Source: a virus
Strand: one strand, 5' to 3'
Length of the DNA: 64,000 nt
IMG/VR virus record: IMGVR_UViG_2791355197_000001
Coordinates: 23,154 to 87,153 of that record
Shown here: piece by piece, positions 1 to 64,000 of the stretch
Layout of the letters: the number at the start of each line of letters is the position of its first letter
Numbering within the stretch: the first letter of the stretch is position 1
Translations under genes and position numbers: made by a program
Notes under the pieces: generated by a model
What the model was told of the DNA's origin: nothing
Databases searched by the model: none
The model's input: the letters and a program-made list of their open reading frames with translations, nothing else

Positions 1-321
1 CGGTTTCGGCAAAACCTCTGGCCGCTCCTTCGTTAGATCGACATAGGCCTCTTTGATGTCCACTGGGCCGTCGTAAAGAATGTGGTCGATGCCGGCCTCG
101 GTGAACGACTTCGAAATTTCGTCCATCGGTCGAGCGGCTTGAAGAATGATCTGTGTGATGAAGCCATTGGCATCATGCCTGACGAGCGTCTTCGTCTTGT
201 TTAGCGCCTCCGGCTCCTCGAGGGTGACCGGCTCGGCGCCGCCGGTGGTCGCTGGCACCGACGCACCGCCCGGAACGAACCCAGGAACAGCCCACGTATT
301 GTCGAGCGTCACCCCAGTCAT
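1..321 (-). CDS. Hypothetical tail-region protein, truncated by the window edge
   Basis: Read manually: ATG at 321-319 overlaps the stop of the upstream gene (ATGA); open frame MTGVTLDNTWAVPGFVPGG... runs to position 1. Confidence 0.6.
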   Translation of the reverse strand, partial: MTGVTLDNTWAVPGFVPGGASVPATTGGAEPVTLEEPEALNKTKTLVRHDANGFITQIILQAARPMDEISKSFTEAGIDHILYDGPVDIKEAYVDLTKERPEVLPKP

Positions 322-722
322 CCCGCGATCCTTCTAAAAAGGGAGTAATACAGGCGGCCCTGCTGATTGCCGAACTTAAACCGGAACTGAATGGCAGAAG
401 CGGAGACCGCTGCGAAAATCCAGAAATCAGTGCCACCACCCCGATAAGCTTCGCACTGGAGGTACTGCGCACCGGGATTGAGCAAAATGCTCGGATCACA
501 GTATCCGAGCATGAATGGCACCTCCGGCAATGTTTCTCCGAAGGACTGCGTCGCGATGCTATTGTTGATGCTGTCCAGCGTTCCACTCAAATAGAACTGA
601 TGGCCGGACCACCGAGAATCAAACACAGTCTGATCAAGGTTCGCGACCGATGCGTCGATGCCCGGCTTGCTGACGACGAGCTTGGCATTGGCGCCTCCCA
701 CCATGAGCACGCGCTGGATCAT
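318..722 (-). CDS. Small tail-associated protein, paralogue 3 (SKPG-x-D motif)
   Basis: 134 aa ORF coupled to its neighbours; LVVSKPGIDAS...FDSR resembles the two upstream genes. Confidence 0.7.
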   Translation of the reverse strand: MIQRVLMVGGANAKLVVSKPGIDASVANLDQTVFDSRWSGHQFYLSGTLDSINNSIATQSFGETLPEVPFMLGYCDPSILLNPGAQYLQCEAYRGGGTDFWIFAAVSASAIQFRFKFGNQQGRLYYSLFRRIAG

Positions 723-1159
723 CCGAGGCTCCGGTTGAAGATCATGTAGTCAACGTAGATGCCGTAAGCTTCGCTGACCGCATTGTTGAAGATCATTTGG
801 TTGTTGTAGATTCGGAAGCCGTTCGAGATTTCGTACCAAAGGACGCCGCTGATGGTGAGGTCGCGCGGTATCGCCATATCAAGCCGGTATGGGTACGAGA
901 CAAGACCAGAGTCGATGTAAGTTCGGAACGCAACGAAAGGGTTCTGCGGCAACGTCGCCGGGTAAGGTATCGCGACGTCTCCGCGGAGCGGTGGCAAATA
1001 GATGCTTCCCGAGTAAATTACCTGCTCGTTCTTGATGTCAGACTTGAGCAGGAAGCTGGCGGCAGCCGTCGCCGTGGCGACATCCGCCCCAGGGATTGAC
1101 AGCCACACTCCGTACTGACCGAGGGTCGGGTTCGCCCCCATCAAAAAACGGCGGGTCAC
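719..1159 (-). CDS. Small tail-associated protein, paralogue 2
   Basis: 146 aa ORF; WLSIPGADVA motif; abuts its neighbours. Confidence 0.7.
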   Translation of the reverse strand: MTRRFLMGANPTLGQYGVWLSIPGADVATATAAASFLLKSDIKNEQVIYSGSIYLPPLRGDVAIPYPATLPQNPFVAFRTYIDSGLVSYPYRLDMAIPRDLTISGVLWYEISNGFRIYNNQMIFNNAVSEAYGIYVDYMIFNRSLG

Positions 1160-1597
1160 TTACCAGACCTTCCAGGCGATATAGTACAGATTGTACACGC
1201 GCCCGTGCATCTGCGAGTACCTGGCGAATACCAGACCTGAATCAGCTGGCGTGAAACCATTCCTCTCGCAGAGTATGGCATAGGGTGATCGCTGGATCGC
1301 AGTCGAACTGTTCGCGTCCCTCATGACGAGAGCCTGGCCATACCCTGCTATCCCCGAGGTGAGGCTATATGGAACGATGTCGACGGCCGGCGGCGTTGGG
1401 TACGTTCCTGAGTAAAACACCTTGGCACCGCTCAGGAACGTGTAGGCGGGAATGAGTCCGACCTCTAGCGGCCTGCCTTGGTTCAGCCGGCTATCAAGCG
1501 ACAGATACTTGTAATCGACAGCGGGCGGAAACTGCGCGTCGTACCCTGGCTTGGATACGGTGACCCTCGTGGCGTCGATGTAGATCCTAACGGCCAC
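1160..1597 (-). CDS. Small tail-associated protein, paralogue 1
   Basis: 145 aa ORF directly downstream of tail tip; VTVSKPGYDA...LDSR motif. Confidence 0.7.
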   Translation of the reverse strand: MAVRIYIDATRVTVSKPGYDAQFPPAVDYKYLSLDSRLNQGRPLEVGLIPAYTFLSGAKVFYSGTYPTPPAVDIVPYSLTSGIAGYGQALVMRDANSSTAIQRSPYAILCERNGFTPADSGLVFARYSQMHGRVYNLYYIAWKVW

Positions 1598-1603
1598 GCG
1601 GCG

Positions 1604-4600
1604 TCACTCCGAAATTGTGAGCGTGCCGGTCGTGAGATTGAAGACAACTTTGCCATCCGAGCTCTGGATGATGCCGGCCGTCAGCGTTCCGACGTTTCCC
1701 GTGATGGCGCTTAGAGTCCCGATATTCATCATGCGCGCGGTAACGGTGCCGTCGAGATACATATTGCCGGTGAACCCGAGCGACGCGACGCCGGCGATGG
1801 TGCCGACCGTAAAGACAGGCTGAGGGGCTCCGCCGTTGTAACCCGGCAACTGGATCTGGAATTTGTCTGCGACGACGATGAAGCTCGAGACGCCAGCGCC
1901 GCCATTGATCAAGTTGAAGCCGGTCGCATAGCCGTTGACATTCAACGTCACGCCGTACTGTGCGGCGGCATAGCCATTCAGCGTCGCGACCGCGTTTGAG
2001 ACCGTATTGACCGTCGAGAAGCTGGGACCGAACGTTGCAGCAACCTGGCTTTGATATGAGGCCAGGCTCGTATCGAGATCTGTGAACGACTTCGCCACCG
2101 TCTGTGCGCTCGAAAAGCCCGGCCCCAACTGCGTTTGCACCGTGTCGATGCTGGTCGCCAGCGCAGCGTCCGCCTCCGTCATCACCTGCTGGAGGCTGCT
2201 GATGCTGGCGAACGCGGCAGCCGATCTGGATGACAGTTCAGACCTAACTTCCTTCTTATCCAGCCAGTTGCGTGCATCCTGATTGGCGACGATGCCCGTG
2301 ATCACCTGCAGCGCGTCGTTGATCGCCTGGTTTAGTTGATCGGTGACGTCGGTGACCTGCTTCTTCAGGGCCTCGTTAAACGACTCGAGCGTCACGAGAC
2401 CAGGCGACAGCTTGACCGTCGGAGCATCGAGATCGACGGTCGAATAGGCGCCGCGCATTGTCGCGTTGACGGCCTGCACCCGAAGCGTCGCGGCCGCCAG
2501 GCTGACGATGACGTCGAACTGGTTCTCGGCGCCCTCGTAGACCTGGGTCCAATTCTTGCCGCCGTCGTAGGTGATGCCGGCAACGTAGTAGATGGCGCCT
2601 TCGGTCGGAAACCAGCTAGCGAATAGCCGCGGCTCGGCGGTGCCCTGGCTGATGTATGCGTTGAGGCCGTAAACCAGCGGAACCTTGGCATTGGACGGAT
2701 ACTGCGGGCTCGGCAGGGTTGGCGGCGTGCCGAGATCGGTCGCATGGACGCGCTCGTCATCAACAACCAGACTGAGCGAGCAGGTGTCACCATTCGGCGT
2801 TCCGTTCAGAACCAGGCAGAGCTTCGACGCGCTCTCGCCAGTGCCGAGTTCGAAGGATGGGGGCTCACCACCATCCTCTCGCGCCAGAACCGCGGCCAAT
2901 GTGGTCGACTGCGCCGTTTGTGCCGCCGCCAGGCTGGTCGGGTCGAGGTTCGCGATCGCAGGGTTGGCGCCCTCGGAGCACACGACGGGACCGAAGAACT
3001 TGCCGTTCGGCATGCGCAACCGGATGTAGAACGGTCCGCTATCCCAGTTCGGCGCCGGATCCAGCGTTAGGGCATTGCCGGCGACGGCGACGACCGCACC
3101 ACCATATCCATATGCCTGCGGCAGCTCGGACTGCACACGGATCACGGAGCCGAGGGTGATCGCCCTGCCCTCGTACTCGACGCCGATGGTGACGTTCTCG
3201 CGGCGATAGAACGACTGCAAATAGGTGAACGCGCACTCGCGGAAGGCCTGCAGGCGATTGACGATGCCGTCAATTCGGATCGTGGTGGCGTTGAGCGAGG
3301 TGAAAGTGTCGCTGTTCGGCGGGTACTGGACTTGCGCCGCCAGCCAGGTGTTCTCGTCGACATATTCGAGGATGACCGCATCCGGATCCTCCTCGCCGAG
3401 CATCGTGAAGTCGATCGCGATCGAGTCCCGCACGATCTCGCGATCGGTGAGGAGCATTGTCGGGACATCGCGCCACTCATCGCGAACGATGGAGACGGTA
3501 TCCCCCAGCCAGAAGTGCTTTGCGCGCGCAACGGCAAGGATCTTGTCGAAGGCGTCCGGCACCGCGACAGCGGAGTCGAAGCGGAAATCGAACGTGTCGC
3601 CTCGGCTGGTGCAGCCTGCCGCAAAGTTCACGACGGCGTTGAAATCGACTTTCGAAATGCCGAGACCCGAACCGTATTGGGTGCTCGTGACACTGTCGAA
3701 GAAGGCCCAGCCCGGATTCCTCGTGGCTTGCAACACGAAGGCGGATCCGTTCCAGACCTGCAGTTTCCGGGTTGCCAGCACGCCGAACTTGTACGAGCCC
3801 TGCGTCGACTGTGACGCCTTAATCCGGATCGCAATGGTCGAGACGTCCGGGAACGAATTGTTGCCTTTCAGGAATGATCTCAGACCGGCCCAGATCACCG
3901 AGTTGGAGCCACCGGTGCCGGCGAGCTCGGCGTCCTCGCGCCTGAAGCGGACCAGGTACCGCCCCGGGACGACGTCTACCTTCACGCTGTTGCGGACTGG
4001 CGCCTGCGATGCGTACTGAAACGACTGCGAGAACAGCGTAACGAACGGACCGGTTTGGTTGCCGGCGTCGTCGCAGGTGGCATATTCGGCCGTAAGCCCG
4101 ACGTTCGAGTACCCGATCGAGTTGTCCTTGCCGCTGATGGTGAAGCAGCCGGCCGGGAACGCGAAGTCCACGGCGATCGACTGAGAAAGCGTGCCGGCAG
4201 GGTTGGCGACAAACGGCCCGGCCCAGGCGCCTGGTGCCGTGGCCGAGGGCGGTAGCGGCGCACCCATGGCATCGTATTGACCGCCTGACGTACCGGTTCC
4301 TGAAGGCAGTTGCTGACCGTTGACCTCGATCGACTGGTCGACGTTGGTTGGAAATAGCGTGACAGTCGCGCCTGGCTCGTAGAACGCCACCTGCGCGCCG
4401 GCGAATGACGCCGAAACACCGCTGACCGGATCCCAGAAGATCGTGTCGTCGACGTAGATCTTCTCGTAGGACATGCTGCCCATCGAGACCGACAGCAGCA
4501 GGTTGAGGTATTGGTCGTTGCCGACGAATTCGGCCCATGGCGTCGCCGCGAAGTCGGGGAACGCCTTCAGGCGGCCGTACCAAACCGGCAGCGGCTGCCC

Positions 4601-5203
4601 CAGTTTCGCGACGTTGCCCTGCGCCGTCACCGAATAGATCTGGTCCGGCGTCGCGTTCGGCGAGTTGGTCGCGCCAGCCTTCGGCAGGATCAGGGCATTG
4701 ACGAGCAGTGTGCCGCCGATGGCGAGACCGGCGCCGAGGGCCGTGGCGCCGAAGCTGCCGGCGGTGAGACCGAACAGGCCGACCGGCGCCCAAAGCGCGA
4801 ATGCGGACACCGCCACCAGGGCGACGATGCCGATGATCTGCTTGACGGCATTCCCGCCCTGCCCGCCACCGCGCGGGAAGCTGAGGAAGCGGACCTGGTC
4901 GTCGGGACCGATCCGGCGGTGACGCCATTCCTTCCTCAGCACCGCCTCGCCGTTGATCTCGAGGATGGTCGGCAGGCCCTTCGCGAACTGCCAACCATAG
5001 GTGCGATCGCGCCAAGCCCAGTTAGTCCGGCGCAGGAAGGACGTCACGGTCTCGCGTGAGCGCGGTTGCGCGCGCGCGACCTCGAGACCCGGCATCACGA
5101 GATGCAGGGCTGGATTGCGGGTACCGCGCTCACGCCGACGGCGGTCACGCGGCCGCGGCACCGGCGCGCGAGGGGCCAGAACTGGCTTCAGCGATCCATG
5201 CAT
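1604..5203 (-). CDS. Tail tip / host-specificity protein (lambda J-like, DUF1983-like C-terminus)
   Basis: 1199 aa; N-terminal ubiquitin-like tail-assembly segment plus hydrophobic stretch, AKLGQPLPVWYG motif, C-terminal YGVTLNVNGYATGF...ADKF; position after NlpC/P60. Confidence 0.85.
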   Translation of the reverse strand: MHGSLKPVLAPRAPVPRPRDRRRRERGTRNPALHLVMPGLEVARAQPRSRETVTSFLRRTNWAWRDRTYGWQFAKGLPTILEINGEAVLRKEWRHRRIGPDDQVRFLSFPRGGGQGGNAVKQIIGIVALVAVSAFALWAPVGLFGLTAGSFGATALGAGLAIGGTLLVNALILPKAGATNSPNATPDQIYSVTAQGNVAKLGQPLPVWYGRLKAFPDFAATPWAEFVGNDQYLNLLLSVSMGSMSYEKIYVDDTIFWDPVSGVSASFAGAQVAFYEPGATVTLFPTNVDQSIEVNGQQLPSGTGTSGGQYDAMGAPLPPSATAPGAWAGPFVANPAGTLSQSIAVDFAFPAGCFTISGKDNSIGYSNVGLTAEYATCDDAGNQTGPFVTLFSQSFQYASQAPVRNSVKVDVVPGRYLVRFRREDAELAGTGGSNSVIWAGLRSFLKGNNSFPDVSTIAIRIKASQSTQGSYKFGVLATRKLQVWNGSAFVLQATRNPGWAFFDSVTSTQYGSGLGISKVDFNAVVNFAAGCTSRGDTFDFRFDSAVAVPDAFDKILAVARAKHFWLGDTVSIVRDEWRDVPTMLLTDREIVRDSIAIDFTMLGEEDPDAVILEYVDENTWLAAQVQYPPNSDTFTSLNATTIRIDGIVNRLQAFRECAFTYLQSFYRRENVTIGVEYEGRAITLGSVIRVQSELPQAYGYGGAVVAVAGNALTLDPAPNWDSGPFYIRLRMPNGKFFGPVVCSEGANPAIANLDPTSLAAAQTAQSTTLAAVLAREDGGEPPSFELGTGESASKLCLVLNGTPNGDTCSLSLVVDDERVHATDLGTPPTLPSPQYPSNAKVPLVYGLNAYISQGTAEPRLFASWFPTEGAIYYVAGITYDGGKNWTQVYEGAENQFDVIVSLAAATLRVQAVNATMRGAYSTVDLDAPTVKLSPGLVTLESFNEALKKQVTDVTDQLNQAINDALQVITGIVANQDARNWLDKKEVRSELSSRSAAAFASISSLQQVMTEADAALATSIDTVQTQLGPGFSSAQTVAKSFTDLDTSLASYQSQVAATFGPSFSTVNTVSNAVATLNGYAAAQYGVTLNVNGYATGFNLINGGAGVSSFIVVADKFQIQLPGYNGGAPQPVFTVGTIAGVASLGFTGNMYLDGTVTARMMNIGTLSAITGNVGTLTAGIIQSSDGKVVFNLTTGTLTISE

Positions 5204-5224
5204 GTCAGTCAGAAAGTCTTCGTG

Positions 5225-5443
5225 TCAGCGCCGGACCTTGGAATCTCGGATCGTGAAAGTGCCGGACGCCAAATCGATGGACAGGCTGCCATCGGCAGAA
5301 CGCAATATTCCAGCGGTCACGGTACCCAGATTTGCATCAACAGCACGCGGCGCCGCGGCCTGCGATGCTGGAGCCGTCCTGAACAAGGCCGGCCCAAAAA
5401 CAGGGACTGCAAACAGCGCTGAAAGGAACGAACGACGGCGCAT
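5225..5443 (-). CDS. 72 aa protein with Tat-like signal (MRRRSFL) and a copy of the J C-terminal motif
   Basis: ATG at 5443 with GGAGA upstream; 15 of 30 residues identical to the last 30 aa of J by manual alignment. Confidence 0.6.
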   Translation of the reverse strand: MRRRSFLSALFAVPVFGPALFRTAPASQAAAPRAVDANLGTVTAGILRSADGSLSIDLASGTFTIRDSKVRR

Positions 5444-5444
5444 G

Positions 5445-5861
5445 TCATGTCTCCATTGGTTCGAAAAACGTGAGCTTCTTCCAGCCCATTTGCCGCAGGG
5501 CCAGAACGGTTTCGCAGGCGACGCCCTGCCTCTCATCGCAGTGGATGACCCGCTGCTCCGACTGCAGCCAGACGCCGATATGCGCCGGCACCCGCAGGTG
5601 GGCCATGAGGACGAGCGCGCCATCCGCAGCGACGACAAGACCGCCGGGCCCCTCTGGCACTTCTCGCCACAAGCCCCGCTCGGGATGCCCCTCGAAGGAT
5701 TCCAGCACCCAGCGCTTCGAGAAGCCGCTCGGCACTGAGACGTGCGGAAGATCGCGCCCGAACAGTTCCTTTTCGACGTGGCAGGCAAAATCCCAGCAGT
5801 TTCGCGTCTGCCATGCCCACGGCTCGCCGATGAGCGGCGCCAAAAACTCGGAACGCGTCAT
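5445..5861 (-). CDS. NlpC/P60-family tail assembly peptidase
   Basis: NCWDF catalytic Cys motif and HIGVW...IHC; start at 5861 overlaps the upstream stop. Confidence 0.85.
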   Translation of the reverse strand: MTRSEFLAPLIGEPWAWQTRNCWDFACHVEKELFGRDLPHVSVPSGFSKRWVLESFEGHPERGLWREVPEGPGGLVVAADGALVLMAHLRVPAHIGVWLQSEQRVIHCDERQGVACETVLALRQMGWKKLTFFEPMET

Positions 5862-6385
5862 GAGGGCAGCAGGCTCGGGAACTGGATGTAGTCGTAGTTT
5901 TTCGTGAGGCGCGGAAACCGTTTGTTCTGCAGGTTCTTCACCATCACGGTGCCGGTGATCGAGGTGCCTACCACCTTGACGTTGCGGAGCTCGAACTCCA
6001 CGGCGCCATACGACGGCTGCGTGAGATCCGAGGCGAGATATTCGCGGTACAGGACCGAGATGTATTCGCGGTACCCGAGCGCCGCTCGGATCTTCGGGAG
6101 CAACTCGCGATTGACGTTGTCGATCTTGATGTTGGTCTGCGGCGGCTGTCCCTGCCGCTGTTCCGGATACGTCGACTCGAACGGGCACGCGATGAACGTC
6201 ACCGTCTCGCCGGCATTGCGCGGCGCGGCCAACTCGATGCCGAATGTCATGTCGTCGCCGACATTCGCGACAACCCGCGCCGCGACATCGAACGATGACT
6301 GCCAGATCTCGAGCGTGTGGTAGACCCGCGCGCTCGGCGGGCACGACGCATAGGCCTCGAGGAGCGCTTCGTTATGCGTCGCCAT
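5858..6385 (-). CDS. DUF1833-like minor tail protein (gpL position)
   Basis: 175 aa; YASCP...TLEI, FIACPFE, IDNVNREL pattern; synteny. Confidence 0.75.
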   Translation of the reverse strand: MATHNEALLEAYASCPPSARVYHTLEIWQSSFDVAARVVANVGDDMTFGIELAAPRNAGETVTFIACPFESTYPEQRQGQPPQTNIKIDNVNRELLPKIRAALGYREYISVLYREYLASDLTQPSYGAVEFELRNVKVVGTSITGTVMVKNLQNKRFPRLTKNYDYIQFPSLLPS

Positions 6386-6756
6386 CAGAGGTCAAACACC
6401 ATGAGGGTCATGGTGGCGGCGATGCGCTGCGACGAGGTCGGCACGTAGCTCGGCTTGCCACCCTTTGCGAACTTGCAGGTCTTCGTGACGTACGCGGAGC
6501 CGAGCCAAACTGGCGCCGTGAACCTGCCGGAGCCGTTGTTGAGCGTGTCGCGCACCCAAGCCACGAAAACGTCGTGCTCGGCGTTGGTGAGGCTGATCGT
6601 CTGCACGACGGTCCCGACGTTGTCGCCAGGCCGCGGCCGCTCGCGGGTATTGCCACCTTCCATATCCGTCGCGATCGGATCGAGGAACCGCTTCTGGATC
6701 TGGAAACCGCTTTTCTGCGGTCGGCTGTTGACAGCGGGCCACGACGGAAGAGCCAT
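6385..6756 (-). CDS. Distal tail protein (gpM position)
   Basis: 123 aa immediately after the tape measure; DMEGGNTRERPR, LNNGSGRFTAPVW. Confidence 0.7.
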   Translation of the reverse strand: MALPSWPAVNSRPQKSGFQIQKRFLDPIATDMEGGNTRERPRPGDNVGTVVQTISLTNAEHDVFVAWVRDTLNNGSGRFTAPVWLGSAYVTKTCKFAKGGKPSYVPTSSQRIAATMTLMVFDL

Positions 6757-6759
6757 GAA

Positions 6760-9700
6760 CTAACTCCCGAAACCCTTTTGGCGTGACGAAATGGCCTGAG
6801 AGATCGGGCCATTTCTTGCCGCGTCGTCGACCATGAGACCGGTGACAGCGTTCTTGAACACGACGTCGACTTGCGTGCCGTTGTTGGTTCGGCTGACGCT
6901 GGTTTGAGGATCCGAGCCCGACGGCGCGTTGTAGATGTTCACGACGACATTGCCCGAGGCGGCGTTGTCGTTCGCGGCGCCTCCGATCCCGCCGGCGGTG
7001 ACACCGAGGCGGCCGTCGGGGCCGCGTCGCAGCGGCATCACGGCCTCCGGGCCGGCCTCGCCCATCAAGCCGGTGCCGCCGTTCGCCATCGGGAAGAGCA
7101 CCGGCCGGGTGACGACGCCGCCGCGCGCGAACGGCACGATGTTGCCGCGGGCGAAGATGTTGCCCAGCGCGCTCGGCGCCACCGGGCCGAACAGGTTGCT
7201 GCCGGCGGTGCCGGGCGAGCCGAAGGTGACGCCAGCGGAACCGAGGAGCGACCCGAAGTCGGCGCCGCCGCCGAGACCGCTGAACGAGCTCTGGAGGCTG
7301 CGCATCAGCGGACCGACGACCATCAATTTGATGATCATCTCTTCGATCGCTCGGATCACCAGCTTCGAGGTGTCCGAAATAGCCTGGCCGAAGCTCTTGG
7401 TGCCGTCGATCGCATCGGTGAACCCGGTCACTAGATCGCTGGAAACCGTCGAGGAGACCTGGCTCAACGCCGCATTGGTGCGCAGCCCTTGCGCCTCGAC
7501 CGAAGCCAACGCCGTCGCGACATCCGGATAGACCGTCTTCAACTGCTGTGCGATCTGAACGTCATCGGGCGACAACAGCGCGGTCTGCCGGCCGATCCGG
7601 ATGTCGTTCTGGACCTGCCTCAGGGCGTTCGCCTGCGCCGCGGCGCCCAAGGCCTTGGCCTGAGCATCGATCGCGGCTTTGTCCTGGTCGGTCAGTTCCT
7701 TGTGGTTGCGGACCGCATCGGTGAGCGCGGTCATCCGGGCGGTATATTCGGCCGCGGCACCGGCGGACATGCCGATCGTCGCGGTCTGAATCGTGGTCGC
7801 GTCCGCTTGCGCCTTGATCTGGAGCGAGCCGTCGGCCTGTGCGCGGGAGAGCGCCAATTGGTCCTTGATCTGCTTGTCGGTCAGCCCGGCACCGGCTTCC
7901 TGGGCCCGCTGGAGCTCGAGCGTCTTCTGCTTGACGCTGTCCAAGACGCTGGCCGACTGGCCGAGCGCCGACATCCGCGCCGACTGGACGCTGGACGCGA
8001 TGTCGAGTTGGAGGGCCGACGTCGCGCGGCCGGTGTCGGCCGGTGAAGCATTGATCTGGGCCGCCTTGGTACGGATCTGCTCGAGCCCGGCGGCAAGGCG
8101 TTCCGCGGGGCTGGCCGCGGCGCCGAGGAATTCGACGAGGGCATTCTTCGGCAGGGCCGCCAGCGCGGCGCTGGTCGCCGCGATAGACCGCTGGAGCTGG
8201 TCCATGGTCTGGCCGACCTTGGCCAGCTTCTGATCGACGTCCGGAGCCGCGGCGAGATCCTGGAGCAGCTTTAGTTGGTTCTGGAGATCCTGCGTCTGGC
8301 CGATGATCGGCAGCGCAGTCCGGATAGCCTGCTGCTGCGCCAGCGATTGCTGCGCATTGCGCGCTTCGTCAGCGGCGGTCTTCTGGCGCTGGAGCGCGGC
8401 GGTGAGCTTGTCGACCTGCGCCTGGGCGGCGGCGACCGCAGCGGGGTCAGCGATGTACCCCAGCGTTCCGGTCTCCGGATTGACCGTCCGGCCACCCGTC
8501 TTCTGCAGAAATTCGAGATTGCGCTGGGCCGCCTGGAGTTGCGCGTCGAGCGTCTGCACCGGGTTCAAGACATTGTAGATGCTCTTGCCGATCGAATCCC
8601 ATGCATTCGAGACCGTGTTGCCAAGCGCCGTCCACGCAGTCCGCGTTGTCGAGACGGTGTTCGCGACGTCCAGCAGGCTCGACTTCACGCCTGCCGCAAG
8701 AACGACCTGTGCAGCATAGGTCTTGTTCTGAGCGACGAGGTTCGTGATGTTCTGCTTCGTCGCGGCATCCAGGAAGCCGAGACGCTGATTGAGGTCTTCG
8801 GCACCCTTCACCGGATCGGCGAACGCCTGCGCCAGCATCTTTGCCGCTTCCGTGGCGTCGACGCCGAAGATTGTCGAGATGTCCTTGCCCATCTGGACGA
8901 TCGGCAGGATGTTGTCGTTGGCGATCTTGCCAGTCTCTGCCAGCGTCGCCGCGAATGACCGCGCCTCAGCGACCGAGAGTCCGGACCGGGAAGACCCGGC
9001 ATCAGCGATCGAGTTAATGCTGCCCGCGGTGGCGCCGCTGGCGCGGCCGGACCCGAGGAGCGACCGATTCACCTCCTGCTGCTTGTCCTGAAACGAGATC
9101 AGCGCAGCAACGCCAAGCCCGATCGCGCCGGCGATGCCGCCCCACACCAGACGGCCAACGCTGAGCAGGCTCAAGAACTTCGACCCGATCACGCTCGCGA
9201 AGTCCACGATGCTGGCCTTCGACGACTGGAAGATTTGGAAGACCTGGCCGCCCTGCTGGGCGAGGATCATGAACGGGGACTGCCCGAGCGCGAGGCCGGT
9301 CAACACGTCGTTCAGCTGATAGGAGAGGTTGACGAGCTCGCCGGACGCGACACGGCCCGTGGTACTGGCGTTCTTCAACTGCTGCTGGACGTCGGTGAGC
9401 CGCTTTGCCAGCATCACCTGCGCCTGCTCGTACTCGCCGGTCGAGATGTAGCCATCGTTCAGCAGCTTCTTGTAGGAGGCCATTTCGGCACCGAGTCGCG
9501 TGAACTCGGTCTCCAGCGGCGCGATCTTGGCGCGCAACTGCTCCGCCGCGGCGGTCATCTTCTGCTCGGCCGCGATCGCTTCATCGAACTCGGCCGCCAT
9601 GGCTGCACCGGCGGCATCGATATCCATGAAGGCTGCGGCCGAGGCTCTCGCCGATTTGGTGACTTGGTCGTAGCCGTAGGCCTGCGCGATCGATTGCTGC

Positions 9701-10587
9701 GTGCTGGCCGCGAGATGCGCGGCCCGCGCCTGCTCGATCTGGTCGAGGCGCGCCACTTCCGCGGCCAAAGCCTCGTAGGTAGCGCCTAGCGACGTTGCCG
9801 AGGCGCCGCCGCCGCCCAGCGCGGCCGTTAGGCTCTGCTGGAAATTGGTGCCGGCCTGTTCCGCGCGCATTCTGGCGATGTCGTCCAACTGCCGCAGGTT
9901 GGCGTCGAAGACGCTTGCGGAATCCTTGGCGGATTTCGCGACGCCGGCGATCAATGCGGCATCGAGATCCTGCGAGAATGCTTTCCCGGTTTCCTGCGCC
10001 TGAGCTCGAGCAATCCCCTCAAGGCCGCCGAACTGCGCCAGGAAGGCATCCGCGCTCTCCTGAGCCGACTTGGTGTCTCCGCCGATGTTGAACTGGGCGT
10101 TGATCCCGGCCTGGGCCCGCTGCGCCGCGGTCAGTTGCTCGATAGCAGCCGCCGCGCGGGTCGCGACCTCCGCATGGAGCGAGTATTCCTCGTTCAATCG
10201 CGTGACAGCACCGGCGATCGAGACGAATCCCTTCTCGGCCAGCGACGCAGCGTCGGCGGTCAGGCCGAACTTCTGGTAGGCGGCGTCGAGGAGCAGGTTG
10301 ACGCGGTCGAGGCCCATGCCGCGATCGGCGGCGTTGCCGATCCGGCGGATGATGGCCTCGAACTGCGCGCCGGCGCCGTAGCCGTCGAGCAGCGATTTGC
10401 TGACCGAGGCCATGCCGCCCGGGATCCTCGCCAGCGCAGCATCGGACTGCGCAAGCGCCGCATTGCGAGCCTTATCGCTCGCAATCATCTTGTTGTCGGC
10501 GTCGACCTTCTGCTGCGCGCCCCGGACATAACCCGAGGCGTCCAAGTCAGACGTGACTCGCAGGGACGACAGCGCCACTCCCGCCAT
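6760..10587 (-). CDS. Tail tape measure protein
   Basis: 1275 aa Ala-rich helical protein; NLSYQLNDVLTGLALGQSPFMILAQQGGQ (lambda-type TMP motif); C-terminal FARGG...GEAGPEAVMPL. Confidence 0.93.
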   Translation of the reverse strand: MAGVALSSLRVTSDLDASGYVRGAQQKVDADNKMIASDKARNAALAQSDAALARIPGGMASVSKSLLDGYGAGAQFEAIIRRIGNAADRGMGLDRVNLLLDAAYQKFGLTADAASLAEKGFVSIAGAVTRLNEEYSLHAEVATRAAAAIEQLTAAQRAQAGINAQFNIGGDTKSAQESADAFLAQFGGLEGIARAQAQETGKAFSQDLDAALIAGVAKSAKDSASVFDANLRQLDDIARMRAEQAGTNFQQSLTAALGGGGASATSLGATYEALAAEVARLDQIEQARAAHLAASTQQSIAQAYGYDQVTKSARASAAAFMDIDAAGAAMAAEFDEAIAAEQKMTAAAEQLRAKIAPLETEFTRLGAEMASYKKLLNDGYISTGEYEQAQVMLAKRLTDVQQQLKNASTTGRVASGELVNLSYQLNDVLTGLALGQSPFMILAQQGGQVFQIFQSSKASIVDFASVIGSKFLSLLSVGRLVWGGIAGAIGLGVAALISFQDKQQEVNRSLLGSGRASGATAGSINSIADAGSSRSGLSVAEARSFAATLAETGKIANDNILPIVQMGKDISTIFGVDATEAAKMLAQAFADPVKGAEDLNQRLGFLDAATKQNITNLVAQNKTYAAQVVLAAGVKSSLLDVANTVSTTRTAWTALGNTVSNAWDSIGKSIYNVLNPVQTLDAQLQAAQRNLEFLQKTGGRTVNPETGTLGYIADPAAVAAAQAQVDKLTAALQRQKTAADEARNAQQSLAQQQAIRTALPIIGQTQDLQNQLKLLQDLAAAPDVDQKLAKVGQTMDQLQRSIAATSAALAALPKNALVEFLGAAASPAERLAAGLEQIRTKAAQINASPADTGRATSALQLDIASSVQSARMSALGQSASVLDSVKQKTLELQRAQEAGAGLTDKQIKDQLALSRAQADGSLQIKAQADATTIQTATIGMSAGAAAEYTARMTALTDAVRNHKELTDQDKAAIDAQAKALGAAAQANALRQVQNDIRIGRQTALLSPDDVQIAQQLKTVYPDVATALASVEAQGLRTNAALSQVSSTVSSDLVTGFTDAIDGTKSFGQAISDTSKLVIRAIEEMIIKLMVVGPLMRSLQSSFSGLGGGADFGSLLGSAGVTFGSPGTAGSNLFGPVAPSALGNIFARGNIVPFARGGVVTRPVLFPMANGGTGLMGEAGPEAVMPLRRGPDGRLGVTAGGIGGAANDNAASGNVVVNIYNAPSGSDPQTSVSRTNNGTQVDVVFKNAVTGLMVDDAARNGPISQAISSRQKGFGS

Positions 10588-10990
10588 TTGTGTGCCCTCC
10601 CTCTCTCAACGCCTTGCGGTTTTCTTCGGCTTCCTTCTCCCGATCGGCCATGCGCTGAACGTGCTCGAGATATTCCTCATCCATGGCGCTCACGAACGCC
10701 AGGAAGGTCTCGAACTCGACGCCCCGAATGTCGTAGCGTCGCGCGTAGGTATCGATGGAAAGGAAGCTGATGGGCGACTGGCCACCCATGGCGCCGTATT
10801 GCCGATCGAACCGAAGGGCATGCCATGCACGCCAATAGGTTTCTGCCCAGAACGGCACTACGGTATCGTTGGGCCGCTCCGCCTCCGCCGCAAGCGCTAC
10901 GGCGTCAGGATCTTCTTCGGCTAATTCGAGAAGCCAGTCGTCAATGCCCTTCTGCTCGAACTCGTAGCGAAGGGCCGCCCTCAGTTTTTT
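10547..10990 (-). CDS. Tail assembly chaperone, frameshifted gpT-like extension
   Basis: The -1 frame from the A AAA AAC heptamer (10990-10984) stays open through KKLRAALRYEFEQ...PFWAETYWRAW...MDEEYL to 10547. Confidence 0.75.
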   Translation of the reverse strand, partial: KKLRAALRYEFEQKGIDDWLLELAEEDPDAVALAAEAERPNDTVVPFWAETYWRAWHALRFDRQYGAMGGQSPISFLSIDTYARRYDIRGVEFETFLAFVSAMDEEYLEHVQRMADREKEAEENRKALREGGHTNGGSGAVVPASHV

Positions 10991-11427
10991 ACTTTGGCCG
11001 CAACGAACTCCGCCTCTTCGCGGCCAACTCGCATCGCCGCACCGTAGATCGAGCCGCGGACATAGCGATACTCGGGATCGGTCAGGATCTCGGTCGCCTT
11101 CGCCGGTGAGAACGGAATGTCCTGCTCATCGTCGTCGACCAGGCCCTCCCAGCCGAGCAGAAGATGCTCGACAGCGAGGCTGCCGTGAGCTTCGGCGAGA
11201 ACATCGTCGGGGACGTTATCGCCGTGCTTCCGGGCAAGCTTGGCGCTGATCGCGTCCCTGGCGATCTTAAAAGGGGCGTAGTTCGTCGATCGAACGAACC
11301 AACGGATGGCGCCGGATGGGTCGATATCGATCGCCGGTATCCAGTCGCCTTCGCGCTCCTTCTGGCTATCTGCCCTCATTGAGGACAACTTCAACTTACG
11401 CACGGTCTTTTCGGGGGATTCAGTCAT
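10981..11427 (-). CDS. Tail assembly chaperone gpG-like
   Basis: 148 aa between tail tube and TMP; HLLLGWEGL motif; ends GTA AAA AAC TGA. Confidence 0.8.
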   Translation of the reverse strand: MTESPEKTVRKLKLSSMRADSQKEREGDWIPAIDIDPSGAIRWFVRSTNYAPFKIARDAISAKLARKHGDNVPDDVLAEAHGSLAVEHLLLGWEGLVDDDEQDIPFSPAKATEILTDPEYRYVRGSIYGAAMRVGREEAEFVAAKVKN

Positions 11428-11601
11428 GGCTTGGTGTCACCTTGGTGAGCAAGGGAAGCCTGGCGGGAGCCAGGGGGTGACCATCGATCCTGAGGACACC
11501 AATCCTCTACCGGCACCAACCGGTCCGGATCGCTGGGATTGCGCAGTGCCGCACGTGATGCGCGGCCCTTAGATGAATTCGGCCGGCCCGACCGCCGGCG
11601 C

Positions 11602-13083
11602 CTATTCGACGTACTCGAAGCGATCGAGCAGGATGTGCGCGTTGGTCGCGACGTCCTGCGAGGCTTGGTAGTCGAAGTCGGCCATGACCTGCGTATTCTT
11701 GGCCGTAGCCTGCGGATTGCCACCGCCGCGATAAACCGCCCGCGGGACCTGCCAGATCAGCGCCTGGCCGTTCTTCTGAACCCGCGAGTTGATGTTGCGG
11801 GGGGTGCCGTTCCGGAACGCCAACACCTCGGTCAGGCTGCCAAAATAGGTGGTGAGCTTGCCAGTGACAGTGCATTCACCATCATCGAGCGCAACCGGCG
11901 CGGCGGAATCGACGGCGTCCAGCGCCTGCAGATTGTTGTTGATCTGGACCGAAAAGCCCTTGGCCCAGTTCGGCGAGCCGAGTTGCGCCTGGTTGACGCC
12001 GAGGCGGCCGACGTTCGCATTGGCTGCCATGACGACACCGGTCGTTACCGGGTCCGGTACCGCGTCGAGCGTCACGGTCGTCTCGTCACCGCCGAGACCC
12101 AGGAAAACCGCCTGCCACTTCAGCTTATCGCCGCTCTGCATATCGACGTTGAAGGTGTTCACCCGCATGCCGAGATACGTGATGAAGGCCGGCGTCTGCA
12201 TACCGAGAAAGCCCTTCTCGATCGTCATCGTGTTGGGCGTGACGCCGTTCTTGATCTGGTCGCTGACGAAGACCGAGATCGTCTTGCCTGTGCCTGGATC
12301 GGCCGCCCAGCCCGACGGCAGATTGTCCAACGTCAGCTTGTTGGCTGCGATCGCGGCGATGCGCGCGTAAGCCGCGTTCCGGGCCTTGGCGCCGGCCGTG
12401 ACCAGGAACGCGAACGTCGAAGCATCCGCGGTACCACCGACCTTCACCCACTGCCCTACGGCGAGGCCGAGCGTGGTGAAATCGAGCGTCGTGGATCCGA
12501 GACCGTCAACCAGCGCGGTGATGTCGCCGGCGACGCCGGCGAAACCGACCACCTTGAGCCGAGCGGTGCCGGGAGGAGCGGCCTCCGCAACCAAGGCGGA
12601 GCCACCGACGATTGTCGTGCCCGTGGATGCCGTGGCTCGGAAAATCTGGTTGTTCGCCGCCTGGCCGAAGCCGCTCGCGCGCACCAGCATGCCGACCTTC
12701 ACCGCGGCCCCGCCCGACACCACTGCATAGGTGCTTGCCGTCGTGCCCGCATCGGTGACGACACTATCGGGGGTGCCATCGTTGAAGAACGCCGGGGTGT
12801 TCACCCAGGCATTTTCGAACGCCGACATGAGGAGCTCCGAGAGCGGCGAGCCATCATCCGGGAAAGAAATCTCACCGTTGATGCCGCCGTTGGTCGTCTC
12901 GTTCGTCTTGATCGGGTCGCCGAGCATGCGGTCGTCTCGGATCTCTTCCGAGTCCACATAGGTCGGCGCCAGGGAGAGCGACTCGCCGGTCATCCTGACC
13001 TTGCGCATGCGCGGCGTCGTCGGGGTGACGCCGGGCGTGGTCTCCCGAACGAGAGCGAGTTGCGTACGGTTGGATGAGGTCAC
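11602..13083 (-). CDS. Major tail tube protein
   Basis: 493 aa; MTSSNRTQLALVRETTPGVTP...MTGESL, SEEIRDDR, TIEKGF, VTGKLTTYF; synteny. Confidence 0.85.
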   Translation of the reverse strand: MTSSNRTQLALVRETTPGVTPTTPRMRKVRMTGESLSLAPTYVDSEEIRDDRMLGDPIKTNETTNGGINGEISFPDDGSPLSELLMSAFENAWVNTPAFFNDGTPDSVVTDAGTTASTYAVVSGGAAVKVGMLVRASGFGQAANNQIFRATASTGTTIVGGSALVAEAAPPGTARLKVVGFAGVAGDITALVDGLGSTTLDFTTLGLAVGQWVKVGGTADASTFAFLVTAGAKARNAAYARIAAIAANKLTLDNLPSGWAADPGTGKTISVFVSDQIKNGVTPNTMTIEKGFLGMQTPAFITYLGMRVNTFNVDMQSGDKLKWQAVFLGLGGDETTVTLDAVPDPVTTGVVMAANANVGRLGVNQAQLGSPNWAKGFSVQINNNLQALDAVDSAAPVALDDGECTVTGKLTTYFGSLTEVLAFRNGTPRNINSRVQKNGQALIWQVPRAVYRGGGNPQATAKNTQVMADFDYQASQDVATNAHILLDRFEYVE

Positions 13084-13098
13084 GGCGTTCTCCCAATG

Positions 13099-13124
13099 AA
13101 AAAGGCGCCCGATGGGGCGCCTTG
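13099..13124 (-). terminator. Probable intrinsic terminator/attenuator upstream of the tail tube gene
   Basis: AAGGCGCCC/GGGCGCCTT stem followed by a T-run on the minus strand. Confidence 0.5.
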
Positions 13125-13152
13125 CGTGAGGTCAGCGATGTGGGGTTGAGGA

Positions 13153-13392
13153 CTACTTCTCGGAGGTCGGCGGCGGTGCCGGCGGGCTCGGCTCGAGCTT
13201 GTTCAGCGGAAGGGATACCGGCGGTGGCAACGCAACCGCCTCGCTGCGTTTCTTGATGAAGCCGCGGGCCTTCAGCGTCTCGATGGAGTGCGGCTCCAGA
13301 TGGTCGCCGTCGCTGACGACATTGCTGCGCTCATCATCCGGCTTGAAGCGGCGGTTGATGGTGCTGAACGGCTTCTCGACATCGTAATCCAT
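13153..13392 (-). CDS. Small virion-region hypothetical protein
   Basis: 79 aa ORF with RBS, co-oriented within the late operon. Confidence 0.6.
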   Translation of the reverse strand: MDYDVEKPFSTINRRFKPDDERSNVVSDGDHLEPHSIETLKARGFIKKRSEAVALPPPVSLPLNKLEPSPPAPPPTSEK

Positions 13393-13404
13393 TGCGGGAG
13401 TCTC

Positions 13405-13878
13405 CTATTCGGCCTCGGTCAGGCCCCAGACGATGCTGACGGACATGAGGTAGTAGTTCGCGTTCTCGGCCCCCGGATCGCCGGCGCCCATGTCCGCGTC
13501 CTTGAACTCGAGCCGATCGTTCAGCATCGTCATGCCGCGGAACATATTGGCGAGACCCTTGGCGATCCGCCGCGCCTCGCGCGATCCTGTGCCCCGCGGT
13601 GTGAAGACGTGGAACCAGAGCGTGCCGTCTTCGTCCCAGCGATTGCCGCCTTGATCTACGCCACCACCGATCGACTGTTGCCCGTACAGTTGGCTGTTCA
13701 GAACGACCAGGACCCAGGGATTGATCTCGCCGCTCGGCGAGCTATCCCCTTCATTCTCGTAGACCAGCGGCGCGACAGTGAAATCCCAGTTGCCGGCGAC
13801 CAACTGATTGGTGGTGAGGTCGACATATCCGAGATACTGCCGGATCGCGTCGAACACCGGATCGTACGGTAGATCCAT
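13405..13878 (-). CDS. Tail terminator protein
   Basis: Start MDLPYDP at 13878 coupled to the upstream stop; GTLWFHVFTPRGTGSREARRIA pattern. Confidence 0.75.
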   Translation of the reverse strand: MDLPYDPVFDAIRQYLGYVDLTTNQLVAGNWDFTVAPLVYENEGDSSPSGEINPWVLVVLNSQLYGQQSIGGGVDQGGNRWDEDGTLWFHVFTPRGTGSREARRIAKGLANMFRGMTMLNDRLEFKDADMGAGDPGAENANYYLMSVSIVWGLTEAE

Positions 13879-14531
13879 CACTCGACCTTCATCGTCATCA
13901 CCAGCGCCGGATACGTCATCTGCGCTCCCGCAGCGGTGTCGCTGCGCAGCTTCGTCCTGGCGAATGGACGGTAGCCGCGCCGGAAACGGCCCTTGAGGAT
14001 GTAGCCACCCGGCAGCGTGATCATTGTCCGCTTCGCCGTGACGAAGTTGCCGAACCTCGACATGACCATCTTCCGGACGTCTTCGATGATGCCTGGTGGC
14101 ACTGACATCCGCATGTGGCCGACATCGATCTTGCGGCTGTATGCACGGTTGTTCGTCAAGATGACGGTCGAGTTGATCGAGATGCTGTCGAAGTTGGCGA
14201 CGATCCCGCCGGGCGTCATGATGAACCACGACTTCTTGTAGTCGCCGGACTTCTCGGGCGATCGATCGACTGCGGCCTGCAGCGCTAGCTCAATGATCTC
14301 CTGCCACCATCTGAAGACGTACAGGATCGGTCCCGGAGGAACGACGGTCTCTTCCTCGGCGTCGAGCCGGCCGTTGACGTACTTGTCGTACCGCTCCGAG
14401 CCGGTACCTTCCTGGATCGCCTTCGACAACTCGGAGCGCGCGAAGGCGGCCATTTCCTTCGCGATGTTCTCCGGTGCGATCCCCGCAGTTGCGAACTTGA
14501 GATCCCGCTCAAATGTCGAGATGCGAGGCAT
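13878..14531 (-). CDS. Tail completion / neck protein (HK97 gp10 position)
   Basis: 217 aa; AVDRSPEKSGDYKKSW, LTNNRAYSRKID; synteny. Confidence 0.65.
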   Translation of the reverse strand: MPRISTFERDLKFATAGIAPENIAKEMAAFARSELSKAIQEGTGSERYDKYVNGRLDAEEETVVPPGPILYVFRWWQEIIELALQAAVDRSPEKSGDYKKSWFIMTPGGIVANFDSISINSTVILTNNRAYSRKIDVGHMRMSVPPGIIEDVRKMVMSRFGNFVTAKRTMITLPGGYILKGRFRRGYRPFARTKLRSDTAAGAQMTYPALVMTMKVE

Positions 14532-14533
14532 TT

Positions 14534-14914
14534 CTAGCCGTCGACGATCATCTTGACGCGAACGATTTCGCCGTCGACCGCGATCGCGTCGGCCGATTTC
14601 ACCGTCTTGGGGCCACCTTTGATTATGGCGACGTCGCCGATAATCGGAATCGCGGGATCAACGTCAAAGGGGGGCGCGGCTGGAGCCGGAGCATTTTGCG
14701 GCCAACCCTCCGCCCTGATCTGCGTCATGGAGATGATCACGACGAAAGGCTGCTTGTAGATTCCGGCCGCAATCGCCTCGGCGTTCAGGCGATAGCTCCG
14801 GACATGCGCCCGTACCGTGACCTCGTCCTTGTGGGCGCCAATGACGCGGCGAAGGACGATGTCCTCACCTTCCCTCTCGAGCGAGTCGTCCAGGTCGTCG
14901 ATGTGGTCGCTCAC
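14534..14914 (-). CDS. Head closure / head-tail joining protein
   Basis: 126 aa beta-rich ORF after the adaptor. Confidence 0.6.
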   Translation of the reverse strand: MSDHIDDLDDSLEREGEDIVLRRVIGAHKDEVTVRAHVRSYRLNAEAIAAGIYKQPFVVIISMTQIRAEGWPQNAPAPAAPPFDVDPAIPIIGDVAIIKGGPKTVKSADAIAVDGEIVRVKMIVDG

Positions 14915-14918
14915 GTGA

Positions 14919-15593
14919 CTACACCGATCGGTAGCGATATGGCGCGAGCTTGGCCTGGATATCCGGTGGCAAGCCGCCGCCCTGCGCGAGCCCTCCTACC
15001 CAGTATTCGCGGGCATCGATGTCCTGGACGTCCAGGGACTTCAGCAACGGATCCCGGGTCCGAGCCGCCCGCATCCCCTTGACCATGTCGACGACCGCGG
15101 ACTCGATGTCATATGGCAGCGTCCGGGCGGCTCCGCCCTGGTCCGGCAGCAGCCACCCTGCAGTAAACCTGACCTCGATCTTGACGCGGCAACGCCAGAA
15201 GCATTCCTGATAGAAGCCGAGACCGCGCAGCCGGGTAAGGACGCCGCTGCGGCCCTCGAGCTCGTACTGCTCGGCGGTGAGATCTACGTCGTTCTCCTTG
15301 ATATAGGCGATCGCCGTCACAGGCCGGCGAGCCAATACCAGCTTCGTCAGATGACGGTGATGCTCACGCAGCAAGAACGTCTGGATCAACTCCTCGGACG
15401 CCAAGGTGCGCGTGCCGTCATCGGCCATCGTCACCCTGAGGTAGGAGCACACCATCGCGCTGGCGCGCGCGATGGCTTCGTCGATGTAGGCATCCTCGGC
15501 CGAACCGCTGATCTTCAGATCTGACTTGATCGTGTCCCGAAGCGTCAAGGCCGTCAGCGTTGCCGGAACGGCTCGAACGATGGTGTTCAGCAT
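14919..15593 (-). CDS. Head-tail adaptor (gp6-like)
   Basis: LTLRDTIKSDLKI...DAYIDEAIARAS, FTAGW...LPYDIESAV. Confidence 0.8.
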   Translation of the reverse strand: MLNTIVRAVPATLTALTLRDTIKSDLKISGSAEDAYIDEAIARASAMVCSYLRVTMADDGTRTLASEELIQTFLLREHHRHLTKLVLARRPVTAIAYIKENDVDLTAEQYELEGRSGVLTRLRGLGFYQECFWRCRVKIEVRFTAGWLLPDQGGAARTLPYDIESAVVDMVKGMRAARTRDPLLKSLDVQDIDAREYWVGGLAQGGGLPPDIQAKLAPYRYRSV

Positions 15594-15624
15594 CTATGCC
15601 TCTCCGGCACAGCCGATCCAGATG

Positions 15625-16131
15625 TCAGCCGGCCGCGGAAGTGCCGGCCGCAGCATCGGTGCCGGCAGTCTTGCCGCCGGCATCGGCCTGCGCGCCGCCG
15701 GCGCTCGCCTGGCCCTCGGCTGCCTCCTTCTGACTACCGGTCGAGCCTTCGGAGGCGTTGCCGACTTCGCCGGTTGCCGAAGTTTGGGGATTGGCTCGCC
15801 GATCGAGTTCCGCCTGGACGATGGTCCGGGCCTCGTCGGTGCCGGCGACAGGCTTGCCGAAGATCTTCTCCGCCAGCGCCTTCAATGCGAACCACTTCAG
15901 CTTGGCCCAGTTCTCCGGGATCTCGACCTCGCCGTCGATTACGGTCACGTCTCCGCCGCCATCACCGGCCCCGGCGGTGTCAGCCCCTTCGCTACCCTCC
16001 AGGACTGCCAGCCCGTACTTCAAAGCGGTGTCGGCGAGATCACCATCGATCACGTCTCCCGCGGCGAAATTGGTTGGATTGGTCTCACCATCCCTGACTC
16101 CCGGAAACGGCGTAACAACCACTGCACTCAT
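15625..16131 (-). CDS. Hypothetical head-region protein with a small helical (HeH/Rho-N-like) module
   Basis: 168 aa; EIPENWAKLKWFALKALAEK segment flanked by low-complexity Gly/Ala linkers. Confidence 0.6.
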   Translation of the reverse strand: MSAVVVTPFPGVRDGETNPTNFAAGDVIDGDLADTALKYGLAVLEGSEGADTAGAGDGGGDVTVIDGEVEIPENWAKLKWFALKALAEKIFGKPVAGTDEARTIVQAELDRRANPQTSATGEVGNASEGSTGSQKEAAEGQASAGGAQADAGGKTAGTDAAAGTSAAG

Positions 16132-16166
16132 GGCAAATCTCCCATAGTTTTGCCCGGTCTCAGGTA

Positions 16167-16193
16167 GCGGCGCCGTTTGGACAACGGCGCCGC
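16167..16193. terminator. GC-rich hairpin after the capsid-linked gene
   Basis: GCGGCGCCGTT/AACGGCGCCGC inverted repeat. Confidence 0.45.
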
Positions 16194-16220
16194 ATCGAGC
16201 CCGATCGCTACGGTTTCAGG

Positions 16221-16616
16221 TTACGGAAGCGGAGACACACGGGCCCGCGAGCGGATGACAGCCATCGACTGCAGCATGCCGGTGGTCGCGCCGGCCGTGA
16301 CGATCGATCCGCGGACGTAACGCTTGCTGCCGACGTAGCCGACGCGCTGAACAGCGTTCTGGCCCGCGGCGCTCGTCACCGGAGCGAATGCTCCCTGGAT
16401 GTCCGGGGCAGCAGCGGCGACATAGGTGGCGCCATCGTCGCTGTGCTGGATCGACGGGGTATGCGAGCCGTCGGTCCAGGCGCCCGCCTCGAACGCAAAC
16501 ATCACGCTCTCGTAGCCCTGGAGGTCGACAGTCGCGCCATTGGCGGTGCCGTTCACGCGGGCCGCCGGCGCAAGGGTCTGAGCAACGTCAACGTTGCTCC
16601 GGAGATCACGCTTCAT
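16221..16616 (-). CDS. Probable head decoration/cement protein
   Basis: 131 aa immediately downstream of the capsid gene; VDLQGYES...SIQHSDDG...GYVGSKRYVR. Confidence 0.65.
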   Translation of the reverse strand: MKRDLRSNVDVAQTLAPAARVNGTANGATVDLQGYESVMFAFEAGAWTDGSHTPSIQHSDDGATYVAAAAPDIQGAFAPVTSAAGQNAVQRVGYVGSKRYVRGSIVTAGATTGMLQSMAVIRSRARVSPLP

Positions 16617-16713
16617 AGCGTTAGTCCCTTCTGAAGTTGGAGGAAATGGTGGAGGAGTGCTGCGGCCCGGCCCGCTGGGCCGAGCCGCGGTCTCGATCTT
16701 GCTCGAAGGGCGC

Positions 16714-18132
16714 TTACGCGAACTTCAGGAGCTTGATCGCTTCGAAGTTCTGGATGCCACCGCCGACGCGCTTGGTCGTGTAGAACAGCACGTACGGCTT
16801 CGCGGTGTACGGGTCGCGCAGGACGCGGATACCGATCCGATCGATGATCAGATAGGCACGCTTGAAGTCGCCGTATGCCACCGAGAGAGAGTTGGCGCCC
16901 ATGTCCGGCATGTCGGGCATCTCGACCGACGGCCGGCCGAGGATTTCCTCGATGAAGCCTTCCTGACGGAGGACCATGTTGAGGAGATAGTTGCCCTGGC
17001 CGTCCTTGAGCTTCCGGATCGCGCCGAGCGTGCCGCGGTTCGCCACGAAGGTCGAATTGATGCGGTACGGGCTCTTCACCGAATGCAGAAGGTCCACCAG
17101 ACAGTCGGCCGGGTTGGTGGCTGCGAACGCGCCGGCGGCGCCGGTGGTTATGAAGCCGATCTTGCCCCACGCATAGGCGGCGTTCGCGACAGTCTGGTAA
17201 CCACCGACAATGCCGTTCGGCTTGTTCTGGCCGTCTCCGACCACGAAGGCGTTGCCCTCCTGGCGGGCGAACTCCAACTGCACCTCGCCCGCGATCCATG
17301 CGCCGATATCGACAAACGCGTCGTCGAGCAGGCTCTGGGAAGCCGCCGGCATGGCGTACATTTCCATGACCGGGAACTTCAGCTCGCTGAGGTTCGAGCC
17401 GGCGGTCTGCGGACGGGAGTCCACTTCGCCGACCCAGCCGGAAGCGGTACCGTGCTGGTTGACCAGCTTGCGGTATTCCGAGGTTCCGATCGTGCGGACG
17501 GTGGCGAGATCGCGCATCGGCGAGATCTGCTGCACGACTTCATCGATCATCGTCTCGATCTCGGGCAGCACGGTATAGCCGCCGTCCGGATCCGAGCCGA
17601 TGCTCATGGCGGCCTTCACCTCGAGCTCGCGCAGCGCCGACGCACCACCCTGGAGGGCGTTCTCGCCGCGGCGGAAGTACGTATTGAAGGCCTTCGCGTA
17701 CTCCGGCAGGTTCGGGTTGGAGACTCGCGGATCCTTGCTGGCCTTGGCACCGCCGGTGCCGAGTGCAGTCAGCGACGCCTGCTTCTCGCTGAGCTTCTCG
17801 ATGTCGGCGAGGACCTTCTTGATGAGCGCGTCGACTTCCTTGTTCGCCTTGACGAGATCGTCGACGGCCGCATTGACGCGATCGACCTTCTCGGAAGTGA
17901 CGACATCCGCCTTGGCCTTCAGCGCGGTGTCATTCTCCGCCTTGAAGTCGGTGAACGTCTTCTGGAGCTTGTCATAGGTCTCCTTCTGGGAGGCCTTGAA
18001 CTGGTCCAGATTCGTGGTGAGCTGCTGGACGAGCTCGGCAACATTCGCACCGTCGGCGCGAATACCACCAAGCATCAGGGCGCGTGGCGCAGCAGTGCGC
18101 AGCGCGCGCGGGTCAACGTGGCGCATAGCCAA
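16714..18132 (-). CDS. Major capsid protein, HK97 fold
   Basis: 472 aa; coiled-coil delta domain, DPDGGYTVLPE, WVGEVDSRP, YGDFKRAYLIIDRIG, KRVGG. Confidence 0.95.
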   Translation of the reverse strand: MAMRHVDPRALRTAAPRALMLGGIRADGANVAELVQQLTTNLDQFKASQKETYDKLQKTFTDFKAENDTALKAKADVVTSEKVDRVNAAVDDLVKANKEVDALIKKVLADIEKLSEKQASLTALGTGGAKASKDPRVSNPNLPEYAKAFNTYFRRGENALQGGASALRELEVKAAMSIGSDPDGGYTVLPEIETMIDEVVQQISPMRDLATVRTIGTSEYRKLVNQHGTASGWVGEVDSRPQTAGSNLSELKFPVMEMYAMPAASQSLLDDAFVDIGAWIAGEVQLEFARQEGNAFVVGDGQNKPNGIVGGYQTVANAAYAWGKIGFITTGAAGAFAATNPADCLVDLLHSVKSPYRINSTFVANRGTLGAIRKLKDGQGNYLLNMVLRQEGFIEEILGRPSVEMPDMPDMGANSLSVAYGDFKRAYLIIDRIGIRVLRDPYTAKPYVLFYTTKRVGGGIQNFEAIKLLKFA

Positions 18133-18152
18133 TTCCTTCAGATGTGAGGGGT

Positions 18153-19547
18153 TTAGGACTTCAAGGACCGGTTCAGCCCTGCGAGGGCTGCGATCAGGTC
18201 CGCGTCACCAGCGCCAGGCTTGGTGGTGGTGACGTCAGCGCCAGGCTTGACGTCGGTTTGAGCAGCGGCCGCCGCCGGCGTACCGCTCTTCAAATCTCGG
18301 ATGAGCGCACGGAACGTGCCGCGGGACATGCCTTCATGCTCGCCGTCCTTCCGGGTCAAGATCTTCTCGATCTCGCGCACCGCAGGCGTGCCCTCCTGGG
18401 TCGACGCGCTCACGATCATGTTGCGGGCCTGAGCCGCCGGCACATGACCGCGGCGTACGAGGGCCGCCTCGATATGCAGGGCTGCGATCTTCGACTTCGA
18501 GCTCGCCGCGGCGCCCTTGTCTTCCTTGATCTTGTCCTGCGACAGGACGGTATCGGCGAAACCTTCGTCGATCGCCTGTTTGGCGCCGATAAAGGTCTCG
18601 TCGTCCATATAAGTCTCGACGTCGGCGGCCTTCATGCCGGTGCGGGCGACGTAGATGTCCCTCAGCGCCTGATCGAAAGGCTCGAGATAGTCGGCGACCT
18701 CGCGCATGTCGTTGCGGTTGCCGATCGCCATGACCCAGCAATTGTGGATCATGATGAAGGCGCCCTGCCCGATCTGGATTTCGTCGCCGGCCATGGCGAT
18801 CACGGACGCGGCGCTCGCCGCCAACGCCATGACCTTCACGGTGACCTTGCCGGGGTATTGGTTGAGCAGGTTGTAGATCGAGATGCCCTCGAACATATCG
18901 CCGCCCGGCGAATTGATCTGCACCTCAACCGGCTGGCCACCGAAGCTCTTCAGTTGATCAGAGATCGACTTGTCGGTGATGCCGCCACCGGTCCAAAAGT
19001 CGTAGCCGATGACGTCGAAGATCTCGATGACGTTCTTCTCGTCGGCGGCCGCGGCGCGGATGCCGGGGTTCCAGCGAGAGAAGCAATCCGGGCTCGCCGG
19101 CGCCGACGACGCCAGATCCGATCGCGGCTGCACCTCAATCCGCGGCGGGCGGTTAGCGACAGCGATCACCGACGCGTTCGGCCCCTTGCCGCCGTCGGCC
19201 TGGCTCGAGTCCGTGTCTCCGTCGATTTCGTCGAGCAGCGCGCCGGCGGCGTCATAGACAGCCTTGTCCTTCTGCGAGCTCGAGCGCTGCCTGATCGCGA
19301 CCAACGCACTGCGGTAGATCTTGCCATCCTTGGCGAAGGGGTACTTCCAGTGGTCTTTGGTGTCGAAGTTCTCGGTCGTGTCGATACCGAGATGATGCTT
19401 GCCGTAGTTCGCCCAGTCGGTACCGGCATCGCCGAGAAGCGCGTTGCCGTCGTCGGCGGTGAACGACCACGCCGAGTCCCGATCGATGTTGTCGCCGGCA
19501 ATGAGGTCGCGCGCATAGGCGCGGCCGGCGCGATTGAGATCAGCCAT
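18153..19547 (-). CDS. Prohead maturation protease, ClpP/S14 type, with N-terminal extension
   Basis: INSPGGDMFEG, LAASAASVIAMAGD, MIHNCW catalytic motifs. Confidence 0.9.
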   Translation of the reverse strand: MADLNRAGRAYARDLIAGDNIDRDSAWSFTADDGNALLGDAGTDWANYGKHHLGIDTTENFDTKDHWKYPFAKDGKIYRSALVAIRQRSSSQKDKAVYDAAGALLDEIDGDTDSSQADGGKGPNASVIAVANRPPRIEVQPRSDLASSAPASPDCFSRWNPGIRAAAADEKNVIEIFDVIGYDFWTGGGITDKSISDQLKSFGGQPVEVQINSPGGDMFEGISIYNLLNQYPGKVTVKVMALAASAASVIAMAGDEIQIGQGAFIMIHNCWVMAIGNRNDMREVADYLEPFDQALRDIYVARTGMKAADVETYMDDETFIGAKQAIDEGFADTVLSQDKIKEDKGAAASSKSKIAALHIEAALVRRGHVPAAQARNMIVSASTQEGTPAVREIEKILTRKDGEHEGMSRGTFRALIRDLKSGTPAAAAAQTDVKPGADVTTTKPGAGDADLIAALAGLNRSLKS

Positions 19548-19562
19548 GTGCCCTCTCGTCGA

Positions 19563-20861
19563 TTATGGTGATGTCGGAGCGTTCGGATCGTGCGCGGCCA
19601 AGGCATCTGTCGCCTTGCTGGCATCCTGCATGTTGACAGCCTGCAGGTACGTCTGCCCGATGCCGTCAGGCAGCGGATTTTCGTCTTCCATCTCGCGGAT
19701 GTCGTCAGCGTTCCACCAACCCCATTGGCGGCCAACGGCATACGACAACACACGCGTCTTGATGTCGGCCCGCAGAAGCCCGGCCGGATTGACCCGGACA
19801 TATAGATTCGGATCGTCCTCAGGCTGAAGGTCGCGCTTGATCGCGTCCGCCCACATCGTGAACCAGTCCTGGAGCGTGTAGGCAACGAACCCGATGCCCA
19901 TCTGCTCGATGCCGGATCCCCACGAGGTCTGCTTCGTCGTCAGGCCGACCATGAACGGCGGCACACCGAAGAACATGCAAATCTCGGTCGCCGTGATCTC
20001 GCGGTTCTGGATGAACTGGATATCCTCGTTGCTGAGGTCGACCTTCTCCCACTTCAACCCACCCTCGAGGATGAGGGTCTTGTGTGCGTTGTCGGCACCG
20101 CGATACTCGTCGAGGCTTGCTTTCAGGCGATCCTTATCCGGATCATCCATTTCCCCCTCGGTGGACAGGACAGTCCCAACCGAAGTGCCATTTTTGTACA
20201 TCTTGGCCAGCCGCTTCTCGGACTGGATCGAGATGCCAAGCGTTTCGCGCGCGAAGCCGAGCACGGACAAGCCGTTGATGCCGTCGAGCGACATGCCGCG
20301 AAGGTGCAGGATGTCTTCCTGCCCGATCGTGACCTGCCCGCCGTCCGGCCGTGTGTAGGTATACGTCAGCGTAAAGTCGGCGTTCTGCTTCACCTGCATT
20401 GCGCCGATCAGCGGAATAAGCCACTTGATCTTGCCGAGCGCGCCGCGGACGATCAGCGCGTAACCGTTGCCGCGCATCAGCACCATCATCTGCATGAGGC
20501 GCTTGAATTCGCTCGGCGTCTGCCAAGGGTTGGGCTTGGTCTTCAGGACGCTCCAGATCGCAGCGTCCTCGGCGTCGACTCGGTTCTTGCCGACGCGCCG
20601 CTTGATGTCCATCGGGAGCGTCGCTAGAGCACCGCAGATGATGGCGGAACAGCGATATGCGGTCGCGACCTTCAGCGCATTATGCGGCGTAACCGGCGCG
20701 CCTGCCTCGCTTTCATAACCGCGGCCGCGCAGCCATTCCGAGACGCGAGGATCCTCGAGGTCGAACACGTCCGAAACCTCGACGGACGCGTTGATCCGCG
20801 GCTCGCGCCGCTGCTCGACCGGAACACCGCCGCCTGGTCTGAAGAAATCGAAAAATCCCAT
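19563..20861 (-). CDS. Portal protein, HK97 family
   Basis: KPNPWQTPSEF, GNGYALI, ILHLRGMSLDGINGLS, FFGVPPFMVG. Confidence 0.95.
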   Translation of the reverse strand: MGFFDFFRPGGGVPVEQRREPRINASVEVSDVFDLEDPRVSEWLRGRGYESEAGAPVTPHNALKVATAYRCSAIICGALATLPMDIKRRVGKNRVDAEDAAIWSVLKTKPNPWQTPSEFKRLMQMMVLMRGNGYALIVRGALGKIKWLIPLIGAMQVKQNADFTLTYTYTRPDGGQVTIGQEDILHLRGMSLDGINGLSVLGFARETLGISIQSEKRLAKMYKNGTSVGTVLSTEGEMDDPDKDRLKASLDEYRGADNAHKTLILEGGLKWEKVDLSNEDIQFIQNREITATEICMFFGVPPFMVGLTTKQTSWGSGIEQMGIGFVAYTLQDWFTMWADAIKRDLQPEDDPNLYVRVNPAGLLRADIKTRVLSYAVGRQWGWWNADDIREMEDENPLPDGIGQTYLQAVNMQDASKATDALAAHDPNAPTSP

Positions 20862-20870
20862 TCAGACCCC

Positions 20871-22553
20871 TCAAAGGACCGTGGCCCTCGGCTTTGCGCG
20901 GCCATGAGCCTTCGGGTTGGTCGCCATCAGATAGGCGGAGTTGAACATCGCGATCGCGGGATCGATCTTCGCGTCGCCAGCGGTTTGCTTCGTCGCGCGG
21001 ATCGCTGTTGCCGTCGGCTCGATCTTCAGGTTGCTGACGCACCAATCCATCATCGAGCTCGGTGCGTGCCGAAGCTTTCCCGAGACCAGCATGCGTTCGC
21101 AGGTCTTGATGCTGTTCATCATGCCGAACCCCTGCGGGGCGCCGATGAGCAGCTTGTTGTCGACGGTGATGTCGACTTCCTTGTCTGCCAATGCGTCGAC
21201 GAACTCGCCGAGACCGGCCGGGTCGACTGCGACACCACCGAGGAGCCGCCGGTCCTTCACCAGCTTGATGATGCGGACGATCTTCGAGATGTCCTGCAGC
21301 GAGTCGTCGACGATGGTGAGATCGCCCTCCTTCTCGAATTGAAGCAGGCGCGGCGCGATCGACTGCCTGAGCTCGAGCACGCCGCGGTGGCACCAGGCGT
21401 GGACCCAAAGGAGCCAGTCGCGCGTTTCGCGGTGCCGGCCCATCAGGCTGAGACCGAACAAGTCGTCGAGGCCGCCGCCGTCAATGCCGGGGACGATGAC
21501 GTCGCAAACCTTGAAGAGATGCCGAAGCGTGATCCTGTCGTCGTCTCGCTTCTGCCAATGCGCGGCACCAGCCCAGCGGTTGGCCCGCAGGTTCATGCCG
21601 ATCTCGACGTTGAGATGCTTGGCTAGGAAGGTGTTGAGCGCGAGATCGCTGCCGCGCTGGGCCTTGATCAATTCGCCCAGCAACCACTCGGTGCTGACGG
21701 ACTTGTCGAGGTTTGGGTTCGTGATCCGCCAGTTCGACGGATCGAGATAAGCCTTCTTGGCCAGCAGCGCGGCCGGGAATTCGTAGAGCACGCCAAGGCT
21801 GGTCGGATCCACGATCTTTCCGTCTCGGACGTCGCGGAAGTAGTCCAGCTTCTCCTTGAACACGCCGGTCGGTGGAGCGTCCGACTGGGTCGTGAGGAAG
21901 ATGACAAAACCTTCCGGCCTCGATACCAGGCCGCCGAGCGCCTCCTGGAACATCGCAGAGGCATTGGCGCGCTTGCCGAAGATCCAGAGCTCGTCGATCA
22001 GGACGAAGGCAGCCTTCTTGCCGCCGACGACATCGGTATCGGCGGCGACCACCTTGAGGACAGCGTCGGTGGTCAGATGCGTGATCTGCCGGTAGTTGTC
22101 CTGGACGTGCAGCAGATCCTTCAGCTTGGGGTGCAGCCGGACCATGGCTGCCGCCGGCACGAACGAGTTGTTGGCGATCTCGATCGTCGGCGCCAGGATC
22201 AGCAGTTCGGCGCCGTGCCGCCAGTTCCGCACCAGCGCGGTGACCATGATGCCGGCAGCGATCGTCGACTTGGTGTTCTTCTTGCTGATCAGCAGCAAGA
22301 ATTCGCGGATCAGCCGCTTCGCCTGCCCGTGGTCATAGGCGCCGAAGATCGCCCGAACGAATTCGAATACCCAAGGCTCGCAGACCTCGCCGAAGGTCGG
22401 TTGTCGCGGCAGATCGTAGATCCGGAGCGACTTAAACACCTCGAGGGCGGCGTCGGCCTCGCTCGGGAACAGCGGCTCGAACGGGATCAGGCTCTGGCCC
22501 GCAATGATCCTCCGTTCCCAGTCCGGGCAAGCCGTAGACCAAGCCAGGGTCAT
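20871..22553 (-). CDS. terL: Terminase large subunit
   Basis: ISKKNTKST Walker A, LIDELW Walker B, GIDGGGLDDL nuclease motif, KIDPAIA. Confidence 0.95.
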   Translation of the reverse strand: MTLAWSTACPDWERRIIAGQSLIPFEPLFPSEADAALEVFKSLRIYDLPRQPTFGEVCEPWVFEFVRAIFGAYDHGQAKRLIREFLLLISKKNTKSTIAAGIMVTALVRNWRHGAELLILAPTIEIANNSFVPAAAMVRLHPKLKDLLHVQDNYRQITHLTTDAVLKVVAADTDVVGGKKAAFVLIDELWIFGKRANASAMFQEALGGLVSRPEGFVIFLTTQSDAPPTGVFKEKLDYFRDVRDGKIVDPTSLGVLYEFPAALLAKKAYLDPSNWRITNPNLDKSVSTEWLLGELIKAQRGSDLALNTFLAKHLNVEIGMNLRANRWAGAAHWQKRDDDRITLRHLFKVCDVIVPGIDGGGLDDLFGLSLMGRHRETRDWLLWVHAWCHRGVLELRQSIAPRLLQFEKEGDLTIVDDSLQDISKIVRIIKLVKDRRLLGGVAVDPAGLGEFVDALADKEVDITVDNKLLIGAPQGFGMMNSIKTCERMLVSGKLRHAPSSMMDWCVSNLKIEPTATAIRATKQTAGDAKIDPAIAMFNSAYLMATNPKAHGRAKPRATVL

Positions 22554-22747
22554 TGCGATCGCGAAGACCTATGGCGCCGGCGAAGATCCTTGTGCCAGCC
22601 CGTCACGAGAGGCTCAGCGCGCCGCTTGCCACACCGCGATAGGATGCCGATGGCCCGATCAAGGGGGCAATGCGGCAGGCGACGCATGATCCGCATGGTG
22701 ACGATGCGCCGACCAGGGCGCTCTTCGTACGACGACCGCCCGCGCAT
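22550..22747 (-). CDS. Arg-rich 65 aa ORF between terS and terL
   Basis: Fills the gap exactly and overlaps the terL start (ATGA); no recognisable family. Confidence 0.35.
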   Translation of the reverse strand: MRGRSSYEERPGRRIVTMRIMRRLPHCPLDRAIGILSRCGKRRAEPLVTGWHKDLRRRHRSSRSQ

Positions 22748-22752
22748 GCCGG

Positions 22753-23208
22753 CTACTCGTTGACCGCGGTATTGTCGATCACCAGGCCAATCTTCGGTGG
22801 CTCAGGCGGCTGAAATGCCCCCGATGAAGCCACTCGCTCCGCCGCGGCCTTGCGCTCCGCCTTCTTCCCGACCTTCTCCGGCGCCGGCGGTGCAGCCGGT
22901 ACCTCGACGCCGGCGTTTCCGAGATCGGCGATCGCCTGAGCAGCGGCCGACACCCGGGTCATCTCCTCGAGCTTCTTGATGCAGGTGGCGTTGCCCTTCT
23001 TCGCCTGCTTGAAGAGCATCCCGACCACTTCGGCCCGCTTCTTGGCCACACCGGTCGCAATCTCTTCGGGGAAGGACTTCACCAGCGTCGGCGTCGAGAT
23101 CCCGAGCACTCGAGCGCATTCATCCTGGGACATTCCGCACGAGATCCACTCCTCGACCTTCGTGCGCTGCGCTTTCGTCGGTTTGAACGCCGGCCGACCT
23201 CGGGCCAT
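22753..23208 (-). CDS. terS: Terminase small subunit
   Basis: MARGRPAFKPT...GMSQDECARVLGISTPTLVKSF (HTH), GKKAER C-terminus; upstream of terL. Confidence 0.8.
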   Translation of the reverse strand: MARGRPAFKPTKAQRTKVEEWISCGMSQDECARVLGISTPTLVKSFPEEIATGVAKKRAEVVGMLFKQAKKGNATCIKKLEEMTRVSAAAQAIADLGNAGVEVPAAPPAPEKVGKKAERKAAAERVASSGAFQPPEPPKIGLVIDNTAVNE

Positions 23209-23264
23209 GCCGAAACTCCAATTTCTTTGCCGTTTTGGGTGAACTGGACGAAATTTCCGGTCGG

Positions 23265-23350
23265 CCCAAAAAAAATTGTGCGAATGAGCCCCCGTGCGGT
23301 AGGGGGTCCCGCCGGTTCCTAGACTTTTCGACCCCATACCCCTTGGCCTC
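23265..23350 (-). other. Putative cos / packaging-initiation region
   Basis: Minus-strand GGGGTATGGGGTCGAAAAGTCTAGGAACCGGCG...GCACAATTTTTTTT just upstream of terS; resembles the G-run/A-T-run layout I recall upstream of terS in HK97-like phages (pattern recall, not verified). Confidence 0.4.
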
Positions 23351-23558
23351 GAGCGGCTGGCCGGCATGGCGCGCGCTGGCGTGTCGTCGGCGCTGGCGCT
23401 GGATTGGTCGGGGCGTTCGGCCTGGCTGATCAGTGTCAGCCGATATGCTGGCGCCCGTGGCGCCGCGCCGCGCGCGGCAACCGTCCGCGCTCTCTCTCGC
23501 CTGTCTGTCTAGGTGGTGACGTTCTGTTGACGTGGCAGGCGCGCGCCGATCCGCCGAG

Positions 23559-23732
23559 CTAGGCCGCACCATGCGGCGCGCTATCGCTGGGCATTGCGTC
23601 CCATGCGTCGGCGCTGGTGATGGTGCTGCGCTCAACCCGGATGACTGGCAGCACAATGACGGTTGCAGGCTGGCGCCGTTGTCGGCGGGCTCCGCGTGGC
23701 GCGCTGGGCGGTAGCTCGACTACCTCGCCCAT
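23559..23732 (-). CDS. Small hypothetical protein
   Basis: MGEVVELPPS...PATVIVLPVIRVER, 57 aa. Confidence 0.4.
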   Translation of the reverse strand: MGEVVELPPSAPRGARRQRRQPATVIVLPVIRVERSTITSADAWDAMPSDSAPHGAA

Positions 23733-23751
23733 GCCGTGCCCCTGACATGCG

Positions 23752-23785
23752 AAACCCGCCAAGGCGGTGCGACCTGGCGGGCTTT
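23752..23785. terminator. Hairpin, possible terminator
   Basis: AAACCCGCCA/TGGCGGGCTTT imperfect inverted repeat. Confidence 0.4.
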
Positions 23786-23960
23786 GGTTTGCAGCGACAA
23801 TGCGCCGAATGCCTGTTCTGAATCGCAAATTGAGTCGGCTGTCAAACCGCTGTCGCACGGGTTGGCAGTGGATGACGGCGCCGACGGCGCTTGATGCATC
23901 TCAATTCCGTGATAGTTGCGGACTGGATGACTGCGGCATAACTCAATCTTGAGGCGTCCA

Positions 23961-24272
23961 ATGACCGATACAAAGGCGAGCAAGGGCACGGCCAAACGCA
24001 AGCCAGCAAGCCGGGCCTTCTCTTCCGCTGATGCTTCACTGAGAATCAGCGCGGCTGAATTCCGGGCCTGGCAGGAAGGCGCCAGCCTCTCGAATGCCGC
24101 AGCTGCGCGCCTGCTCTACGTGTCTGAAAATACCTTGGCGCAGTACCGGGCCAATGGTGCGGGGCCGGATATCGCGCGCCAGATTTGGGCGATCATTGCC
24201 GGGATAAGGCCGGATACTGGACGGCAGCGCGCCGAATTGCTGGGCCGGATCAATGCCGCGCTAGGCGCCTAA
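23961..24272 (+). CDS. Cro/XRE-like HTH protein, first gene of the plus-strand array
   Basis: GAGG RBS before ATG 23961; ISAAEFRAWQEGASLSNAAAARLLYVSENTLAQY HTH pattern. Confidence 0.7.
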   Translation: MTDTKASKGTAKRKPASRAFSSADASLRISAAEFRAWQEGASLSNAAAARLLYVSENTLAQYRANGAGPDIARQIWAIIAGIRPDTGRQRAELLGRINAALGA

Positions 24273-24414
24273 TGCCTCAATATTGCGATACCAAGCCGGG
24301 CCATTCTAACTTTTTTTCGCAATTTTGCGTTTTGCCAGTTGACGGCCGCGCCGATATCTGCGCATGTACGCATCACCACGGCGCGATTGTGCGCAACTTC
24401 AAAGGCCCGGCGAA

Positions 24415-24588
24415 ATGATCCCCTTCATTTCCTTTTGTATCGCTAACCCGGCTTTCACTCTGGCCATGCTCGCAGCGATCTATACCGCTTGCTGGGCCGC
24501 CCTCGTCCCCTTCCTTTACGCGCCCGCCAAGTCTCGGCGCCTTTCGATCCGGCGCCGCGCGCGCCGCTCCAGCTTGTCGCGCCGCTGA
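24415..24588 (+). CDS. Small membrane protein (57 aa)
   Basis: Follows motif A copy 1; hydrophobic N-terminal half and Arg-rich tail. Confidence 0.55.
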   Translation: MIPFISFCIANPAFTLAMLAAIYTACWAALVPFLYAPAKSRRLSIRRRARRSSLSRR

Positions 24589-24639
24589 GGCGGTGCGGCT
24601 CAACCCGCGCAATCGTGCGCAACTGAAAAGGCAAACTCG

Positions 24640-24711
24640 ATGAAAGACTTTCTTCTCTTCCTCGCCGTGGCGTTCGTTGGAACGCTTGTAATCGTCGCCT
24701 GCTGTATCTGA
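24640..24711 (+). CDS. 23 aa hydrophobic peptide MKDFLLFLAVAFVGTLVIVACCI
   Basis: Follows motif A copy 2 and AAAAGG; single-TM composition; below the ORF-track cutoff. Confidence 0.55.
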   Translation: MKDFLLFLAVAFVGTLVIVACCI

Positions 24712-24803
24712 CGATTTGCAGCCTATGCCGTGCACGTCGCGGCATAAACGGCAAATCGCCGAACCCCGCGCAATTGTGCGCAACTCCAAAGGAAGTAACT
24801 GCA

Positions 24804-25682
24804 ATGACTGTCTACACCTCAACCGCCCGTTTCGATGGTACCGCCCGCGCTCTCACCGAGAACGAATTGCGCAAGCTGGCGCCGTCGGTTTTCGCGGTCG
24901 ACGCTCACCATTCACGTTCCGAACGCTTCCAGCCTATCCCGACGTTTGACGTGCTGCGCGCGCTGATGGCGGAAGGCTTCCAGCCCGTCGGCGCGAAACA
25001 GAGCGTTGCCCGGCTCGATGATCGCCGCGACTTCACCAAGCATCTGATCCGCCTGCGCCGTCTCGACAACGCCGCAACCTACACCGTCGGTGACACCGTC
25101 TGCGAAATTCTCCTCAAGAATGCCAATGACGGGACATCGGCCTATGACTTGATCGCCGGGCTTTTCCGTGTCCGTTGCCTCAACAGCCTTGTGGCGCAGG
25201 TCGGCACCGTCGAATCCGTCAAGGTCCGCCACACCGGCACCGCGCAGGATGTTTCGCACAAGGTGATTGAGGGCACCTATCGCGTGCTGGGCGAGGCCCA
25301 GAAGGCTCTATCGGCGCCGCAGGACTGGGCGCGCCTGGCACTCGACCGCGACGAAAAGCAGGTGCTGGCAGAAGCCGCGCACGTTCTGCGGTTCGGTGAT
25401 GCGGAAGGCGAAACGAATACGCCGATTCAGCCCGCGCAGTTGCTGCAGCCGCGTCGCCGCGACGACGTCGCCGCCGATCTCTGGACTACGTTCAATGTGG
25501 TTCAGGAAAACGTCATCCGTGGCGGGCTGTCAGCTCGCGGGCTCGATGCCAACGGCCGCCGCCGTCGCGTCACGACTCGCGCCGTTAACGGGATTGATCA
25601 AGACGTGAAACTGAACCGCGCCCTTTTCACGCTCGCGGCCAAAATGGCGGAGCTCAAAGGCGCGGCTCGCATCGCGGCCTAA
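24804..25682 (+). CDS. DUF932 family protein
   Basis: LAPSVFAVDAHHSRSERFQPIPT, FTKHLIRLR, LKNANDGTSAY, GLFRVRCLNSLV, DLWTTFNVVQENVIRGG. Confidence 0.9.
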   Translation: MTVYTSTARFDGTARALTENELRKLAPSVFAVDAHHSRSERFQPIPTFDVLRALMAEGFQPVGAKQSVARLDDRRDFTKHLIRLRRLDNAATYTVGDTVCEILLKNANDGTSAYDLIAGLFRVRCLNSLVAQVGTVESVKVRHTGTAQDVSHKVIEGTYRVLGEAQKALSAPQDWARLALDRDEKQVLAEAAHVLRFGDAEGETNTPIQPAQLLQPRRRDDVAADLWTTFNVVQENVIRGGLSARGLDANGRRRRVTTRAVNGIDQDVKLNRALFTLAAKMAELKGAARIAA

Positions 25683-25694
25683 GCGATTGCAGCC

Positions 25695-25719
25695 CATGCC
25701 CGGGCTTGTCCCGGGCATG
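25695..25719. repeat. Rhizobial REP-like palindrome CATGCCCGGG-CTTGT-CCCGGGCATG
   Basis: Perfect 10 bp stem; resembles the extragenic palindromes I recall from Bradyrhizobium-group genomes. Confidence 0.6.
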
Positions 25720-25776
25720 ATCGGCAACCGCCGGAAACCGCGCAATTGTGCGCAACTCGAAAAAGGGAAAATTGCC

Positions 25777-25881
25777 ATGAAGTATCGCCGCCACGATTCC
25801 GACCGCAAGCCAACCGACAAGCGGACTCGCCGCGCCGTGCTGAGCCAAGGCAAGCGCGCCTTTCTGAATTCCTGCCTCTGA
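25777..25881 (+). CDS. 34 aa basic peptide
   Basis: MKYRRHDSDRKPTDKRTRRAVLSQGKRAFLNSCL after motif A copy 4. Confidence 0.55.
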   Translation: MKYRRHDSDRKPTDKRTRRAVLSQGKRAFLNSCL

Positions 25882-25893
25882 GGAGCTAGGCCT

Positions 25894-26190
25894 ATGCCTG
25901 TTATCGAACTGGACGGCGCAGTCTATTTCAATTGCTGTACCGGCACCGCTGCGCCGGATTGGTCTCAATTCGTCGCGCTCGAAACCGGCGGCTGCACTAC
26001 GGAAACAGACGCGCGAACGGGCCAAGAATGGACCAACGGCGGAGAGCCGGACGACGTTGCCGAATTCTGGACTGTTTACGGCCGCCTGAAGGAAGGCGGT
26101 TGCGAGGCCATTACGGATTGCAAGACGCGGGCTGAGGTTGACGCGGTCGCGCTCCGCCTCTCCGAGCTATCCGGGCTTCCCGTTCATTGA
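25894..26190 (+). CDS. Acidic hypothetical protein (98 aa)
   Basis: GAGG RBS; EFWTVYGRLKEGGCEAITDC. Confidence 0.7.
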   Translation: MPVIELDGAVYFNCCTGTAAPDWSQFVALETGGCTTETDARTGQEWTNGGEPDDVAEFWTVYGRLKEGGCEAITDCKTRAEVDAVALRLSELSGLPVH

Positions 26191-26282
26191 CGTTGCGACA
26201 CTGCGCAGGCCTGGCCCTGCGCAGCACGGAACGCCAAAGCGGACTAACGCGCGATTGTGCGCAACTCAAAAGGACTCTGGAT

Positions 26283-26486
26283 ATGCGAGGGATTTGGACT
26301 CTCTACGTCGACCAATACGGCAACCGCTGGGGCGCCAGCACGGTTGCGGAGCTGCGCGGCAAGATCGGCGGCGGGCGCATCGCCAAGATGTATCGCGACA
26401 AGGCGAACGGCCGCGCCGTCCACTGCGGCTACATCATCGGTTCGCATTGGTGCACCGCTTATAGGCCTGTCGAGGTGCCCGCATGA
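26283..26486 (+). CDS. Hypothetical protein (67 aa)
   Basis: After motif A copy 5; MRGIWTLYVDQYGN...KMYRDK...HCGYIIG. Confidence 0.7.
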   Translation: MRGIWTLYVDQYGNRWGASTVAELRGKIGGGRIAKMYRDKANGRAVHCGYIIGSHWCTAYRPVEVPA

Positions 26487-26623
26487 TGGCGGAGACATTC
26501 ATTCCCGACAACATCCACGGGATTCCCGTTGGCTTCTACACGGACCGCGGAATCGCCGCGCTGCTGCGCAGTTTCTGCCGTTATCCCGCCGCGGTGCGGT
26601 TCATTGCGGACATGCTGGAATAG
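26483..26623 (+). CDS. Hypothetical protein (46 aa)
   Basis: ATGA-coupled; MMAETFIPDNIHGIPVGFY...FIADMLE. Confidence 0.55.
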   Translation: MMAETFIPDNIHGIPVGFYTDRGIAALLRSFCRYPAAVRFIADMLE

Positions 26624-26691
26624 CGCGGGCCTGGCCCGCCGACGTTTCGAACCCGCGCGATTGTGCGCAACTGAAAGAGGAGCAATTCAAC

Positions 26692-27255
26692 ATGGCTTGG
26701 CAGTTCTATGACTTTTTCGTCCATCCGACTATCCACGGGCCGATGCCGGAAAAGCGCTGGATTCCGGCCGCAAACGACAAGCCGCACAAGGTGCGGCGTA
26801 GCTCGAAAGTCACCCGCACCGCTGGCGGCGTGTCCGCTGACGATTTGAACGAACGCCACGCAATCGAGTACGCGCGTTGGCTGGCGCGGCGAGACAACGC
26901 CGATATCCCGTCCGGTACCTCGCCGCTAATCATCTGGGACGGCGTGACAGACGCCGCCGGAAAATGGCGCAAGCGCGCCCGTGCAGTCGAGTTTGGCACG
27001 CGGCGGACAACTCACACCGGCTACGGCCGAAACGCCTGCACAACGCACCACTGGGACGTCGCCGCCCGGATCGAAATTCCGCATTGGGATTGGCAGCCCG
27101 CCGAACCGGTTGAGGAGATCACTCCGGAAGCGGTACCGGTCCCGGTTGCGCCTTCCTTCAAGATCCCGGGCAGGATCCTGCGGACATCATGCCTTGTGCC
27201 AGTTTTGGCGCGTGTCCCGGTTGCGCCTTCCTGCGCAATTCGGCTTGCGGCTTGA
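26692..27255 (+). CDS. Hypothetical protein (187 aa)
   Basis: After motif A copy 6 and GAGGAG; MAWQFYDFF...SCAIRLAA. Confidence 0.7.
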   Translation: MAWQFYDFFVHPTIHGPMPEKRWIPAANDKPHKVRRSSKVTRTAGGVSADDLNERHAIEYARWLARRDNADIPSGTSPLIIWDGVTDAAGKWRKRARAVEFGTRRTTHTGYGRNACTTHHWDVAARIEIPHWDWQPAEPVEEITPEAVPVPVAPSFKIPGRILRTSCLVPVLARVPVAPSCAIRLAA

Positions 27256-27265
27256 GACGGCGCCG

Positions 27266-27625
27266 ATGAAACGCCAGCAAGCTCCGACGTTCAATCAACT
27301 TTGCGATGCATTGCAGTCGCGTCCTTCGCCGCGCTCGCAAGCCGAATGGCGCGAGGCCTCAACAGCCATGCGCCTGGCCCGGCGCCATCCCGGCCGCGTC
27401 GGCCGAACGATCTATATCGAATGCGGGACATTTGCGCGCCGCATTTACCTTGAGGCCACTTGGGGCGGGGTGAATTGCTACAACGGCCCGCACCCATTCG
27501 GCTACGTCAACATGATCGCTCACCACCGGTTCGTGCTCCGGCAGGGACTGCGGGAAGGCCGCGTTGCGGAAGCCCGACACTTTGCTGAGGCCTCGCGCCT
27601 CCGCGGGCCGGTGCCGCTGCCATGA
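27266..27625 (+). CDS. Hypothetical protein (119 aa)
   Basis: MKRQQAPTFNQL...; co-oriented and tightly packed. Confidence 0.55.
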   Translation: MKRQQAPTFNQLCDALQSRPSPRSQAEWREASTAMRLARRHPGRVGRTIYIECGTFARRIYLEATWGGVNCYNGPHPFGYVNMIAHHRFVLRQGLREGRVAEARHFAEASRLRGPVPLP

Positions 27626-27729
27626 CGCGAAAGCCTCAACCCCGCAAACAGCGCTGCCCCTACTGCAGGCAGTTGCGGCCGTTCTACATGATCGCCGCAC
27701 ACATCACCCAATGCGAGGCGCTTAGGTAG
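27622..27729 (+). CDS. 35 aa C2HC zinc-finger-like peptide
   Basis: MTRKPQPRKQRCPYCRQLRPFYMIAAHITQCEALR, ATGA-coupled. Confidence 0.5.
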   Translation: MTRKPQPRKQRCPYCRQLRPFYMIAAHITQCEALR

Positions 27730-27832
27730 CGTCCCGGCTACGACCGATTTCCACGGTGGATGACGTTCCCCCCCGGCGTCGGCCGATTCCAAATCCGCGC
27801 AATAGTGCGCAACTGAATAGGAGGTTTCCGAG

Positions 27833-29251
27833 ATGACTGACAGCAACACCAAGCGCGCATTTTCGCCTACCGGTAGCGAAATCGTCGCCACCGCCGACAT
27901 GATCCCCGGCAACGCGATGTGCTTTTTCTATGGCCGCAACGCCGATGGCACGCTCGAAATGGACCATTCGAGCGAGGGCACTCGCATGTGCTGGGATGGC
28001 GCCATCACCAAGACCGACGAGCGCGGCCAAACCCTATTCATCGCCCAGGACGGCACCGAGTGGCCCGAAGATTCGATCCACCTGGAAGGCGAGGAGCCGC
28101 GCCAGATGCCGGCCGCGCCGGATTCCCCGGTTGCGCCTCTTCTCTCCGCTCGCGAGCATGCAACCGTTTTGGCCGCTCTACGCCACTGGCAGCGCCATCA
28201 AGCTGATAGCGTCGGCGTGAGCCGCAACGTGATCCCGGAGGACGATATCGCCACTATCGGCGGCACCGTGGCGCCTATGCGCGCCGCTGAGGTCGATGCC
28301 CTTTGCATGCGGCTCAACTCCCCGGTTGCGCCTTCGCCCGATTGGCGCGAGATCGCGCGCGACCTGGCTGGCGCGCTCGACGCCTGCAGCCATCAGATTG
28401 GCCAGATGTCCGGCATGTTCGATGACGAGGACGGAACGATCGCGGCCGCCGTCTCGGACGCTGATGACGCGACGGAGTCCTATCGCAAGGCCATCGCTGG
28501 CGCACGGCCTTCGCGCTCGCCTGCGCTCGGAACGGTTTGGACCTGCACCACCGACGGCGACGAGTGCGCGCTCACCACAACCATTCACGCCACGGAAGCG
28601 GAGGCGCTGGAGCGTGTTCGCGACGACTTGCGGATGGATTGCAAGCCAAACCAATTGAAGCACCTTGGGGCGCTGCCCGCGGTTGATTTGCCGGAAGCGT
28701 GGACCGAAGCCAACGACGGCGCGTGCATCATCGAAAGCCACAAATTGCCGTGCCTCCCCGCTGCGCCCTCGCCCCTTGCCGTCGTGGTTGAACAGGGCCT
28801 TGTCGCGCGCGTCATGTCCGACAATCCCGAGCTGATCGGTGCGCCGGTGCTGCTGATCGATCATGACACCGAAGGCGCCGACGCCGACGATGTTTTCCAG
28901 ATCGCCGCGAATGACGGCAGGGCCGTGTCAATCGTCGGCCACATCTTCAACGTCGAGGCATCGGACGTGCACTTGCCAGCTGTCATGGCAACCATGCTGG
29001 AGCGCGGCCGCGACTTGCGGCAGCCACCTGGCGGATTTCCGGGTCAGGATGATCGGGCGCGCGCCGAAGGCTGGTGTCTGATTGAGGACGCTGGCGGGCT
29101 GCTGCGCATCGAGGCTGACAGCGACTCCGACATTTTCAGCCCGGGCGGCGTCAGCCACGACGACGAGGCCGAGGCCTTCGTCAAGGCGAAAGCGGCCGAA
29201 GGCAGCGAGTATCACATCGCGGCGCTTGCCCGGGTCGGCACCGCGCAATAG
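27833..29251 (+). CDS. Mosaic multi-domain hypothetical protein (472 aa)
   Basis: After motif A copy 7 and GGAGG; several short acidic modules separated by SPVAP/PAAPSP linkers. Confidence 0.75.
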   Translation: MTDSNTKRAFSPTGSEIVATADMIPGNAMCFFYGRNADGTLEMDHSSEGTRMCWDGAITKTDERGQTLFIAQDGTEWPEDSIHLEGEEPRQMPAAPDSPVAPLLSAREHATVLAALRHWQRHQADSVGVSRNVIPEDDIATIGGTVAPMRAAEVDALCMRLNSPVAPSPDWREIARDLAGALDACSHQIGQMSGMFDDEDGTIAAAVSDADDATESYRKAIAGARPSRSPALGTVWTCTTDGDECALTTTIHATEAEALERVRDDLRMDCKPNQLKHLGALPAVDLPEAWTEANDGACIIESHKLPCLPAAPSPLAVVVEQGLVARVMSDNPELIGAPVLLIDHDTEGADADDVFQIAANDGRAVSIVGHIFNVEASDVHLPAVMATMLERGRDLRQPPGGFPGQDDRARAEGWCLIEDAGGLLRIEADSDSDIFSPGGVSHDDEAEAFVKAKAAEGSEYHIAALARVGTAQ

Positions 29252-29339
29252 CCCCGGCTACGATCGATTTCCCTCACCCCCGAGCTACGACCGATTTCGC
29301 AAGGCGCAATCGTGCGCAACTGAAAAGGAGCAAGATCAC

Positions 29340-31496
29340 ATGAACCATACCGCCACCTATTCGCCCGATGACAACAAATTGCGCCTCTATCCCGCGCACC
29401 GCCTCGACGCCGAGGAGTACGCGCGCGTAAAGGCCGCCGGCTTCAAGTGGGCGCCGCGTCAAGAACTGTTCGTCAAGCCGACCTGGTCGCCGGAAGCCGA
29501 GGACCTGCTGATTGATCTCGCTGGCGAGATCGGCGACGAGGATACGAGCCTGGTGGATCGCGCCGAGCAGCGCGCCGACCGTTTCGAGGACTACAGCGAC
29601 AAGCGCCTCGCCGACGCCGAGCGCGCGCGGAAGACGGTCGATGAGATCGCAGAGCGCTTCTACATGGGTCAGCCGATCCTTGTGGGCCACCATTCGGAGA
29701 GGAGCGCGCGCAAAGACAAAGAGCGCATGGACAACGGCATGCGCAAAGCTCTCAAGCTCTGGGATACCTCGAACTATTGGACCGCGCGCGCGGCCGGCGC
29801 GATCGCTCACGCGAAATACAAAGAACTGCCGGCCGTCCGGCATCGCCGCATCAAGACCATCGAATCCGACAAGCGAAAGCTGGAAAAGTCGACGGCCGAG
29901 AATGAGCGTCAGCTCAAAGCTTGGCGGATTGTCGCCAGCATCACCGACGCCGAGAAGCAGCGCTCAACCGGTCTCACCGTGGCGAACGTCGGCGGCTATT
30001 GGTCAATGTCTTTCCCCCTGGCCGACTATCCGCGCGATCCGCCGGCCTCGCAGTACGAGGGCCCCATGGGCCTTTGGTCGGCTATCGATGGGAACGTCAT
30101 CACGGCCGCCACGGCAGCCGAGCTTGCGATTGCTGGCCTGGAACGCTCAGCCCCGCGCAAAGCCCGCTGGATTGCTCATTACGACAACCGCCTGGCCTAT
30201 GAACGCGCGATGCTGGCCGAGCAGATCGGAACGGAGGCGAGCGCCAACCCGCTGGCCGACCGCTTCGCTTTCGCTGTCGGCGGCCAAGTGCATGCTGGCC
30301 GATACGACGAATGGCTGACCGTGACGAAGGTCAACCGCGGCGCCAACGGTTCGGTTTCAAGCATCACCACCACCACGCCGGCCGGCTCGCGCAACAAGCT
30401 GGCGCGTTGGCGAGTCGAGAGCGTCCGCGACTATCAGGCGCCGAGCGAGGAGACCGTCGCCGCGGCGAAGGCGGCAAGCAAGCTCCCGCCGCTCTGCAAC
30501 TATCCCGGCGATGACTTCGCCCGCCTGACTCAGGATGAATACGACAAGGTTCCGAAGGACTATCGAGGTTATCGACCGCGTGCCGCTACCGAGACGGTCG
30601 GCGCGCACCGTACCCGCGTAGCCATCGGGGCCTATGCGTTCCGCGGCACCTGCGACCCCAACAAGCGACATTCCTACGCCGGGGTTTTCATCACGGATGC
30701 AAAGCGCGTCGACCCGCCCAAGGTCGTGCCAGCCCCCGAGCCGCAGGAGCCGGCCGAATTCGTCGCCGAGTATGTCGCGCCACCCGCTGTTGACCTTGAC
30801 GCGACGCTGGGAACAATCGCCGAGATCATGGCGGAGCCGTCGCCGGTTGAGTCCGTGCCGGAAGTCGTCCCGGTTGCGCCCGCGGAATCGCTGCGCCATC
30901 TCCCGGATACGGCCGATTTGCCGGCGCCGACAGCCGCGGACACGTTCGAGGCAATGCGGGCGATGCTCAGGGGTGGCGGCGTGCAGGTCGTCGTAGCCCC
31001 GCAACTCTTCGCGACCCCGCCCACCTTGGCGACCGATGTGATCGAGGCGGCAGACATTCAGCCCGGCCACCTGGTGCTGGAGCCGAACGCCGGCACGGGG
31101 GCCCTCGTCTATCCTGCACTGGAGCGCGGCGCGAGCGTTACCGCTGTTGAGATAAACGACGTCCTGGCGCGGACGCTCGGGCTCGATCGTCGGATATACC
31201 TGACGGTGCGACTCGATTTCCTCACTCTCGAACCGTCCGACGAGTGGATGTTTGACCGCGTCGTGATGAATCCCCCGTTCGAGCGCGGAGCAGACATCAA
31301 GCATATCGAGCACGCGCGGCGGTTTCTGAGACCTGGCGGCCGGCTGGTCGCGATCTGCGCCGACGGCCCGCGCCAACGGGCGAAGCTCGAACCGATCGCA
31401 GCGGAGTACCGCGCCTTGCCCGCCGGGTCCTTCAAGGCCGCCGGCACGATGGTCAACACGGCGTTGGTCGTCATCGACGGGCCGCCGCCTGGATAG
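29340..31496 (+). CDS. DUF3560-domain protein fused to an N6-adenine-type SAM methyltransferase
   Basis: N-terminal TATYSPDDNKLRLY, GQPILVGHHSER; C-terminal VLEPNAGTGAL (motif I) and VVMNPPF (motif IV). Confidence 0.88.
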   Translation: MNHTATYSPDDNKLRLYPAHRLDAEEYARVKAAGFKWAPRQELFVKPTWSPEAEDLLIDLAGEIGDEDTSLVDRAEQRADRFEDYSDKRLADAERARKTVDEIAERFYMGQPILVGHHSERSARKDKERMDNGMRKALKLWDTSNYWTARAAGAIAHAKYKELPAVRHRRIKTIESDKRKLEKSTAENERQLKAWRIVASITDAEKQRSTGLTVANVGGYWSMSFPLADYPRDPPASQYEGPMGLWSAIDGNVITAATAAELAIAGLERSAPRKARWIAHYDNRLAYERAMLAEQIGTEASANPLADRFAFAVGGQVHAGRYDEWLTVTKVNRGANGSVSSITTTTPAGSRNKLARWRVESVRDYQAPSEETVAAAKAASKLPPLCNYPGDDFARLTQDEYDKVPKDYRGYRPRAATETVGAHRTRVAIGAYAFRGTCDPNKRHSYAGVFITDAKRVDPPKVVPAPEPQEPAEFVAEYVAPPAVDLDATLGTIAEIMAEPSPVESVPEVVPVAPAESLRHLPDTADLPAPTAADTFEAMRAMLRGGGVQVVVAPQLFATPPTLATDVIEAADIQPGHLVLEPNAGTGALVYPALERGASVTAVEINDVLARTLGLDRRIYLTVRLDFLTLEPSDEWMFDRVVMNPPFERGADIKHIEHARRFLRPGGRLVAICADGPRQRAKLEPIAAEYRALPAGSFKAAGTMVNTALVVIDGPPPG

Positions 31497-31570
31497 CCCC
31501 CCGGCTGCGCCCTCTCGCTTACGACCGATTTCCCACCCCCCGGCTGCGACCGATTTGAGAGGAGACCCCC

Positions 31571-31810
31571 ATGACCGACTTCATCATCTGCAGAAACTGC
31601 GGCACCGAGGAGCACGCGCACCTGATCGACGCTAAGCCGGAGATCGGCGCCGATGAAAACAGCGACTTCACCCGCATGGAATGCATTGCCTGTTATGGGC
31701 CCGGCTGGCGACCGGCTGCATCAACGTCCGATTTCAAACTCTCGGTGGCGCCGCACTTAGCGCCGTACTACGCGGCCTATGCTGGGCGGATGGGCTGGAC
31801 ACCGCAGTAG
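31571..31810 (+). CDS. Small Cys-containing (zinc-ribbon-like) protein
   Basis: CRNC...CIAC; GAGAGGAG RBS after motif B. Confidence 0.65.
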   Translation: MTDFIICRNCGTEEHAHLIDAKPEIGADENSDFTRMECIACYGPGWRPAASTSDFKLSVAPHLAPYYAAYAGRMGWTPQ

Positions 31811-31885
31811 CCCGGCTGCGCCCCTGCGTACGACCGTTTTCCCGTCATCCCCTCGGCTACGGCCGATTCTGAAAGGAGAATTACC

Positions 31886-32257
31886 ATGCTCATCACCGTC
31901 AAGGCCGGCGCAAAAGTCGATGGTCACACGTTCAGCAAGGACTCGAACCAAAACTTCGGGCGAGAGAAAGCCGAAGGGCTTATCAAAGATGGCCGCGCGC
32001 AGCCCGTGGCGTTCGATGCTGAGGGTAACTGCCGGATCAATACCAGGTTTGATGCTTGGCTCAACGAGCACGGCGCCCTGGCTATCGGTTCCGGTGGCGA
32101 CGCCTTTCTGCATCTCTCATCAGAATTCCCGCTCGCGTACTTGCCCGAGGCCTTGCAAGCCTATCAAGCGGGGCATCACCACGGCATGGGTGACGGCCGC
32201 ATCAAGCTGCAGTCAGAGATGCGGGACCTGCTCTGCGTGGAGCCCGCTCGCACATGA
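31886..32257 (+). CDS. Hypothetical protein (123 aa)
   Basis: AAAGGAGA RBS after motif B. Confidence 0.7.
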   Translation: MLITVKAGAKVDGHTFSKDSNQNFGREKAEGLIKDGRAQPVAFDAEGNCRINTRFDAWLNEHGALAIGSGGDAFLHLSSEFPLAYLPEALQAYQAGHHHGMGDGRIKLQSEMRDLLCVEPART

Positions 32258-32529
32258 ACGCCGAGCAGATCATAGCTGCTGCCGGCCTCAAGATCGCGAC
32301 ACGCGCCGAGTTCGACGCCGAGTCCGACGTCCCCGCCGGGGTTCGCCTGTTGGCCGCGCGCATCTTCAAGCGTTGGGGCGGCGACTTCGTGGTGTACGAC
32401 CCGGCCGGCGGCGATGACGGCTGGCTGCTGATCGATGATGATCGCGACCAGATCATAGGCGAGACGGTCGAGCACCTCGGACGGCTCGAGCCTGAGCCGC
32501 CGGCGCCAGCGCAAGGCTCACTGTTCTGA
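32254..32529 (+). CDS. Acidic hypothetical protein (91 aa)
   Basis: ATGA-coupled; ends QGSLF. Confidence 0.65.
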   Translation: MNAEQIIAAAGLKIATRAEFDAESDVPAGVRLLAARIFKRWGGDFVVYDPAGGDDGWLLIDDDRDQIIGETVEHLGRLEPEPPAPAQGSLF

Positions 32530-32569
32530 TCCCCCGGATACGATCGATTTTGAACAATAGGAGAACGAT

Positions 32570-33136
32570 ATGACGCAATCCGACTACAAGCACGGCACCT
32601 GCGCATGGTGTGGCAACCAAGAAGAGGTTTTCCGCGACAACATGCTGTGCGACACCTGCGACAGCGATACGGTCTATTGCACTGTCTGCCGATCGCGCCA
32701 GCACCATGAATCGAAATGCCGCCACGTTTTCCAAAGCCACGGATGCGGCGAATGGCGCGGCGCCGGCTTCGATCCAATCGACAACGAGATGAAGGCACCT
32801 TTCCACCGCCTGTTGTCGGCCATGGGCGAAGACTTCGCGGTCGATCTGAAAACTGCGATCCGGTCAGGACGGTTCTTCACCTGGACAATAGCGCCGATGA
32901 TCGGCGGTGGCGGAATGCTGGAGCTCAACGGCATGCCGCAGCGCGACGGTCGTTCGATGCTATTCGAGTGGGGCGATGCCTTGATCAAGCTCGGCGAAGG
33001 ACGGCGCGCGGAGGAACTGCACGACGGCTATCGATGGATCGTGAGCCTATACAAGCGCAACACCACGAAGGCCAACCGGACCACCCTCGCCTGGATCGAT
33101 CAATGGTTGTGGCCTTTTGCCGGGGCCGCGTCATGA
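32570..33136 (+). CDS. Hypothetical protein with N-terminal Cys pairs
   Basis: CAWC, CDTC, CTVC, CRH; AGGAGA RBS after motif B. Confidence 0.7.
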   Translation: MTQSDYKHGTCAWCGNQEEVFRDNMLCDTCDSDTVYCTVCRSRQHHESKCRHVFQSHGCGEWRGAGFDPIDNEMKAPFHRLLSAMGEDFAVDLKTAIRSGRFFTWTIAPMIGGGGMLELNGMPQRDGRSMLFEWGDALIKLGEGRRAEELHDGYRWIVSLYKRNTTKANRTTLAWIDQWLWPFAGAAS

Positions 33137-33507
33137 GCCGAAGAGTCCGACGCGTTCCCGCAGACTGGCAGCACCCCCGCAACTCCGGCGGCCGCTATGT
33201 GCCGCTGGCTGAAGCCATTCCGGATGCGCCTGCGCCATACCCTGCGGCCAGCTATATGCCGGCTTGGCCAGCAGCGGAACGGACGCACTGGCAGTTGTAC
33301 GAGACCACCAGCGCCGGGACGCCGCTATCACCGCCCTGCCCGTCGCCCGAGGCCTTGGCCAAATGGCTGGCCGGCCACCATGTGGAGGCCGCACCGGGCT
33401 TCACGGGAACGGAGGCGCAATGGCTGGCCGCGATCAAGCGCGGCGGCGTCATCCCGCCGGTGATGACCGTCGGCAAGCGCCAGGTCAATCCGCTCGACTA
33501 CACCTGA
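33133..33507 (+). CDS. Conserved phage hypothetical protein
   Basis: RRVRRVPADWQHP...WQLYETTSAGTPLSP...PEALAKWL, a pattern I recognise from phage early proteins. Confidence 0.65.
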   Translation: MSRRVRRVPADWQHPRNSGGRYVPLAEAIPDAPAPYPAASYMPAWPAAERTHWQLYETTSAGTPLSPPCPSPEALAKWLAGHHVEAAPGFTGTEAQWLAAIKRGGVIPPVMTVGKRQVNPLDYT

Positions 33508-33601
33508 TCGGCCGGGACTCCCGGCTACGATCGATTTTGTGCTACCCCCTCGGCTACGGCCGATTCCGGGCGATTGTGCCCAACCGGAAAGGAACTCTCA
33601 G

Positions 33602-33925
33602 ATGTCCCCACCCCGATTTGTTCACCGCAAGATCTCGGCCGAGGACTTCAAGTCCGAACTGGCCAAACAAGGCATGTCAGTGCCGGCGTTCGCAAGGGTC
33701 TGGTGCCAGAACCTGTCGACGGTCACGAAATGGGCGAATGGCGGGAATGACATTCCGACCTGGGTGCCGATCGCGCTGACCATGATGACGCTACCGAACG
33801 CCCACGGGACCGCGCGCATGGCGGCCGCAGCGATGATCCAGCAGGACCGGCTGCATCCCGAACTCGGTGAATTCCCCTACCAGAAGCTGCGGCAGATGCC
33901 TGCGGACGACGAGATCGAGGAATAG
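33602..33925 (+). CDS. Cro/XRE-like HTH protein, last gene of the array
   Basis: ISAEDFKSELAKQGMSVPAFARVWCQNLSTVTKWANG; after motif A copy 9. Confidence 0.75.
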   Translation: MSPPRFVHRKISAEDFKSELAKQGMSVPAFARVWCQNLSTVTKWANGGNDIPTWVPIALTMMTLPNAHGTARMAAAAMIQQDRLHPELGEFPYQKLRQMPADDEIEE

Positions 33926-33932
33926 CCCCCGG

Positions 33933-34139
33933 CTACGATCGATTTTGCGGACCCCGCTTGCGCCTTGCTGCCTTGGCTGTCCGCTTTTTTGCCGGCGATC
34001 GCTTCACCGCTGGAGCCGCTGCCGGGGTCTTCGCTGCGTCCTCGGCATCGAGCTTGCGTTTCAGCGCTTGCATCTCCTCGTACCGGGCTTCCCGCTGCTG
34101 ACGCAGCCGGTCGGCGCGCGGTGATTGTTCGCGCCCCAT
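33933..34139 (-). CDS. Basic hypothetical protein (68 aa)
   Basis: Coupled to the 34139-34414 gene; Lys/Arg/Ala-rich. Confidence 0.5.
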   Translation of the reverse strand: MGREQSPRADRLRQQREARYEEMQALKRKLDAEDAAKTPAAAPAVKRSPAKKRTAKAARRKRGPQNRS

Positions 34140-34414
34140 TAGCCGGCCTCCGCCTCATCAACCGGCACCTCGCCGACCTCGAGCATGACCGGCGGATGGG
34201 TCCGCGAGATGACCCTAAGATGCACAGGGGCGCCGGCGTTCAGCCGAGCCAACTCCTCTGCCGTCGGCTTCCATGCTGACGTTAGGGACGGCATAGAATT
34301 GTTGATGACCTCGGCGCGGATCGGCAGCGCAAAGCACGTCCCGTCTCGCTCCTCGTCCCAATTCGGCGGGGCGCCCAATGTCATGTTGGCGCCGTCGATC
34401 TTCGCAATGTCCAT
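34139..34414 (-). CDS. Conserved phage hypothetical protein
   Basis: LGAPPNWDEERDGTCFALPIR...WKPTAEELARLNAG. Confidence 0.7.
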   Translation of the reverse strand: MDIAKIDGANMTLGAPPNWDEERDGTCFALPIRAEVINNSMPSLTSAWKPTAEELARLNAGAPVHLRVISRTHPPVMLEVGEVPVDEAEAG

Positions 34415-34423
34415 TGTACCCTC

Positions 34424-34768
34424 CTACGATCTCATGCGGTTTGCTCGAGCCTGGATGCCGGCCCGGGTGTTGTGCGAGTTGCAGGCGCAGCGGCCATTAC
34501 TGAGATCCAGCGCCAATTCTGGCCGATCGCGCACATCCTGAATGTGATCGGCGTACATCTGGTCTCCCTTCTCACGGCTGCGCTCGCAACGGTGGCCGTT
34601 CTCGACGTATTCGCAGCGCCAACCTGCTCGCTTCTTGACCTGCAACGCCCACTGCTGATGCTCAGCAGTCTGATAGTGAGGATCCGCGCGCTTCGGCGGA
34701 GGCTTGACCTTCCTGGTGTCCAACGTCGGGACGCGTGGGCTGAGAGATGGGATGCGCGACCGCCTCAT
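34424..34768 (-). CDS. HNH endonuclease (HK97 gp74-like packaging cofactor)
   Basis: WRCE...C...ADHIQD...NGRCACNSHN. Confidence 0.85.
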   Translation of the reverse strand: MRRSRIPSLSPRVPTLDTRKVKPPPKRADPHYQTAEHQQWALQVKKRAGWRCEYVENGHRCERSREKGDQMYADHIQDVRDRPELALDLSNGRCACNSHNTRAGIQARANRMRS

Positions 34769-34950
34769 TTTTTATCTCCTCGTCGCGGACCGAACATTTT
34801 CCGGCCCATCGCACGCACCATCTCCCGCTGGTCCCAGGTCATGGTGTCGTTGTCGACGTCGAGCAGCAGGAGACCGTATTCCCGCCAAACCCGCTGCTTG
34901 GTCTCCAGCGGTGTTTCCCGCGTGTTGGGAGCGAACCGTCCGAGCGACAT
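34765..34950 (-). CDS. Small hypothetical protein
   Basis: 61 aa coupled to the HNH gene. Confidence 0.55.
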   Translation of the reverse strand: MSLGRFAPNTRETPLETKQRVWREYGLLLLDVDNDTMTWDQREMVRAMGRKMFGPRRGDKK

Positions 34951-34961
34951 CGATCAGCCCC

Positions 34962-35873
34962 TTACTTTCGCAAGCCCATGCCGGCAGCGGTCCTGAGCCG
35001 CCGCACGGCGTCCCATGTCCGGTCGATGATCTCGACGCCCTCGTAATGCTTCACGAGCGCGTTCAGCGCGATCCGGAAGTCGGAATTGTTGGTGCGGTGC
35101 TCCTCGCCGCCATGCAGCCGGACGTCCTCGCTGCTGCACTCGAGTCCAATCCTGACGAGCAGGATATCGAACTGCCGCCCGCCGAGACGACGCTCGACCT
35201 CCCTGAGACGCCCGCTGGCCTCGAGTGCGATGGTGTGCGAGGGCGACCCGCCGCCTCCGCCGTCGACCTTGTCTTGCAGCGCGAAACCGCGCGCTCCGTG
35301 GAATGTCGCGAGATCGAAGTCGCGCCGGAACCGATCCGCGGCGCTCTGGCGCAGCTTGTCCTCTGGATCCGCGGCGCCCCGCTTCTTCGACTCGGTCAGA
35401 TTGAGATGCGAGGCGCGAACGGTGTCGACCATCACGTTGAGCCGCGGGTTTTCCGGGTCCGGAATGATGTGCTTGCGCCGGCCGCTAGCGAGCCGCTCGG
35501 CCTCTGCGGCCGCCTTCTGCTCCTTCTTCGTCAGCGGCTTGCCGAGAATGTTCAATAGATCGGCGGCCCGCGCGGCCGCATGCTGATACCCCTGCTGGAA
35601 CAGCTTGTTTGTCCGGAGATACTCCGTCACCAGGCGGGTTGTCGGCGTATCGTAGCCCATGGCCCACTCGATACCCGCTTCGCCAATACGACGGGCGCTT
35701 GCGCGCTCTTCCTCAAGCATGACCTGGGCTTCATACGAGAGACCGGCGTAGGAGCGCATCGGCTTGGCCCGCCGGATATCACGCTGGAATGCACGGGCGC
35801 GACGATCGCGCTCCTTGTCGACGTGTACCGCCGCGACATCCGTGATCTGTGCTTGAGACATTCCATCCTCCAC
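34962..35873 (-). CDS. Probable late-gene transcription regulator (Q-position; DUF6456-like C-terminus)
   Basis: AADRFRRDF...VDGGG...LREVERRLG pattern; position at the end of the replication operon. Confidence 0.55.
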   Translation of the reverse strand: MEDGMSQAQITDVAAVHVDKERDRRARAFQRDIRRAKPMRSYAGLSYEAQVMLEEERASARRIGEAGIEWAMGYDTPTTRLVTEYLRTNKLFQQGYQHAAARAADLLNILGKPLTKKEQKAAAEAERLASGRRKHIIPDPENPRLNVMVDTVRASHLNLTESKKRGAADPEDKLRQSAADRFRRDFDLATFHGARGFALQDKVDGGGGGSPSHTIALEASGRLREVERRLGGRQFDILLVRIGLECSSEDVRLHGGEEHRTNNSDFRIALNALVKHYEGVEIIDRTWDAVRRLRTAAGMGLRK

Positions 35874-36153
35874 GCAGAATCACGAATAGATTTCGCGGAG
35901 GTGATTTGTCTACAAAAGCAAGCAGAAAGTTGGAGCGTCATCCACCAGTCCGTTGAAGGTGCAGCGTCAACGGCCAGAGCCACTGATCAATCCACTCGAT
36001 CGTCGTTCGATTCGCCTTCGCGGGATCCGTTTGTAGAGGCTGAGCAGCCATGACCTACCGCCGGTGATGTGGTCCAGCAGGTAGGAGCTTCTCCTTGATG
36101 CCGACCTCGGCGTACATCACGGCAAATGGGCCGCCGATCGATGAACGCGGCCT

Positions 36154-36648
36154 TCACATCGTGATGAACTTTGCGCCGAGCTGCCGCAGCATTTCGTAGG
36201 GCCCGATGTACTCGACGCCGAACTGCTTGCAGACATTCGGGATCTTCGGCTTCTTCGATGTGGCGTCGACGAGCTGCTCGCCTGTCACGACGATCATTCC
36301 GTCCACCTGGGCTCGGGCGATAAGCCAGGCGTCGGCACCCTTGAGGAATTCGCTGGCGTTGTGCTGCGGGTACGTCTTGACGACATATTCCGCGATTGGC
36401 TGATAGGCGGCCTGAACCGGCGCGGCCGGCGGCTGGAAGAACGGCGTGCCGTCGCGGTCCTTCACCCAAACAGCCAGTTCATCGCCGAAGCCGACCATCT
36501 CCTCGTAGACGGTGCGGCATGACACGATCCGGCCAGACGCTGACTCCTTGTCGAGCCAGGTCCAGAATCCGGGCACGATATCCATGGCGTAGGGGCCGTT
36601 CTGCGCTTGGATGAAAATGTTGCTGTCCAAACAGTACGGCTTCGGCAT
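36154..36648 (-). CDS. DUF4411 family PIN-like nuclease
   Basis: YCLDSNIFI, FWTWL, ADAWLIARA, VVTGE, KIPNVC. Confidence 0.88.
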   Translation of the reverse strand: MPKPYCLDSNIFIQAQNGPYAMDIVPGFWTWLDKESASGRIVSCRTVYEEMVGFGDELAVWVKDRDGTPFFQPPAAPVQAAYQPIAEYVVKTYPQHNASEFLKGADAWLIARAQVDGMIVVTGEQLVDATSKKPKIPNVCKQFGVEYIGPYEMLRQLGAKFITM

Positions 36649-36651
36649 CGA

Positions 36652-37815
36652 TCACCGCAGCTCCAACTTGTCGGCCACTGCACGCAGCAGCGGGACCTTG
36701 ACACCGAGCAGGCGCGCCGCATCCCGGTACAGGGTGCGGCCCTCGAACGTGGCGTTGATTACAGCCCTGGTGAACAGCGAACCGTTACGCGAGCGAAGGG
36801 TGACGTAGAAGTCGCCGCCGCCTTCATCGCCACCGCTGTCCCGCTGCCGGAAGCGGGCAAACTCGCGCCGATACATCTCGTCGATTTCGCGTTGGTCGAC
36901 GTCGAGCAGATCGGATGCCCGCCGCAGCAGCACCAGCGAACTCACGCGATAGCGCCGCACCAGATGGCCGATGTTGGCCTCGATGCTTACCTTGTAATTC
37001 CAGTGACGCCGCAGGCTTTCCGCCGGCACCAGCACCTCGGCCGCGACGGCGTTGCAGAACTGCTCGGTCCTCGCCTCTTGCCGCTGGCTCTGCGCCAGTT
37101 CGACGTTCGATATCCCGGTGGCGCCAATCCACAGGTGTGCTATCTCGTGCGCCAGCGTGAATATCTGTGCGGCTTTGGCGTCTCGGCCGTTGATGAATAC
37201 GAGCGGCGCCACCTTGTCGGCGATGGCGAAGCCGCGGAATTCGTCGACGGACAGCGCGCGGTGAGTGTTGTTGCCCACTATCCCGCTGCGCATTACCATG
37301 ACGCCCGCCGCCTCGGCCTGGCGGATGAATAGGCGTAGGAAATCCTCCCAGCTGCTCGCCTCCGCCCGCATGGCCTCATCGATCTTGAGTACCTCGGCGA
37401 TACTGCGCGCGACCTCGTTCGGGTCGCTCCTAATCGTGTAGGCGCCCACGAAGCCCAGCGGCTCGGCGCCCTCCTGCTGCCGGTAGTCCCGATACCACTC
37501 GTGCTTCCGGATGATATCGTTGACCAGGTCGTTAAAGTCGACACTAGGCCGCCGCAGTTCGGCGTTGCCCACGGTCCGCAGATCCGGCAACGCGAACTGC
37601 TCCGCCGGCGGGCTCTGCAGGAACAGGTAGCCGAATGGGATTCGCAGGACGTTCGCGAGGGTCTGCGCCTGCTTGAATGTTGGCTTGGCCTCGCCGTTCT
37701 CCCATGCATCGAGGCGGTCCGGCTTCACGCCGAGCCTTCCCGCCACGTCCTCCGGCGCGAGCTTGGACCGCTCGCGCGCCCAGCGCAGAACCTCCGGTGT
37801 GATGAGCGCTTCCAT
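36652..37815 (-). CDS. XRE HTH fused to ImmA/IrrE (M78) metallopeptidase
   Basis: N-terminal LRWARERS...WENGEAKPT HTH; FTLAHEIAH HExxH; EQFCNAVAAEVLVP. Confidence 0.92.
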   Translation of the reverse strand: MEALITPEVLRWARERSKLAPEDVAGRLGVKPDRLDAWENGEAKPTFKQAQTLANVLRIPFGYLFLQSPPAEQFALPDLRTVGNAELRRPSVDFNDLVNDIIRKHEWYRDYRQQEGAEPLGFVGAYTIRSDPNEVARSIAEVLKIDEAMRAEASSWEDFLRLFIRQAEAAGVMVMRSGIVGNNTHRALSVDEFRGFAIADKVAPLVFINGRDAKAAQIFTLAHEIAHLWIGATGISNVELAQSQRQEARTEQFCNAVAAEVLVPAESLRRHWNYKVSIEANIGHLVRRYRVSSLVLLRRASDLLDVDQREIDEMYRREFARFRQRDSGGDEGGGDFYVTLRSRNGSLFTRAVINATFEGRTLYRDAARLLGVKVPLLRAVADKLELR

Positions 37816-38027
37816 TGCAGTCGGTTAGCTGTTCCCGGGCCGGCCTGCCACCCTGCGGCCGCGCCAACCGTCGCACGAATTCGTTAACGGCTCAACGTCC
37901 TGCCGGACACGAAAAAGCCCAAGCTAGGCCCGGGCTGCATTGCGTACCCTTGCGGGATCGGGCCGTTGGCCTGCTCCCACACGATGCGGACCACGGTCCG
38001 CCATGGTCGGACGGAGGTGACTATTAG

Positions 38028-39476
38028 TCAAAATGGTATCTCCTCTCGGCTAGCGTTTCCTCCAAACAGCATCCTCGGTCCGTTGAAGTCAATTTCCTTC
38101 CACTTGCTGCCGGTGCCGCTGCGGTTCTTGAAGACGGCAAAGGCCGCCTTCTCCTTCCAAATCTCCCATTCGCGAAGCCAGCGATCGCGCTGCTCCCGCC
38201 CTTTCGGGTTCTCTTCGCTGGCAGGCTCCGGCTCGTTGTCGCGGAGCCAAATCTTTGGAATGCTCAGGCCAATGATGATGTCGCTGTTTTCGACAATCAG
38301 GCCGCCGCCGTAGATGTCGCCGCTACCGAACTTCCAACTCGGCGCGCGCTGTCCCTCACGGGTCAACTGCGCGAGTTGCCAGACGACGCCGTCGAGCTCC
38401 TTGGCGAGATCTTTCGTATAGGCCGACGCGTATTCGACCGTCCGCACGACGTTCCAATGCTCCTGCTCCGGCTCGACCAGCTTCAGATGGTCGATGCAGA
38501 ACTGCTTCACGCCATACCGCCGCTTCGCCTTCCGGAACTCGTTGCCGATCTGCTTGATCGTCATCCGGCTGCGGTCTTGGACCCAGACCTTGATCGACTC
38601 GAGCTGTTCCTTCGCTCGCCGGATGTCGAGGAATTCCTTCTGGTTGAAGTCGCCGCTGATCTGCTTCTTGACCGAGACGCCGGACAGCGACGCGATGTCG
38701 CGATATGCGATCTGCTCCGCGGACATTTCGAGGCTCAGCGAAAAGCCCGGGAAAATGCTCGTCTCGTCCAACGATGGTCCCGCATTGTCGCGTAGGATCT
38801 GCGCCATCAAGGCCGATTTGCCGTGGCCCGATGGTGCCGCCAGAGTGACGGTCGTGCCGCCAACCATAGGCCCGAGAACCTGGTCCAACTCCGGGATCTT
38901 GGTGAGCACGCCGACGGCCCGCTTACCCTGATGCTCGTAGGCCTCACCCGCCTTGGCCATCGCACTGCCGGCAGCCTCACCGAGCGCAACGGCATGCCGC
39001 ACCCGGTCGTGGTCGTCGACGATGCGGAGCATGTCGTCGAGTTCCTGGCGCGTTTGATCGAACGTCTTGTCGGGCGCCGTGGCGATCTTCCCGAGTTGTA
39101 TGCGGGCGCGTTCCCGCCATGCCAAAATGACGTCGTCGACGAAGTCGAGCGCGCTGCTGACGTCCGCCGCCTTCTCGATCAGGATCTGAAGGACGGCCTC
39201 TGTATCGCCGACTCCCTCGAACTCGGTCGGGAGCTTGGCCTCGAGCAGCGACAGGGTCGGGCCGGCTCCATTGAGGCAGCAGTCCTCGACCGCGGCGAAG
39301 ATCAGACGGTGATGCGGCACCGTGAACTGGTCCGCCGACACGCGATCCGAGACAGCCCAGAAGGTCTCGGCCGACCCCAAAAGTTTTCCGATGATGGCTT
39401 CCTCAGCGCGAACATTTTGGGTCGGCCTATTGGGCGCGGCTCCTCGCGATGGACCAAGTGTTCCGACTTTAGCCAT
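38028..39476 (-). CDS. dnaB: DnaB-like replicative helicase
   Basis: APSGHGKS Walker A, SLEMSAEQ, IDHLKL, LAQLTRE, KNRSG. Confidence 0.88.
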   Translation of the reverse strand: MAKVGTLGPSRGAAPNRPTQNVRAEEAIIGKLLGSAETFWAVSDRVSADQFTVPHHRLIFAAVEDCCLNGAGPTLSLLEAKLPTEFEGVGDTEAVLQILIEKAADVSSALDFVDDVILAWRERARIQLGKIATAPDKTFDQTRQELDDMLRIVDDHDRVRHAVALGEAAGSAMAKAGEAYEHQGKRAVGVLTKIPELDQVLGPMVGGTTVTLAAPSGHGKSALMAQILRDNAGPSLDETSIFPGFSLSLEMSAEQIAYRDIASLSGVSVKKQISGDFNQKEFLDIRRAKEQLESIKVWVQDRSRMTIKQIGNEFRKAKRRYGVKQFCIDHLKLVEPEQEHWNVVRTVEYASAYTKDLAKELDGVVWQLAQLTREGQRAPSWKFGSGDIYGGGLIVENSDIIIGLSIPKIWLRDNEPEPASEENPKGREQRDRWLREWEIWKEKAAFAVFKNRSGTGSKWKEIDFNGPRMLFGGNASREEIPF

Positions 39477-40222
39477 CAGGCCGGCACCTCAAACTGAAAT
39501 TGATCCTGTGAAAGGCGTCGCTGCATCACCAAGACCATGTCCTGGTCTGCCTCAATCAGGATGCTGGAACAGCCGTACCGCGCAGCGGCAATGCCCGTTG
39601 TTCCGCTGCCAGCAAAGCAGTCCAACACAACGCCGGCCGGTGGACATGAGTAAAGAAGCAGCGGATCGACGATCCCGAGGGGCTTCTGGGTAGCGTGCAC
39701 CGCGCGCCGATGCTCGGATCGCACGTAAATCACGCTACGCATGAGACGTGGGCCTCCGTCAACCGTTCGATACTCCATCTCTTCGATGTCGCCCAAGTGT
39801 ATCGTACGGCCACGGCGCCTCACCGTCCGTGCGATTGCGTCGTTGGTCACCTGAGGAAGCTTGTAGACCTGATCCCATGCGGCATCGTCACGGTAGAACT
39901 GGACCGCGGACTCGTGGACACGACGAAACCGATCGGCATGGAAACCGCTTCCGTTCTGCTTTTCCCAGACGACGTCCTGAGCTGGGCGCCAACCTGCAAA
40001 TTCGGGCGCGCGATCGAGGAACATCTTGAGCGTTCCGAACACCCACATGCTACCGGTTTTTTTGAGCACTCGCCGTACACTGGCGGGCCAGCCAACCGGC
40101 CAGCGGTCCCATATTAGCTTCGTTGATCCATAGGGCGGATCGGTCAAGATCAGGTCAACCGACTCATCCTCGAGGCGGTTCACAACGTCACGGCAATCGC
40201 CGCAGATCACCTGCACGCTCAT
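39476..40222 (-). CDS. DNA methyltransferase, beta class (N4-C/N6-A)
   Basis: TDPPYG; HATQKP; VLDCFAGSGTT. Confidence 0.92.
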   Translation of the reverse strand: MSVQVICGDCRDVVNRLEDESVDLILTDPPYGSTKLIWDRWPVGWPASVRRVLKKTGSMWVFGTLKMFLDRAPEFAGWRPAQDVVWEKQNGSGFHADRFRRVHESAVQFYRDDAAWDQVYKLPQVTNDAIARTVRRRGRTIHLGDIEEMEYRTVDGGPRLMRSVIYVRSEHRRAVHATQKPLGIVDPLLLYSCPPAGVVLDCFAGSGTTGIAAARYGCSSILIEADQDMVLVMQRRLSQDQFQFEVPA

Positions 40223-41541
40223 GCCGGCACCGCCTCGAGCTCGACCGAGGTTAGCATCGGATGGCTCGCGCTGATCCGTTTGGCGGCCATCTCGGCGTAA
40301 TCAGCGTTCAACTCGATCAGGATGGCGTCACGCTGCAGCCTGTCCGCAACCAGTCCGGTGGTGCCGGCGCCGGCAAACGGATCGAGCACGGTACCGCCGG
40401 GCGGCACGCCGGCCAGGATGCAAACCGCGGCGACCTCGGGCGGCATCACCGCGAAATGGTTCAACCAGTCCTCGTGCGAGCCACATTCGCAATATCGGAG
40501 CGTTACCTTGCGCCCGTCGCGTTCGATCTTTTCCGCGCGGAGTCGCCCAACTTCGGCACTCGGGTAGAACCGACGGCACCCCGTACAGAACTCGTCATTG
40601 AAGCCGCCCGGCGCGACCCACCAGACCGACCGAAGAGCCGCGCCGTTGGCGCGCTGTTCAGCCACCGACATGCCGTCCCAGCGATCGTTGAAGCCCGCAT
40701 GGCGCCGCCCGTGCCCTCGTTGGCGATCGCGCTTGCGCGCGCCGGCGTGCGGTGGCTGCCCGTCAGGCGCGTAGCCGCCACCGCTGACAACAAGGCCACC
40801 ATCCTCGGCGCCGAGGCGGTCGCGCATGGCACGCGCTAGCCTGGTCACCGACTCCGGCGCTGCCGGCAGCCTGACGTCCTCATAGCCGTGGTAATAGGTC
40901 TCCGACTTCGTGAGGTGGAAGACGTATTCATGAGCCGAGGTCGACCGGTCTCGCGTGCTCTCCGGCATCCCGTTGGGCTTGGCCCAGATGTTGTCCTTGC
41001 GCAGCCACCAACCGTCCGCACGCAGCGCGAAGGCCAGCATCCACGGGATGCCGATCAGGTCCTTCTGCTTCAAGCCGCCGGGCGCCGGCTCCCATGCTCG
41101 ACCGATCGCGCCGTCACCCTGGGCTTTCGCTTGGAGGCCGGCCGGCACACGGCTGCCGCGCTCGGTCTGCGCGGCTGTCCTCGAGCTCGCACCGATCTCC
41201 CAGTTCTGCCGGACCACCATCGACGCTTCCTGCGACTGCAGCGTGCCGAGCAACGTCGATGATGCGGCGGCCGGATTGCCGCCCCGACCGGATCCTGCAT
41301 AGCAATCGCCGATGTTGATCCAGAGCGAGCCGTCATCCCGCAGAACGCGCCGTATCTCCCGGAACAGGTCGACGAGCTCCGCGATATAGGCCTCGGGCGA
41401 GTTCTCGAGCCCGATCTGGCCGGCCATCTTGTAATCGCGCAGGCGGAAGTACGGCGGCGAGCAGACGCAGGCATGCACCGAGTTGGAAGGCAGAAGCCGG
41501 ACAACCGCCCGGCAATCACCATTGAGAATTCGAACCGTCAA
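40219..41541 (-). CDS. DNA methyltransferase, beta class, with insertions
   Basis: CSPPYF; DLIGIPW; HFAVMPPE; VLDPFAGAGTT. Confidence 0.92.
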   Translation of the reverse strand: MTVRILNGDCRAVVRLLPSNSVHACVCSPPYFRLRDYKMAGQIGLENSPEAYIAELVDLFREIRRVLRDDGSLWINIGDCYAGSGRGGNPAAASSTLLGTLQSQEASMVVRQNWEIGASSRTAAQTERGSRVPAGLQAKAQGDGAIGRAWEPAPGGLKQKDLIGIPWMLAFALRADGWWLRKDNIWAKPNGMPESTRDRSTSAHEYVFHLTKSETYYHGYEDVRLPAAPESVTRLARAMRDRLGAEDGGLVVSGGGYAPDGQPPHAGARKRDRQRGHGRRHAGFNDRWDGMSVAEQRANGAALRSVWWVAPGGFNDEFCTGCRRFYPSAEVGRLRAEKIERDGRKVTLRYCECGSHEDWLNHFAVMPPEVAAVCILAGVPPGGTVLDPFAGAGTTGLVADRLQRDAILIELNADYAEMAAKRISASHPMLTSVELEAVPA

Positions 41542-42629
41542 GCTGAGGCCTCCACGCGCCGCCGCGCATTCCAGATGTCGAGATAGTCGGTACGCATACG
41601 CGGTTCCGGCTGGCTGTCGTGCAGCTTGCCGATCGCCACCATGCGTTCATGAAGCTTGCGCACCGCAGCGCGGCCGGCGGGCTCAGCGAGGACCAGGTCG
41701 CCGTCCTGGCGGCGCCACGGCTTGTCGCCGTCCGGGAAAGACGTGATCCTCTCCACCTCGATCGGCGGCTCGAGCCCGGCAACGCCGCTGGTGCTGAGGC
41801 CGGCCCAGACCGGGCGCCGATACTTGATCAGCGCGCGCGCAGCGAGACTGGTCTCCAGGCCCTCGCCCAGGCCGATGTGCGCCGCGACCCCGCCGATCCG
41901 AACAGCACCGCCGGCTGCCGCGCCGGCGCCTATCTTCGCCACCTCTACCGGCGCCTTCGCGGGCTTCGACGGATCGAGATGGACTTTCCAGATAGCGGTT
42001 AGATCGCCGAAGACATCATCGACGCGGGCGACCAGCGTCATGAAAGCCAGCCGGTCGTCCAGGTCATAGACAACGCGGCCGTGGAAGCGGAGGCAGTCGT
42101 CCCAGCCGCCGGGAGGCACCGGTATGCCGCGCGCCAGCAGATAGGCCTCGGCGTGCGTCCCGGCGATCGGAACAGATTCCATCCAGATCTCGCCCGCGGT
42201 CCGCTGCCGCGCCTGCACATGCTCAGCGGCACGCCGCTCGTCTGCGGCACGCTTCTCCGCGGCCTCGGCTGCCCTGTCCTCGCGCCGCCTCCGCTCCTCT
42301 GGCGTTTCCTCACGCGCGCGATCGAGCCCGACAAATTCGCGGGCGCGGTCGAACACCTCACCGTCGGCCCTGTGATTGCCCGTCAGCCCATAGGCGAACA
42401 GGTTGATCTCGTCGCCGCCGATGCTGGCCGAGCTACGCACCCACGAACCGCGCGTGTACTTGCCGACCGTGCCGAGATAGACCTGAAAAGAACCGAGATC
42501 TCCCTTCACGCCGGGAGCGCAATACGCGATCTTGCCGCGCGTCTTGTATCCCTTCCAGAAATGGTCGAGGACACGCTCAAGCTGCTCGTTCAAGCGCTTC
42601 TTGATTTCGGCTGTATCTTCTCGCGTCAT
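41538..42629 (-). CDS. Toprim-domain primase-like protein
   Basis: AEAYLLARGI, LRFH, GLGEGLETSL, FPDGD; start MTREDTAE coupled to the upstream stop. Confidence 0.85.
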   Translation of the reverse strand: MTREDTAEIKKRLNEQLERVLDHFWKGYKTRGKIAYCAPGVKGDLGSFQVYLGTVGKYTRGSWVRSSASIGGDEINLFAYGLTGNHRADGEVFDRAREFVGLDRAREETPEERRRREDRAAEAAEKRAADERRAAEHVQARQRTAGEIWMESVPIAGTHAEAYLLARGIPVPPGGWDDCLRFHGRVVYDLDDRLAFMTLVARVDDVFGDLTAIWKVHLDPSKPAKAPVEVAKIGAGAAAGGAVRIGGVAAHIGLGEGLETSLAARALIKYRRPVWAGLSTSGVAGLEPPIEVERITSFPDGDKPWRRQDGDLVLAEPAGRAAVRKLHERMVAIGKLHDSQPEPRMRTDYLDIWNARRRVEASA

Positions 42630-42868
42630 GCCAAGCCTGCAGCCGCCTCGATAGCTTGTCGCTTCAAGTTCGCCCAAAGCCGGTTACAAGCCGTTCCGTC
42701 GTTCTCATGGTGATACCGGCGCCATGCGCGCTTGCGCCGCCCATAGACGCGGCGCCGATCGACGGGCAGCGCGCGCCAATGGTCCCCGCAAATCCATTCC
42801 GTCGGAGGAGCGAACCGACCTGTGGTGCGCCGGCAGAACGGCACGCAGCATCGCACCCGATCTGTCAC
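42626..42868 (-). CDS. Small Cys/His protein
   Basis: CCVPFCRRTT...ICGDHW. Confidence 0.65.
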   Translation of the reverse strand: MTDRVRCCVPFCRRTTGRFAPPTEWICGDHWRALPVDRRRVYGRRKRAWRRYHHENDGTACNRLWANLKRQAIEAAAGLA

Positions 42869-43674
42869 AGCATGCTCTCCTGCTTCGGCTCAGGCGCAGA
42901 CGTAAGTGGCGGCGCCAGCGGATCGGCCGGCTTCCACGCCTCATAGTCGGCAGCTATCTCATCCCAGACACGCGGATGCTGCGCCTTGAAGTTCGGGAAA
43001 TCCACGGCGGCGCGATAGACGCCCCGATCGAGGATGAGCCAGCCAGCGCCCGACGGCAGCCACCGGCGATGATCGATGTTGACGTGCTTAAAATCAGCCC
43101 GGACGAGGAAGCCGCGCTTCTGCAGAATGATCGCGATCTTGATGGCGGCGATCTTCCAACTCGTCAGTTGGACCGGTGACGGCGCGCCAGCGTCGACATC
43201 GGGCACGTAGTCGGGAAGGATATGCCGCTTCGCCGGTGCCCACTCGTGCCATTCGTCGTCATTGGTGCCGTGCCTATCCCCCGGCAATCCCGGTTCGAAG
43301 GCCTTGGGCCTCCATCCATAATAGGACTTCTGAGACTCGACTTGTTCCTCAGACCGCACGTAGATGATGGTGAGGCCGATGTACTTGCAGATGCGGCCAA
43401 AGCCTCCTTGTGAATCTGCCGGCACTAGCACGGCGCGGCAATCCGGCCCGGGATGATCGGCGTAGAACGATCCGTATTCCTCAAGCGCCTGGCTGATGAC
43501 TTCGGTGTTCAGTCGAAGCTTCGCCTCTACGCCAATCTGGAATCCGTCCGCCTTGCGCACCAGCAGGATGTCCCAGCCGCAGGTCTCCGGGTAAGCGGTC
43601 CATCCCTCGGGTAGCGAGGAGATGAACCGCTTGCACAGCTCTACTTCCGAAGTGAACGGCTTCGGCTTCGGCAT
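42865..43674 (-). CDS. PD-(D/E)xK-fold nuclease-like protein
   Basis: YPETCGWDILLVR...IGVEAKL; start at 43674 coupled to the upstream stop. Confidence 0.55.
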   Translation of the reverse strand: MPKPKPFTSEVELCKRFISSLPEGWTAYPETCGWDILLVRKADGFQIGVEAKLRLNTEVISQALEEYGSFYADHPGPDCRAVLVPADSQGGFGRICKYIGLTIIYVRSEEQVESQKSYYGWRPKAFEPGLPGDRHGTNDDEWHEWAPAKRHILPDYVPDVDAGAPSPVQLTSWKIAAIKIAIILQKRGFLVRADFKHVNIDHRRWLPSGAGWLILDRGVYRAAVDFPNFKAQHPRVWDEIAADYEAWKPADPLAPPLTSAPEPKQESML

Positions 43675-46088
43675 CAGGCCTCCCGCGACGCCATGAGCGC
43701 GACAGCAACCGGTCTGACCCAAATAGGGGTGCTCCCCATCATGAATGTTTGGCCTGACCAAGCGGCGAGCAGCGTGGTGCCGCAGACGTCAGCGATTGCC
43801 TGCGCCGCGGGTGGTGGGACCATGTTGCCGATGCGCTCGCGCCACGCGGAGTCTGAGGCACCATCGAGCACCAGCAGATTGTTCATGCGCTCGACGCGCG
43901 CGGCCCATTCCGGGTCGAGCGGATCGAGCGACAGCACAGACCGCTCCTCTTCATTATCGAGGTCGACGAGGCCCTGCAGCGCAGCGAGCTCGAGCGTCGT
44001 GAACGGCCGGTGCCATGTCCCGTCCAAAGCACGGATGACACAGACCAATTTGTCACTGGCAGCCGGAAGCTTGTCCCAAGGTGCGGGGTCGGACGCAGGC
44101 CCCTCGCCGGTCTCCCGTGGGTCTGCAACAGACCACGGGCCGTTGTTGTTCTTTGCGTGCGCCGGCACCGCGCCGCTGTGCTCATCCCACGGCACAACGC
44201 CGTAGTGGCCGCCCGTAAGGTACGCATCGCGGCTGGTATCCGACAGCGCCTCGGGTCGCGGATCTGCCACCGCAAAGGCACCGTTGGTCGGGTGCGTCTC
44301 GCCGGCAACGACGCCAGCGTTCTCGTCCCATCCTTTCACGCCGAGCGCGGAATTGCGCGCGCCTTCGATCAGCCTCGGGTCTGCAACCGAAAGCGCGCCG
44401 CCTGCCGGATGCGTCGAGGACGTCACGGTGCCCCCATGCTGCTCCCAGCCTGTGACCTTCAGCACATGGTGGTGAGTGCTGGCGCCAAAGCCCGGCCGCG
44501 GATCCGCAACGGCGCCGGCGCCCGAGGCTACCTGTTGGGAGCCGGTCACGGGCCGAGCATGCTCGTTCCAGCCCGTCACGCGCTCCTTCGAACTCGACGC
44601 GCCCGGATGCCAGTTGAGGTGACGCGGGTCGGCAACGGCGAAGGCGCCGTTCCCCGTGGTCGAGGCGCCGATGACAGCGCCCGTCGCCTCATCGAACCCG
44701 GTGACGCGGTACTTGGTCTGCTTGTAGTCATCGCGCTGCGCCGGACGCGGATCGGCGACGGCCAAGCCACCTCCAGCACCACCAGGTCCGGCGACCGCCG
44801 GCGACGTCTCCGGCCATGACACAATACGGAACGCGGAGTTGAAGACCTTTCGCTCCAGCCGAGGGTCTGCGACGGCATAGCGGCCGGTCCCGACTGAGAC
44901 GTCCCCCTTCACGACCGACGACGGTTGGTCCCAGTGCCCGACGCCCAGTTGCACGCTCTTCTCGTGACCGTCGACGCGCGGATCAGCCACCGATTGAGCG
45001 CTTGATCCCGGGCTCCGTTGGGTGGTGACAGCCGCCGCGGTGCCCTTCCAGTCGTTCACCCTCAGACCGTGGAAATCCTGGGCACGGATCTCGCGCGGGT
45101 CGGCGACGCTGAATGCGCCTGTCGTCGGGTTCGCCCGCCCCGTCACGGTGCCAGAGGTCTCGTCCCAGCGCCGAACACCGAGGACTCCCCGGTGCCACTC
45201 CTCATCCGGAACAATGCCGAAGTCGCGAAGATGGCCGTCCTGCACCGCAAGGTCATTCAGCGAACGCCAGTCCGCGCCGGCGCGAACGAACGCAAGCCGC
45301 ACCCACGTCTTCCATTGCAGCGACGGCATCCGGTGCATTGGACCGCCTAGACCCGCGATGATGCCCGGGATCGGCAGTTTCTCGAGGATCTCGCCGACCC
45401 CGCGCAGCGGATGCTTGACCGGCTCGTAAAGGAACGTCGGGATCTTGGCGACATGGCGCGCGACTAACAGAAAGCGCTTACGGCTCTGCCCGAGGTGCCC
45501 GATCTCGCCGCAGTCATGGGTCGTTTCCGCGACGGCGTAGCCGTATGATCGAAACAGCGCGATGATCTGGTCGAGGAGATGCCTGCCGCGCGTTGCGATG
45601 CGCGGCACGTTCTCAAAGACGTACAGTTCGACGGGATCGTCCTTGTGCGCCTCGAGAGTCAGCCAGACGCCGCGAAGCGTCAGCCCATTCAGCGCCTGGT
45701 ACTTCCGCGTGCCCGACATTTTCTCGGACAAGAGGCCTGAGAAGCCTTTGCAGGGGGCGGACAGGAAGACGATGTGCGGATGCTGATTGCCGGCGGCTCG
45801 ACGAATATCGTCTGGACCGCGCTCAACCCAGCCCGGGGGCGGCTCGTGCCCGTGGAAATCGCGATACTGCTCGCGCGAAAACAGATCCATGCACGATGCT
45901 TGAGCACCAGTCAGGTTCTCGAAGTCACGGCACGCCGCGGGGTCGCTGTCGATGCCGCCGATGCAGCGGAAGCGCGCGAAGAGGTTGCCGACTTTCGCAC
46001 GCCCCTTGTTGAAGCCCTTGGCACCGCCGCCAAGCCCGCAGAAAAGATGAAGGTGATTGATATCGACCTGGAGTGGCTGAATCTGCAT
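43674..46088 (-). CDS. DNA cytosine-5 methyltransferase with repeated variable region
   Basis: HLFCGLGGG (I), SAPCKG (IV), FENVPRI (VI), QSRKR (VIII), ERIGNMVPP (X); nine VADPR repeats. Confidence 0.92.
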   Translation of the reverse strand: MQIQPLQVDINHLHLFCGLGGGAKGFNKGRAKVGNLFARFRCIGGIDSDPAACRDFENLTGAQASCMDLFSREQYRDFHGHEPPPGWVERGPDDIRRAAGNQHPHIVFLSAPCKGFSGLLSEKMSGTRKYQALNGLTLRGVWLTLEAHKDDPVELYVFENVPRIATRGRHLLDQIIALFRSYGYAVAETTHDCGEIGHLGQSRKRFLLVARHVAKIPTFLYEPVKHPLRGVGEILEKLPIPGIIAGLGGPMHRMPSLQWKTWVRLAFVRAGADWRSLNDLAVQDGHLRDFGIVPDEEWHRGVLGVRRWDETSGTVTGRANPTTGAFSVADPREIRAQDFHGLRVNDWKGTAAAVTTQRSPGSSAQSVADPRVDGHEKSVQLGVGHWDQPSSVVKGDVSVGTGRYAVADPRLERKVFNSAFRIVSWPETSPAVAGPGGAGGGLAVADPRPAQRDDYKQTKYRVTGFDEATGAVIGASTTGNGAFAVADPRHLNWHPGASSSKERVTGWNEHARPVTGSQQVASGAGAVADPRPGFGASTHHHVLKVTGWEQHGGTVTSSTHPAGGALSVADPRLIEGARNSALGVKGWDENAGVVAGETHPTNGAFAVADPRPEALSDTSRDAYLTGGHYGVVPWDEHSGAVPAHAKNNNGPWSVADPRETGEGPASDPAPWDKLPAASDKLVCVIRALDGTWHRPFTTLELAALQGLVDLDNEEERSVLSLDPLDPEWAARVERMNNLLVLDGASDSAWRERIGNMVPPPAAQAIADVCGTTLLAAWSGQTFMMGSTPIWVRPVAVALMASREA

Positions 46089-46297
46089 CAGGCCAGCGCC
46101 TCCGCGATATCCTGGGCGAGTTCGGCGAGCGAAACGACCTTGGACTGCGGCATGCTGGGCACCTTCACGCCTGTCTCCAGCGCGATGGTCTCTGACATGC
46201 CAACGTACTGGACGCCGTGATAATCCGAGGTCCGGACCCCGTGCCTCCGCAGAATGCCGGGAAGCACGGTCTCGATCTTCTTTGCATCGATCCGCAT
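46088..46297 (-). CDS. Small hypothetical protein
   Basis: 69 aa, coupled on both sides. Confidence 0.6.
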   Translation of the reverse strand: MRIDAKKIETVLPGILRRHGVRTSDYHGVQYVGMSETIALETGVKVPSMPQSKVVSLAELAQDIAEALA

Positions 46298-46300
46298 GTC

Positions 46301-47431
46301 CTACACCCTCATCGGCATGAGGACGTAGAGCGAGTCCGCGTCGCTGCCCTTGAACAGCGTCGGCGAGCCCGGATCGGCGAGGTTGATTTCGAGCGTGTCA
46401 CCCTGCACCTGGGCAACAACTTCGTGCAGGTACCGGCTATTGAAACCGATCTCCATGCTGTCCGAAGCATACTCGGCATCGAGTTCGTCGACCGCGTTGC
46501 CGGCGTCCGGATTGCTGACCGTTAGTGTCACCTTCCCGCCAGCGAGAGACACCTTCACGGCGCGCCCGCGCTCGCTGGAGATCGTCGCGACCCGGTCTGC
46601 CGCGGCCGAGAACTCGCTGCGCGGCACCTTCAGAACGCGATCGTTGTTCTGTGGAATGACGCGATCGTAGTCCGGAAAGGTCCCGTCGATCAGCTTCGAA
46701 GTCAGAGTGAGATCACCTGCGGTGAAGCGAATCTTGCCCTGGCTGAGCTCGATCTGGACTTCCTGGTCGGCGCCGCCGAATAGTTTGCCCACCTCGGCGA
46801 CCGTCTTCCGGGGGACGATAATGCCCGGCATTCCCGTGGCTCCCTCGGGCAAATCGAGATCGAAGCGCGCCAAGCGGTGACCATCGGTTGCTACCCCCCG
46901 CAGCGTGTTCCGGTTGCCCTCGCGCCGAGTGTGCAAGTAGATGCCGTTGAGGTAGTACCGGGTCTCTTCCGTGGAGATTGCAAACTCGACCCGCTGGATC
47001 AATCGGTGGAGATCGGTCCCCTTCACCGAAAATGAATGCGTCAGGTCACCGGCCTTGACGTCGGGGAAGTCGGAAGGCGGTAGCGTCTGCAGCGTCGAAC
47101 GAAACCGTCCCGCCCTCACAGTCACGATGTTCTTCGCATCATCCTGTTCCAACGTGATCTGAGATCCCGCCGGCACCTTGCGCACGATCTCATTGAGCAG
47201 ACCGGCGGGCACAGTGGTCGCTCCCTTCGCTGCGACCTGGGCCGGCACCCTATCGATCACCTCAAGGTCCAGATCGGTCGCCTTCAGCAGGACGGCATCC
47301 TGCTCGACTTCAATCAGCACGTTGCTCAGGATCGGAATGGTGTTGCGCCTCTCCACAACACGCGTGACCTTGGCCAATACTTTGACGAGCGCGGCTTGCT
47401 CGACGACGGCCTTGAAGGATGTCTGGGTCAA
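46301..47431 (-). CDS. dnaN: DNA polymerase III beta sliding clamp (phage-encoded)
   Basis: RRNTIPILSNVL, ATDLDLE, STEETRYYLNG, VATDGHRLA, SKLIDGTFPDY, VLMPMRV; TTG start at 47431 with GGAG RBS. Confidence 0.93.
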   Translation of the reverse strand: MTQTSFKAVVEQAALVKVLAKVTRVVERRNTIPILSNVLIEVEQDAVLLKATDLDLEVIDRVPAQVAAKGATTVPAGLLNEIVRKVPAGSQITLEQDDAKNIVTVRAGRFRSTLQTLPPSDFPDVKAGDLTHSFSVKGTDLHRLIQRVEFAISTEETRYYLNGIYLHTRREGNRNTLRGVATDGHRLARFDLDLPEGATGMPGIIVPRKTVAEVGKLFGGADQEVQIELSQGKIRFTAGDLTLTSKLIDGTFPDYDRVIPQNNDRVLKVPRSEFSAAADRVATISSERGRAVKVSLAGGKVTLTVSNPDAGNAVDELDAEYASDSMEIGFNSRYLHEVVAQVQGDTLEINLADPGSPTLFKGSDADSLYVLMPMRV

Positions 47432-48000
47432 AATGGAGTCTCCTTTCGGATTGGGGTGAGTGTCGGTTCGAAGAGATCGCCACGCGGAGCTGCGAAGCGC
47501 GGGTCGAGGTGGCCGCGTAGCCACCAGGCCACGCCGAGACTCTCGGCGGCGTCGAGTGAGGTGATCGACCTGTCGATCAATTGGGCGAAGCCGAGCGACG
47601 TGTCCTTGCTCGCGCGGCCGCTCCCGGTGAATGCCTTTCGCCAGGTGCCCTGGTTGACGTAGATGAACGGGACGTCGTGCGCGGCGCAGACTTCCTCGGC
47701 AATGGCGCACAGCCCATAGATGCGCTGGAATGTCTTCATCGGCGGGCGGGTTGGCTCCGGCTCCGGGTTTTCCTCTGTCGGCTTACCCTTGAGCTCGATG
47801 TCGGTCCGCAGCGGCTCTTCCGCGGCGACGTGCCGGACCTGGTTGTCCTTGATGATCTGGTAGAGCGTCTTCCGGAAATGCCGGAAGACGTAGCCGGACG
47901 TCTTGCCCTCCCAATGAAAGGCCCGGGCCCAGACATAGCGATCACCGTCGAGCAGCGTGATGCCCGTTGTCGTCGCGATATCTAAGCCCAGGATCTTCAT
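47428..48000 (-). CDS. RuvC-like Holliday junction resolvase
   Basis: KILGLDIATTTG, AAEE, WRKAFTG, DAAESLGVA. Confidence 0.8.
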   Translation of the reverse strand: MKILGLDIATTTGITLLDGDRYVWARAFHWEGKTSGYVFRHFRKTLYQIIKDNQVRHVAAEEPLRTDIELKGKPTEENPEPEPTRPPMKTFQRIYGLCAIAEEVCAAHDVPFIYVNQGTWRKAFTGSGRASKDTSLGFAQLIDRSITSLDAAESLGVAWWLRGHLDPRFAAPRGDLFEPTLTPIRKETPF

Positions 48001-48005
48001 CACGA

Positions 48006-48194
48006 TCAGGCGGCCTCGATCGCCGGCTCGTCGAACCAGGCTTCAACCTGTCGGCCGTCGCCGGCGCGGTACCGGACCTGATAACTATTGCAGTGGCTCT
48101 CGAATTCGGCCCGGCCGATGACGGTGCCCTGCTCGTTGCTCTCGACCATCTTCACGGTCGACTTCATTTCGTACAGAAACGGCTTGTTCTTCAC
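48006..48194 (-). CDS. Small hypothetical protein
   Basis: GTVIGRAEF...YQVRYRAGDGR...WFDE. Confidence 0.65.
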   Translation of the reverse strand: MKNKPFLYEMKSTVKMVESNEQGTVIGRAEFESHCNSYQVRYRAGDGRQVEAWFDEPAIEAA

Positions 48195-48239
48195 GTTCAG
48201 TCCTCTTTGTTGCCTGCAGCGGAATTGCCGCGGGTCGTG

Positions 48240-48800
48240 TTAGGCCTTGCCCTCTTCGTCATTGCCGCCGTCGGACTTCTCGCCTTCCGTCGCCGGCGTC
48301 GGCATTGACAGGACGTGGTCCCGCTCCGATCGCGCATCGCGGAAGGCGGAAAGCCATGCCTGCCCCTTGAGCGAGCCGATTTCGTACGGGTTGTCGGTTT
48401 CCTTCGAGCCCGGCTCGCTATCGAGACGGAAGCCAGCGGCGCGGCCCTCGAGCTTCGCCCTCTCGTCCTCGGGCGTCGGACCCACGCCGGCCATGCCGAA
48501 CAGTTCGAACTGCCGCGGGCTCAACACCTTGCCGAGATACCCGACATAGACGCCCGCCTTACTGACCTTCTCGCAGAAGGCGTCGATGGCCTCGTCACCG
48601 CCAGCAACGAGCTCAAGCGCGAGCTTGGCCGCTTCGTTGTGCAGACCCTGCGCCTGGGTCTGGGCATAGGTCCCGCGCAGCTTGTTCTTCGCGGTGTTGT
48701 TGACCTCGTTCTGCGCGGCAGCTTCGGCCTGCGCGTTCCGAATGCGTGAGAGGTTCGCGGAATCGAGGGCCGCTTGTGCAGGTTCGTTGGGCTTCGACAT
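48240..48800 (-). CDS. Hypothetical protein, GapR/DUF2312-like N-terminus and NPY...W C-terminal motif
   Basis: Helical N-terminal half ending QFELF; EGRAAG...NPYEIGSLKGQAW. Confidence 0.45.
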   Translation of the reverse strand: MSKPNEPAQAALDSANLSRIRNAQAEAAAQNEVNNTAKNKLRGTYAQTQAQGLHNEAAKLALELVAGGDEAIDAFCEKVSKAGVYVGYLGKVLSPRQFELFGMAGVGPTPEDERAKLEGRAAGFRLDSEPGSKETDNPYEIGSLKGQAWLSAFRDARSERDHVLSMPTPATEGEKSDGGNDEEGKA

Positions 48801-48817
48801 TGGGATTCCTTCTGCTG

Positions 48818-49699
48818 TCAGTGAGTGATGAACGCGATGGGACGTTTCGATTGCCAGCAGAGGCCGCACGTCGCGCAGGCCTCGGTCCGGCCGAGTTGCT
48901 GTGGGCAAACGATCGCTTCCGCTGGCGCCTGCAGCGGCGTCTCGACCGACACCGTCGAGCACTCGTCAATCGGCGCGTCAGAGAAGCGGATGGCGAAGCG
49001 GTCCCAGTTCGCCAGCACCAGACGCACCAGCGCCGCGGCGATAGGGTCGCGCTTGGCGTCCCAGCGCGCCGAGAACTCGAAGACATGCAACTGCGGCACG
49101 TCGGCGAGCAGCTGCTGCCACAGCGTGACATACGGGACCGAGTAGAAATCGCCCAGGACATGCAGCCGCACGACGAAGCCGCGACGATGCCTCCGGCCGA
49201 GCGCGCGCACCTCCTGCGCCAGCCGAGCTTCGAGCGCGGCGCCGCGGGCCAGCCGGTGCGCGTGCTGCATCGAGTTGCCGTAGCAGGAACGCCAATGCCG
49301 GCAGGACTGCGGGCACGTCGCGCGCTCCTCGAGCGTCAGGGTGTAGATCGGGAAGCACCTCCACCGCCCCTTGGTGACGGCTTTGCCGATTTTCGAACTG
49401 TTGAACCCGCTCTTGAGAACGTCGTGTCTGTATGACTGCGGGTCGACCACGGTCGAGCGATAGACCGTACGACCCTCAACAATCGCCGGGGTGTCGAATG
49501 CCGGGATCTTCGCCGGCCGGCCGGCGAGGGACAGCGCGGACTGCCGCGAATGGTTGGTGGGTTTGACCCCGACCTTCCCCTTGATGATGAGGCGGAGATA
49601 CGCGAGCGAGCCGCCGACGTGCGCCTTGATTTGCGGAACTGTCAGGCTCTGCGCGTGCAGCGCTCTCACCTGTTCATGGTTGATCGTGCGCGCCCTCAT
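48818..49699 (-). CDS. Gene-product-88-like protein
   Basis: TLTLEERATCPQSCRHWRSCYG, VRLHVLGDF, CPQQ...CATCGLCW. Confidence 0.7.
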   Translation of the reverse strand: MRARTINHEQVRALHAQSLTVPQIKAHVGGSLAYLRLIIKGKVGVKPTNHSRQSALSLAGRPAKIPAFDTPAIVEGRTVYRSTVVDPQSYRHDVLKSGFNSSKIGKAVTKGRWRCFPIYTLTLEERATCPQSCRHWRSCYGNSMQHAHRLARGAALEARLAQEVRALGRRHRRGFVVRLHVLGDFYSVPYVTLWQQLLADVPQLHVFEFSARWDAKRDPIAAALVRLVLANWDRFAIRFSDAPIDECSTVSVETPLQAPAEAIVCPQQLGRTEACATCGLCWQSKRPIAFITH

Positions 49700-50319
49700 G
49701 CCGCGACCTCGAGGAGGTCGAACAGCGGCGTCGGGGCAATTATCTTTTCCTTCTGCCGGCGCTCGGGCCGGCGCCCGTCGTCGTATTTGCCGACCTCATT
49801 TCCCCAAGGGACAAACCCTTCATGCGTCTCGCGCGAGAAAAGGTCACAGCGTGCCAGTCCAGGCGTACGCTCGCGGATCATTTCGTAGAATTCGCGCGGC
49901 TTCTGGCTATGACCGCGGGCCTTGCCCTTGATCACACCCCAGAATGGATCGTGGATTTGCTCACCGTTGCCGAAGACGCCGACCAACACGGACTCGTGCA
50001 TGCCGCGGGCACGGTATCCGGTACCGACCCGCCCCTTCGGCCAAACCAATTCGGTCTTGTAGAGCGCGCCCCAGCGCTTCAGCAGCCACATCGATTTGTC
50101 GAGGGTCGGCGGACAAGCCCAAAGGCCGACGACGCCATTGCTGCGGACCAGGTGGCCAACCGGCAATTGTCCGAGCTCGTCCCACGACAAGATGTCGTAC
50201 TGCGCGGACGCCGATTTCTTGTTGCCCCTCGACGAATACAGTTCGAATTCCGTCGGCGGATCCACGATGCAGATATCGAAGCCGAACATCGGCAGCGGGT
50301 CGAAGAAGAAGTCCTTCAT
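49696..50319 (-). CDS. MT-A70-family methyltransferase
   Basis: IVDPPT, GLWACPP, GTGY, HSQKPREFY, CDLFSRE...WGNE. Confidence 0.82.
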   Translation of the reverse strand: MKDFFFDPLPMFGFDICIVDPPTEFELYSSRGNKKSASAQYDILSWDELGQLPVGHLVRSNGVVGLWACPPTLDKSMWLLKRWGALYKTELVWPKGRVGTGYRARGMHESVLVGVFGNGEQIHDPFWGVIKGKARGHSQKPREFYEMIRERTPGLARCDLFSRETHEGFVPWGNEVGKYDDGRRPERRQKEKIIAPTPLFDLLEVAA

Positions 50320-50672
50320 GGTGCAGTCGGCTCCATGAAGTATGCGCGCAGAGCTTCCTCGGCCGCGGTGCGTTCCGATATCCGGTGCTGGCGGGCATAG
50401 GCCTTCAGCGCGCGGCGAACCTCGGGCAACGGGTGCACGACAAGGCCGTCTCCGACGCCTGGCTCTGGGAGGCTGAGCGTCCGTGCCTTCCCCGGCTCGC
50501 GCATAAGCGCACCGCGTTCCACGATGCTGTCGATCAAGTGCGAGATTGTGCCGCGGCCTCGGATGCCGAGATGGTCCGCAATCTCACGGTAAGACGGCGA
50601 GGCTCCACAGGCATCGATCCGGTGCCTTACAAACTCGACGCACTGCGCCTGGACGTTGGTCAGCCCAATCAT
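50316..50672 (-). CDS. LexA-type winged-HTH protein without a protease domain
   Basis: LTNVQAQCVEFV...SPSYREIADHLG...ERGALMREPGKARTL. Confidence 0.8.
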   Translation of the reverse strand: MIGLTNVQAQCVEFVRHRIDACGASPSYREIADHLGIRGRGTISHLIDSIVERGALMREPGKARTLSLPEPGVGDGLVVHPLPEVRRALKAYARQHRISERTAAEEALRAYFMEPTAP

Positions 50673-50908
50673 TCTGGGCCTCCAGCCGGCAGGGTCGGCT
50701 TGATCACCTCATCGGCGTAACGGGCGAAGACGTTGTAGGCCTTCTGGCGGCCGATCGACCCAATGAGATAGGCCGCGATGGCCTGAAGGTGTGCATCAAC
50801 CACCATGGCGGCGACGTCCTTCCCGCCGGCATGCTCGACCGTCATCAAGGACACGACGCATTCCTTGCGGGCGTACTCTTTCATGATGGTCGAGGCAGCG
50901 GGCTTCAT
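50669..50908 (-). CDS. Small hypothetical protein
   Basis: MKPAASTIMKEY..., coupled on both sides. Confidence 0.55.
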   Translation of the reverse strand: MKPAASTIMKEYARKECVVSLMTVEHAGGKDVAAMVVDAHLQAIAAYLIGSIGRQKAYNVFARYADEVIKPTLPAGGPE

Positions 50909-51498
50909 GATGCGGCCGCCCTCTTCGCGCGGTTCATCGCGGCCATGCGCTGCCCCAGGGCGACCCGCCGGGCGCGCTCCTCGGGCGTGATGCGGATCTC
51001 GCGATGACCAGCGCTCTGATAGGCCGCGCGGCAATGGGGACCGCAGTACGGCAGATCGGATATCGCCGGATCACCGCAAAAGAAGAAGTTGGGCGTGGTT
51101 GGATCACCGATCGGCCATCGGCAATCCCCGCGCTCGAGGTCGAGCAACCCTTTCCGGCGCTCGGCGGGAACGTTGCCATCGAAGGCACTGGCGTGGCCGG
51201 CCGGCGCCTCTTCCGCCGTCGCCAACGGGGCCATGATGTGTGGCGCGGCAAGGACTGCACGCAACACCTTGGTCCGCTGCGGCGTGGTCGACCCCAATCG
51301 CGGAGCTCGCTTCGCCGCGACCGCCTTCGCTTTCCGGTCATCTGCCCTGCCAGACAGCCCAAGCCTGTGGACCTTTCCGATCACGGCGTTGCGGGTGACA
51401 TCGCCGAGCTCAGCAGCAATCCGCGAGCATGATATGCCGGACGCCCAAAGCTTCTTGAGCCGTTCAACGCGATCTTCGGACCAGGTGGCGACAGCCAT
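50905..51498 (-). CDS. gcrA: GcrA-like cell-cycle regulator
   Basis: WSEDRVERLKKLWASG...VTRNAVIGKVHRLGL; CRWPIGDP...FFCG...YCGPH. Confidence 0.9.
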   Translation of the reverse strand: MAVATWSEDRVERLKKLWASGISCSRIAAELGDVTRNAVIGKVHRLGLSGRADDRKAKAVAAKRAPRLGSTTPQRTKVLRAVLAAPHIMAPLATAEEAPAGHASAFDGNVPAERRKGLLDLERGDCRWPIGDPTTPNFFFCGDPAISDLPYCGPHCRAAYQSAGHREIRITPEERARRVALGQRMAAMNRAKRAAAS

Positions 51499-51737
51499 CA
51501 GCGCGCCACCTTCCGCCGTTCTTCGCGGATCTTTGCAAAGGGCTTCTCGCAGCGACCATCCAGCCACTTCGAGACGTCGAACCACCAGCGCGCCCAACCA
51601 ATCAAACATTCGCCGCAGGATGCGCAGCGATTGCTAACGGCGACGGCCTGATCGGCCAAAAATGAAAACACGCAGGAGCTCGCTTCAACTTTGCGCCGCG
51701 AATTCGCGCGGCTCGTACTCAGACTGACCGCAGGCAA
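51498..51737 (-). CDS. Small hypothetical protein (start uncertain)
   Basis: Stop overlaps the gcrA start (TGATG). Confidence 0.4.
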   Translation of the reverse strand: MPAVSLSTSRANSRRKVEASSCVFSFLADQAVAVSNRCASCGECLIGWARWWFDVSKWLDGRCEKPFAKIREERRKVAR

Positions 51738-51738
51738 C

Positions 51739-52170
51739 TCAGCGCCGGCTCAACTCCATGTGGATCTGCCGCTCGTCAGCTTCGCGCCGCACGCGCTTCA
51801 CTTCCGCCTCCGCCTCGGCGAGACGGCGCTCGAGGATCTGACGTGTCAGCCAGCGTTCACGCGTTTCCTCCGGGATGTGTGCCCAGAGCGCGTCGATGCA
51901 CTCGAGGCCCTCGGGCCCGGCGCAGACATTGAGAAAGTGCTCGATGTCGATCACGCGGTTGCTTGCGGTCCAGTTGTCGACGGTGCCCATCGAGCACTTC
52001 GCGCGCGCTGCCATTGTCTTTCGGAAGCTGCCGCCGGTCATCGCGTTGCGACAAACCCGAATGATTTCAGCGGTGATCTTGGCGGCTCTTACGTTCGTAG
52101 AAATCGGTTTGTACGAACGTGGGAGGTGTCCGTTTGCATTGATCGAAGCGGCAAGCGATGCTGTTCCCAT
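51739..52170 (-). CDS. CII-position HTH regulator
   Basis: KTMAARAKCSMGTVDNW HTH; located downstream of cro. Confidence 0.6.
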   Translation of the reverse strand: MGTASLAASINANGHLPRSYKPISTNVRAAKITAEIIRVCRNAMTGGSFRKTMAARAKCSMGTVDNWTASNRVIDIEHFLNVCAGPEGLECIDALWAHIPEETRERWLTRQILERRLAEAEAEVKRVRREADERQIHMELSRR

Positions 52171-52510
52171 GATGAATGCTCCCTATTTTCACAAACAAAA
52201 TTCGAGCGTCGCCGTCGTGCAGACGCCTGACAAAGATGACGACTGGGCGCGCGCCGCCCTGGCCGGAACACGAATGCTGATTGCGGAAGAATGCTTCGAT
52301 GCGATGCTGCAGATGCTGATCGATGCCGGCCTCGTGCCGAGGAGCTGCGCCGCGGTCATGCTCGACCGCCTTTCTGAGCGGCTGCTACTCCACGCGTCAG
52401 GACGCACCGAAACGCACTGGGCGATCCGGATGCCCGAACTGATCGACCAGGCAACGAGGTTGTCGAGAAAGGCCGCGACGCTGAAGACGGTGATCGGCGG
52501 GGTGTCATGA
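52169..52510 (+). CDS. Counter-oriented hypothetical protein between cro and cII
   Basis: 113 aa helical-looking ORF occupying the cro-cII gap. Confidence 0.45.
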   Translation: MMNAPYFHKQNSSVAVVQTPDKDDDWARAALAGTRMLIAEECFDAMLQMLIDAGLVPRSCAAVMLDRLSERLLLHASGRTETHWAIRMPELIDQATRLSRKAATLKTVIGGVS

Positions 52511-52518
52511 CGGCGCCC

Positions 52519-52779
52519 TCACCGCGCCGCAGCGTCGGCGGGCGTCCGAGCCGCGACGTTCGCGGCATAGAGCTCTTCAGCGGTGACGTCGCAGAGCCCG
52601 CGGATCACGCCCCAATGGCGGTCGGGGATGCCGATCTTCGGCCACTTGTAGACGGCCTCGATCGTGACAGCCCCATCGGAGGCCTTCGCGATCTCCGCGG
52701 CGCCGCCGGCGTACTTGATGATTTCGGGAACCGTCTTGGGACGATCGGCGGCCGGGGTGTCTACGGAGGCATCTGTCAT
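52519..52779 (-). CDS. cro: Cro-like repressor
   Basis: EIIKYAGGAAEIAKAS...EAVYKW...GIPDRHW; divergent from cI. Confidence 0.8.
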   Translation of the reverse strand: MTDASVDTPAADRPKTVPEIIKYAGGAAEIAKASDGAVTIEAVYKWPKIGIPDRHWGVIRGLCDVTAEELYAANVAARTPADAAAR

Positions 52780-52786
52780 GGCCCCT

Positions 52787-52848
52787 GGAATTTACTGGAA
52801 TTTAATTCCGGAGACAAGTCATCCGAATTCCATTCCGAAAATAATTCC
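52787..52848. promoter_or_regulatory. OR-type operator cluster, (G/C)GAA-N5-TTCC
   Basis: GGAATTTAATTCC 52797, CGAATTCCATTCC 52824, CGAAAATAATTCC 52836 in the AT-rich cro-cI gap. Confidence 0.7.
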
Positions 52849-52866
52849 AGTTCCTACACTGGCACC

Positions 52867-53649
52867 ATGGAGAATCTGGAACCGGGCAAAGGACTTACCT
52901 TGGAAACGCCGCCTCTACTGTGGAACCACCGACTGCGTGCTGCTCGCAGATCGAAGGGTGTGTCGGTACCTGATCTCGCCCGCCTCGTCGTCGGCAACGA
53001 AGACGCGGACGCGATCGCGGCAATGATCCAGAGGATCTACAGCTACGAGAAGGTCTCAGCGAAGCAGAAGCCGGTCGAACAACCACGCGGTAAAGCGATG
53101 GAGCAGCTCGCTGCAGCGCTCGGCGTGAGTGTCGAATGGTTGCGCGACGGTAAGACAACCTCGGGTAACCATAACTCGGATGAGACGATTGTTGCCGTTG
53201 ACGAAAATATGGTTACCCCAAACCTTACGGGCGAACAAATAGAAACAAAATCTTCGCGGAAGACCGTTCCGATTTACGGTCGAGCCGCGGGTGGTCGTGA
53301 GGGAAGATTTGTTTTGAACGGGGAAAAGGTCGGGGAAATCTTACGCCCTCCGAGCCTCGAGGCAGTCGCCGAGGGCTACAGCGTTGAGCAAAGCGGAGAC
53401 TCGATGTCTCCGGCAATCAAGGATGGGTACAAACTCTACGTCAATCCGAAGCTACCGTACCGACGCGGTCAGTTGGTTGTCGTGCAGATCAAGACCGGCG
53501 TGGAGAACGAATTCGACGGCTACGCGAAAGAGTTCGTGTCGTTCTCGCGGAAGGAACTAGTGCTCGAGCAGTACAATCCGCCGAAGCAACTCCGGTTCGA
53601 CGCCGACCTGGTCGAGAGCATCCACCGAATTGTGGGCATGGAGTTTTAG
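52867..53649 (+). CDS. cI: CI-like repressor, HTH plus S24 peptidase
   Basis: RLRAARRSKGVSVPDLA HTH; GDSMSP and YAKEF catalytic Ser/Lys; start approximate. Confidence 0.88.
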   Translation: MENLEPGKGLTLETPPLLWNHRLRAARRSKGVSVPDLARLVVGNEDADAIAAMIQRIYSYEKVSAKQKPVEQPRGKAMEQLAAALGVSVEWLRDGKTTSGNHNSDETIVAVDENMVTPNLTGEQIETKSSRKTVPIYGRAAGGREGRFVLNGEKVGEILRPPSLEAVAEGYSVEQSGDSMSPAIKDGYKLYVNPKLPYRRGQLVVVQIKTGVENEFDGYAKEFVSFSRKELVLEQYNPPKQLRFDADLVESIHRIVGMEF

Positions 53650-53728
53650 GAGCCCCACATCTGGTGGCGTCGACTCCTGCTCGGAAAGATTCAATGATGC
53701 CGGCATACATCGTCATGAGCGAAGAGCG

Positions 53729-53986
53729 ATGCGGCGTCAAAACACTGCAAAAACCGTTATTTCCGAGCCTTTCCTCCAAATCCTATGTTCCGACTGCGGT
53801 CATTCTGCCGTCTGGACAGCCGAAGATCTCCAAACCTTTCGGATTCCTCCGGAGACTACGATCGATGAGCTTGGCGAGCACCTTCACTGCTCGCGCTGCC
53901 GCCGCCAGGGCGGCCGCGGGTGGAACGTCGAGATCCACCCTCGCCGCGTTTATCCTGATCAGTCTTGGCGTCGCCGCGCGGGTTGA
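53729..53986 (+). CDS. Small zinc-ribbon protein
   Basis: CSDCGH...LHCSRC. Confidence 0.55.
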   Translation: MRRQNTAKTVISEPFLQILCSDCGHSAVWTAEDLQTFRIPPETTIDELGEHLHCSRCRRQGGRGWNVEIHPRRVYPDQSWRRRAG

Positions 53987-54335
53987 AGCCGAGCAACCAT
54001 CCGAAGAGACCATCAACGCCGCTCGCACCGAGATCGCTCGCATGCGCGAACCCGAGTTGCGATCGCTGCTGAACTATTTCGCTGAGTGCTCCGACCGGAC
54101 ATCGCGCAGCGCCACGGTGAAGCAAGCCTGCAAAGCGGCGCTGATCAAATACCAAACCGAATTCGGCGGAAAACGGACGATCGATACGGTGATCGCGGAG
54201 CAGGAAAAACTTGTCGAAATCCAAGGCGCATTTCGTGCCGTTGGCCAAGCCTCCGATATGACCTATGTAGACACCGTCGACACTCGCATCCGAGAGGCCA
54301 TCGGCGAAGCGTTGAAGATGCAGTCCACTCGCTAG
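53866..54335 (+). CDS. Possible exported helical protein (start uncertain; overlaps the previous ORF)
   Basis: Hydrophobic LAAFILISLGVAA followed by a helical domain with two Cys. Confidence 0.4.
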
Positions 54336-54365
54336 GGCGCGTGCTCATAAAGCGTGCGCATTTGG

Positions 54366-54430
54366 CGTCCGCTATACCCCTAATAGCAGCTCGAAAGCGG
54401 AAGTCCTGGGACGTCCGCGTTAGGCCAATG
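54366..54430. repeat. Imperfect palindromic intergenic element (GTCCGC...GCGGA type)
   Basis: GTCCGCTATACCCCTAATAGC...AAAGCGGAAGT...ACGTCCGCGTTAGGCCAATGGGCGAC; resembles recalled Bradyrhizobium-group repeats. Confidence 0.4.
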
Positions 54431-54714
54431 GGCGACGTTTGCTGCTCCCGGAAAAAAAGGATGAACTACTTGGATCACCTCGTCGTCGATGCTGGAGTAG
54501 TGACGGCGCAACTACCGGCCCGACCTTCGATCGCATGGGAGTTCGTGGATAGTCGCCATGTAGGATTGGTAAAAGCTTCCCTCATTCCCTGCGCGGTGAA
54601 GCCGGCGGTGGCTCCAGCGGTGCGGACTGACAGCAATACATTCAACTTTTGCTCCCGCCCGCGCGGCTTTTGACGAGCACGGCAGCCGCGCGGCGGGCCA
54701 AACGATTCTCTACA

Positions 54715-55176
54715 TTATAAAAAACGCATCGCCGTCTTCAGTTCCGTTTTCAGCTTATCCCGGGACGCCACATACTTGCCATAGCTCGGGGGATCCTCCC
54801 CGCTCGGACCCCCAGAACAATTATCATGCAAACCGTTGATTAATGCGTCGAGTGCACTCACACCAGAATTGATCTGTTGCACGGCAACCGGTGTCTTGTC
54901 TGTCGCCAAAGCCGTTCTTGCAGCGCTGAATGCATTCACAGCCGTGTTCCCGTGGACCTGCAACGCTCCCCAGCTAACTGGCGGCACTCCGCTCCCCTTG
55001 CCTGAGCAACCACTGCTCATCTCCATCATCTGATTTTGGAGCGTAGCGATTTCCTCGCCCAGTATCGTGTCCACAACGGTCTTCGGATCGGCGGCAGAGG
55101 CAACGTTGGCAAGCGGGGCAAAAAAGAAAATCCCACAAATGATCGAGGCAGTCTTATACCGGAGCGAGTGAACCAT
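54715..55176 (-). CDS. Exported moron protein (signal peptide, lower GC)
   Basis: N-terminal hydrophobic signal ending ASA; Cys pair; AT-richer codon usage than the flanks. Confidence 0.7.
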   Translation of the reverse strand: MVHSLRYKTASIICGIFFFAPLANVASAADPKTVVDTILGEEIATLQNQMMEMSSGCSGKGSGVPPVSWGALQVHGNTAVNAFSAARTALATDKTPVAVQQINSGVSALDALINGLHDNCSGGPSGEDPPSYGKYVASRDKLKTELKTAMRFL

Positions 55177-55381
55177 CTGAAAATCCTCCTTGGCTATGAT
55201 TTCTTCATAGGTCCGCCAGACGTGGCGAGAGCACGTGGGAGCGATCTATTGAAATTAATTAGAGAGCAGCTGGCGGCAATCGCCGAACGGGAACATTATC
55301 ACGCCCACTCCTTTAAGTAAATCACTACTTTGAGTAAATACGCCGCTGCCTTTAAACCGGTCAGAAATCCCGAACTTGCGC

Positions 55382-55460
55382 ATGTCCGAAGTGGGTCAAA
55401 GGCGGTAATGCTCTCACCGTGCCGAGCACTTCCGCTTAGCTCCTGATAGCGAACGTCAAC
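55382..55460. repeat. Second imperfect palindromic intergenic element of the same type
   Basis: ATGTCCGAAGTGGGTCAAAGGCGG...CACTTCCGCTTAGCTCCTGATAGCGAACGT. Confidence 0.45.
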
Positions 55461-55989
55461 GCGCTAATGTGTACACGCCCTGGCATGCCAACTTGGCCGC
55501 GATCGTGCTGCGGACTGCGGGAAGCCGATCAACGAATTCGGCGACCCCGGCGAGCTCGTCGCGGGCCGCCCTTACCTCGACCATCATCTCTGCGATCGCC
55601 GGCAAGAACTTGGACTTCTGCCGCCAGCGCCGGCAAGCCATCTCGACCGCTCCGAATGACGGATCCAGCGACATGACGTCGTCGCGGAGGAATTGGCCGA
55701 ATACCACAGCATCCTGGCTACCGGCGTTTGGGAACGCCTTGAGAAGCAGGCCGAGGTAGGCAACGGCGGCGGCGGCAGGTATCGGCGCGATGGCATGGTC
55801 GAACGCCGCCCTGTTCTTCCCGTGCGCCTCGATCGCTCGGTCGACCAGCTCCAGGAGCTCGGCGCTCGGTTCGTCAGCCAAGGCGGCCGCCTCGCGAGCC
55901 GCGGCTAATTCCCGCAGCGCCGGCTCGAGCCCTGAAAATGACGGCGGAGCCGGCGGGTTTCCGCGCGGCCTTTCAACGAGTTCGCGCAT
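55456..55989 (-). CDS. Helicase loader/inhibitor-like replication protein
   Basis: LLLKAFPNA...ACRRWRQKSKFLPAIAEM; directly downstream of the initiator. Confidence 0.6.
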   Translation of the reverse strand: MRELVERPRGNPPAPPSFSGLEPALRELAAAREAAALADEPSAELLELVDRAIEAHGKNRAAFDHAIAPIPAAAAVAYLGLLLKAFPNAGSQDAVVFGQFLRDDVMSLDPSFGAVEMACRRWRQKSKFLPAIAEMMVEVRAARDELAGVAEFVDRLPAVRSTIAAKLACQGVYTLAR

Positions 55990-56857
55990 GGAAATCCTCC
56001 TCGGTTAGACCGGTCATCATGCCCTCAATCGCGGTGTCGGCGCGGCTCGGCGCCGTCGGCGTGCCGCCTCGAGGCGATCGGCGGTCATAATCGTTGCCCA
56101 CCCACGTCCGCCATGCGGCATCCCAGTCGGCCATCAGGTTACCTCTGCTGGTGTGGAAGTTCTTGAACTTCTCCGCCTGGAATCGGATGTGGTCATCGTT
56201 CCATCCGCGCTCGCGGGCATACTTCCAACCCGCTTCAGGGAGTTGCCAGTCGGCAGGAAGCCTCGTCCTCCGCCCAACTGTCCGACGCCCCCCGCGCTTT
56301 GGCTGCTGCTCCTCGGCCGAAGGATCATCGCCAAAGAGGCCCTGGGCCGGGATCAGTTCGCGCCCGGGAACGGGCGCCCTATGATCTTCCCCTTCTTCAT
56401 TTCTTGAATGTTTTATTTCTTCTGTATTGTCCCGGCGCTGTCCCGGTGCTGTCTCGACCGCGTCTCGGTGCTGTCCCGGCACTGTCTCAAAATCCGCTCT
56501 ATCGGGCATCTCGACGTCATCATACTCGGGGTGATATTTCCCGTAGTTGCAAACGGTTATGACAGTAATTCCGGACGACACCGCCACCGAAATCATTGTC
56601 TCGGTTTTCAGACGATTTAGAAATCGCTCGACCTTGCTTTTGCTCCACGACCACACAGAGCTCAAATGGCGCACGGATGCAGCCACCTGCCCGCGGTCAA
56701 GAGAAACCAGGTGGTCGCCGAGCCGGCGCTGACGCGGCTTCCATGCGGCCTCGTTCAACAACCAGACCCACGCCTCAAATTCGGAATACTCGTCCCGCCG
56801 AAAAAACGGGTGCTCTAGCGCTGAGCGAGCGAGCCTGATGTAACCGCCTTGTGCCAT
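55973..56857 (-). CDS. Phage replication initiator (O-like)
   Basis: GGYIRLARS...RGQVAASVRHLSSVW wHTH; C-terminal LPADW...KFKNFH...DWDAAWRTW. Confidence 0.85.
   Translation of the reverse strand: MAQGGYIRLARSALEHPFFRRDEYSEFEAWVWLLNEAAWKPRQRRLGDHLVSLDRGQVAASVRHLSSVWSWSKSKVERFLNRLKTETMISVAVSSGITVITVCNYGKYHPEYDDVEMPDRADFETVPGQHRDAVETAPGQRRDNTEEIKHSRNEEGEDHRAPVPGRELIPAQGLFGDDPSAEEQQPKRGGRRTVGRRTRLPADWQLPEAGWKYARERGWNDDHIRFQAEKFKNFHTSRGNLMADWDAAWRTWVGNDYDRRSPRGGTPTAPSRADTAIEGMMTGLTEEDFHARTR
56401..56488. repeat. Putative replication origin: six 11 bp iterons plus an AT-rich tract inside the initiator gene
   Basis: TGTC(C/T)CGG(C/T)GC-type units at 56428, 56439, 56450, 56461, 56472 and 56483; AT-rich 56401-56427. 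Confidence 0.75.
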
Positions 56858-57279
56858 CAGCGCGCTCCCGCAATCATTTCACGAAAACGGGGGCGCCCCA
56901 GGTTGCGCGATCGCTGCTCGGTCTTTCGGTGCCCGAGCTCTCCGCGCCGGGCTCTCACCCATCGCAGAGACGCATGGAACGTCTCGATTGCAAAGGCGAC
57001 CTCGCACGCAAACCATTCTCCGCGCAGATGGTGGTGCACCAATTCGCGATGGATATGCTCCTCAACCTGCTCGCAAATCTCTCGCTCGAACTGGCGTGAC
57101 TTGAAGACCAGAACGAGCTCGCTCGGGTTTGCGACCTGCAACTCTGCCAGCCGCTTTTCCGGGTCCGCCGCGATACCGACCTTCAGGGAACCGCACCCTG
57201 CGCGGACGATGTAGAGCGCGCAGGGAGCACTCGGATGCCTGCTGTTGATGTGCGTGCGGCCGGTCGGATGTCCCCTCAT
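56857..57279 (-). CDS. GIY-YIG / T5orf172-like protein
   Basis: LYIVR...LKVGIAADPEKRLAELQVANP...RGEWF. Confidence 0.8.
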   Translation of the reverse strand: MRGHPTGRTHINSRHPSAPCALYIVRAGCGSLKVGIAADPEKRLAELQVANPSELVLVFKSRQFEREICEQVEEHIHRELVHHHLRGEWFACEVAFAIETFHASLRWVRARRGELGHRKTEQRSRNLGRPRFREMIAGAR

Positions 57280-57327
57280 GTCCTCTTTCGCTTTCGAGAT
57301 GCCTTAAGGCCGGTCATAATCCTGTCT

Positions 57328-57381
57328 GGAATTTATTTCCAGGTTTTTATTGACACGTCTCTGCATCTGGAATTATCTTCC
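57328..57381 (+). promoter_or_regulatory. PL-type sigma70 promoter flanked by two GGAA-N5-TTCC operators
   Basis: TTGACA 57350-57355, 17 bp spacer, TTATCT 57373-57378; operators at 57328 and 57369. Confidence 0.8.
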
Positions 57382-57402
57382 AGATGCCAAGGGAGACTTG
57401 CC

Positions 57403-57594
57403 TTGAACACCACAGCCCCAATCGCCGATCCGGCCGCCCTCGAGGAAGGGCAGCGCTGCCCGATAGCGGGCTGCGACGGCACCGTCGTGCTGGTCCGCGA
57501 CGGCGATTGCGCCTGTCACATCGCACCGCCCTGCTCGGCCTGCACGGAAGCTCGTCTGGCCTGCGACGTCTGCGGTGAGGAGCGCCGGCCATGA
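57403..57594 (+). CDS. Cys-rich zinc-binding small protein
   Basis: TTG start after GGGAGA; CPIAGC...CACHIAPPCSAC...CDVC. Confidence 0.65.
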   Translation: MNTTAPIADPAALEEGQRCPIAGCDGTVVLVRDGDCACHIAPPCSACTEARLACDVCGEERRP

Positions 57595-57815
57595 CGGAGC
57601 TCAGCTACGTCGCCACCGCTATTGCCTTCACCGGCGTCGGCATCGTCGTCTGCGCGACTTTCTCCACTCGCGCCTACTGGGATGCGGTCCGCGACCGCGG
57701 CGACCTGCTGCTTGCCCTTTTCAACGCCGGATCCTCGCTGAAGGCGGCTGGCCGCGCCGAGGAAGCCGCGCAGGCGTTCGGGATCGCGAAGGCGGTCCAG
57801 GAGAGGTCCGCATGA
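57591..57815 (+). CDS. Small membrane protein
   Basis: One hydrophobic segment; ATGA-coupled. Confidence 0.6.
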   Translation: MTELSYVATAIAFTGVGIVVCATFSTRAYWDAVRDRGDLLLALFNAGSSLKAAGRAEEAAQAFGIAKAVQERSA

Positions 57816-58129
57816 CCGACCTTTCGCATGATCCGACCGCCATCATCGACGACCTTGCCTTCCGTGCCGGGTATCTCGAGCGGGCGCACATCGAGACCAT
57901 TGAGCGGCTGAGAGCGCTTGCCGCTCGCGGTGGCGCTACGGCTGACGAATTGCGCCTGGCGATCGCCGGGCTCGCTATCGACACGCACAAGGGACTCGGC
58001 GCGCTCCAGGTCGGTGCGGCCGCGCGGATGGCCGCTCGTCACGCTGCGACCACGCCCAAGGTGTGCGCGAAGATCCTGCAATTCCCGGCGCCTGCCGCTG
58101 AAGCAAGGCCGGAGGCTCTGCCGTCATGA
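57812..58129 (+). CDS. Hypothetical protein
   Basis: MTDLSHDPT..., ATGA-coupled chain. Confidence 0.55.
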   Translation: MTDLSHDPTAIIDDLAFRAGYLERAHIETIERLRALAARGGATADELRLAIAGLAIDTHKGLGALQVGAAARMAARHAATTPKVCAKILQFPAPAAEARPEALPS

Positions 58130-58398
58130 CGGAGAACCCAGCATACATCGTGCGCATTACGCCGGCGGCGTTCGAAACGGCGGCCGTCAATCCTTGGCAC
58201 GGTGTCGCCAAGATTGCCGAGCGTCTCGGCGTCAGGCCGATCGAGGCACGGGAGCAACCTGGCAGGCCGACCGTCATTGTGAGCGGCGCGGAGTCGCTTC
58301 CATTGCAAGGCGGAGCATGTGCTCCGTCCTACGACCTCTTTGAGCTCCTCGAAGCCCTGCTGGACCGCCTCGATCGCGTTGAACGGGGGCAGTCATGA
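58126..58398 (+). CDS. Hypothetical protein
   Basis: ATGA-coupled chain. Confidence 0.55.
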   Translation: MTENPAYIVRITPAAFETAAVNPWHGVAKIAERLGVRPIEAREQPGRPTVIVSGAESLPLQGGACAPSYDLFELLEALLDRLDRVERGQS

Positions 58399-58619
58399 TC
58401 GCGGCATCCCTCCCGTCGACTTGGACCCGCCTGATCTTCGCGCCGGCGGCGGAACGTGCCGCGGCGACGCCGGAGGAGCGAGCCGCGTACGACAACTTCG
58501 TCAAGCGGCTGATGGCGAACCCCGAAGATTTTGGCTTCCGGCACGAGACCCCCGAGGACGTGGCGGCCGATGACCGCTTCGACACCGCGCTCGCCGCTGA
58601 AAATCAGGATTGGGGGTAG
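58395..58619 (+). CDS. Hypothetical protein
   Basis: ATGA-coupled chain. Confidence 0.55.
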   Translation: MIAASLPSTWTRLIFAPAAERAAATPEERAAYDNFVKRLMANPEDFGFRHETPEDVAADDRFDTALAAENQDWG

Positions 58620-58621
58620 CC

Positions 58622-58876
58622 ATGGCGCATCCAGGAATGACCCGGTGCACGCCGGACACCTTCGACCTCGACCTCACCGGTGCTTACGCCGTGATCCTTC
58701 GTGCGTGCGGCATGACGTTCGAGGGGACAGAGGATGAGATCGAAGCCCGCGCCTTCCAGATTCTCTGGAAGCCAGCCGACGGCCGCCCCTATTCCCAGGT
58801 CAAGCCACGGCTGGCCACCGCGATCGAACTCGCGCGCCGCGACGGCACCATCATCCTCAGCACGGTGGCGGCATGA
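58622..58876 (+). CDS. Hypothetical protein
   Basis: MAHPGMTRC..., ends GTGGCGGCATGA coupling. Confidence 0.55.
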   Translation: MAHPGMTRCTPDTFDLDLTGAYAVILRACGMTFEGTEDEIEARAFQILWKPADGRPYSQVKPRLATAIELARRDGTIILSTVAA

Positions 58877-59049
58877 CGCTCGAACGCGCGGTCATTGTAA
58901 TTTTGCTGGCTTTGATCATTGCCCTGCTTGTCGGCGGCAACACGGTTGAGGGCTTCGGCATCGGGCTGCTCGTCGGCCTGGTGCTTGGCGCTCCCGTGGG
59001 CGCCGCCTTTGTCACTGATCGTCCGAACAAGGAGCCGACCTCGAGATGA
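58873..59049 (+). CDS. 58 aa two-TM membrane protein
   Basis: Read manually: MTLERAVIVILLALIIALLVGG...GLLVGLVLG. Confidence 0.55.
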   Translation: MTLERAVIVILLALIIALLVGGNTVEGFGIGLLVGLVLGAPVGAAFVTDRPNKEPTSR

Positions 59050-59159
59050 ATGCTGTCCGAACCTTCGCGCGTGAAGTTGCGGCGTTCCTCGCGATCGCGG
59101 CGATGATCTTTGGCTGCATCGTCACGGCGGCCCCAGCGATGGGGATTGGCCATGGCTGA
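59046..59159 (+). CDS. 37 aa single-TM peptide
   Basis: Read manually: MNAVRTFAREVAAFLAIAAMIFGCIVTAAPAMGIGHG; ATGA-coupled. Confidence 0.45.
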   Translation: MNAVRTFAREVAAFLAIAAMIFGCIVTAAPAMGIGHG

Positions 59160-59730
59160 GCACGAACGGCGGGTCGAGCTTGATCCATCGGTGCTGACCC
59201 GGCTCGGCACCAACATGGAGACCATCGGCCAGGCCTGGCAGGCCGACGTCGACGAACTGAACACGGCACGCGACCAGATCCAGATGCTGAGGCGCGAGCT
59301 CGATCAAGCGGACGACCGCGTGTCAAACCTTCAGGCCGATCTCACTGCGAGCCGGTCCGAGGTTCAACGGCTGCTCCAGCGGAACGCCTTCCTCGAGGCC
59401 CACACCCAGCGCCTGTTCGAGACTGCCCACAATGTCGGCGACAGCATGAAGTCGCTGGCCGAGTCTGCCGTCGATGTCGCGCGCCACGCGCCCGCGGGGG
59501 CGCCGACTGGCGCGACTCCGGTGCGCGCCGATGGCACCACGGCGCCGCGGCCAATCGTGGTCGCGGCGCCGAAGGTCTCGGCTCCGATCCAACCGGCTCC
59601 GACGCGCCCACGCACGCTGGAAGACGTCCGCCGCGAGAACCTGGCCGCGGACGCCGAAGACGACGGCACCGGCCTGCCGCCGGGCAAACCGCAGTTCCTC
59701 AGAACACCGCTCCCAACCGTCACACCGTAG
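59152..59730 (+). CDS. Coiled-coil hypothetical protein
   Basis: Heptad-rich ELNTARDQIQMLRRELDQ...; Pro-rich tail. Confidence 0.6.
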   Translation: MAEHERRVELDPSVLTRLGTNMETIGQAWQADVDELNTARDQIQMLRRELDQADDRVSNLQADLTASRSEVQRLLQRNAFLEAHTQRLFETAHNVGDSMKSLAESAVDVARHAPAGAPTGATPVRADGTTAPRPIVVAAPKVSAPIQPAPTRPRTLEDVRRENLAADAEDDGTGLPPGKPQFLRTPLPTVTP

Positions 59731-59737
59731 GTTTCCC

Positions 59738-61114
59738 ATGAACGCGCCGCAGGCTTCACCGCTCAAGATCCTTTCCCTCGACGTCGAGAACGTGTTGCGC
59801 GTCCGCGCGGTCAGGATCACGCCGAAAGGCAACGTGCTCGAGCTCACCGGTCGCAACCGGCAGGGAAAGAGCAGCGTCATCGACGCGCTCTGGGCCGCGC
59901 TCGGCGGCGAGAAGAAGATACCGGCCGATCCCGTCCACGACGGCGCGAAGATAGGCAACATCGTTGTCGATATCGGCGACGCCACAGGCCTGAAGTACCG
60001 TGTCACTCGCCGGATCAAGAAGAAGGATGATGGTGACTGGTCCACCAGCCTTACGATCGAGAACGAGGATGGCTTTCGATCCGACAAGCCGCAGCAGATC
60101 CTGAACACCCTAATCGGGGCCCTCAGCTGCGACCCGCTCGACTTCATCAACAAGGGGCCGAAAGAACAGTTCGATCTTCTTAAGACGTTCGTGTCTGGGG
60201 TCGATTTCGACGCGATCGCGGACGCCAATGAAGCGGACTTCGACGCCAGGACCGTGGTCAATCGCGATGCCAAGGCTCTGCGCACCCGTGCCAATGCGAT
60301 CGTCGTCGACGAGACCGCGCCGACCGAGCAGGTCGACGAGGCTGCGTTGGTACAGGAACTCGCGGAAGCCGCTACCAAGAATGGCCTGGTGGGACGGTTT
60401 CGGGCTGAGCAGGCCGCTCGGAAAGCGAACGCAGACGGTCTCGACCGCGAGGCCGAAGCCAATCGCGCTCGTGTGAAGGAACTGGAAGCTGAGATCCAAC
60501 AGCTTTCTCAGCGAATTGCAGTGCTCAATTCTCAAGCCGACGGCCATGAACAGTCGGCGTCGGATATCCGCCTTGAGATTAGCAGCGCCGGCGACGAGCC
60601 GCCGACCGTCGATACCCAGGAATTGCAGGCCAGGATCAACGCGGCTCGGGACACGAACGCGAAGGTGGCCGCCGCGGCTCGAGCTCGGACCGAGAAGGAG
60701 CGTCTAGCCGGCGAAGCCGCCGCCCTCGAGGAACGGTCTGACGCCCTCAGCAAGGCGATCGCCGCCCGCGAAACCGAGAAGCAGGAAGCGATCGCGCGCG
60801 CCGAGATGCCGGTGCCGGGCCTGTCCTTTGGAGACGGCACCATTCTGCTCGACGGCCATCCGCTCGCCCAGGCCAGCCAGGCGCAGAAGCTCAGCCTTGC
60901 CGTCGCAATCGCGATGAAGCTGCAGCCGCGGCTCCGCTTCCTGACGACCAAGCACGCCGCGCTGCTGGACGACGAGTCCTGGGCGGCTCTCGTCCAGCTC
61001 GCCGATCAGCAGGATCTGCTCGTCATCGCGGAAACCGTCAATTCCAACCGGCCCACCGCGGTGGTCATCGAAGACGGCCACGTCCGCGGTGCCGCCCAGC
61101 AAGCCGCGGAGTGA
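59738..61114 (+). CDS. SbcC/RecN-like AAA ATPase with coiled coil
   Basis: GRNRQGKSS Walker A, long coiled coil, QASQAQ signature region, LLDDE. Confidence 0.85.
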   Translation: MNAPQASPLKILSLDVENVLRVRAVRITPKGNVLELTGRNRQGKSSVIDALWAALGGEKKIPADPVHDGAKIGNIVVDIGDATGLKYRVTRRIKKKDDGDWSTSLTIENEDGFRSDKPQQILNTLIGALSCDPLDFINKGPKEQFDLLKTFVSGVDFDAIADANEADFDARTVVNRDAKALRTRANAIVVDETAPTEQVDEAALVQELAEAATKNGLVGRFRAEQAARKANADGLDREAEANRARVKELEAEIQQLSQRIAVLNSQADGHEQSASDIRLEISSAGDEPPTVDTQELQARINAARDTNAKVAAAARARTEKERLAGEAAALEERSDALSKAIAARETEKQEAIARAEMPVPGLSFGDGTILLDGHPLAQASQAQKLSLAVAIAMKLQPRLRFLTTKHAALLDDESWAALVQLADQQDLLVIAETVNSNRPTAVVIEDGHVRGAAQQAAE

Positions 61115-61578
61115 TCGCCATGTTCGACAGCCTTCTCCGTTTCTTCCGCCCTCGCCGCTCTTCGCCCTGGGATTCTGCTCCGCCCTGGGCGCTGGAACTG
61201 AAGCACATACAGGAGCGAGTTCTGAACAAAGAGGACCAACAGATGTCTGCCCAAGACGATCTCAACGCCGCCGTAGGCGTGCTCGTGAAAGGCTACAGCG
61301 ACCTGCATACCGCGCTCGTGCCGGCGCTGCAGATCATCGCCGACAACGCCAACGGCAATGCCGCGATCATTCAGCAGATCGCGAACATCCAGGGCGTCTC
61401 CCAGAAGATGGCGCAGGATGCCGCCGCCCTCACTGCTGCGATCCCGGCAGCGACCACGGTGACGCCGCCGGCCAGCCCGCCGTCGGTCGATACCGGCGGC
61501 ACCCAGGCCGATGTCGCGCCACCCTCGATCGACGTCCCGCCTGTCACCGACCCGAACGCGACCCCGCCGACTTCCTGA
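61111..61578 (+). CDS. Hypothetical protein
   Basis: 155 aa ORF coupled to the ATPase; Pro/Thr-rich tail. Confidence 0.55.
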   Translation: MIAMFDSLLRFFRPRRSSPWDSAPPWALELKHIQERVLNKEDQQMSAQDDLNAAVGVLVKGYSDLHTALVPALQIIADNANGNAAIIQQIANIQGVSQKMAQDAAALTAAIPAATTVTPPASPPSVDTGGTQADVAPPSIDVPPVTDPNATPPTS

Positions 61579-61648
61579 CCGGAAGACGGCTCCTCCCCAA
61601 CTTGCCGCGCGGGTTTCGGCTCGCGCGGCCTCTTCTCCGGAAATCACC

Positions 61649-62767
61649 ATGAACGCCGCTGTCCCCACCGCTGACGTCGCTGCCGCCGAGCCCGTGAAAT
61701 TCGCGCCCGGCATCTACTTCGGCGTGCCCGAGGACAAGTACCACCAGGACACCTCGCTCGGATCCACGAAGCTGAAGGAACTGGTGATCGACCCGATCGA
61801 GTACCAGCACGGCCGCTTGCACGGCGCCGAGCAGAAAGAGACGTTTCAGCTGAAATGGGGCCGCGCGATCCACTGCCGCGCGCTCGAGGGAAAGCAGTTC
61901 CTGTGCGAGCGTTTCCCGATCGCGCCATCCCTGGCCGACTATCCCAAAGCGCTCGTGACAATGGATCACCTGCGCGACCACGCCAAGAAACTTGGCCTCA
62001 CCAAGATCGGCAATACCAAAGCATTGGTCGCCACCGCGATCCGCGAATTCGACCAGACTATCCCCATCTGGGACGAGATCATGGCTCGGTTCGAAAATGA
62101 GCACGCTGGCAAGACCATCATCCCGCGCGAGGCGATCGAGCACATCGAGCGCGCCGTGGAATGGATGCAGCGGGAGCCGAAGCTGGCACCCGTCATGGAG
62201 GGCGGCACCTTCACCGCCGGCGCGTCCGAAGTCTCTATCTTTTACGAGGAGAACGGCGTTCGGCTGAAGGCACGCATTGACCATCTGCTTTCGCACGCGG
62301 TCGTCGACCTGAAGTCCTTCCGGCCCTTCCTGCAGGAGCGACTGAGAGAAGGCGCGAAGAAGGCGATCTCGCGCATGCGGTACGACCTGCAGGCCGCAGC
62401 ATACATCCGCGCGCTGAAGGTTGCCGCCAAGCTGTTTGCCGAGGGCAAGATTTTCGATTGTCCCTACTCGCCAGCCTTCCTCGAGTCCGTGTTTGCAGCG
62501 CTGAAGGTGGCGGAGCGCGATCCGCGATCCGAAGAGGCACTGAAATGGGTGTGGGTGCTGATCAAGGCCTCGGGCGCGCCGCAACCGGTCGTCGCTGAGT
62601 TCGATCTCGGCAGCATGATCTTCCGCCAGGCGGCCGTCGATATCGACGACGCCATCAAGAACTACCGCCTCTACGTCGAGAAGTTCGGCCTTGACCAGGA
62701 CTGGGTGCCGGAGATCCCGGCCGAGGTCTGGGGCGATACCGACTTTCCGTCATGGGCTTTCACCTGA
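61649..62767 (+). CDS. RecE-like PD-(D/E)xK exonuclease (DUF3799-like)
   Basis: YHQDTSLGSTKLK, WGRAIH, LKARIDHL...VDLKS, YDLQAAAY. Confidence 0.85.
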   Translation: MNAAVPTADVAAAEPVKFAPGIYFGVPEDKYHQDTSLGSTKLKELVIDPIEYQHGRLHGAEQKETFQLKWGRAIHCRALEGKQFLCERFPIAPSLADYPKALVTMDHLRDHAKKLGLTKIGNTKALVATAIREFDQTIPIWDEIMARFENEHAGKTIIPREAIEHIERAVEWMQREPKLAPVMEGGTFTAGASEVSIFYEENGVRLKARIDHLLSHAVVDLKSFRPFLQERLREGAKKAISRMRYDLQAAAYIRALKVAAKLFAEGKIFDCPYSPAFLESVFAALKVAERDPRSEEALKWVWVLIKASGAPQPVVAEFDLGSMIFRQAAVDIDDAIKNYRLYVEKFGLDQDWVPEIPAEVWGDTDFPSWAFT

Positions 62768-62784
62768 ACCACTGAGGACTGACG

Positions 62785-64000
62785 ATGAATATGATTGTCG
62801 AAGGCGACCCGCGCGACCAGGAACGCCAAACACTGCCCGCCGTAGTGGTAGAAAGTGCCATGCCCGCGATGCTGCGCGCGGAGATCGACGGTCAGATTGC
62901 GACCGCCAAGGCCTATCCGCGGAACGTCTCGCGTGCGATCGGCAACATCAAGAGCCTGGCGACCCTCGACGAGGAGACCGCCGCGGAGTCGCTTTACGCG
63001 CTCGTCCGTAAGAAGAAGCAGCAGAGCCGCGGCGGCAACGACTCCGCGGACACTGCCAATGCGGCAATCGAGGGTCCGAGCATTCGCCTTGCGGAGATTG
63101 CGGCCCAATGTTGGGGCAACTGCCGGATCGAAGCCCACGTCGTCACGGTCAATAAGAAGGACAAGTGGGTCGAGGCCGTTGGCACGTTCCACGATCTCGA
63201 GACCAACATGGCATCGACCGCGACTGTGCGGCGCCGGATCTCGACGTCAAGCGGCAATCTCTTCTCCGAAGACATGATCACCGTCACTGGCAACGCCGCC
63301 TGTTCGATTGCCAAGCGTAACGCGATCCTCGCTGGCATTCCGCGTGGCGTCTACCGCCCGGCTTATCATGCTGCGCGCGAGGTTGTGGCCGGTACTGCGG
63401 CTACGCTTTCGCAGAACCGCGACAAGGCTATCAAGGCCTTCGCGGCTTACGGCGTCACACCCGATCAGATCTTTGAAGCTCTGGACGTCCAGGGCGAAGC
63501 CGATATCCGTCTTGAGCACATCGCGACGCTGCGCGGCATGTTCATGTCGATCAAGAACGGCGAAGCCACGGTCGAAGAGATGTTCGCCAAGGAGAAGCCG
63601 TCTCAGGCCGATCCCGACTACAACCCCCTGACGAGGAAGGATACCGCCGCCGGCGCGAATGCAGCGGCTAGCGACCAACACCAATCCGCCGGTGAGAAGC
63701 CGGCCACGGATTCCGCCGCGGCGGAGGCAGCGCATCCATCTGGCCACGCGGCGGGACATCAACCCGCGGCCGGATCGGACAACGCTGCCACCTCGGCGCA
63801 GTCATCGGCGAAGCCAGCCCCCGCCGATGAAGGGACGAGCCAGGAGCGCACCGCCAGTGGCTCGTCCCAACCTGATTTGCTGTCCGGCCCAACCTCCGCC
63901 CAGGACGGCAAAGCGCAGTCGAGCATTCCCCAAGGCTCGGCTGCAGACGGAGCGGACGCGACCCGTGGCAATGGCGCCGCGTCCGCTCCCGATCAACTTC
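62785..64000 (+). CDS. Probable single-strand annealing / recombination protein, truncated by the window edge
   Basis: Read manually: GAGGA RBS, MNMIVEG...AEIDGQIATAKAYPRNV...IEGPSIRLAE...SIAKRNAILAGIP; follows the exonuclease. Confidence 0.65.
   Translation, partial: MNMIVEGDPRDQERQTLPAVVVESAMPAMLRAEIDGQIATAKAYPRNVSRAIGNIKSLATLDEETAAESLYALVRKKKQQSRGGNDSADTANAAIEGPSIRLAEIAAQCWGNCRIEAHVVTVNKKDKWVEAVGTFHDLETNMASTATVRRRISTSSGNLFSEDMITVTGNAACSIAKRNAILAGIPRGVYRPAYHAAREVVAGTAATLSQNRDKAIKAFAAYGVTPDQIFEALDVQGEADIRLEHIATLRGMFMSIKNGEATVEEMFAKEKPSQADPDYNPLTRKDTAAGANAAASDQHQSAGEKPATDSAAAEAAHPSGHAAGHQPAAGSDNAATSAQSSAKPAPADEGTSQERTASGSSQPDLLSGPTSAQDGKAQSSIPQGSAADGADATRGNGAASAPDQL

Follow-up and report, generated by a model that had tools for sequence, protein, structure and literature searches.

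A covarying hairpin ahead of nine ribosome-binding sites in the accessory gene block of a Bradyrhizobium-type prophage

What does a 14-nt inverted repeat do immediately before each of nine gene starts, and at which level, DNA or RNA, is it read? The question is raised by the accessory gene block of a Bradyrhizobium-type prophage, in which nine genes each carry one copy of the repeat, named motif A, at their start. The block lies in the window, i.e., the whole 64,000-nucleotide stretch of viral DNA analysed here.

Nine copies at nine gene starts

The pattern GCGCRATNGTGCGC matches the window eight times, always on the + strand (copies 1 to 8, Table 1), against a mean of 0.04 matches in shuffled sequences, none of which (0 of 100) reached eight. 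The ninth copy is GGGCGATTGTGCCC, in which the double compensatory stem change described by the first-pass annotation is indeed seen. The same annotation had listed nine copies ahead of ribosome-binding sites, and the pattern search and a covariance model agree that all nine are true. Its further observations also hold: the third loop base varies (T, C, or A), and every copy is followed by an A-rich AGG/GGA Shine-Dalgarno (SD) sequence and then an ATG. This ATG begins 19-23 nt past the end of the hairpin. Five copies have A at stem position 5 and the other four have G, and AAC directly follows all nine (AACT in eight, AACC in copy 9).

Under the covariance model, the nine copies reach 27-37 bits, and the best match elsewhere has 16 bits within the window and 22 bits within the 8.4-Mb genome that carries it, where the exact pattern has no further match; the nine are thus the sole strong copies of motif A in that genome. 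In 400 genomes of the family, the exact 17-mer gave only single matches, mostly one recurring variant, which are probably chance or coding sequence. Rfam covariance models gave no relevant match at E up to 5 in positions 23000-35000, and megablast searches of phage records returned no match. The products of the genes served range from 718 aa down to 23 aa, and the 23-aa ORF behind copy 2 is kept in three related loci (L040, L110, L050).

Table 1. Motif A copies and neighbouring features, in window coordinates
Feature	Coordinates	Strand	Details
103-aa gene, weak HTH_17 match	23961..24272	+	just 5' of array promoter; without its own motif A
Sigma-70-type promoter-like site	24339..24367	+	-35 TTGACG 24339-24344, 17-nt spacer, -10 GCATGT 24362-24367
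Motif A copy 1, GCGCG-ATTG-TGCGC	24381..24394	+	27.1 bits; ATG 24415, 57-aa membrane peptide, Arg-rich tail
Motif A copy 2	24607..24620	+	33.0 bits; ATG 24640, 23-aa hydrophobic micro-ORF
Motif A copy 3	24768..24781	+	36.2 bits; ATG 24804, DUF932 protein, 292 aa, 24804-25682
Motif A copy 4	25740..25753	+	37.1 bits; ATG 25777, 34-aa Arg/Lys-rich peptide, 25777-25881
Motif A copy 5	26249..26262	+	32.1 bits; ATG 26283, 67-aa protein
Motif A copy 6	26655..26668	+	34.9 bits; ATG 26692, 187-aa protein
Motif A copy 7	27797..27810	+	30.0 bits; ATG 27833, 472-aa protein
Motif A copy 8	29304..29317	+	34.4 bits; ATG 29340, DUF3560 + methyltransferase protein, 718 aa, 29340-31496
Motif A copy 9, GGGCG-ATTG-TGCCC	33568..33581	+	32.4 bits; ATG 33602, 107-aa XRE-type HTH protein, 33602-33925

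The stem is kept as structure and the loop as sequence

In related prophages, the outer stem is replaced wholly within single phages (e.g., L056, L065, L087, and L052 each hold differing stems) yet remains complementary, and the loop R-A-Y-N-G-U stays constant. Across 36 diverse copies, pairing is found in 96.7% of cells against 68.6% in shuffles, percentages inflated by the partial selection of seeds and model matches by structure; double-change cells number 37 against 11, pairing is lost when the partner arm is slid, and 78 distinct model matches give the same picture. Sites picked by the loop, SD, and ATG context alone have at least three flanking pairs in 74% of cases, as against 6-7% elsewhere and 10% on the opposite strand. 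Moreover, 93 of the 98 model matches in related loci lie on the gene strand, and when the distinct gene-strand copies of these loci are pooled with the window's nine, a start codon follows 81 of 82 at 12-24 nt and 76 of 82 at 17-24 nt (median 20), and is ATG in 77. The hairpin is therefore selected as a structure and its loop as a sequence, with orientation and spacing tied to start codons, and the covariance model is a practical marker of true start codons in such arrays.

The first-pass annotation had favoured a single-stranded structure over a plain dsDNA operator, and this inference is supported by the outer-stem covariation within and between phages, the strand bias, and the fixed start-codon spacing. 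The argument on which it had leaned, that A or G opposite T is a wobble diagnostic of RNA or ssDNA, falls away. Specifically, positions 5 and 10 of the 14-mer at true sites are only A..U (37) or G..U (30), never G-C, C-G, or U-A; with a purine and a U fixed there, the two positions act like part of the conserved loop. Wobble fails as a strand test in the outer stem too, where G.U or A.C events are too few, the inner position being constrained in sequence. We infer that the hairpin acts as RNA rather than as ssDNA.

Folding predictions are uneven: the hairpin is predicted at P 0.5-0.9 in seven of the nine window copies, copies 1 and 8 have no predicted fold in the long context used, and the overall folding of 50-nt regions is no stronger than that of shuffles. 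When either arm is complemented or the hairpin is deleted in silico, the predicted accessibility from SD to AUG is unchanged in eight of nine copies, an indifference that leaves a simple role as insulator of the ribosome-binding site without support.

Other Bradyrhizobium genomes also have single copies of motif A that are under purifying selection, within unrelated toxin-antitoxin operons. Three of these genomes carry one in the mazE-doc 5'UTR, where hairpin and SD stand out as a conserved island against diverged flanks, 3' of both a TTGAAC-N17-TATACT promoter and the operator that belongs to it. Another copy is intercistronic, between a 107-aa upstream ORF and an XRE partner gene, by inspection a RelE/HigB-like toxin and its antitoxin. 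No homologue of the window ORFs of at least 40 aa (16-42 kb) was found within 6 kb of the single-copy sites, and neither the two HTH proteins nor the basic peptide of the array were found in five single-copy genomes, an empty search that is weakly informative. The conservation of these copies where array proteins are not detected suggests that motif A is probably independent of an array-encoded regulator, and it weakens the earlier proposal that the two HTH proteins bind the motif.

These data bear directly on the reading of the 14-mers as dsDNA operators, stoperator-like sites at which a dimeric HTH repressor would silence the array in the lysogen. In this genome, the motif is a 14-bp near-palindrome whose half-sites are spaced as is usual for XRE dimers, the array has an HTH gene on either side, and numerous oriented sites have a forerunner in the stoperators of Cluster A mycobacteriophages. 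Copies from the Bradyrhizobium group, moreover, hardly depart from a GCGC stem, which would equally suit a 14-bp palindromic operator. Conversely, the half-sites vary within L052, L056, L065, and L087, so that only the non-palindromic centre is constant within one phage genome, an operator needs neither strict strand bias nor ATG spacing, and single copies persist where no such HTH protein was found. Free stems, a constant loop, strand bias, and start-codon spacing together argue against an ordinary dsDNA operator, which is extremely improbable, and fit an mRNA hairpin.

A probable single promoter and exchangeable gene units

The predicted array promoter adjoins copy 1, with a transcription start that, read from the sequence, would lie at ~24374, about 6 nt before the hairpin. 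The promoter upstream of copy 1 is conserved in six loci, and the layout TTGAC(G/A)-N16-18-(GCATGT or TATGGT), 8-13 nt, first hairpin is kept in L050, L052, L039, L040, and L110; its weak -10 explains why a simple scan missed it. The position of this conserved promoter directly before copy 1 suggests that the array is probably transcribed as one unit from a sigma-70-type promoter. The same scan flagged no promoter-like or terminator-like site at copies 2-9, and no U-tract follows the motif A hairpins. A few nt 5' of the -35, at about 24322-24333, lies a related inverted repeat, CGCAA-TT-TTGCG, which is absent or degraded in L039, L040, and L110.

Each copy could instead be a hairpin promoter, N4-like or with a loop that displays a -10-like hexamer, from which transcripts would start at the AAC before the SD. 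The invariant A (position 2) and T (position 6) of RATYGT do occupy the two most important places of a -10, the conserved AAC follows the loop T by 5-7 nt, and a GC-rich hairpin before each gene unit could terminate the previous one. No -35 or TG extension accompanies the motif, however, good promoters already lie upstream of copy 1 and of the mazE copy, the other single copy is intercistronic, and the related loop types of other phages, AUGGC and AAUCAC, lack T at position 6. N4 hairpin promoters form on the template strand with a loop of 3 nt and are recognised by a giant virion RNA polymerase; the loop of motif A spans 4-6 nt, its wobble fits the sense strand (the closing G.U would be C.A on the template strand), and among the ORFs of at least 150 aa listed for 14-64 kb neither a giant ORF nor a gene for a large phage RNA polymerase was noticed. 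A promoter at every copy is accordingly judged highly improbable.

Gene gain and loss follow the motif closely. L040 lacks the unit of the 472-aa gene (about 27824-29297) and carries just one motif copy in its place, and the DUF932 unit is an indel relative to L039; in both comparisons the edges are exactly motif copies. This is what would be expected if the repeats were recombination joints only, shared short sequences that shuffle modules with no role in expression, for which the PeSLs are a documented precedent (PMC2839356). As in the PeSL cassettes of T4-type phages (PMC2839356, PMC4122927), short repeats border accessory genes in a hyperplastic region, and gene indels between close relatives are edged by them. 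A PeSL, however, is a strong sigma-70 promoter with a terminator stem-loop, ~70 bp in all, and motif A is coupled to an SD and lacks promoter hexamers and a U-tract. Furthermore, stems in L056, L065, and L087 differ so much that too little shared sequence is left to recombine, yet these phages retain structure, loop, and spacing; single copies stay conserved where the sequence on either side has diverged, and recombination has no need of a fixed ATG distance. A role as joints alone is thus very unlikely.

Candidate readers of the loop

Alternatively, the hairpins may be RNA or dual DNA/RNA operators for an array-encoded regulator (the XRE-type HTH protein, the 103-aa protein, or the 34-aa Arg-rich peptide; Table 1), which would tune or shut translation of all cistrons, as do Aca1/Aca2 or T4 RegA, or, in the case of the peptide, act as an N/boxB-like antiterminator reloaded at each gene unit. 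The closest precedent is that of the Aca HTH proteins, which bind conserved 5'UTR hairpins ending about 20 nt before the start codon, found also between genes of anti-defence operons (PMC13551039). Like the RNA motifs of Aca2, Aca1, Aca10, and Aca12, motif A is a small, conserved, covarying 5'UTR hairpin that a phage accessory operon carries between its transcription start and ribosome-binding site, ~20 nt ahead of the start codon, directly 3' of the promoter and sometimes between genes, with a small HTH protein co-encoded. In contrast to them, it occurs in nine to eleven copies per operon, keeps its loop and frees its stem, whereas helix reading is proposed for the Aca HTH, and is conserved where the array HTH proteins were not found. 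Moreover, no motif A copy overlaps the -35 or -10 of the array promoter, unlike the inverted-repeat operators of Aca systems, and PADLOC returned methyltransferase matches only.

Homologues of both HTH proteins are confined, among the related loci searched, to motif-bearing loci, and the basic 34-aa peptide occurs in nine of twelve such loci and in no other locus, and in only two of 151 genomes of the genus, both array carriers; these co-occurrences with motif A are confounded by common descent. The copy before the HTH gene retains its own GGGC/GCCC stem at the orthologous site in L039, L040, L050, and L038, and L059 has eight hairpins of the same architecture with the loop AUGGC, which co-evolution of the loop with a phage factor would predict. 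For the HTH protein itself, no significant resemblance to Aca families was seen: its AF2 model (pLDDT 76) matches XRE folds only generically and HigA2, Aca1, and Aca2 weakly (best E 0.12), and Pfam, NCBIfam, and PDB sequence searches with it were empty. The two HTH genes are not paralogues by BLASTP, which gave no alignment, and the DUF932 protein is excluded as the loop reader, since L039 has 11 motif copies and no DUF932 gene in its 18-kb locus. Given also the conserved single copies in genomes where none of the three candidates was found, control by an array-encoded regulator is rather unlikely.

A related possibility is that the hairpins form a regulon-wide RNA address tag, with a dedicated small factor that binds every tagged ribosome-binding site or reloads on RNA polymerase, the best candidate being the 34-aa Arg-rich peptide, lambda N-like. 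This is an unlikely reading; if true, any gene behind the tag would fall under the same control, a plug-in expression system for accessory genes. The boxB of lambda nut sites has a 5-bp stem and a GNRA-like pentaloop, follows boxA at one or two places behind early promoters, and comes with an N protein that has an Arg-rich motif. Motif A has the loop RAYNGU and no conserved boxA-like element, and its nine sites, each fixed to a start codon, far exceed the two boxB sites per genome, so that it is not a lambda-type nut site. From the functions listed by the first-pass annotation, an RNA-level translational or RNA-binding site emerges as the best, and the classical boxB and the ssDNA promoter active during injection find no support.

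A proposed portable translation-initiation module

With slightly better than even confidence, motif A is a cis-acting mRNA element, a portable translation-initiation module read by a host-available partner and serving also as an exchange joint. A hairpin of 4-5 bp with the six-base loop R-A-Y-N-G-U lies at the 5' edge of the ribosome-binding region, 5-9 nt 5' of the A-rich SD and about 20 nt 5' of the start codon, and hairpin, SD, and ATG would together form a stereotyped unit with which each cistron starts after an untranslated gap. The reader of the loop may be a partner present in any Bradyrhizobium cell, such as the ribosome platform, an RNA-binding protein, or a ribonuclease, and the module would give each cistron an autonomous initiation signal and/or 5'-end protection after cleavage between cistrons. 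The repeated 25-30-nt module would, as a by-product, act as the joint where related phages gain, lose, and swap gene units.

Such a module has partial parallels. As in the SAS/ESAS of Cluster K mycobacteriophages (PMC3203893), for which a part in translation initiation has been suggested, the copies have one orientation, precede non-structural genes only, sit within a few nt of start codons that are strongly biased to ATG, and are near-absent from the host genome. The SAS is a fixed 13-bp sequence, GGGATAGGAGCCC-like, that includes the SD and lies 3-7 bp from the start codon; the ESAS consists of two 17-bp inverted repeats whose sequence is conserved. Motif A is instead a short hairpin with a variable stem, 5' of the SD, with no sequence similarity and in a different host phylum. 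With the T4 gp43/RegA and MS2/PP7 coat-protein operators and lambda N-boxB it shares a short hairpin with a sequence-specific loop by the ribosome-binding site, and RegA-type control joins many early genes; RegA sites are unstructured, however, and the MS2-type hairpin holds the start codon, unlike motif A. A solitary CRISPR repeat (an RNA anti-CRISPR) would be 28-37 nt long and identical between copies, whereas only 14 nt and the SD context are conserved here, stems vary within phages, and the carrier genome has no CRISPR array with the hairpin. Compared by eye, ROSE thermometers, integron attC sites, EcfG and sigma-54 promoters, and the RegR box do not fit.

If the preferred reading of a portable initiation module is right, motif A is an RNA motif family new to description, absent from Rfam and with a sequence found in none of the papers searched. 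It is also tractable, since the hairpin is 14 nt long and sister phages supply many natural variants of both stem and loop, and bears on what reads conserved pre-RBS elements such as the mycobacteriophage start-associated sequences and the Aca RNA motifs. It would give mobile elements of Rhizobiales a standard gene-start module that can be transferred. This would account for the way in which unrelated accessory genes, among them micro-genes of 23 and 34 codons that would escape annotation, share one promoter and move as units.

Motif A and its setting in the prophage

The first-pass annotation had placed nine copies of motif A, a short hairpin followed by an SD sequence and an ATG, in the window, and all nine were found where it put them. 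Eight copies fit GCGCRATNGTGCGC, a pattern expected 0.04 times, and copy 9 reads GGGCGATTGTGCCC; all nine lie on the + strand with AAC directly 3' of the hairpin, followed by an A-rich SD and by an ATG 19-23 nt past the hairpin. The exact pattern is absent from the rest of the 8.4-Mb host genome, Rfam holds no match to the motif, and its sequence was not found in the literature searched. With a covariance model, R1, derived from 36 diverse copies, the nine score 27-37 bits; the next-best match scores 16 bits within the window and 22 bits genome-wide. One weak match in the same genome (20.4 bits; stem CGCCC/GGGCG, loop GATAGT) lies about 700 nt past the right end of the window, is devoid of an SD context and is probably due to chance.

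The region is a prophage, and the copies belong to a + strand gene block (about 23.9-34 kb, hereafter the array) flanked on the left by minus-strand genes (see table) and on the right by genes for DnaB helicase, primase, several DNA methylases and a sliding clamp and by an S24 repressor-like gene. The block codes for a DUF932 protein, a DUF3560-methyltransferase fusion, two small HTH-type proteins and many orphans. The two HTH-type genes bracket the array and share no BLASTP similarity, leaving their paralogy unsupported at the sequence level. Two hydrophobic peptide genes kept in relatives, one of 57 aa whose tail is Arg-rich and one of 23 aa ending in CC(I/L), each sit behind a motif A copy.

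A promoter-like site, TTGACG-N17-GCATGT, can be read in the sequence just upstream of copy 1, which is thus probably at the extreme 5' end of one long transcript. An equivalent site is kept in five related loci, several of which have TATGGT as the -10 element, and the first hairpin always follows the -10 by 8-13 nt. No consensus promoter or terminator was found for copies 2-9 by a crude scan, the same scan having missed the promoter-like site of copy 1. Just upstream of the -35 element, a motif A-like inverted repeat, CGCAA-TT-TTGCG, and a conserved TTTTGCGTTTTGCC tract could constitute an operator or an UP element.

Coordinates of the features discussed (window positions unless a locus or contig is named)
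Feature	Position	Strand	Remark
ClpP-type protease	18153-19547	-	left of array
Portal	19563-20861	-	left of array
Terminase large subunit	20871-22553	-	left of array
HTH-type gene	23961-24272		left bracket of array
Inverted repeat CGCAA-TT-TTGCG	24322-24333
Conserved tract TTTTGCGTTTTGCC	24330-24338
Promoter-like site	24339-24367	+	sequence reading
57-aa peptide gene	24415-24588
23-aa peptide gene	24640-24711
Extended upstream repeat	24712-24794, 25679-25765		copies 3 and 4
34-aa peptide gene	25777-25881	+	after copy 4
472-aa gene unit	~27824-29297		between copies 7 and 8
Motif B	27732-33947	+	11 copies
Third repeat	27139-27157, 27214-27232, 28124-28138, 28319-28337, 30867-30885, 33951-33969
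XRE-type HTH gene	33602-33925		right bracket, after copy 9
Weak R1 match	C45:288156-288189	-	contig of the same genome
AUGGC-loop array	L059:7500-11640		IMG/VR contig
TetR-family gene	L059:12278-12880
Chromosomal MazE-like/Doc-like pair	L141:5870-6030, L146:5931-6095, L142:2800-2960 (-)		three Bradyrhizobium genomes

A strand-specific hairpin with a conserved loop, coupled to start codons

The related loci are those with genes for homologues of the window's DUF932 and methyltransferase proteins; close relatives carry 3-11 copies of motif A, and distant relatives have a hairpin with different stems at the equivalent position. Stems vary from copy to copy inside single phages around a constant R-A-Y-N-G-U centre, for instance TGGC/GCCA, GCC/GGC and TCTC/GAGA in locus L056, GGCTC/GAGCC, GCCC/GGGC and GCGC/GCGC in L065, and TCGCC, GGTGA and ATCCC in L087. 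In the motif alignment A1, pairing occurs in 96.7% of the cells versus 68.6% in shuffles, double-change cells number 37 versus 11, and sliding the partner by a single column lowers pairing to 17-18%; 78 distinct R1 matches show the same pairing behaviour. Because both sets were chosen partly by structure, the pairing was retested on sites picked by loop, SD and ATG only: at least three contiguous flanking pairs are present in 74% of them, versus 6-7% where the hexamer occurs elsewhere and 10% on the opposite strand.

A site for a dimeric DNA-binding protein cannot account for the variation of half-sites inside a single genome, which a hairpin in one strand can explain. The earlier preference for a single-strand structure over a plain dsDNA operator is therefore upheld by the stems of the relatives, far beyond what the window alone conveys. 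The wobble argument once attached to it, based on A and G alternating opposite T, fails: true sites have only A..U (37) or G..U (30) at the innermost positions, never G-C, C-G or U-A, and these positions therefore behave like conserved loop bases and not like a freely evolving pair.

Regarding orientation, 93 of the 98 R1 matches in related loci are on the gene strand. A start codon follows 81 of the 82 distinct gene-strand copies from these loci and the window (ATG in 77), at 12-24 nt from the hairpin (17-24 nt in 76; median 20). All copies are intergenic, and the array genes devoid of motif A abut or overlap the preceding gene and therefore may be translationally coupled. Motif A is a structured, loop-specific and strand-specific element coupled to start codons, and this coupling argues for RNA. 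Its function is narrowed to the RNA level.

Gene exchange in the array and single copies elsewhere

Sequence comparison of the loci places motif A at joints of gene exchange. Specifically, relative to the related locus L040, the 472-aa gene unit is an insertion between two consecutive copies; relative to L039, which carries 11 motif A copies and no DUF932 gene in its 18-kb locus, the DUF932 unit is flanked by copies 3 and 4, whose upstream sequences have an extended repeat (about 80 nt, with a GC-rich hairpin) in common.

Two further repeats populate the array. Copies of motif B, roughly CCCGGCTACGAYCGATTTCC, follow closely on stop codons in the array's second half; some are tandem and immediately precede motif A. 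The third repeat, CCCGGTTGCGCC, falls mainly inside the reading frames of the array genes.

A search of 151 genomes of the genus found arrays in this genome (9 matches) and in one other (6) only, and 14 of the 151 contain one or two strong matches; eleven sites from these 14 and two weak matches of the window's own genome were examined. Three genomes have the hairpin and SD upstream of a mazE-doc pair, before its MazE-like antitoxin gene; the toxin is Doc-like by inspection only. The upstream regions of these pairs have diverged except for two islands, namely a TTGAAC-N17-TATACT promoter with an operator palindrome, GTTATAC-N4-GTATAAC, overlapping the -10 element, and, about 60 nt further downstream, the hairpin-SD module; the hairpin therefore lies in the 5'UTR, under purifying selection. 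In another genome, the hairpin lies between a 107-aa ORF, RelE/HigB-like by inspection only, and the downstream gene of its XRE antitoxin, at 32 nt from the stop codon of the former and 18 nt from the ATG of the latter. Further single copies stand before a phage capsid-family gene and before small orphans, and matches in other genera precede sliding clamp-like and phage- or plasmid-like genes (by inspection only). No homologue of any window ORF of at least 40 aa (16-42 kb) was found within 6 kb of the single-copy sites, and neither HTH protein nor the basic 34-aa peptide of the array was matched in five single-copy genomes, empty search answers being weak evidence. The function of motif A is probably independent of the proteins of the array.

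Related hairpin families and possible partners of the loop

Other DUF932-linked arrays share the architecture and have different loops. L059 contains eight pre-SD hairpins with a constant AUGGC loop and unrelated 5-9-bp stems; GAAAGGGA and then ATG come after each hairpin, a TTGACG promoter immediately precedes the first, and the contig also carries a TetR-family gene. Moreover, L119 carries four copies of CGGCG-AUCA-UGCCG, four loci (L076, L080, L099, L122) have AAUCAC loops with covarying stems, and L097 has hairpin-U5-GGAG units. The nearest known systems are the Aca-associated RNA motifs (PMC13551039), mycobacteriophage SAS/ESAS (PMC3203893) and PeSL cassettes (PMC2839356); motif A resembles each in some features but matches the definition of none.

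In silico, disruption or removal of the hairpin leaves the predicted SD accessibility unchanged, and a simple role as an RBS insulator is therefore unsupported. Conservation of the loop points to the need for a partner. An array-encoded factor may add a layer of control, and two candidates are available: the XRE-type protein after copy 9, a generic HTH, and the 34-aa Arg/Lys-rich peptide, which resembles arginine-rich RNA-binding peptides, matches no family, and has R10, R16, R18, R19, K26, R27 and L30 as invariant residues. Of the loci compared, 9 of the 12 that bear the motif and none of the others encode a homologue of the peptide, and in the genus sample of 151 genomes it occurs only in the two that carry arrays. 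Co-occurrence of the peptide and the HTH proteins with motif A is confounded by common descent.

Since motif A also works as a single copy in other genomes, the favoured partner is one available in any host cell. Such a partner, reading the loop, could be the 30S platform, an RNA-binding protein or a ribonuclease; cleavage by the last of these would create transcripts whose 5' end is protected by the hairpin, and Alphaproteobacteria possess both RNase E and RNase J.

What the first reader, a model, noticed from the sequence alone, without database searches (positions are those of the whole stretch)
27141..31822. Motif C (CCCGGTTGCGCC) sits inside genes at apparent domain junctions and matches intergenic joints
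Seen: exact CCCGGTTGCGCC at 27141, 27216, 28126, 28321 and 30869, always read as PVAP. One-mismatch relatives CCCGGCTGCGCC follow stop codons at about 31499 and 31811, and CCCCGCTGCGCC occurs near 28756. In the 472 aa protein the copies separate compositionally distinct modules; in the DUF3560 protein the copy lies in the linker before the methyltransferase. Its 5' end matches that of motif B. I noticed no copy outside the array but could not run a search. Inference: these are recombination scars where cassettes were fused in frame, i.e. the array builds chimeric proteins.
Basis: partly seen in the sequence, partly recalled or inferred. Interest (0 to 1): 0.7.

Follow-up and report, generated by a model that had tools for sequence, protein, structure and literature searches.

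The report
In-frame DNA joint between prophage protein modules
A 12-base DNA word in a Bradyrhizobium prophage sits exactly where small protein modules are joined into larger mosaic proteins and also directly after stop codons, and it is conserved as DNA rather than as protein, so it most likely marks the points where modules are swapped in frame.

Summary
CCCGGTTGCGCC occurs five times in 3.7 kb, on one strand only. That is 5 of 9 copies in the 8.4 Mb genome, and the other four match chance. Every copy reads P-V-A-P. Variants with C at the sixth base follow two stop codons.

The 472-aa protein consists of six modules. Each recurs elsewhere in other orders and as stand-alone 62-105 aa proteins. 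The motif copies lie on the module boundaries and on the only two low-confidence linkers of the AlphaFold model.

In about ten related Bradyrhizobium prophage arrays, 52 of 52 copies are on the coding strand:
- About 37 are in frame, always as P-x-A-P.
- About 8 lie 0-3 nt after a stop codon, at variable spacing.

Synonymous positions are fixed, while the middle base of codon 2 varies (V/A/D/G). The conservation therefore acts on the DNA, not on the protein. Homology breakpoints, an indel flanked by motif copies and module-wise changes of nearest relative all fall on the motif.

The "fusion scar" reading is only partly right. The DUF3560-methyltransferase fusion is ancient and widespread without the motif, although its linker is an insertion hotspot beside the motif.

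Best reading (confidence 0.58): a lineage-specific joint that preserves the reading frame, related to the inter-cassette repeat B, at which modules are exchanged. The recombination mechanism is inferred, not shown.

The parts
26692..27255 (+). 187-aa gene. Its C-terminal tail cassette is bounded by two motif copies: ...PV[PVAP]SFKIPGRILRTSCLVPVLARV[PVAP]SCAIRLAA*
   Evidence: ORF and translation. The family alignment A2 keeps the tail down to 45% identity. The same tail is attached to an unrelated N-domain in L013 and L025.
27141..27152 (+). Motif C copy 1, exact and in frame (PVAP); left edge of the tail cassette
27216..27227 (+). Motif C copy 2, exact and in frame (PVAP), 11 codons before the stop
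27833..29251 (+). 472-aa mosaic protein, M1-C-M2-C-M3-M4-C'-M5-M6. Module coordinates: M1 27833-28126, M2 28139-28321, M3 28334-28522, M4 28523-28756, M5 28769-29002, M6 29003-29248
   Evidence: HMMER against 1.8 billion representatives gave 637 hits, with modules in many orders and as stand-alone proteins. AF2 domains.
28126..28137 (+). Motif C copy 3, exact, residues 99-102, at the M1|M2 joint. A decayed copy, CCGGCCGCGCC (PAAP), lies 6 nt upstream, starting at 28109
   Evidence: pLDDT is below 50 at residues 97-100.
28321..28332 (+). Motif C copy 4, exact, residues 164-167, at the M2|M3 joint
   Evidence: DNA homology to L010, L016 and L017 starts at +0, +0 and +2 nt of this copy. pLDDT is below 50 at residues 166-168.
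28756..28767 (+). Motif C variant CCCCGCTGCGCC (PAAP, residues 309-312) at the M4|M5 joint
   Evidence: In L021 the M4 module ends here with a stop plus a B-like repeat.
29340..31496 (+). DUF3560 + class I SAM-methyltransferase protein (718 aa)
   Evidence: Pfam and PHROGs. 2,757 homologues.
30869..30880 (+). Motif C copy 5, exact, residues 511-514, in the variable linker before the methyltransferase, next to an insertion hotspot
31500..31511 (+). Post-stop copy CCCGGCTGCGCC, 3 nt after the TAG. It is the 5' part of a composite C+B spacer unit
   Evidence: At the orthologous gene ends the stop-to-motif spacing is 1, 2 or 3 nt.
31811..31822 (+). Post-stop copy CCCGGCTGCGCC, directly after the TAG of the 79-aa gene
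33953..33964 (+). C-like CCCGCTTGCGCC inside the hairpin at the end of the array, followed by TTTTTT

Best explanation
Motif C has the extended consensus CCCCGG(T/C)TGCGCC(T)TC. It is a lineage-specific DNA-level joint element of the prophage's accessory-gene array. Its 5' half is that of the inter-cassette repeat B, and it marks the boundary of every exchangeable unit.

Where the unit is a separate gene, the motif lies untranslated 0-3 nt after the preceding stop codon. Where units are fused, it lies in frame, always in the phase that reads P-(V/A/D/G)-A-P(-S), and it forms the flexible linker between folded modules.

All in-frame copies share one phase. Recombination between any two of them, within one genome or between related prophages, therefore inserts, deletes or swaps a [module + C] unit without breaking the reading frame. 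This would generate the observed family of mosaic proteins, which resemble polyvalent proteins.

Shown: the motif is non-random, it coincides with module boundaries, it is conserved at DNA level, and the mosaic breakpoints and an indel fall on the motif.

Inferred: recombination at the motif caused these patterns. The enzyme is also inferred. Candidates are short-homology recombination by a phage or host recombinase, replication slippage, or a dedicated activity.
For: 1. Enrichment and strand. The window has 5 exact copies against 0.03 expected. The rest of the genome is at background. In ~10 related arrays, 52 of 52 copies with at most one mismatch are on the coding strand.

2. Module boundaries. 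HMMER local alignments of 637 homologues define modules at residues 8-98, 104-163, 166-225, 234-306, 311-386 and 395-470. Stand-alone proteins of 62-105 aa and many permuted fusions exist. The motif copies sit at residues 99-102, 164-167 and 309-312. The only AF2 segments with pLDDT below 50 are residues 97-100 and 166-168.

3. The same motif joins different neighbours. Before M3 the upstream partner is M2 in the window and L021, module Y in L010, L016 and L017, and a 15-aa leader in L024. The motif also precedes M2, M4, M5, M6, X and Z in relatives.

4. Breakpoints. DNA homology to L010, L016 and L017 starts at +0, +0 and +2 nt of the copy at 28321. L021 carries an extra 141-nt [X+C] unit between two copies where the window has one. 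Module X' occurs in three contexts.

5. Module-wise change of nearest relative. M1 is closest to L022 (64%). M2 is closest to L021 (81%). M3 is closest to L016 and L017 (83% and 81%) but only 58% identical to L021. M6 is closest to L016 (75%).

6. DNA-level conservation. Among 35 PxAP tetrapeptides in array proteins of 9 loci, Pro1 is CCG in 31 of 35. Val is GTT in 19 of 19. Ala is GCG in 34 of 35. Pro4 is the rare CCT in 21 of 35. The variable base is the non-synonymous middle base of codon 2. Genome-wide only 7.3% of PVAP use these codons.

7. Untranslated copies. Post-stop copies are conserved with 1, 2 or 3 nt of spacing at the orthologous ends of the DUF3560-methyltransferase gene, so they are not translated.

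8. Co-occurrence with the repeat system. Forty-three more distant viral loci with homologues of the 187-aa protein's N-domain (L029-L071) have no copy of motif C on the gene strand and no copy of A or B, apart from one reverse-strand one-mismatch C hit in L051. C occurs only where B occurs, in most loci together with A.

9. Recombination genes. The prophage carries a PDDEXK/ExoVIII-like exonuclease, an AAA ATPase and a RuvC-like resolvase.
Against: - The shared identity is only 12-18 nt. This is below the minimal efficient pairing segment reported for Red-beta (23-27 bp) and RecA (31-34 bp) (PMC3945230), so ordinary homologous recombination at the motif alone would be inefficient.
- No annealase or site-specific recombinase was identified in the window.
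- No pair of arrays was found that differs by one clean recent exchange, so the direction and mechanism of events are inferred from diverged sequences.
- In-frame copies mostly carry T at base 6, whereas all post-stop copies carry C. This suggests two partly separate sub-populations.
- Some joints lack a recognisable copy, for example M3|M4 and M5|M6 in the window. Distant homologues fuse the same modules without the motif, so the motif is not required for fusion.
- Fixed synonymous sites could also reflect a sequence-specific DNA or RNA function unrelated to recombination.
Confidence: 0.58

Rival explanations
1. Passive fusion scars. Neighbouring cassettes were fused by loss of the stop codon and deletion of the spacer. 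The motif is simply what is left of the spacer and has no further role.
For: - The in-frame and post-stop copies are the same element, with 18-nt identity.
- Post-stop C is the first part of the spacer.
- In L021 the M4 module ends with a stop plus a repeat, whereas in the window M4 runs on through a C variant into M5. The sequences around the stop are alignable.
- At L022:10779 the post-stop copy is already in the PAAPS phase relative to the stop.
Against: - The motif is open in all three frames, yet all ~37 in-frame copies use one phase.
- Synonymous sites are fixed across arrays whose flanks are 45-80% identical.
- No remnants of motif B, motif A or the Shine-Dalgarno sequence are seen inside the fused genes.
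- The DUF3560-methyltransferase fusion is older than the motif.
- The same motif also sits between an N-terminal leader and the first module in L024.
Confidence: 0.15
2. A sequence-specific DNA or RNA site. The motif would be a protein-binding site, a transcript-processing or anti-termination signal, or a terminator half-site that is needed at every cassette boundary. It persists inside fused genes because the signal is still required there.
For: - Conservation is at nucleotide level regardless of translation.
- The motif is strictly strand-specific.
- It co-occurs with repeats A and B.
- The last copy of the array is the 5' arm of a terminator-like hairpin followed by a T-run in L013 and L027.
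- The spacers are C-rich and G-poor.
Against: - Internal copies have no complementary arm. No reverse-strand copy with at most one mismatch occurs in any C-bearing array.
- There is no Rfam match.
- A processing or termination signal inside an open reading frame would cut or truncate the fused protein's mRNA.
- The base that varies among copies is tolerated, and it changes between in-frame and post-stop copies.
- This reading does not by itself explain why homology breakpoints and indels fall on the motif.
Confidence: 0.15
3. A protein-level linker or peptide signal. P-x-A-P-S would be a flexible Ala/Pro linker, or a cleavage or recognition site of a polyprotein, and the DNA identity would result from recent copying or gene conversion.
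For: - The motif is always read in one phase.
- It lies in the least confident, non-regular segments between folded domains.
- The tail PVAPS...PVAPSCAIRLAA is kept in homologues down to 45% identity.
Against: - The amino acid at position 2 varies (V/A/D/G), while synonymous third positions and rare codons (GTT, CCT) are fixed.
- The motif is conserved untranslated after stop codons at three different spacings.
- Distant homologues with the same fusions have no such peptide.
Confidence: 0.08

Closest known systems
Polyvalent proteins of phages and conjugative elements (Iyer et al. 2017, PMC5512222)
   Same: Proteins of mobile elements are built from several small domains that also occur alone and in many orders. 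The methyltransferase part of the neighbouring DUF3560 protein matches PHROG profiles of 1,259-3,925 residues. The paper itself raises cassette-like recombinational variability.
   Different: The proteins here are small (300-472 aa) and all their modules are of unknown function. They lie in an early or accessory array rather than next to virion genes. No conserved nucleotide joint between domains was found when that paper was searched for 'linker' and 'recombination'.
Domain swapping at conserved short motifs in T-even tail-fibre genes ('His boxes'); recalled from my own knowledge and not checked here
   Same: Short conserved sequence motifs flank variable protein segments and are thought to serve as in-frame crossover points.
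   Different: Those motifs are also functional protein motifs in one protein family. Here the conservation is at synonymous sites, and the same word also occurs untranslated after stop codons.
Cassette exchange in polymorphic toxin systems (CdiA VENN, Rhs PxxxxDPxGL); my own knowledge, plus a mention in PMC5512222
   Same: A conserved motif demarcates exchangeable modules, and homology at the motif allows replacement by other cassettes.
   Different: There is one junction per protein and a toxin-immunity logic. Here there are several joints per protein, with no toxin or immunity signature.
Phage mosaicism by relaxed homologous recombination or boundary sequences (De Paepe et al. 2014, PMC3945230)
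   Same: Mosaic breakpoints lie at short conserved sequences between related temperate phages.
   Different: The reported minimal pairing segments are 23-27 bp for Red-beta and 31-34 bp for RecA, whereas the joint here is 12-18 nt. The joints here lie inside genes and preserve the reading frame.
Integron gene cassettes and attC
   Same: An array of co-oriented small genes, each followed directly after its stop codon by a conserved site.
   Different: There is no imperfect inverted-repeat site of 60-140 bp, and no reverse-strand partner copy occurs in any C-bearing array. No integrase was seen among the ORFs scanned next to the array. attC sites are not translated as protein linkers.
Exon shuffling with phase-compatible introns (analogy only)
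   Same: Modules bounded by elements of one constant phase can be combined in any order without frameshifts.
   Different: There are no introns or splicing. The boundary element itself is translated.

Membership tests
Polyvalent (multi-module conflict) protein | Several domains in one polypeptide of a phage or plasmid, each also found alone and in other architectures | tested here: met
   Six modules have stand-alone homologues and occur in permuted fusions among 637 proteins. The AF2 model shows four separate folded domains in residues 1-312.
Polyvalent (multi-module conflict) protein | Domains with recognisable anti-host or DNA-modifying activities | tested here: inconclusive
   The 472-aa protein has no Pfam, PHROG, PDB or BFVD assignment. 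The neighbouring protein has DUF3560 plus a methyltransferase.
Recombination boundary sequence (homology-driven mosaic joint) | A conserved short sequence located at the breakpoints of homology between related elements | tested here: met
   Breakpoints lie at +0, +0 and +2 nt of the copy at 28321. An indel is flanked by copies. The nearest relative changes module by module.
Recombination boundary sequence (homology-driven mosaic joint) | Length of identity at least the minimal efficient pairing segment of known recombinases | tested here: not met
   The joint is 12-18 nt, against 23-27 bp for Red-beta and 31-34 bp for RecA (PMC3945230).
Recombination boundary sequence (homology-driven mosaic joint) | Crossovers observed to occur in the sequence | not testable with these tools
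   This needs experimental or population data.
Integron cassette / attC | Imperfect inverted-repeat attC site with core sites R'' and R' | tested here: not met
   No inverted partner was found. No reverse-strand copy occurs in any C-bearing array. RNAfold of the spacers shows no attC-like hairpin.
Integron cassette / attC | Adjacent IntI-type tyrosine recombinase | tested here: inconclusive
   None was found among the ORFs scanned with Pfam and PHROGs around the array. Not every ORF of the window was scanned.
Intrinsic terminator | GC-rich hairpin followed by a U-run | tested here: not met
   Internal and in-frame copies have no 3' arm. Only the terminal copies in L013 and L027 form such a hairpin.
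Ala/Pro-rich protein linker maintained by selection on the protein | The amino-acid sequence is conserved while synonymous sites vary | tested here: not met
   The opposite pattern is seen. Synonymous sites are fixed and residue 2 varies. Untranslated copies are also conserved.
Known RNA family | Match to an Rfam covariance model | tested here: not met
   There was no relevant match in 23500-34500 at E <= 1.

The most novel reading that the evidence does not exclude
The array is a dedicated cassette-shuffling system that preserves the reading frame. An element-encoded activity would recognise the C/B repeat family and move [module + C] units between positions and between prophages. The constant P-x-A-P phase would guarantee that every product is a readable chimeric protein. 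This would be a phage counterpart of exon shuffling or of integron cassettes, but acting inside genes to diversify early or anti-defence proteins.
Probability: 0.12. Interest if true: 0.85.

Novelty: new variant of a known kind. Interest (0 to 1): 0.6.

Why it matters
How the multi-domain "polyvalent" proteins of phages and plasmids are assembled and diversified is not known. Here a family of related prophages shows the same short nucleotide word at nearly every joint between shuffled modules. The word is kept at synonymous sites, is always in one phase, and is identical to a word that follows stop codons between separate cassettes.

If the word is the crossover point, it gives a concrete and testable mechanism for in-frame domain shuffling in phage accessory genes. 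It would also give a simple sequence signature for finding module boundaries in proteins of unknown function.

If instead it is a regulatory site that survives inside genes, that would be unusual in its own right.

Tried and rejected
- Phage database. blastn of 26000-32000 against 50,697 phage records found no match.
- Related genomes. The 472-aa protein was found in 0 of 60 relatives and in 2 of 400 genomes of the genus, so the species-representative genomes gave few comparators. The comparators came from protein-collection look-ups and from viral contigs.
- Misaligned fragments. Alignment A6 of 128 single-module fragments was stacked wrongly by MAFFT and was not used. The collinear alignment A7 replaced it.
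- Fold searches. Foldseek of the AF2 model against PDB and BFVD gave no functional match. It found only small uncharacterised phage proteins that match single modules.
- An apparent recent gene fusion. L015 has a 418-aa call where L013 has 340 + 65 aa. This proved to be a gene-calling difference on identical DNA.
- Complementarity of C to motif A. The idea was that C (GTTGCGC) pairs with, or is a half-site of, motif A (GCGCAAC). The 7-mer occurs 3,192 times in the genome, so the match is not significant.
- Collection-wide scan. A scan of viral contigs for CCCGGYTGCGCCTTC gave mostly single, presumably chance hits. It did recover five more arrays with the same pattern.
- L023. A two-mismatch C-like word in another reading frame at the 3' end of an unrelated gene is suggestive, but it is within chance for that length.
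- Annealase or site-specific recombinase. None could be named in the window.
- Two protein look-ups (P0122, P0193) returned gene lists without DNA.


Full report
CONTEXT

The window is a prophage in an 8.4 Mb genome of 75 contigs. The closest protein relatives are from Bradyrhizobium.
- Virion genes lie on the minus strand from 1.6 to 23.4 kb: tail proteins, tape measure, ClpP-type protease, portal and large terminase.
- Replication and modification genes lie on the minus strand from about 35 kb.
- Between them, from about 24 to 34 kb, is a plus-strand array of small genes. It includes DUF932 and DUF3560-methyltransferase genes and is punctuated by repeats.
- Repeats A (5 of 6 genome copies) and B (6 of 6) are essentially confined to this array.

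OBSERVATION

The exact 12-mer lies at 27141, 27216, 28126, 28321 and 30869, all on the plus strand. Shuffles expect 0.03. The genome holds 9 copies, and a third-order Markov model expects 3.9. Five are in the array. The other four are scattered, with no motif A or B nearby.

All five array copies read x|CCG|GTT|GCG|CCx = PVAP. CCCGGCTGCGCC lies 3 nt and 0 nt after the stop codons at 31494-31496 and 31808-31810. On its own this variant is not enriched genome-wide (15 observed, 13.5 expected). Its position is what matters.

Codon usage does not explain the identity. Of 205 PVAP tetrapeptides in long ORFs elsewhere in the genome, 7.3% are written CCGGTTGCGCC, against 5 of 5 in the array.

THE 472-AA PROTEIN IS MODULAR, AND THE MOTIF LIES ON THE BOUNDARIES

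A full HMMER search of 1.84 billion representatives gave 637 hits. Their local alignments define six modules, at about residues 8-98, 104-163, 166-225, 234-306, 311-386 and 395-470.
- Each module has stand-alone homologues of 62-105 aa.
- The modules occur in many orders, for example M2-M1, M1-M2, M2-M5, M4...M3-M6 and M1-M2-M3-M4.
- The motif copies occupy residues 99-102 and 164-167, and the variant occupies 309-312.

An AlphaFold2 model of residues 1-312 was built on a collinear alignment (A7) and has a mean pLDDT of 80.5. It shows four folded domains. The only segments below pLDDT 50 are residues 97-100 and 166-168. No function could be assigned to any module.

RELATED ARRAYS

Loci carrying close homologues were fetched. 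They are L010-L012, L013-L015, L016-L020, L021, L022, L024, L025/L026, L027 and L028. In ten partly independent arrays, including the window, there are 52 copies with at most one mismatch. All are on the coding strand.
- About 37 are in frame, and every one is in the P-x-A-P phase.
- About 8 lie 0-3 nt after a stop codon.
- The rest sit at the array end or at the edges of loci.

Forty-three more distant viral loci also have homologues of the 187-aa protein's N-domain (L029-L071). They have no copy of C on the gene strand and no copy of A or B, apart from one reverse-strand one-mismatch C hit in L051. A collection-wide scan for the 15-mer recovered five further arrays with the same pattern: L133, L146, L147, L176 and L184.

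THE MOTIF IS AT THE JOINTS OF THE MOSAICS

The module maps are as follows.
- Window: M1|C|M2|C|M3-M4|C'|M5-M6.
- L021: M1|C|X|C|M2|C|M3|(2-mismatch C)|M4.
- L016 and L025: M4'-Y|C|M3|C|M6.
- L017: M4'-Y|(variant)|M3|C|Z.
- L013: N'|C|X'|C|M5...M6.
- L022: M1-W|C|X'|C|M5...M6.
- L024: leader|(variant)|M3|C|M4.

Module X' also occurs between M2 and M3 in P0131.

The tail cassette [PxAP]-about 25 aa-[PVAP]SCAIRxAA* is attached to two unrelated N-terminal domains.

DNA homology of the window to L010, L016 and L017 begins at +0, +0 and +2 nt of the copy at 28321. Relative to the window, L021 has one extra 141-nt [X+C] unit lying between two copies.

Each window module has a different nearest relative.
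- M1 is closest to L022 (64%).
- M2 is closest to L021 (81%).
- M3 is closest to L016 and L017 (83% and 81%) but only 58% identical to L021.
- M6 is closest to L016 (75%).

Alignments anchored on the motif show it as an island of identity between unrelated or diverged flanks.

CONSERVATION ACTS ON THE DNA

I picked PxAP tetrapeptides at the protein level in array proteins of nine loci (n = 35).
- Pro1 is CCG in 31 of 35.
- All 19 valines are GTT.
- Ala is GCG in 34 of 35.
- Pro4 is the rare CCT in 21 of 35.
- The variable base is the middle of codon 2, giving V, A, D or G.

So synonymous sites are fixed and a non-synonymous site varies. This is the reverse of what selection on a peptide would produce.

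The post-stop copies at the orthologous ends of the DUF3560-methyltransferase gene are conserved with 1, 2 or 3 nt between stop and motif, so they are not translated.

The in-frame and post-stop copies are the same element. CCCCGGCTGCGCCTTCTC is shared by in-frame joints at L021:944 and L022:7426 and by the post-stop copy at L013:5883.

Post-stop C is the 5' part of a composite unit, CCCCGGCTGCGCC-CTCYCGCTTACGACCGATTTCC. This is a motif B unit with an altered first half.

The last copy of the array forms the 5' arm of a terminator-like hairpin in L013 and L027. This may hint at the origin of the element. Internal copies have no such partner.

THE DUF3560-METHYLTRANSFERASE GENE

This architecture has more than 2,700 full-length homologues in many lineages, and the distant ones lack PVAP. 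The fusion was therefore not made in this array, and the motif is not its scar.

Close Bradyrhizobium homologues keep the exact 12-mer while the flanks diverge. The linker is an insertion hotspot beside the motif (also P0008 and P0009).
- L022 has about 130 extra residues directly after PxAP-A-E.
- L025 has about 70 extra residues at the same place.
- L027 has a different insert directly before PDAP.

INTERPRETATION

The simplest account of all these features is that C is a boundary element of the array's cassettes that can be translated in one favourable phase. Exchanges between copies would then insert, delete and swap [module + C] units in frame.

The uniform phase and the fixed synonymous sites argue against passive scars. 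The untranslated copies argue against a purely protein-level role.

The weak point is the mechanism.
- 12-18 nt is below the minimal pairing segments reported for Red-beta and RecA (PMC3945230).
- No annealase or site-specific recombinase could be named. A PDDEXK/ExoVIII-like exonuclease, an AAA ATPase and a RuvC-like resolvase are present.
- A sequence-specific DNA or RNA function at cassette boundaries remains possible. It would explain the conservation but not the breakpoints.

COMPARISON WITH KNOWN SYSTEMS

The proteins fit the concept of polyvalent proteins. The paper that described them already suggested cassette-like recombination (PMC5512222).

The joint resembles conserved crossover motifs in T-even tail fibres and in polymorphic toxins (from my own knowledge) and the boundary sequences of phage mosaics.

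It differs in four ways. The conservation is at synonymous sites. There are several joints per protein. The phase is constant. The same word also occurs as untranslated spacer sequence.

It is not an integron: there is no attC-like inverted repeat, and no integrase was seen among the ORFs scanned.

I rate it a new variant of a known kind, of moderate to good interest.

Noticed in passing
window 27216-27255; L010, L021, L024, L025, L027 and L146 tails: The 187-aa family ends in a conserved tail, ...PVAPSCAIR(L/V)AA-COOH. The C-terminal LAA/VAA resembles an ssrA-type ClpXP degron. The coding DNA of the tail (TGCGCAATTCGGCTTGCGGC) also looks like a degenerate motif A hairpin, 11 nt before the next start codon.
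   Followed up: partly
window 56429-56488: Four to five tandem 11-nt repeats (GTCCCGGTGCT-like) lie inside the DnaD-like replication-initiator gene (55973-56857, minus strand). They are probably origin iterons.
   Followed up: no
window 39476-50319: The replication module carries an unusual load of DNA methyltransferases: two N6_N4_Mtase genes, one long C5-methylase protein (804 aa) and an MT-A70 gene. It also carries a DnaN beta-clamp homologue (46301-47710) and a GcrA-like regulator (50905-51609).
   Followed up: partly
window 59474-63999: A candidate recombination module: an AAA_23 ATPase (59474-61114), a PDDEXK/ExoVIII-like exonuclease (61511-62767) and an unassigned gene (62785 onward, phrog_3657) that might be the annealase.
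   Followed up: partly
window 31494-31886; L013, L022, L025, L027 spacers: The inter-cassette spacers are C-rich and G-poor and carry one or two motif B units. Motif B persists in a relative of 55% GC (L023) that lacks motif C, so B is older or more widespread than C.
   Followed up: partly
L013:2640-2820 versus L015: One reading frame is open straight across a stop-B-SD-ATG spacer. As a result, a public gene call fuses two genes (418 aa) that are called separately (340 + 65 aa) on identical DNA elsewhere.
   Followed up: yes
window 33210-33240; L010:9654; L027:13865: A further C-like in-frame word (CCGGATGCGCC, PDAP) lies in a different array protein (RYIPLA..LPDAP..PYPAASYMPAW). Whether this is also a module joint was not examined.
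   Followed up: no
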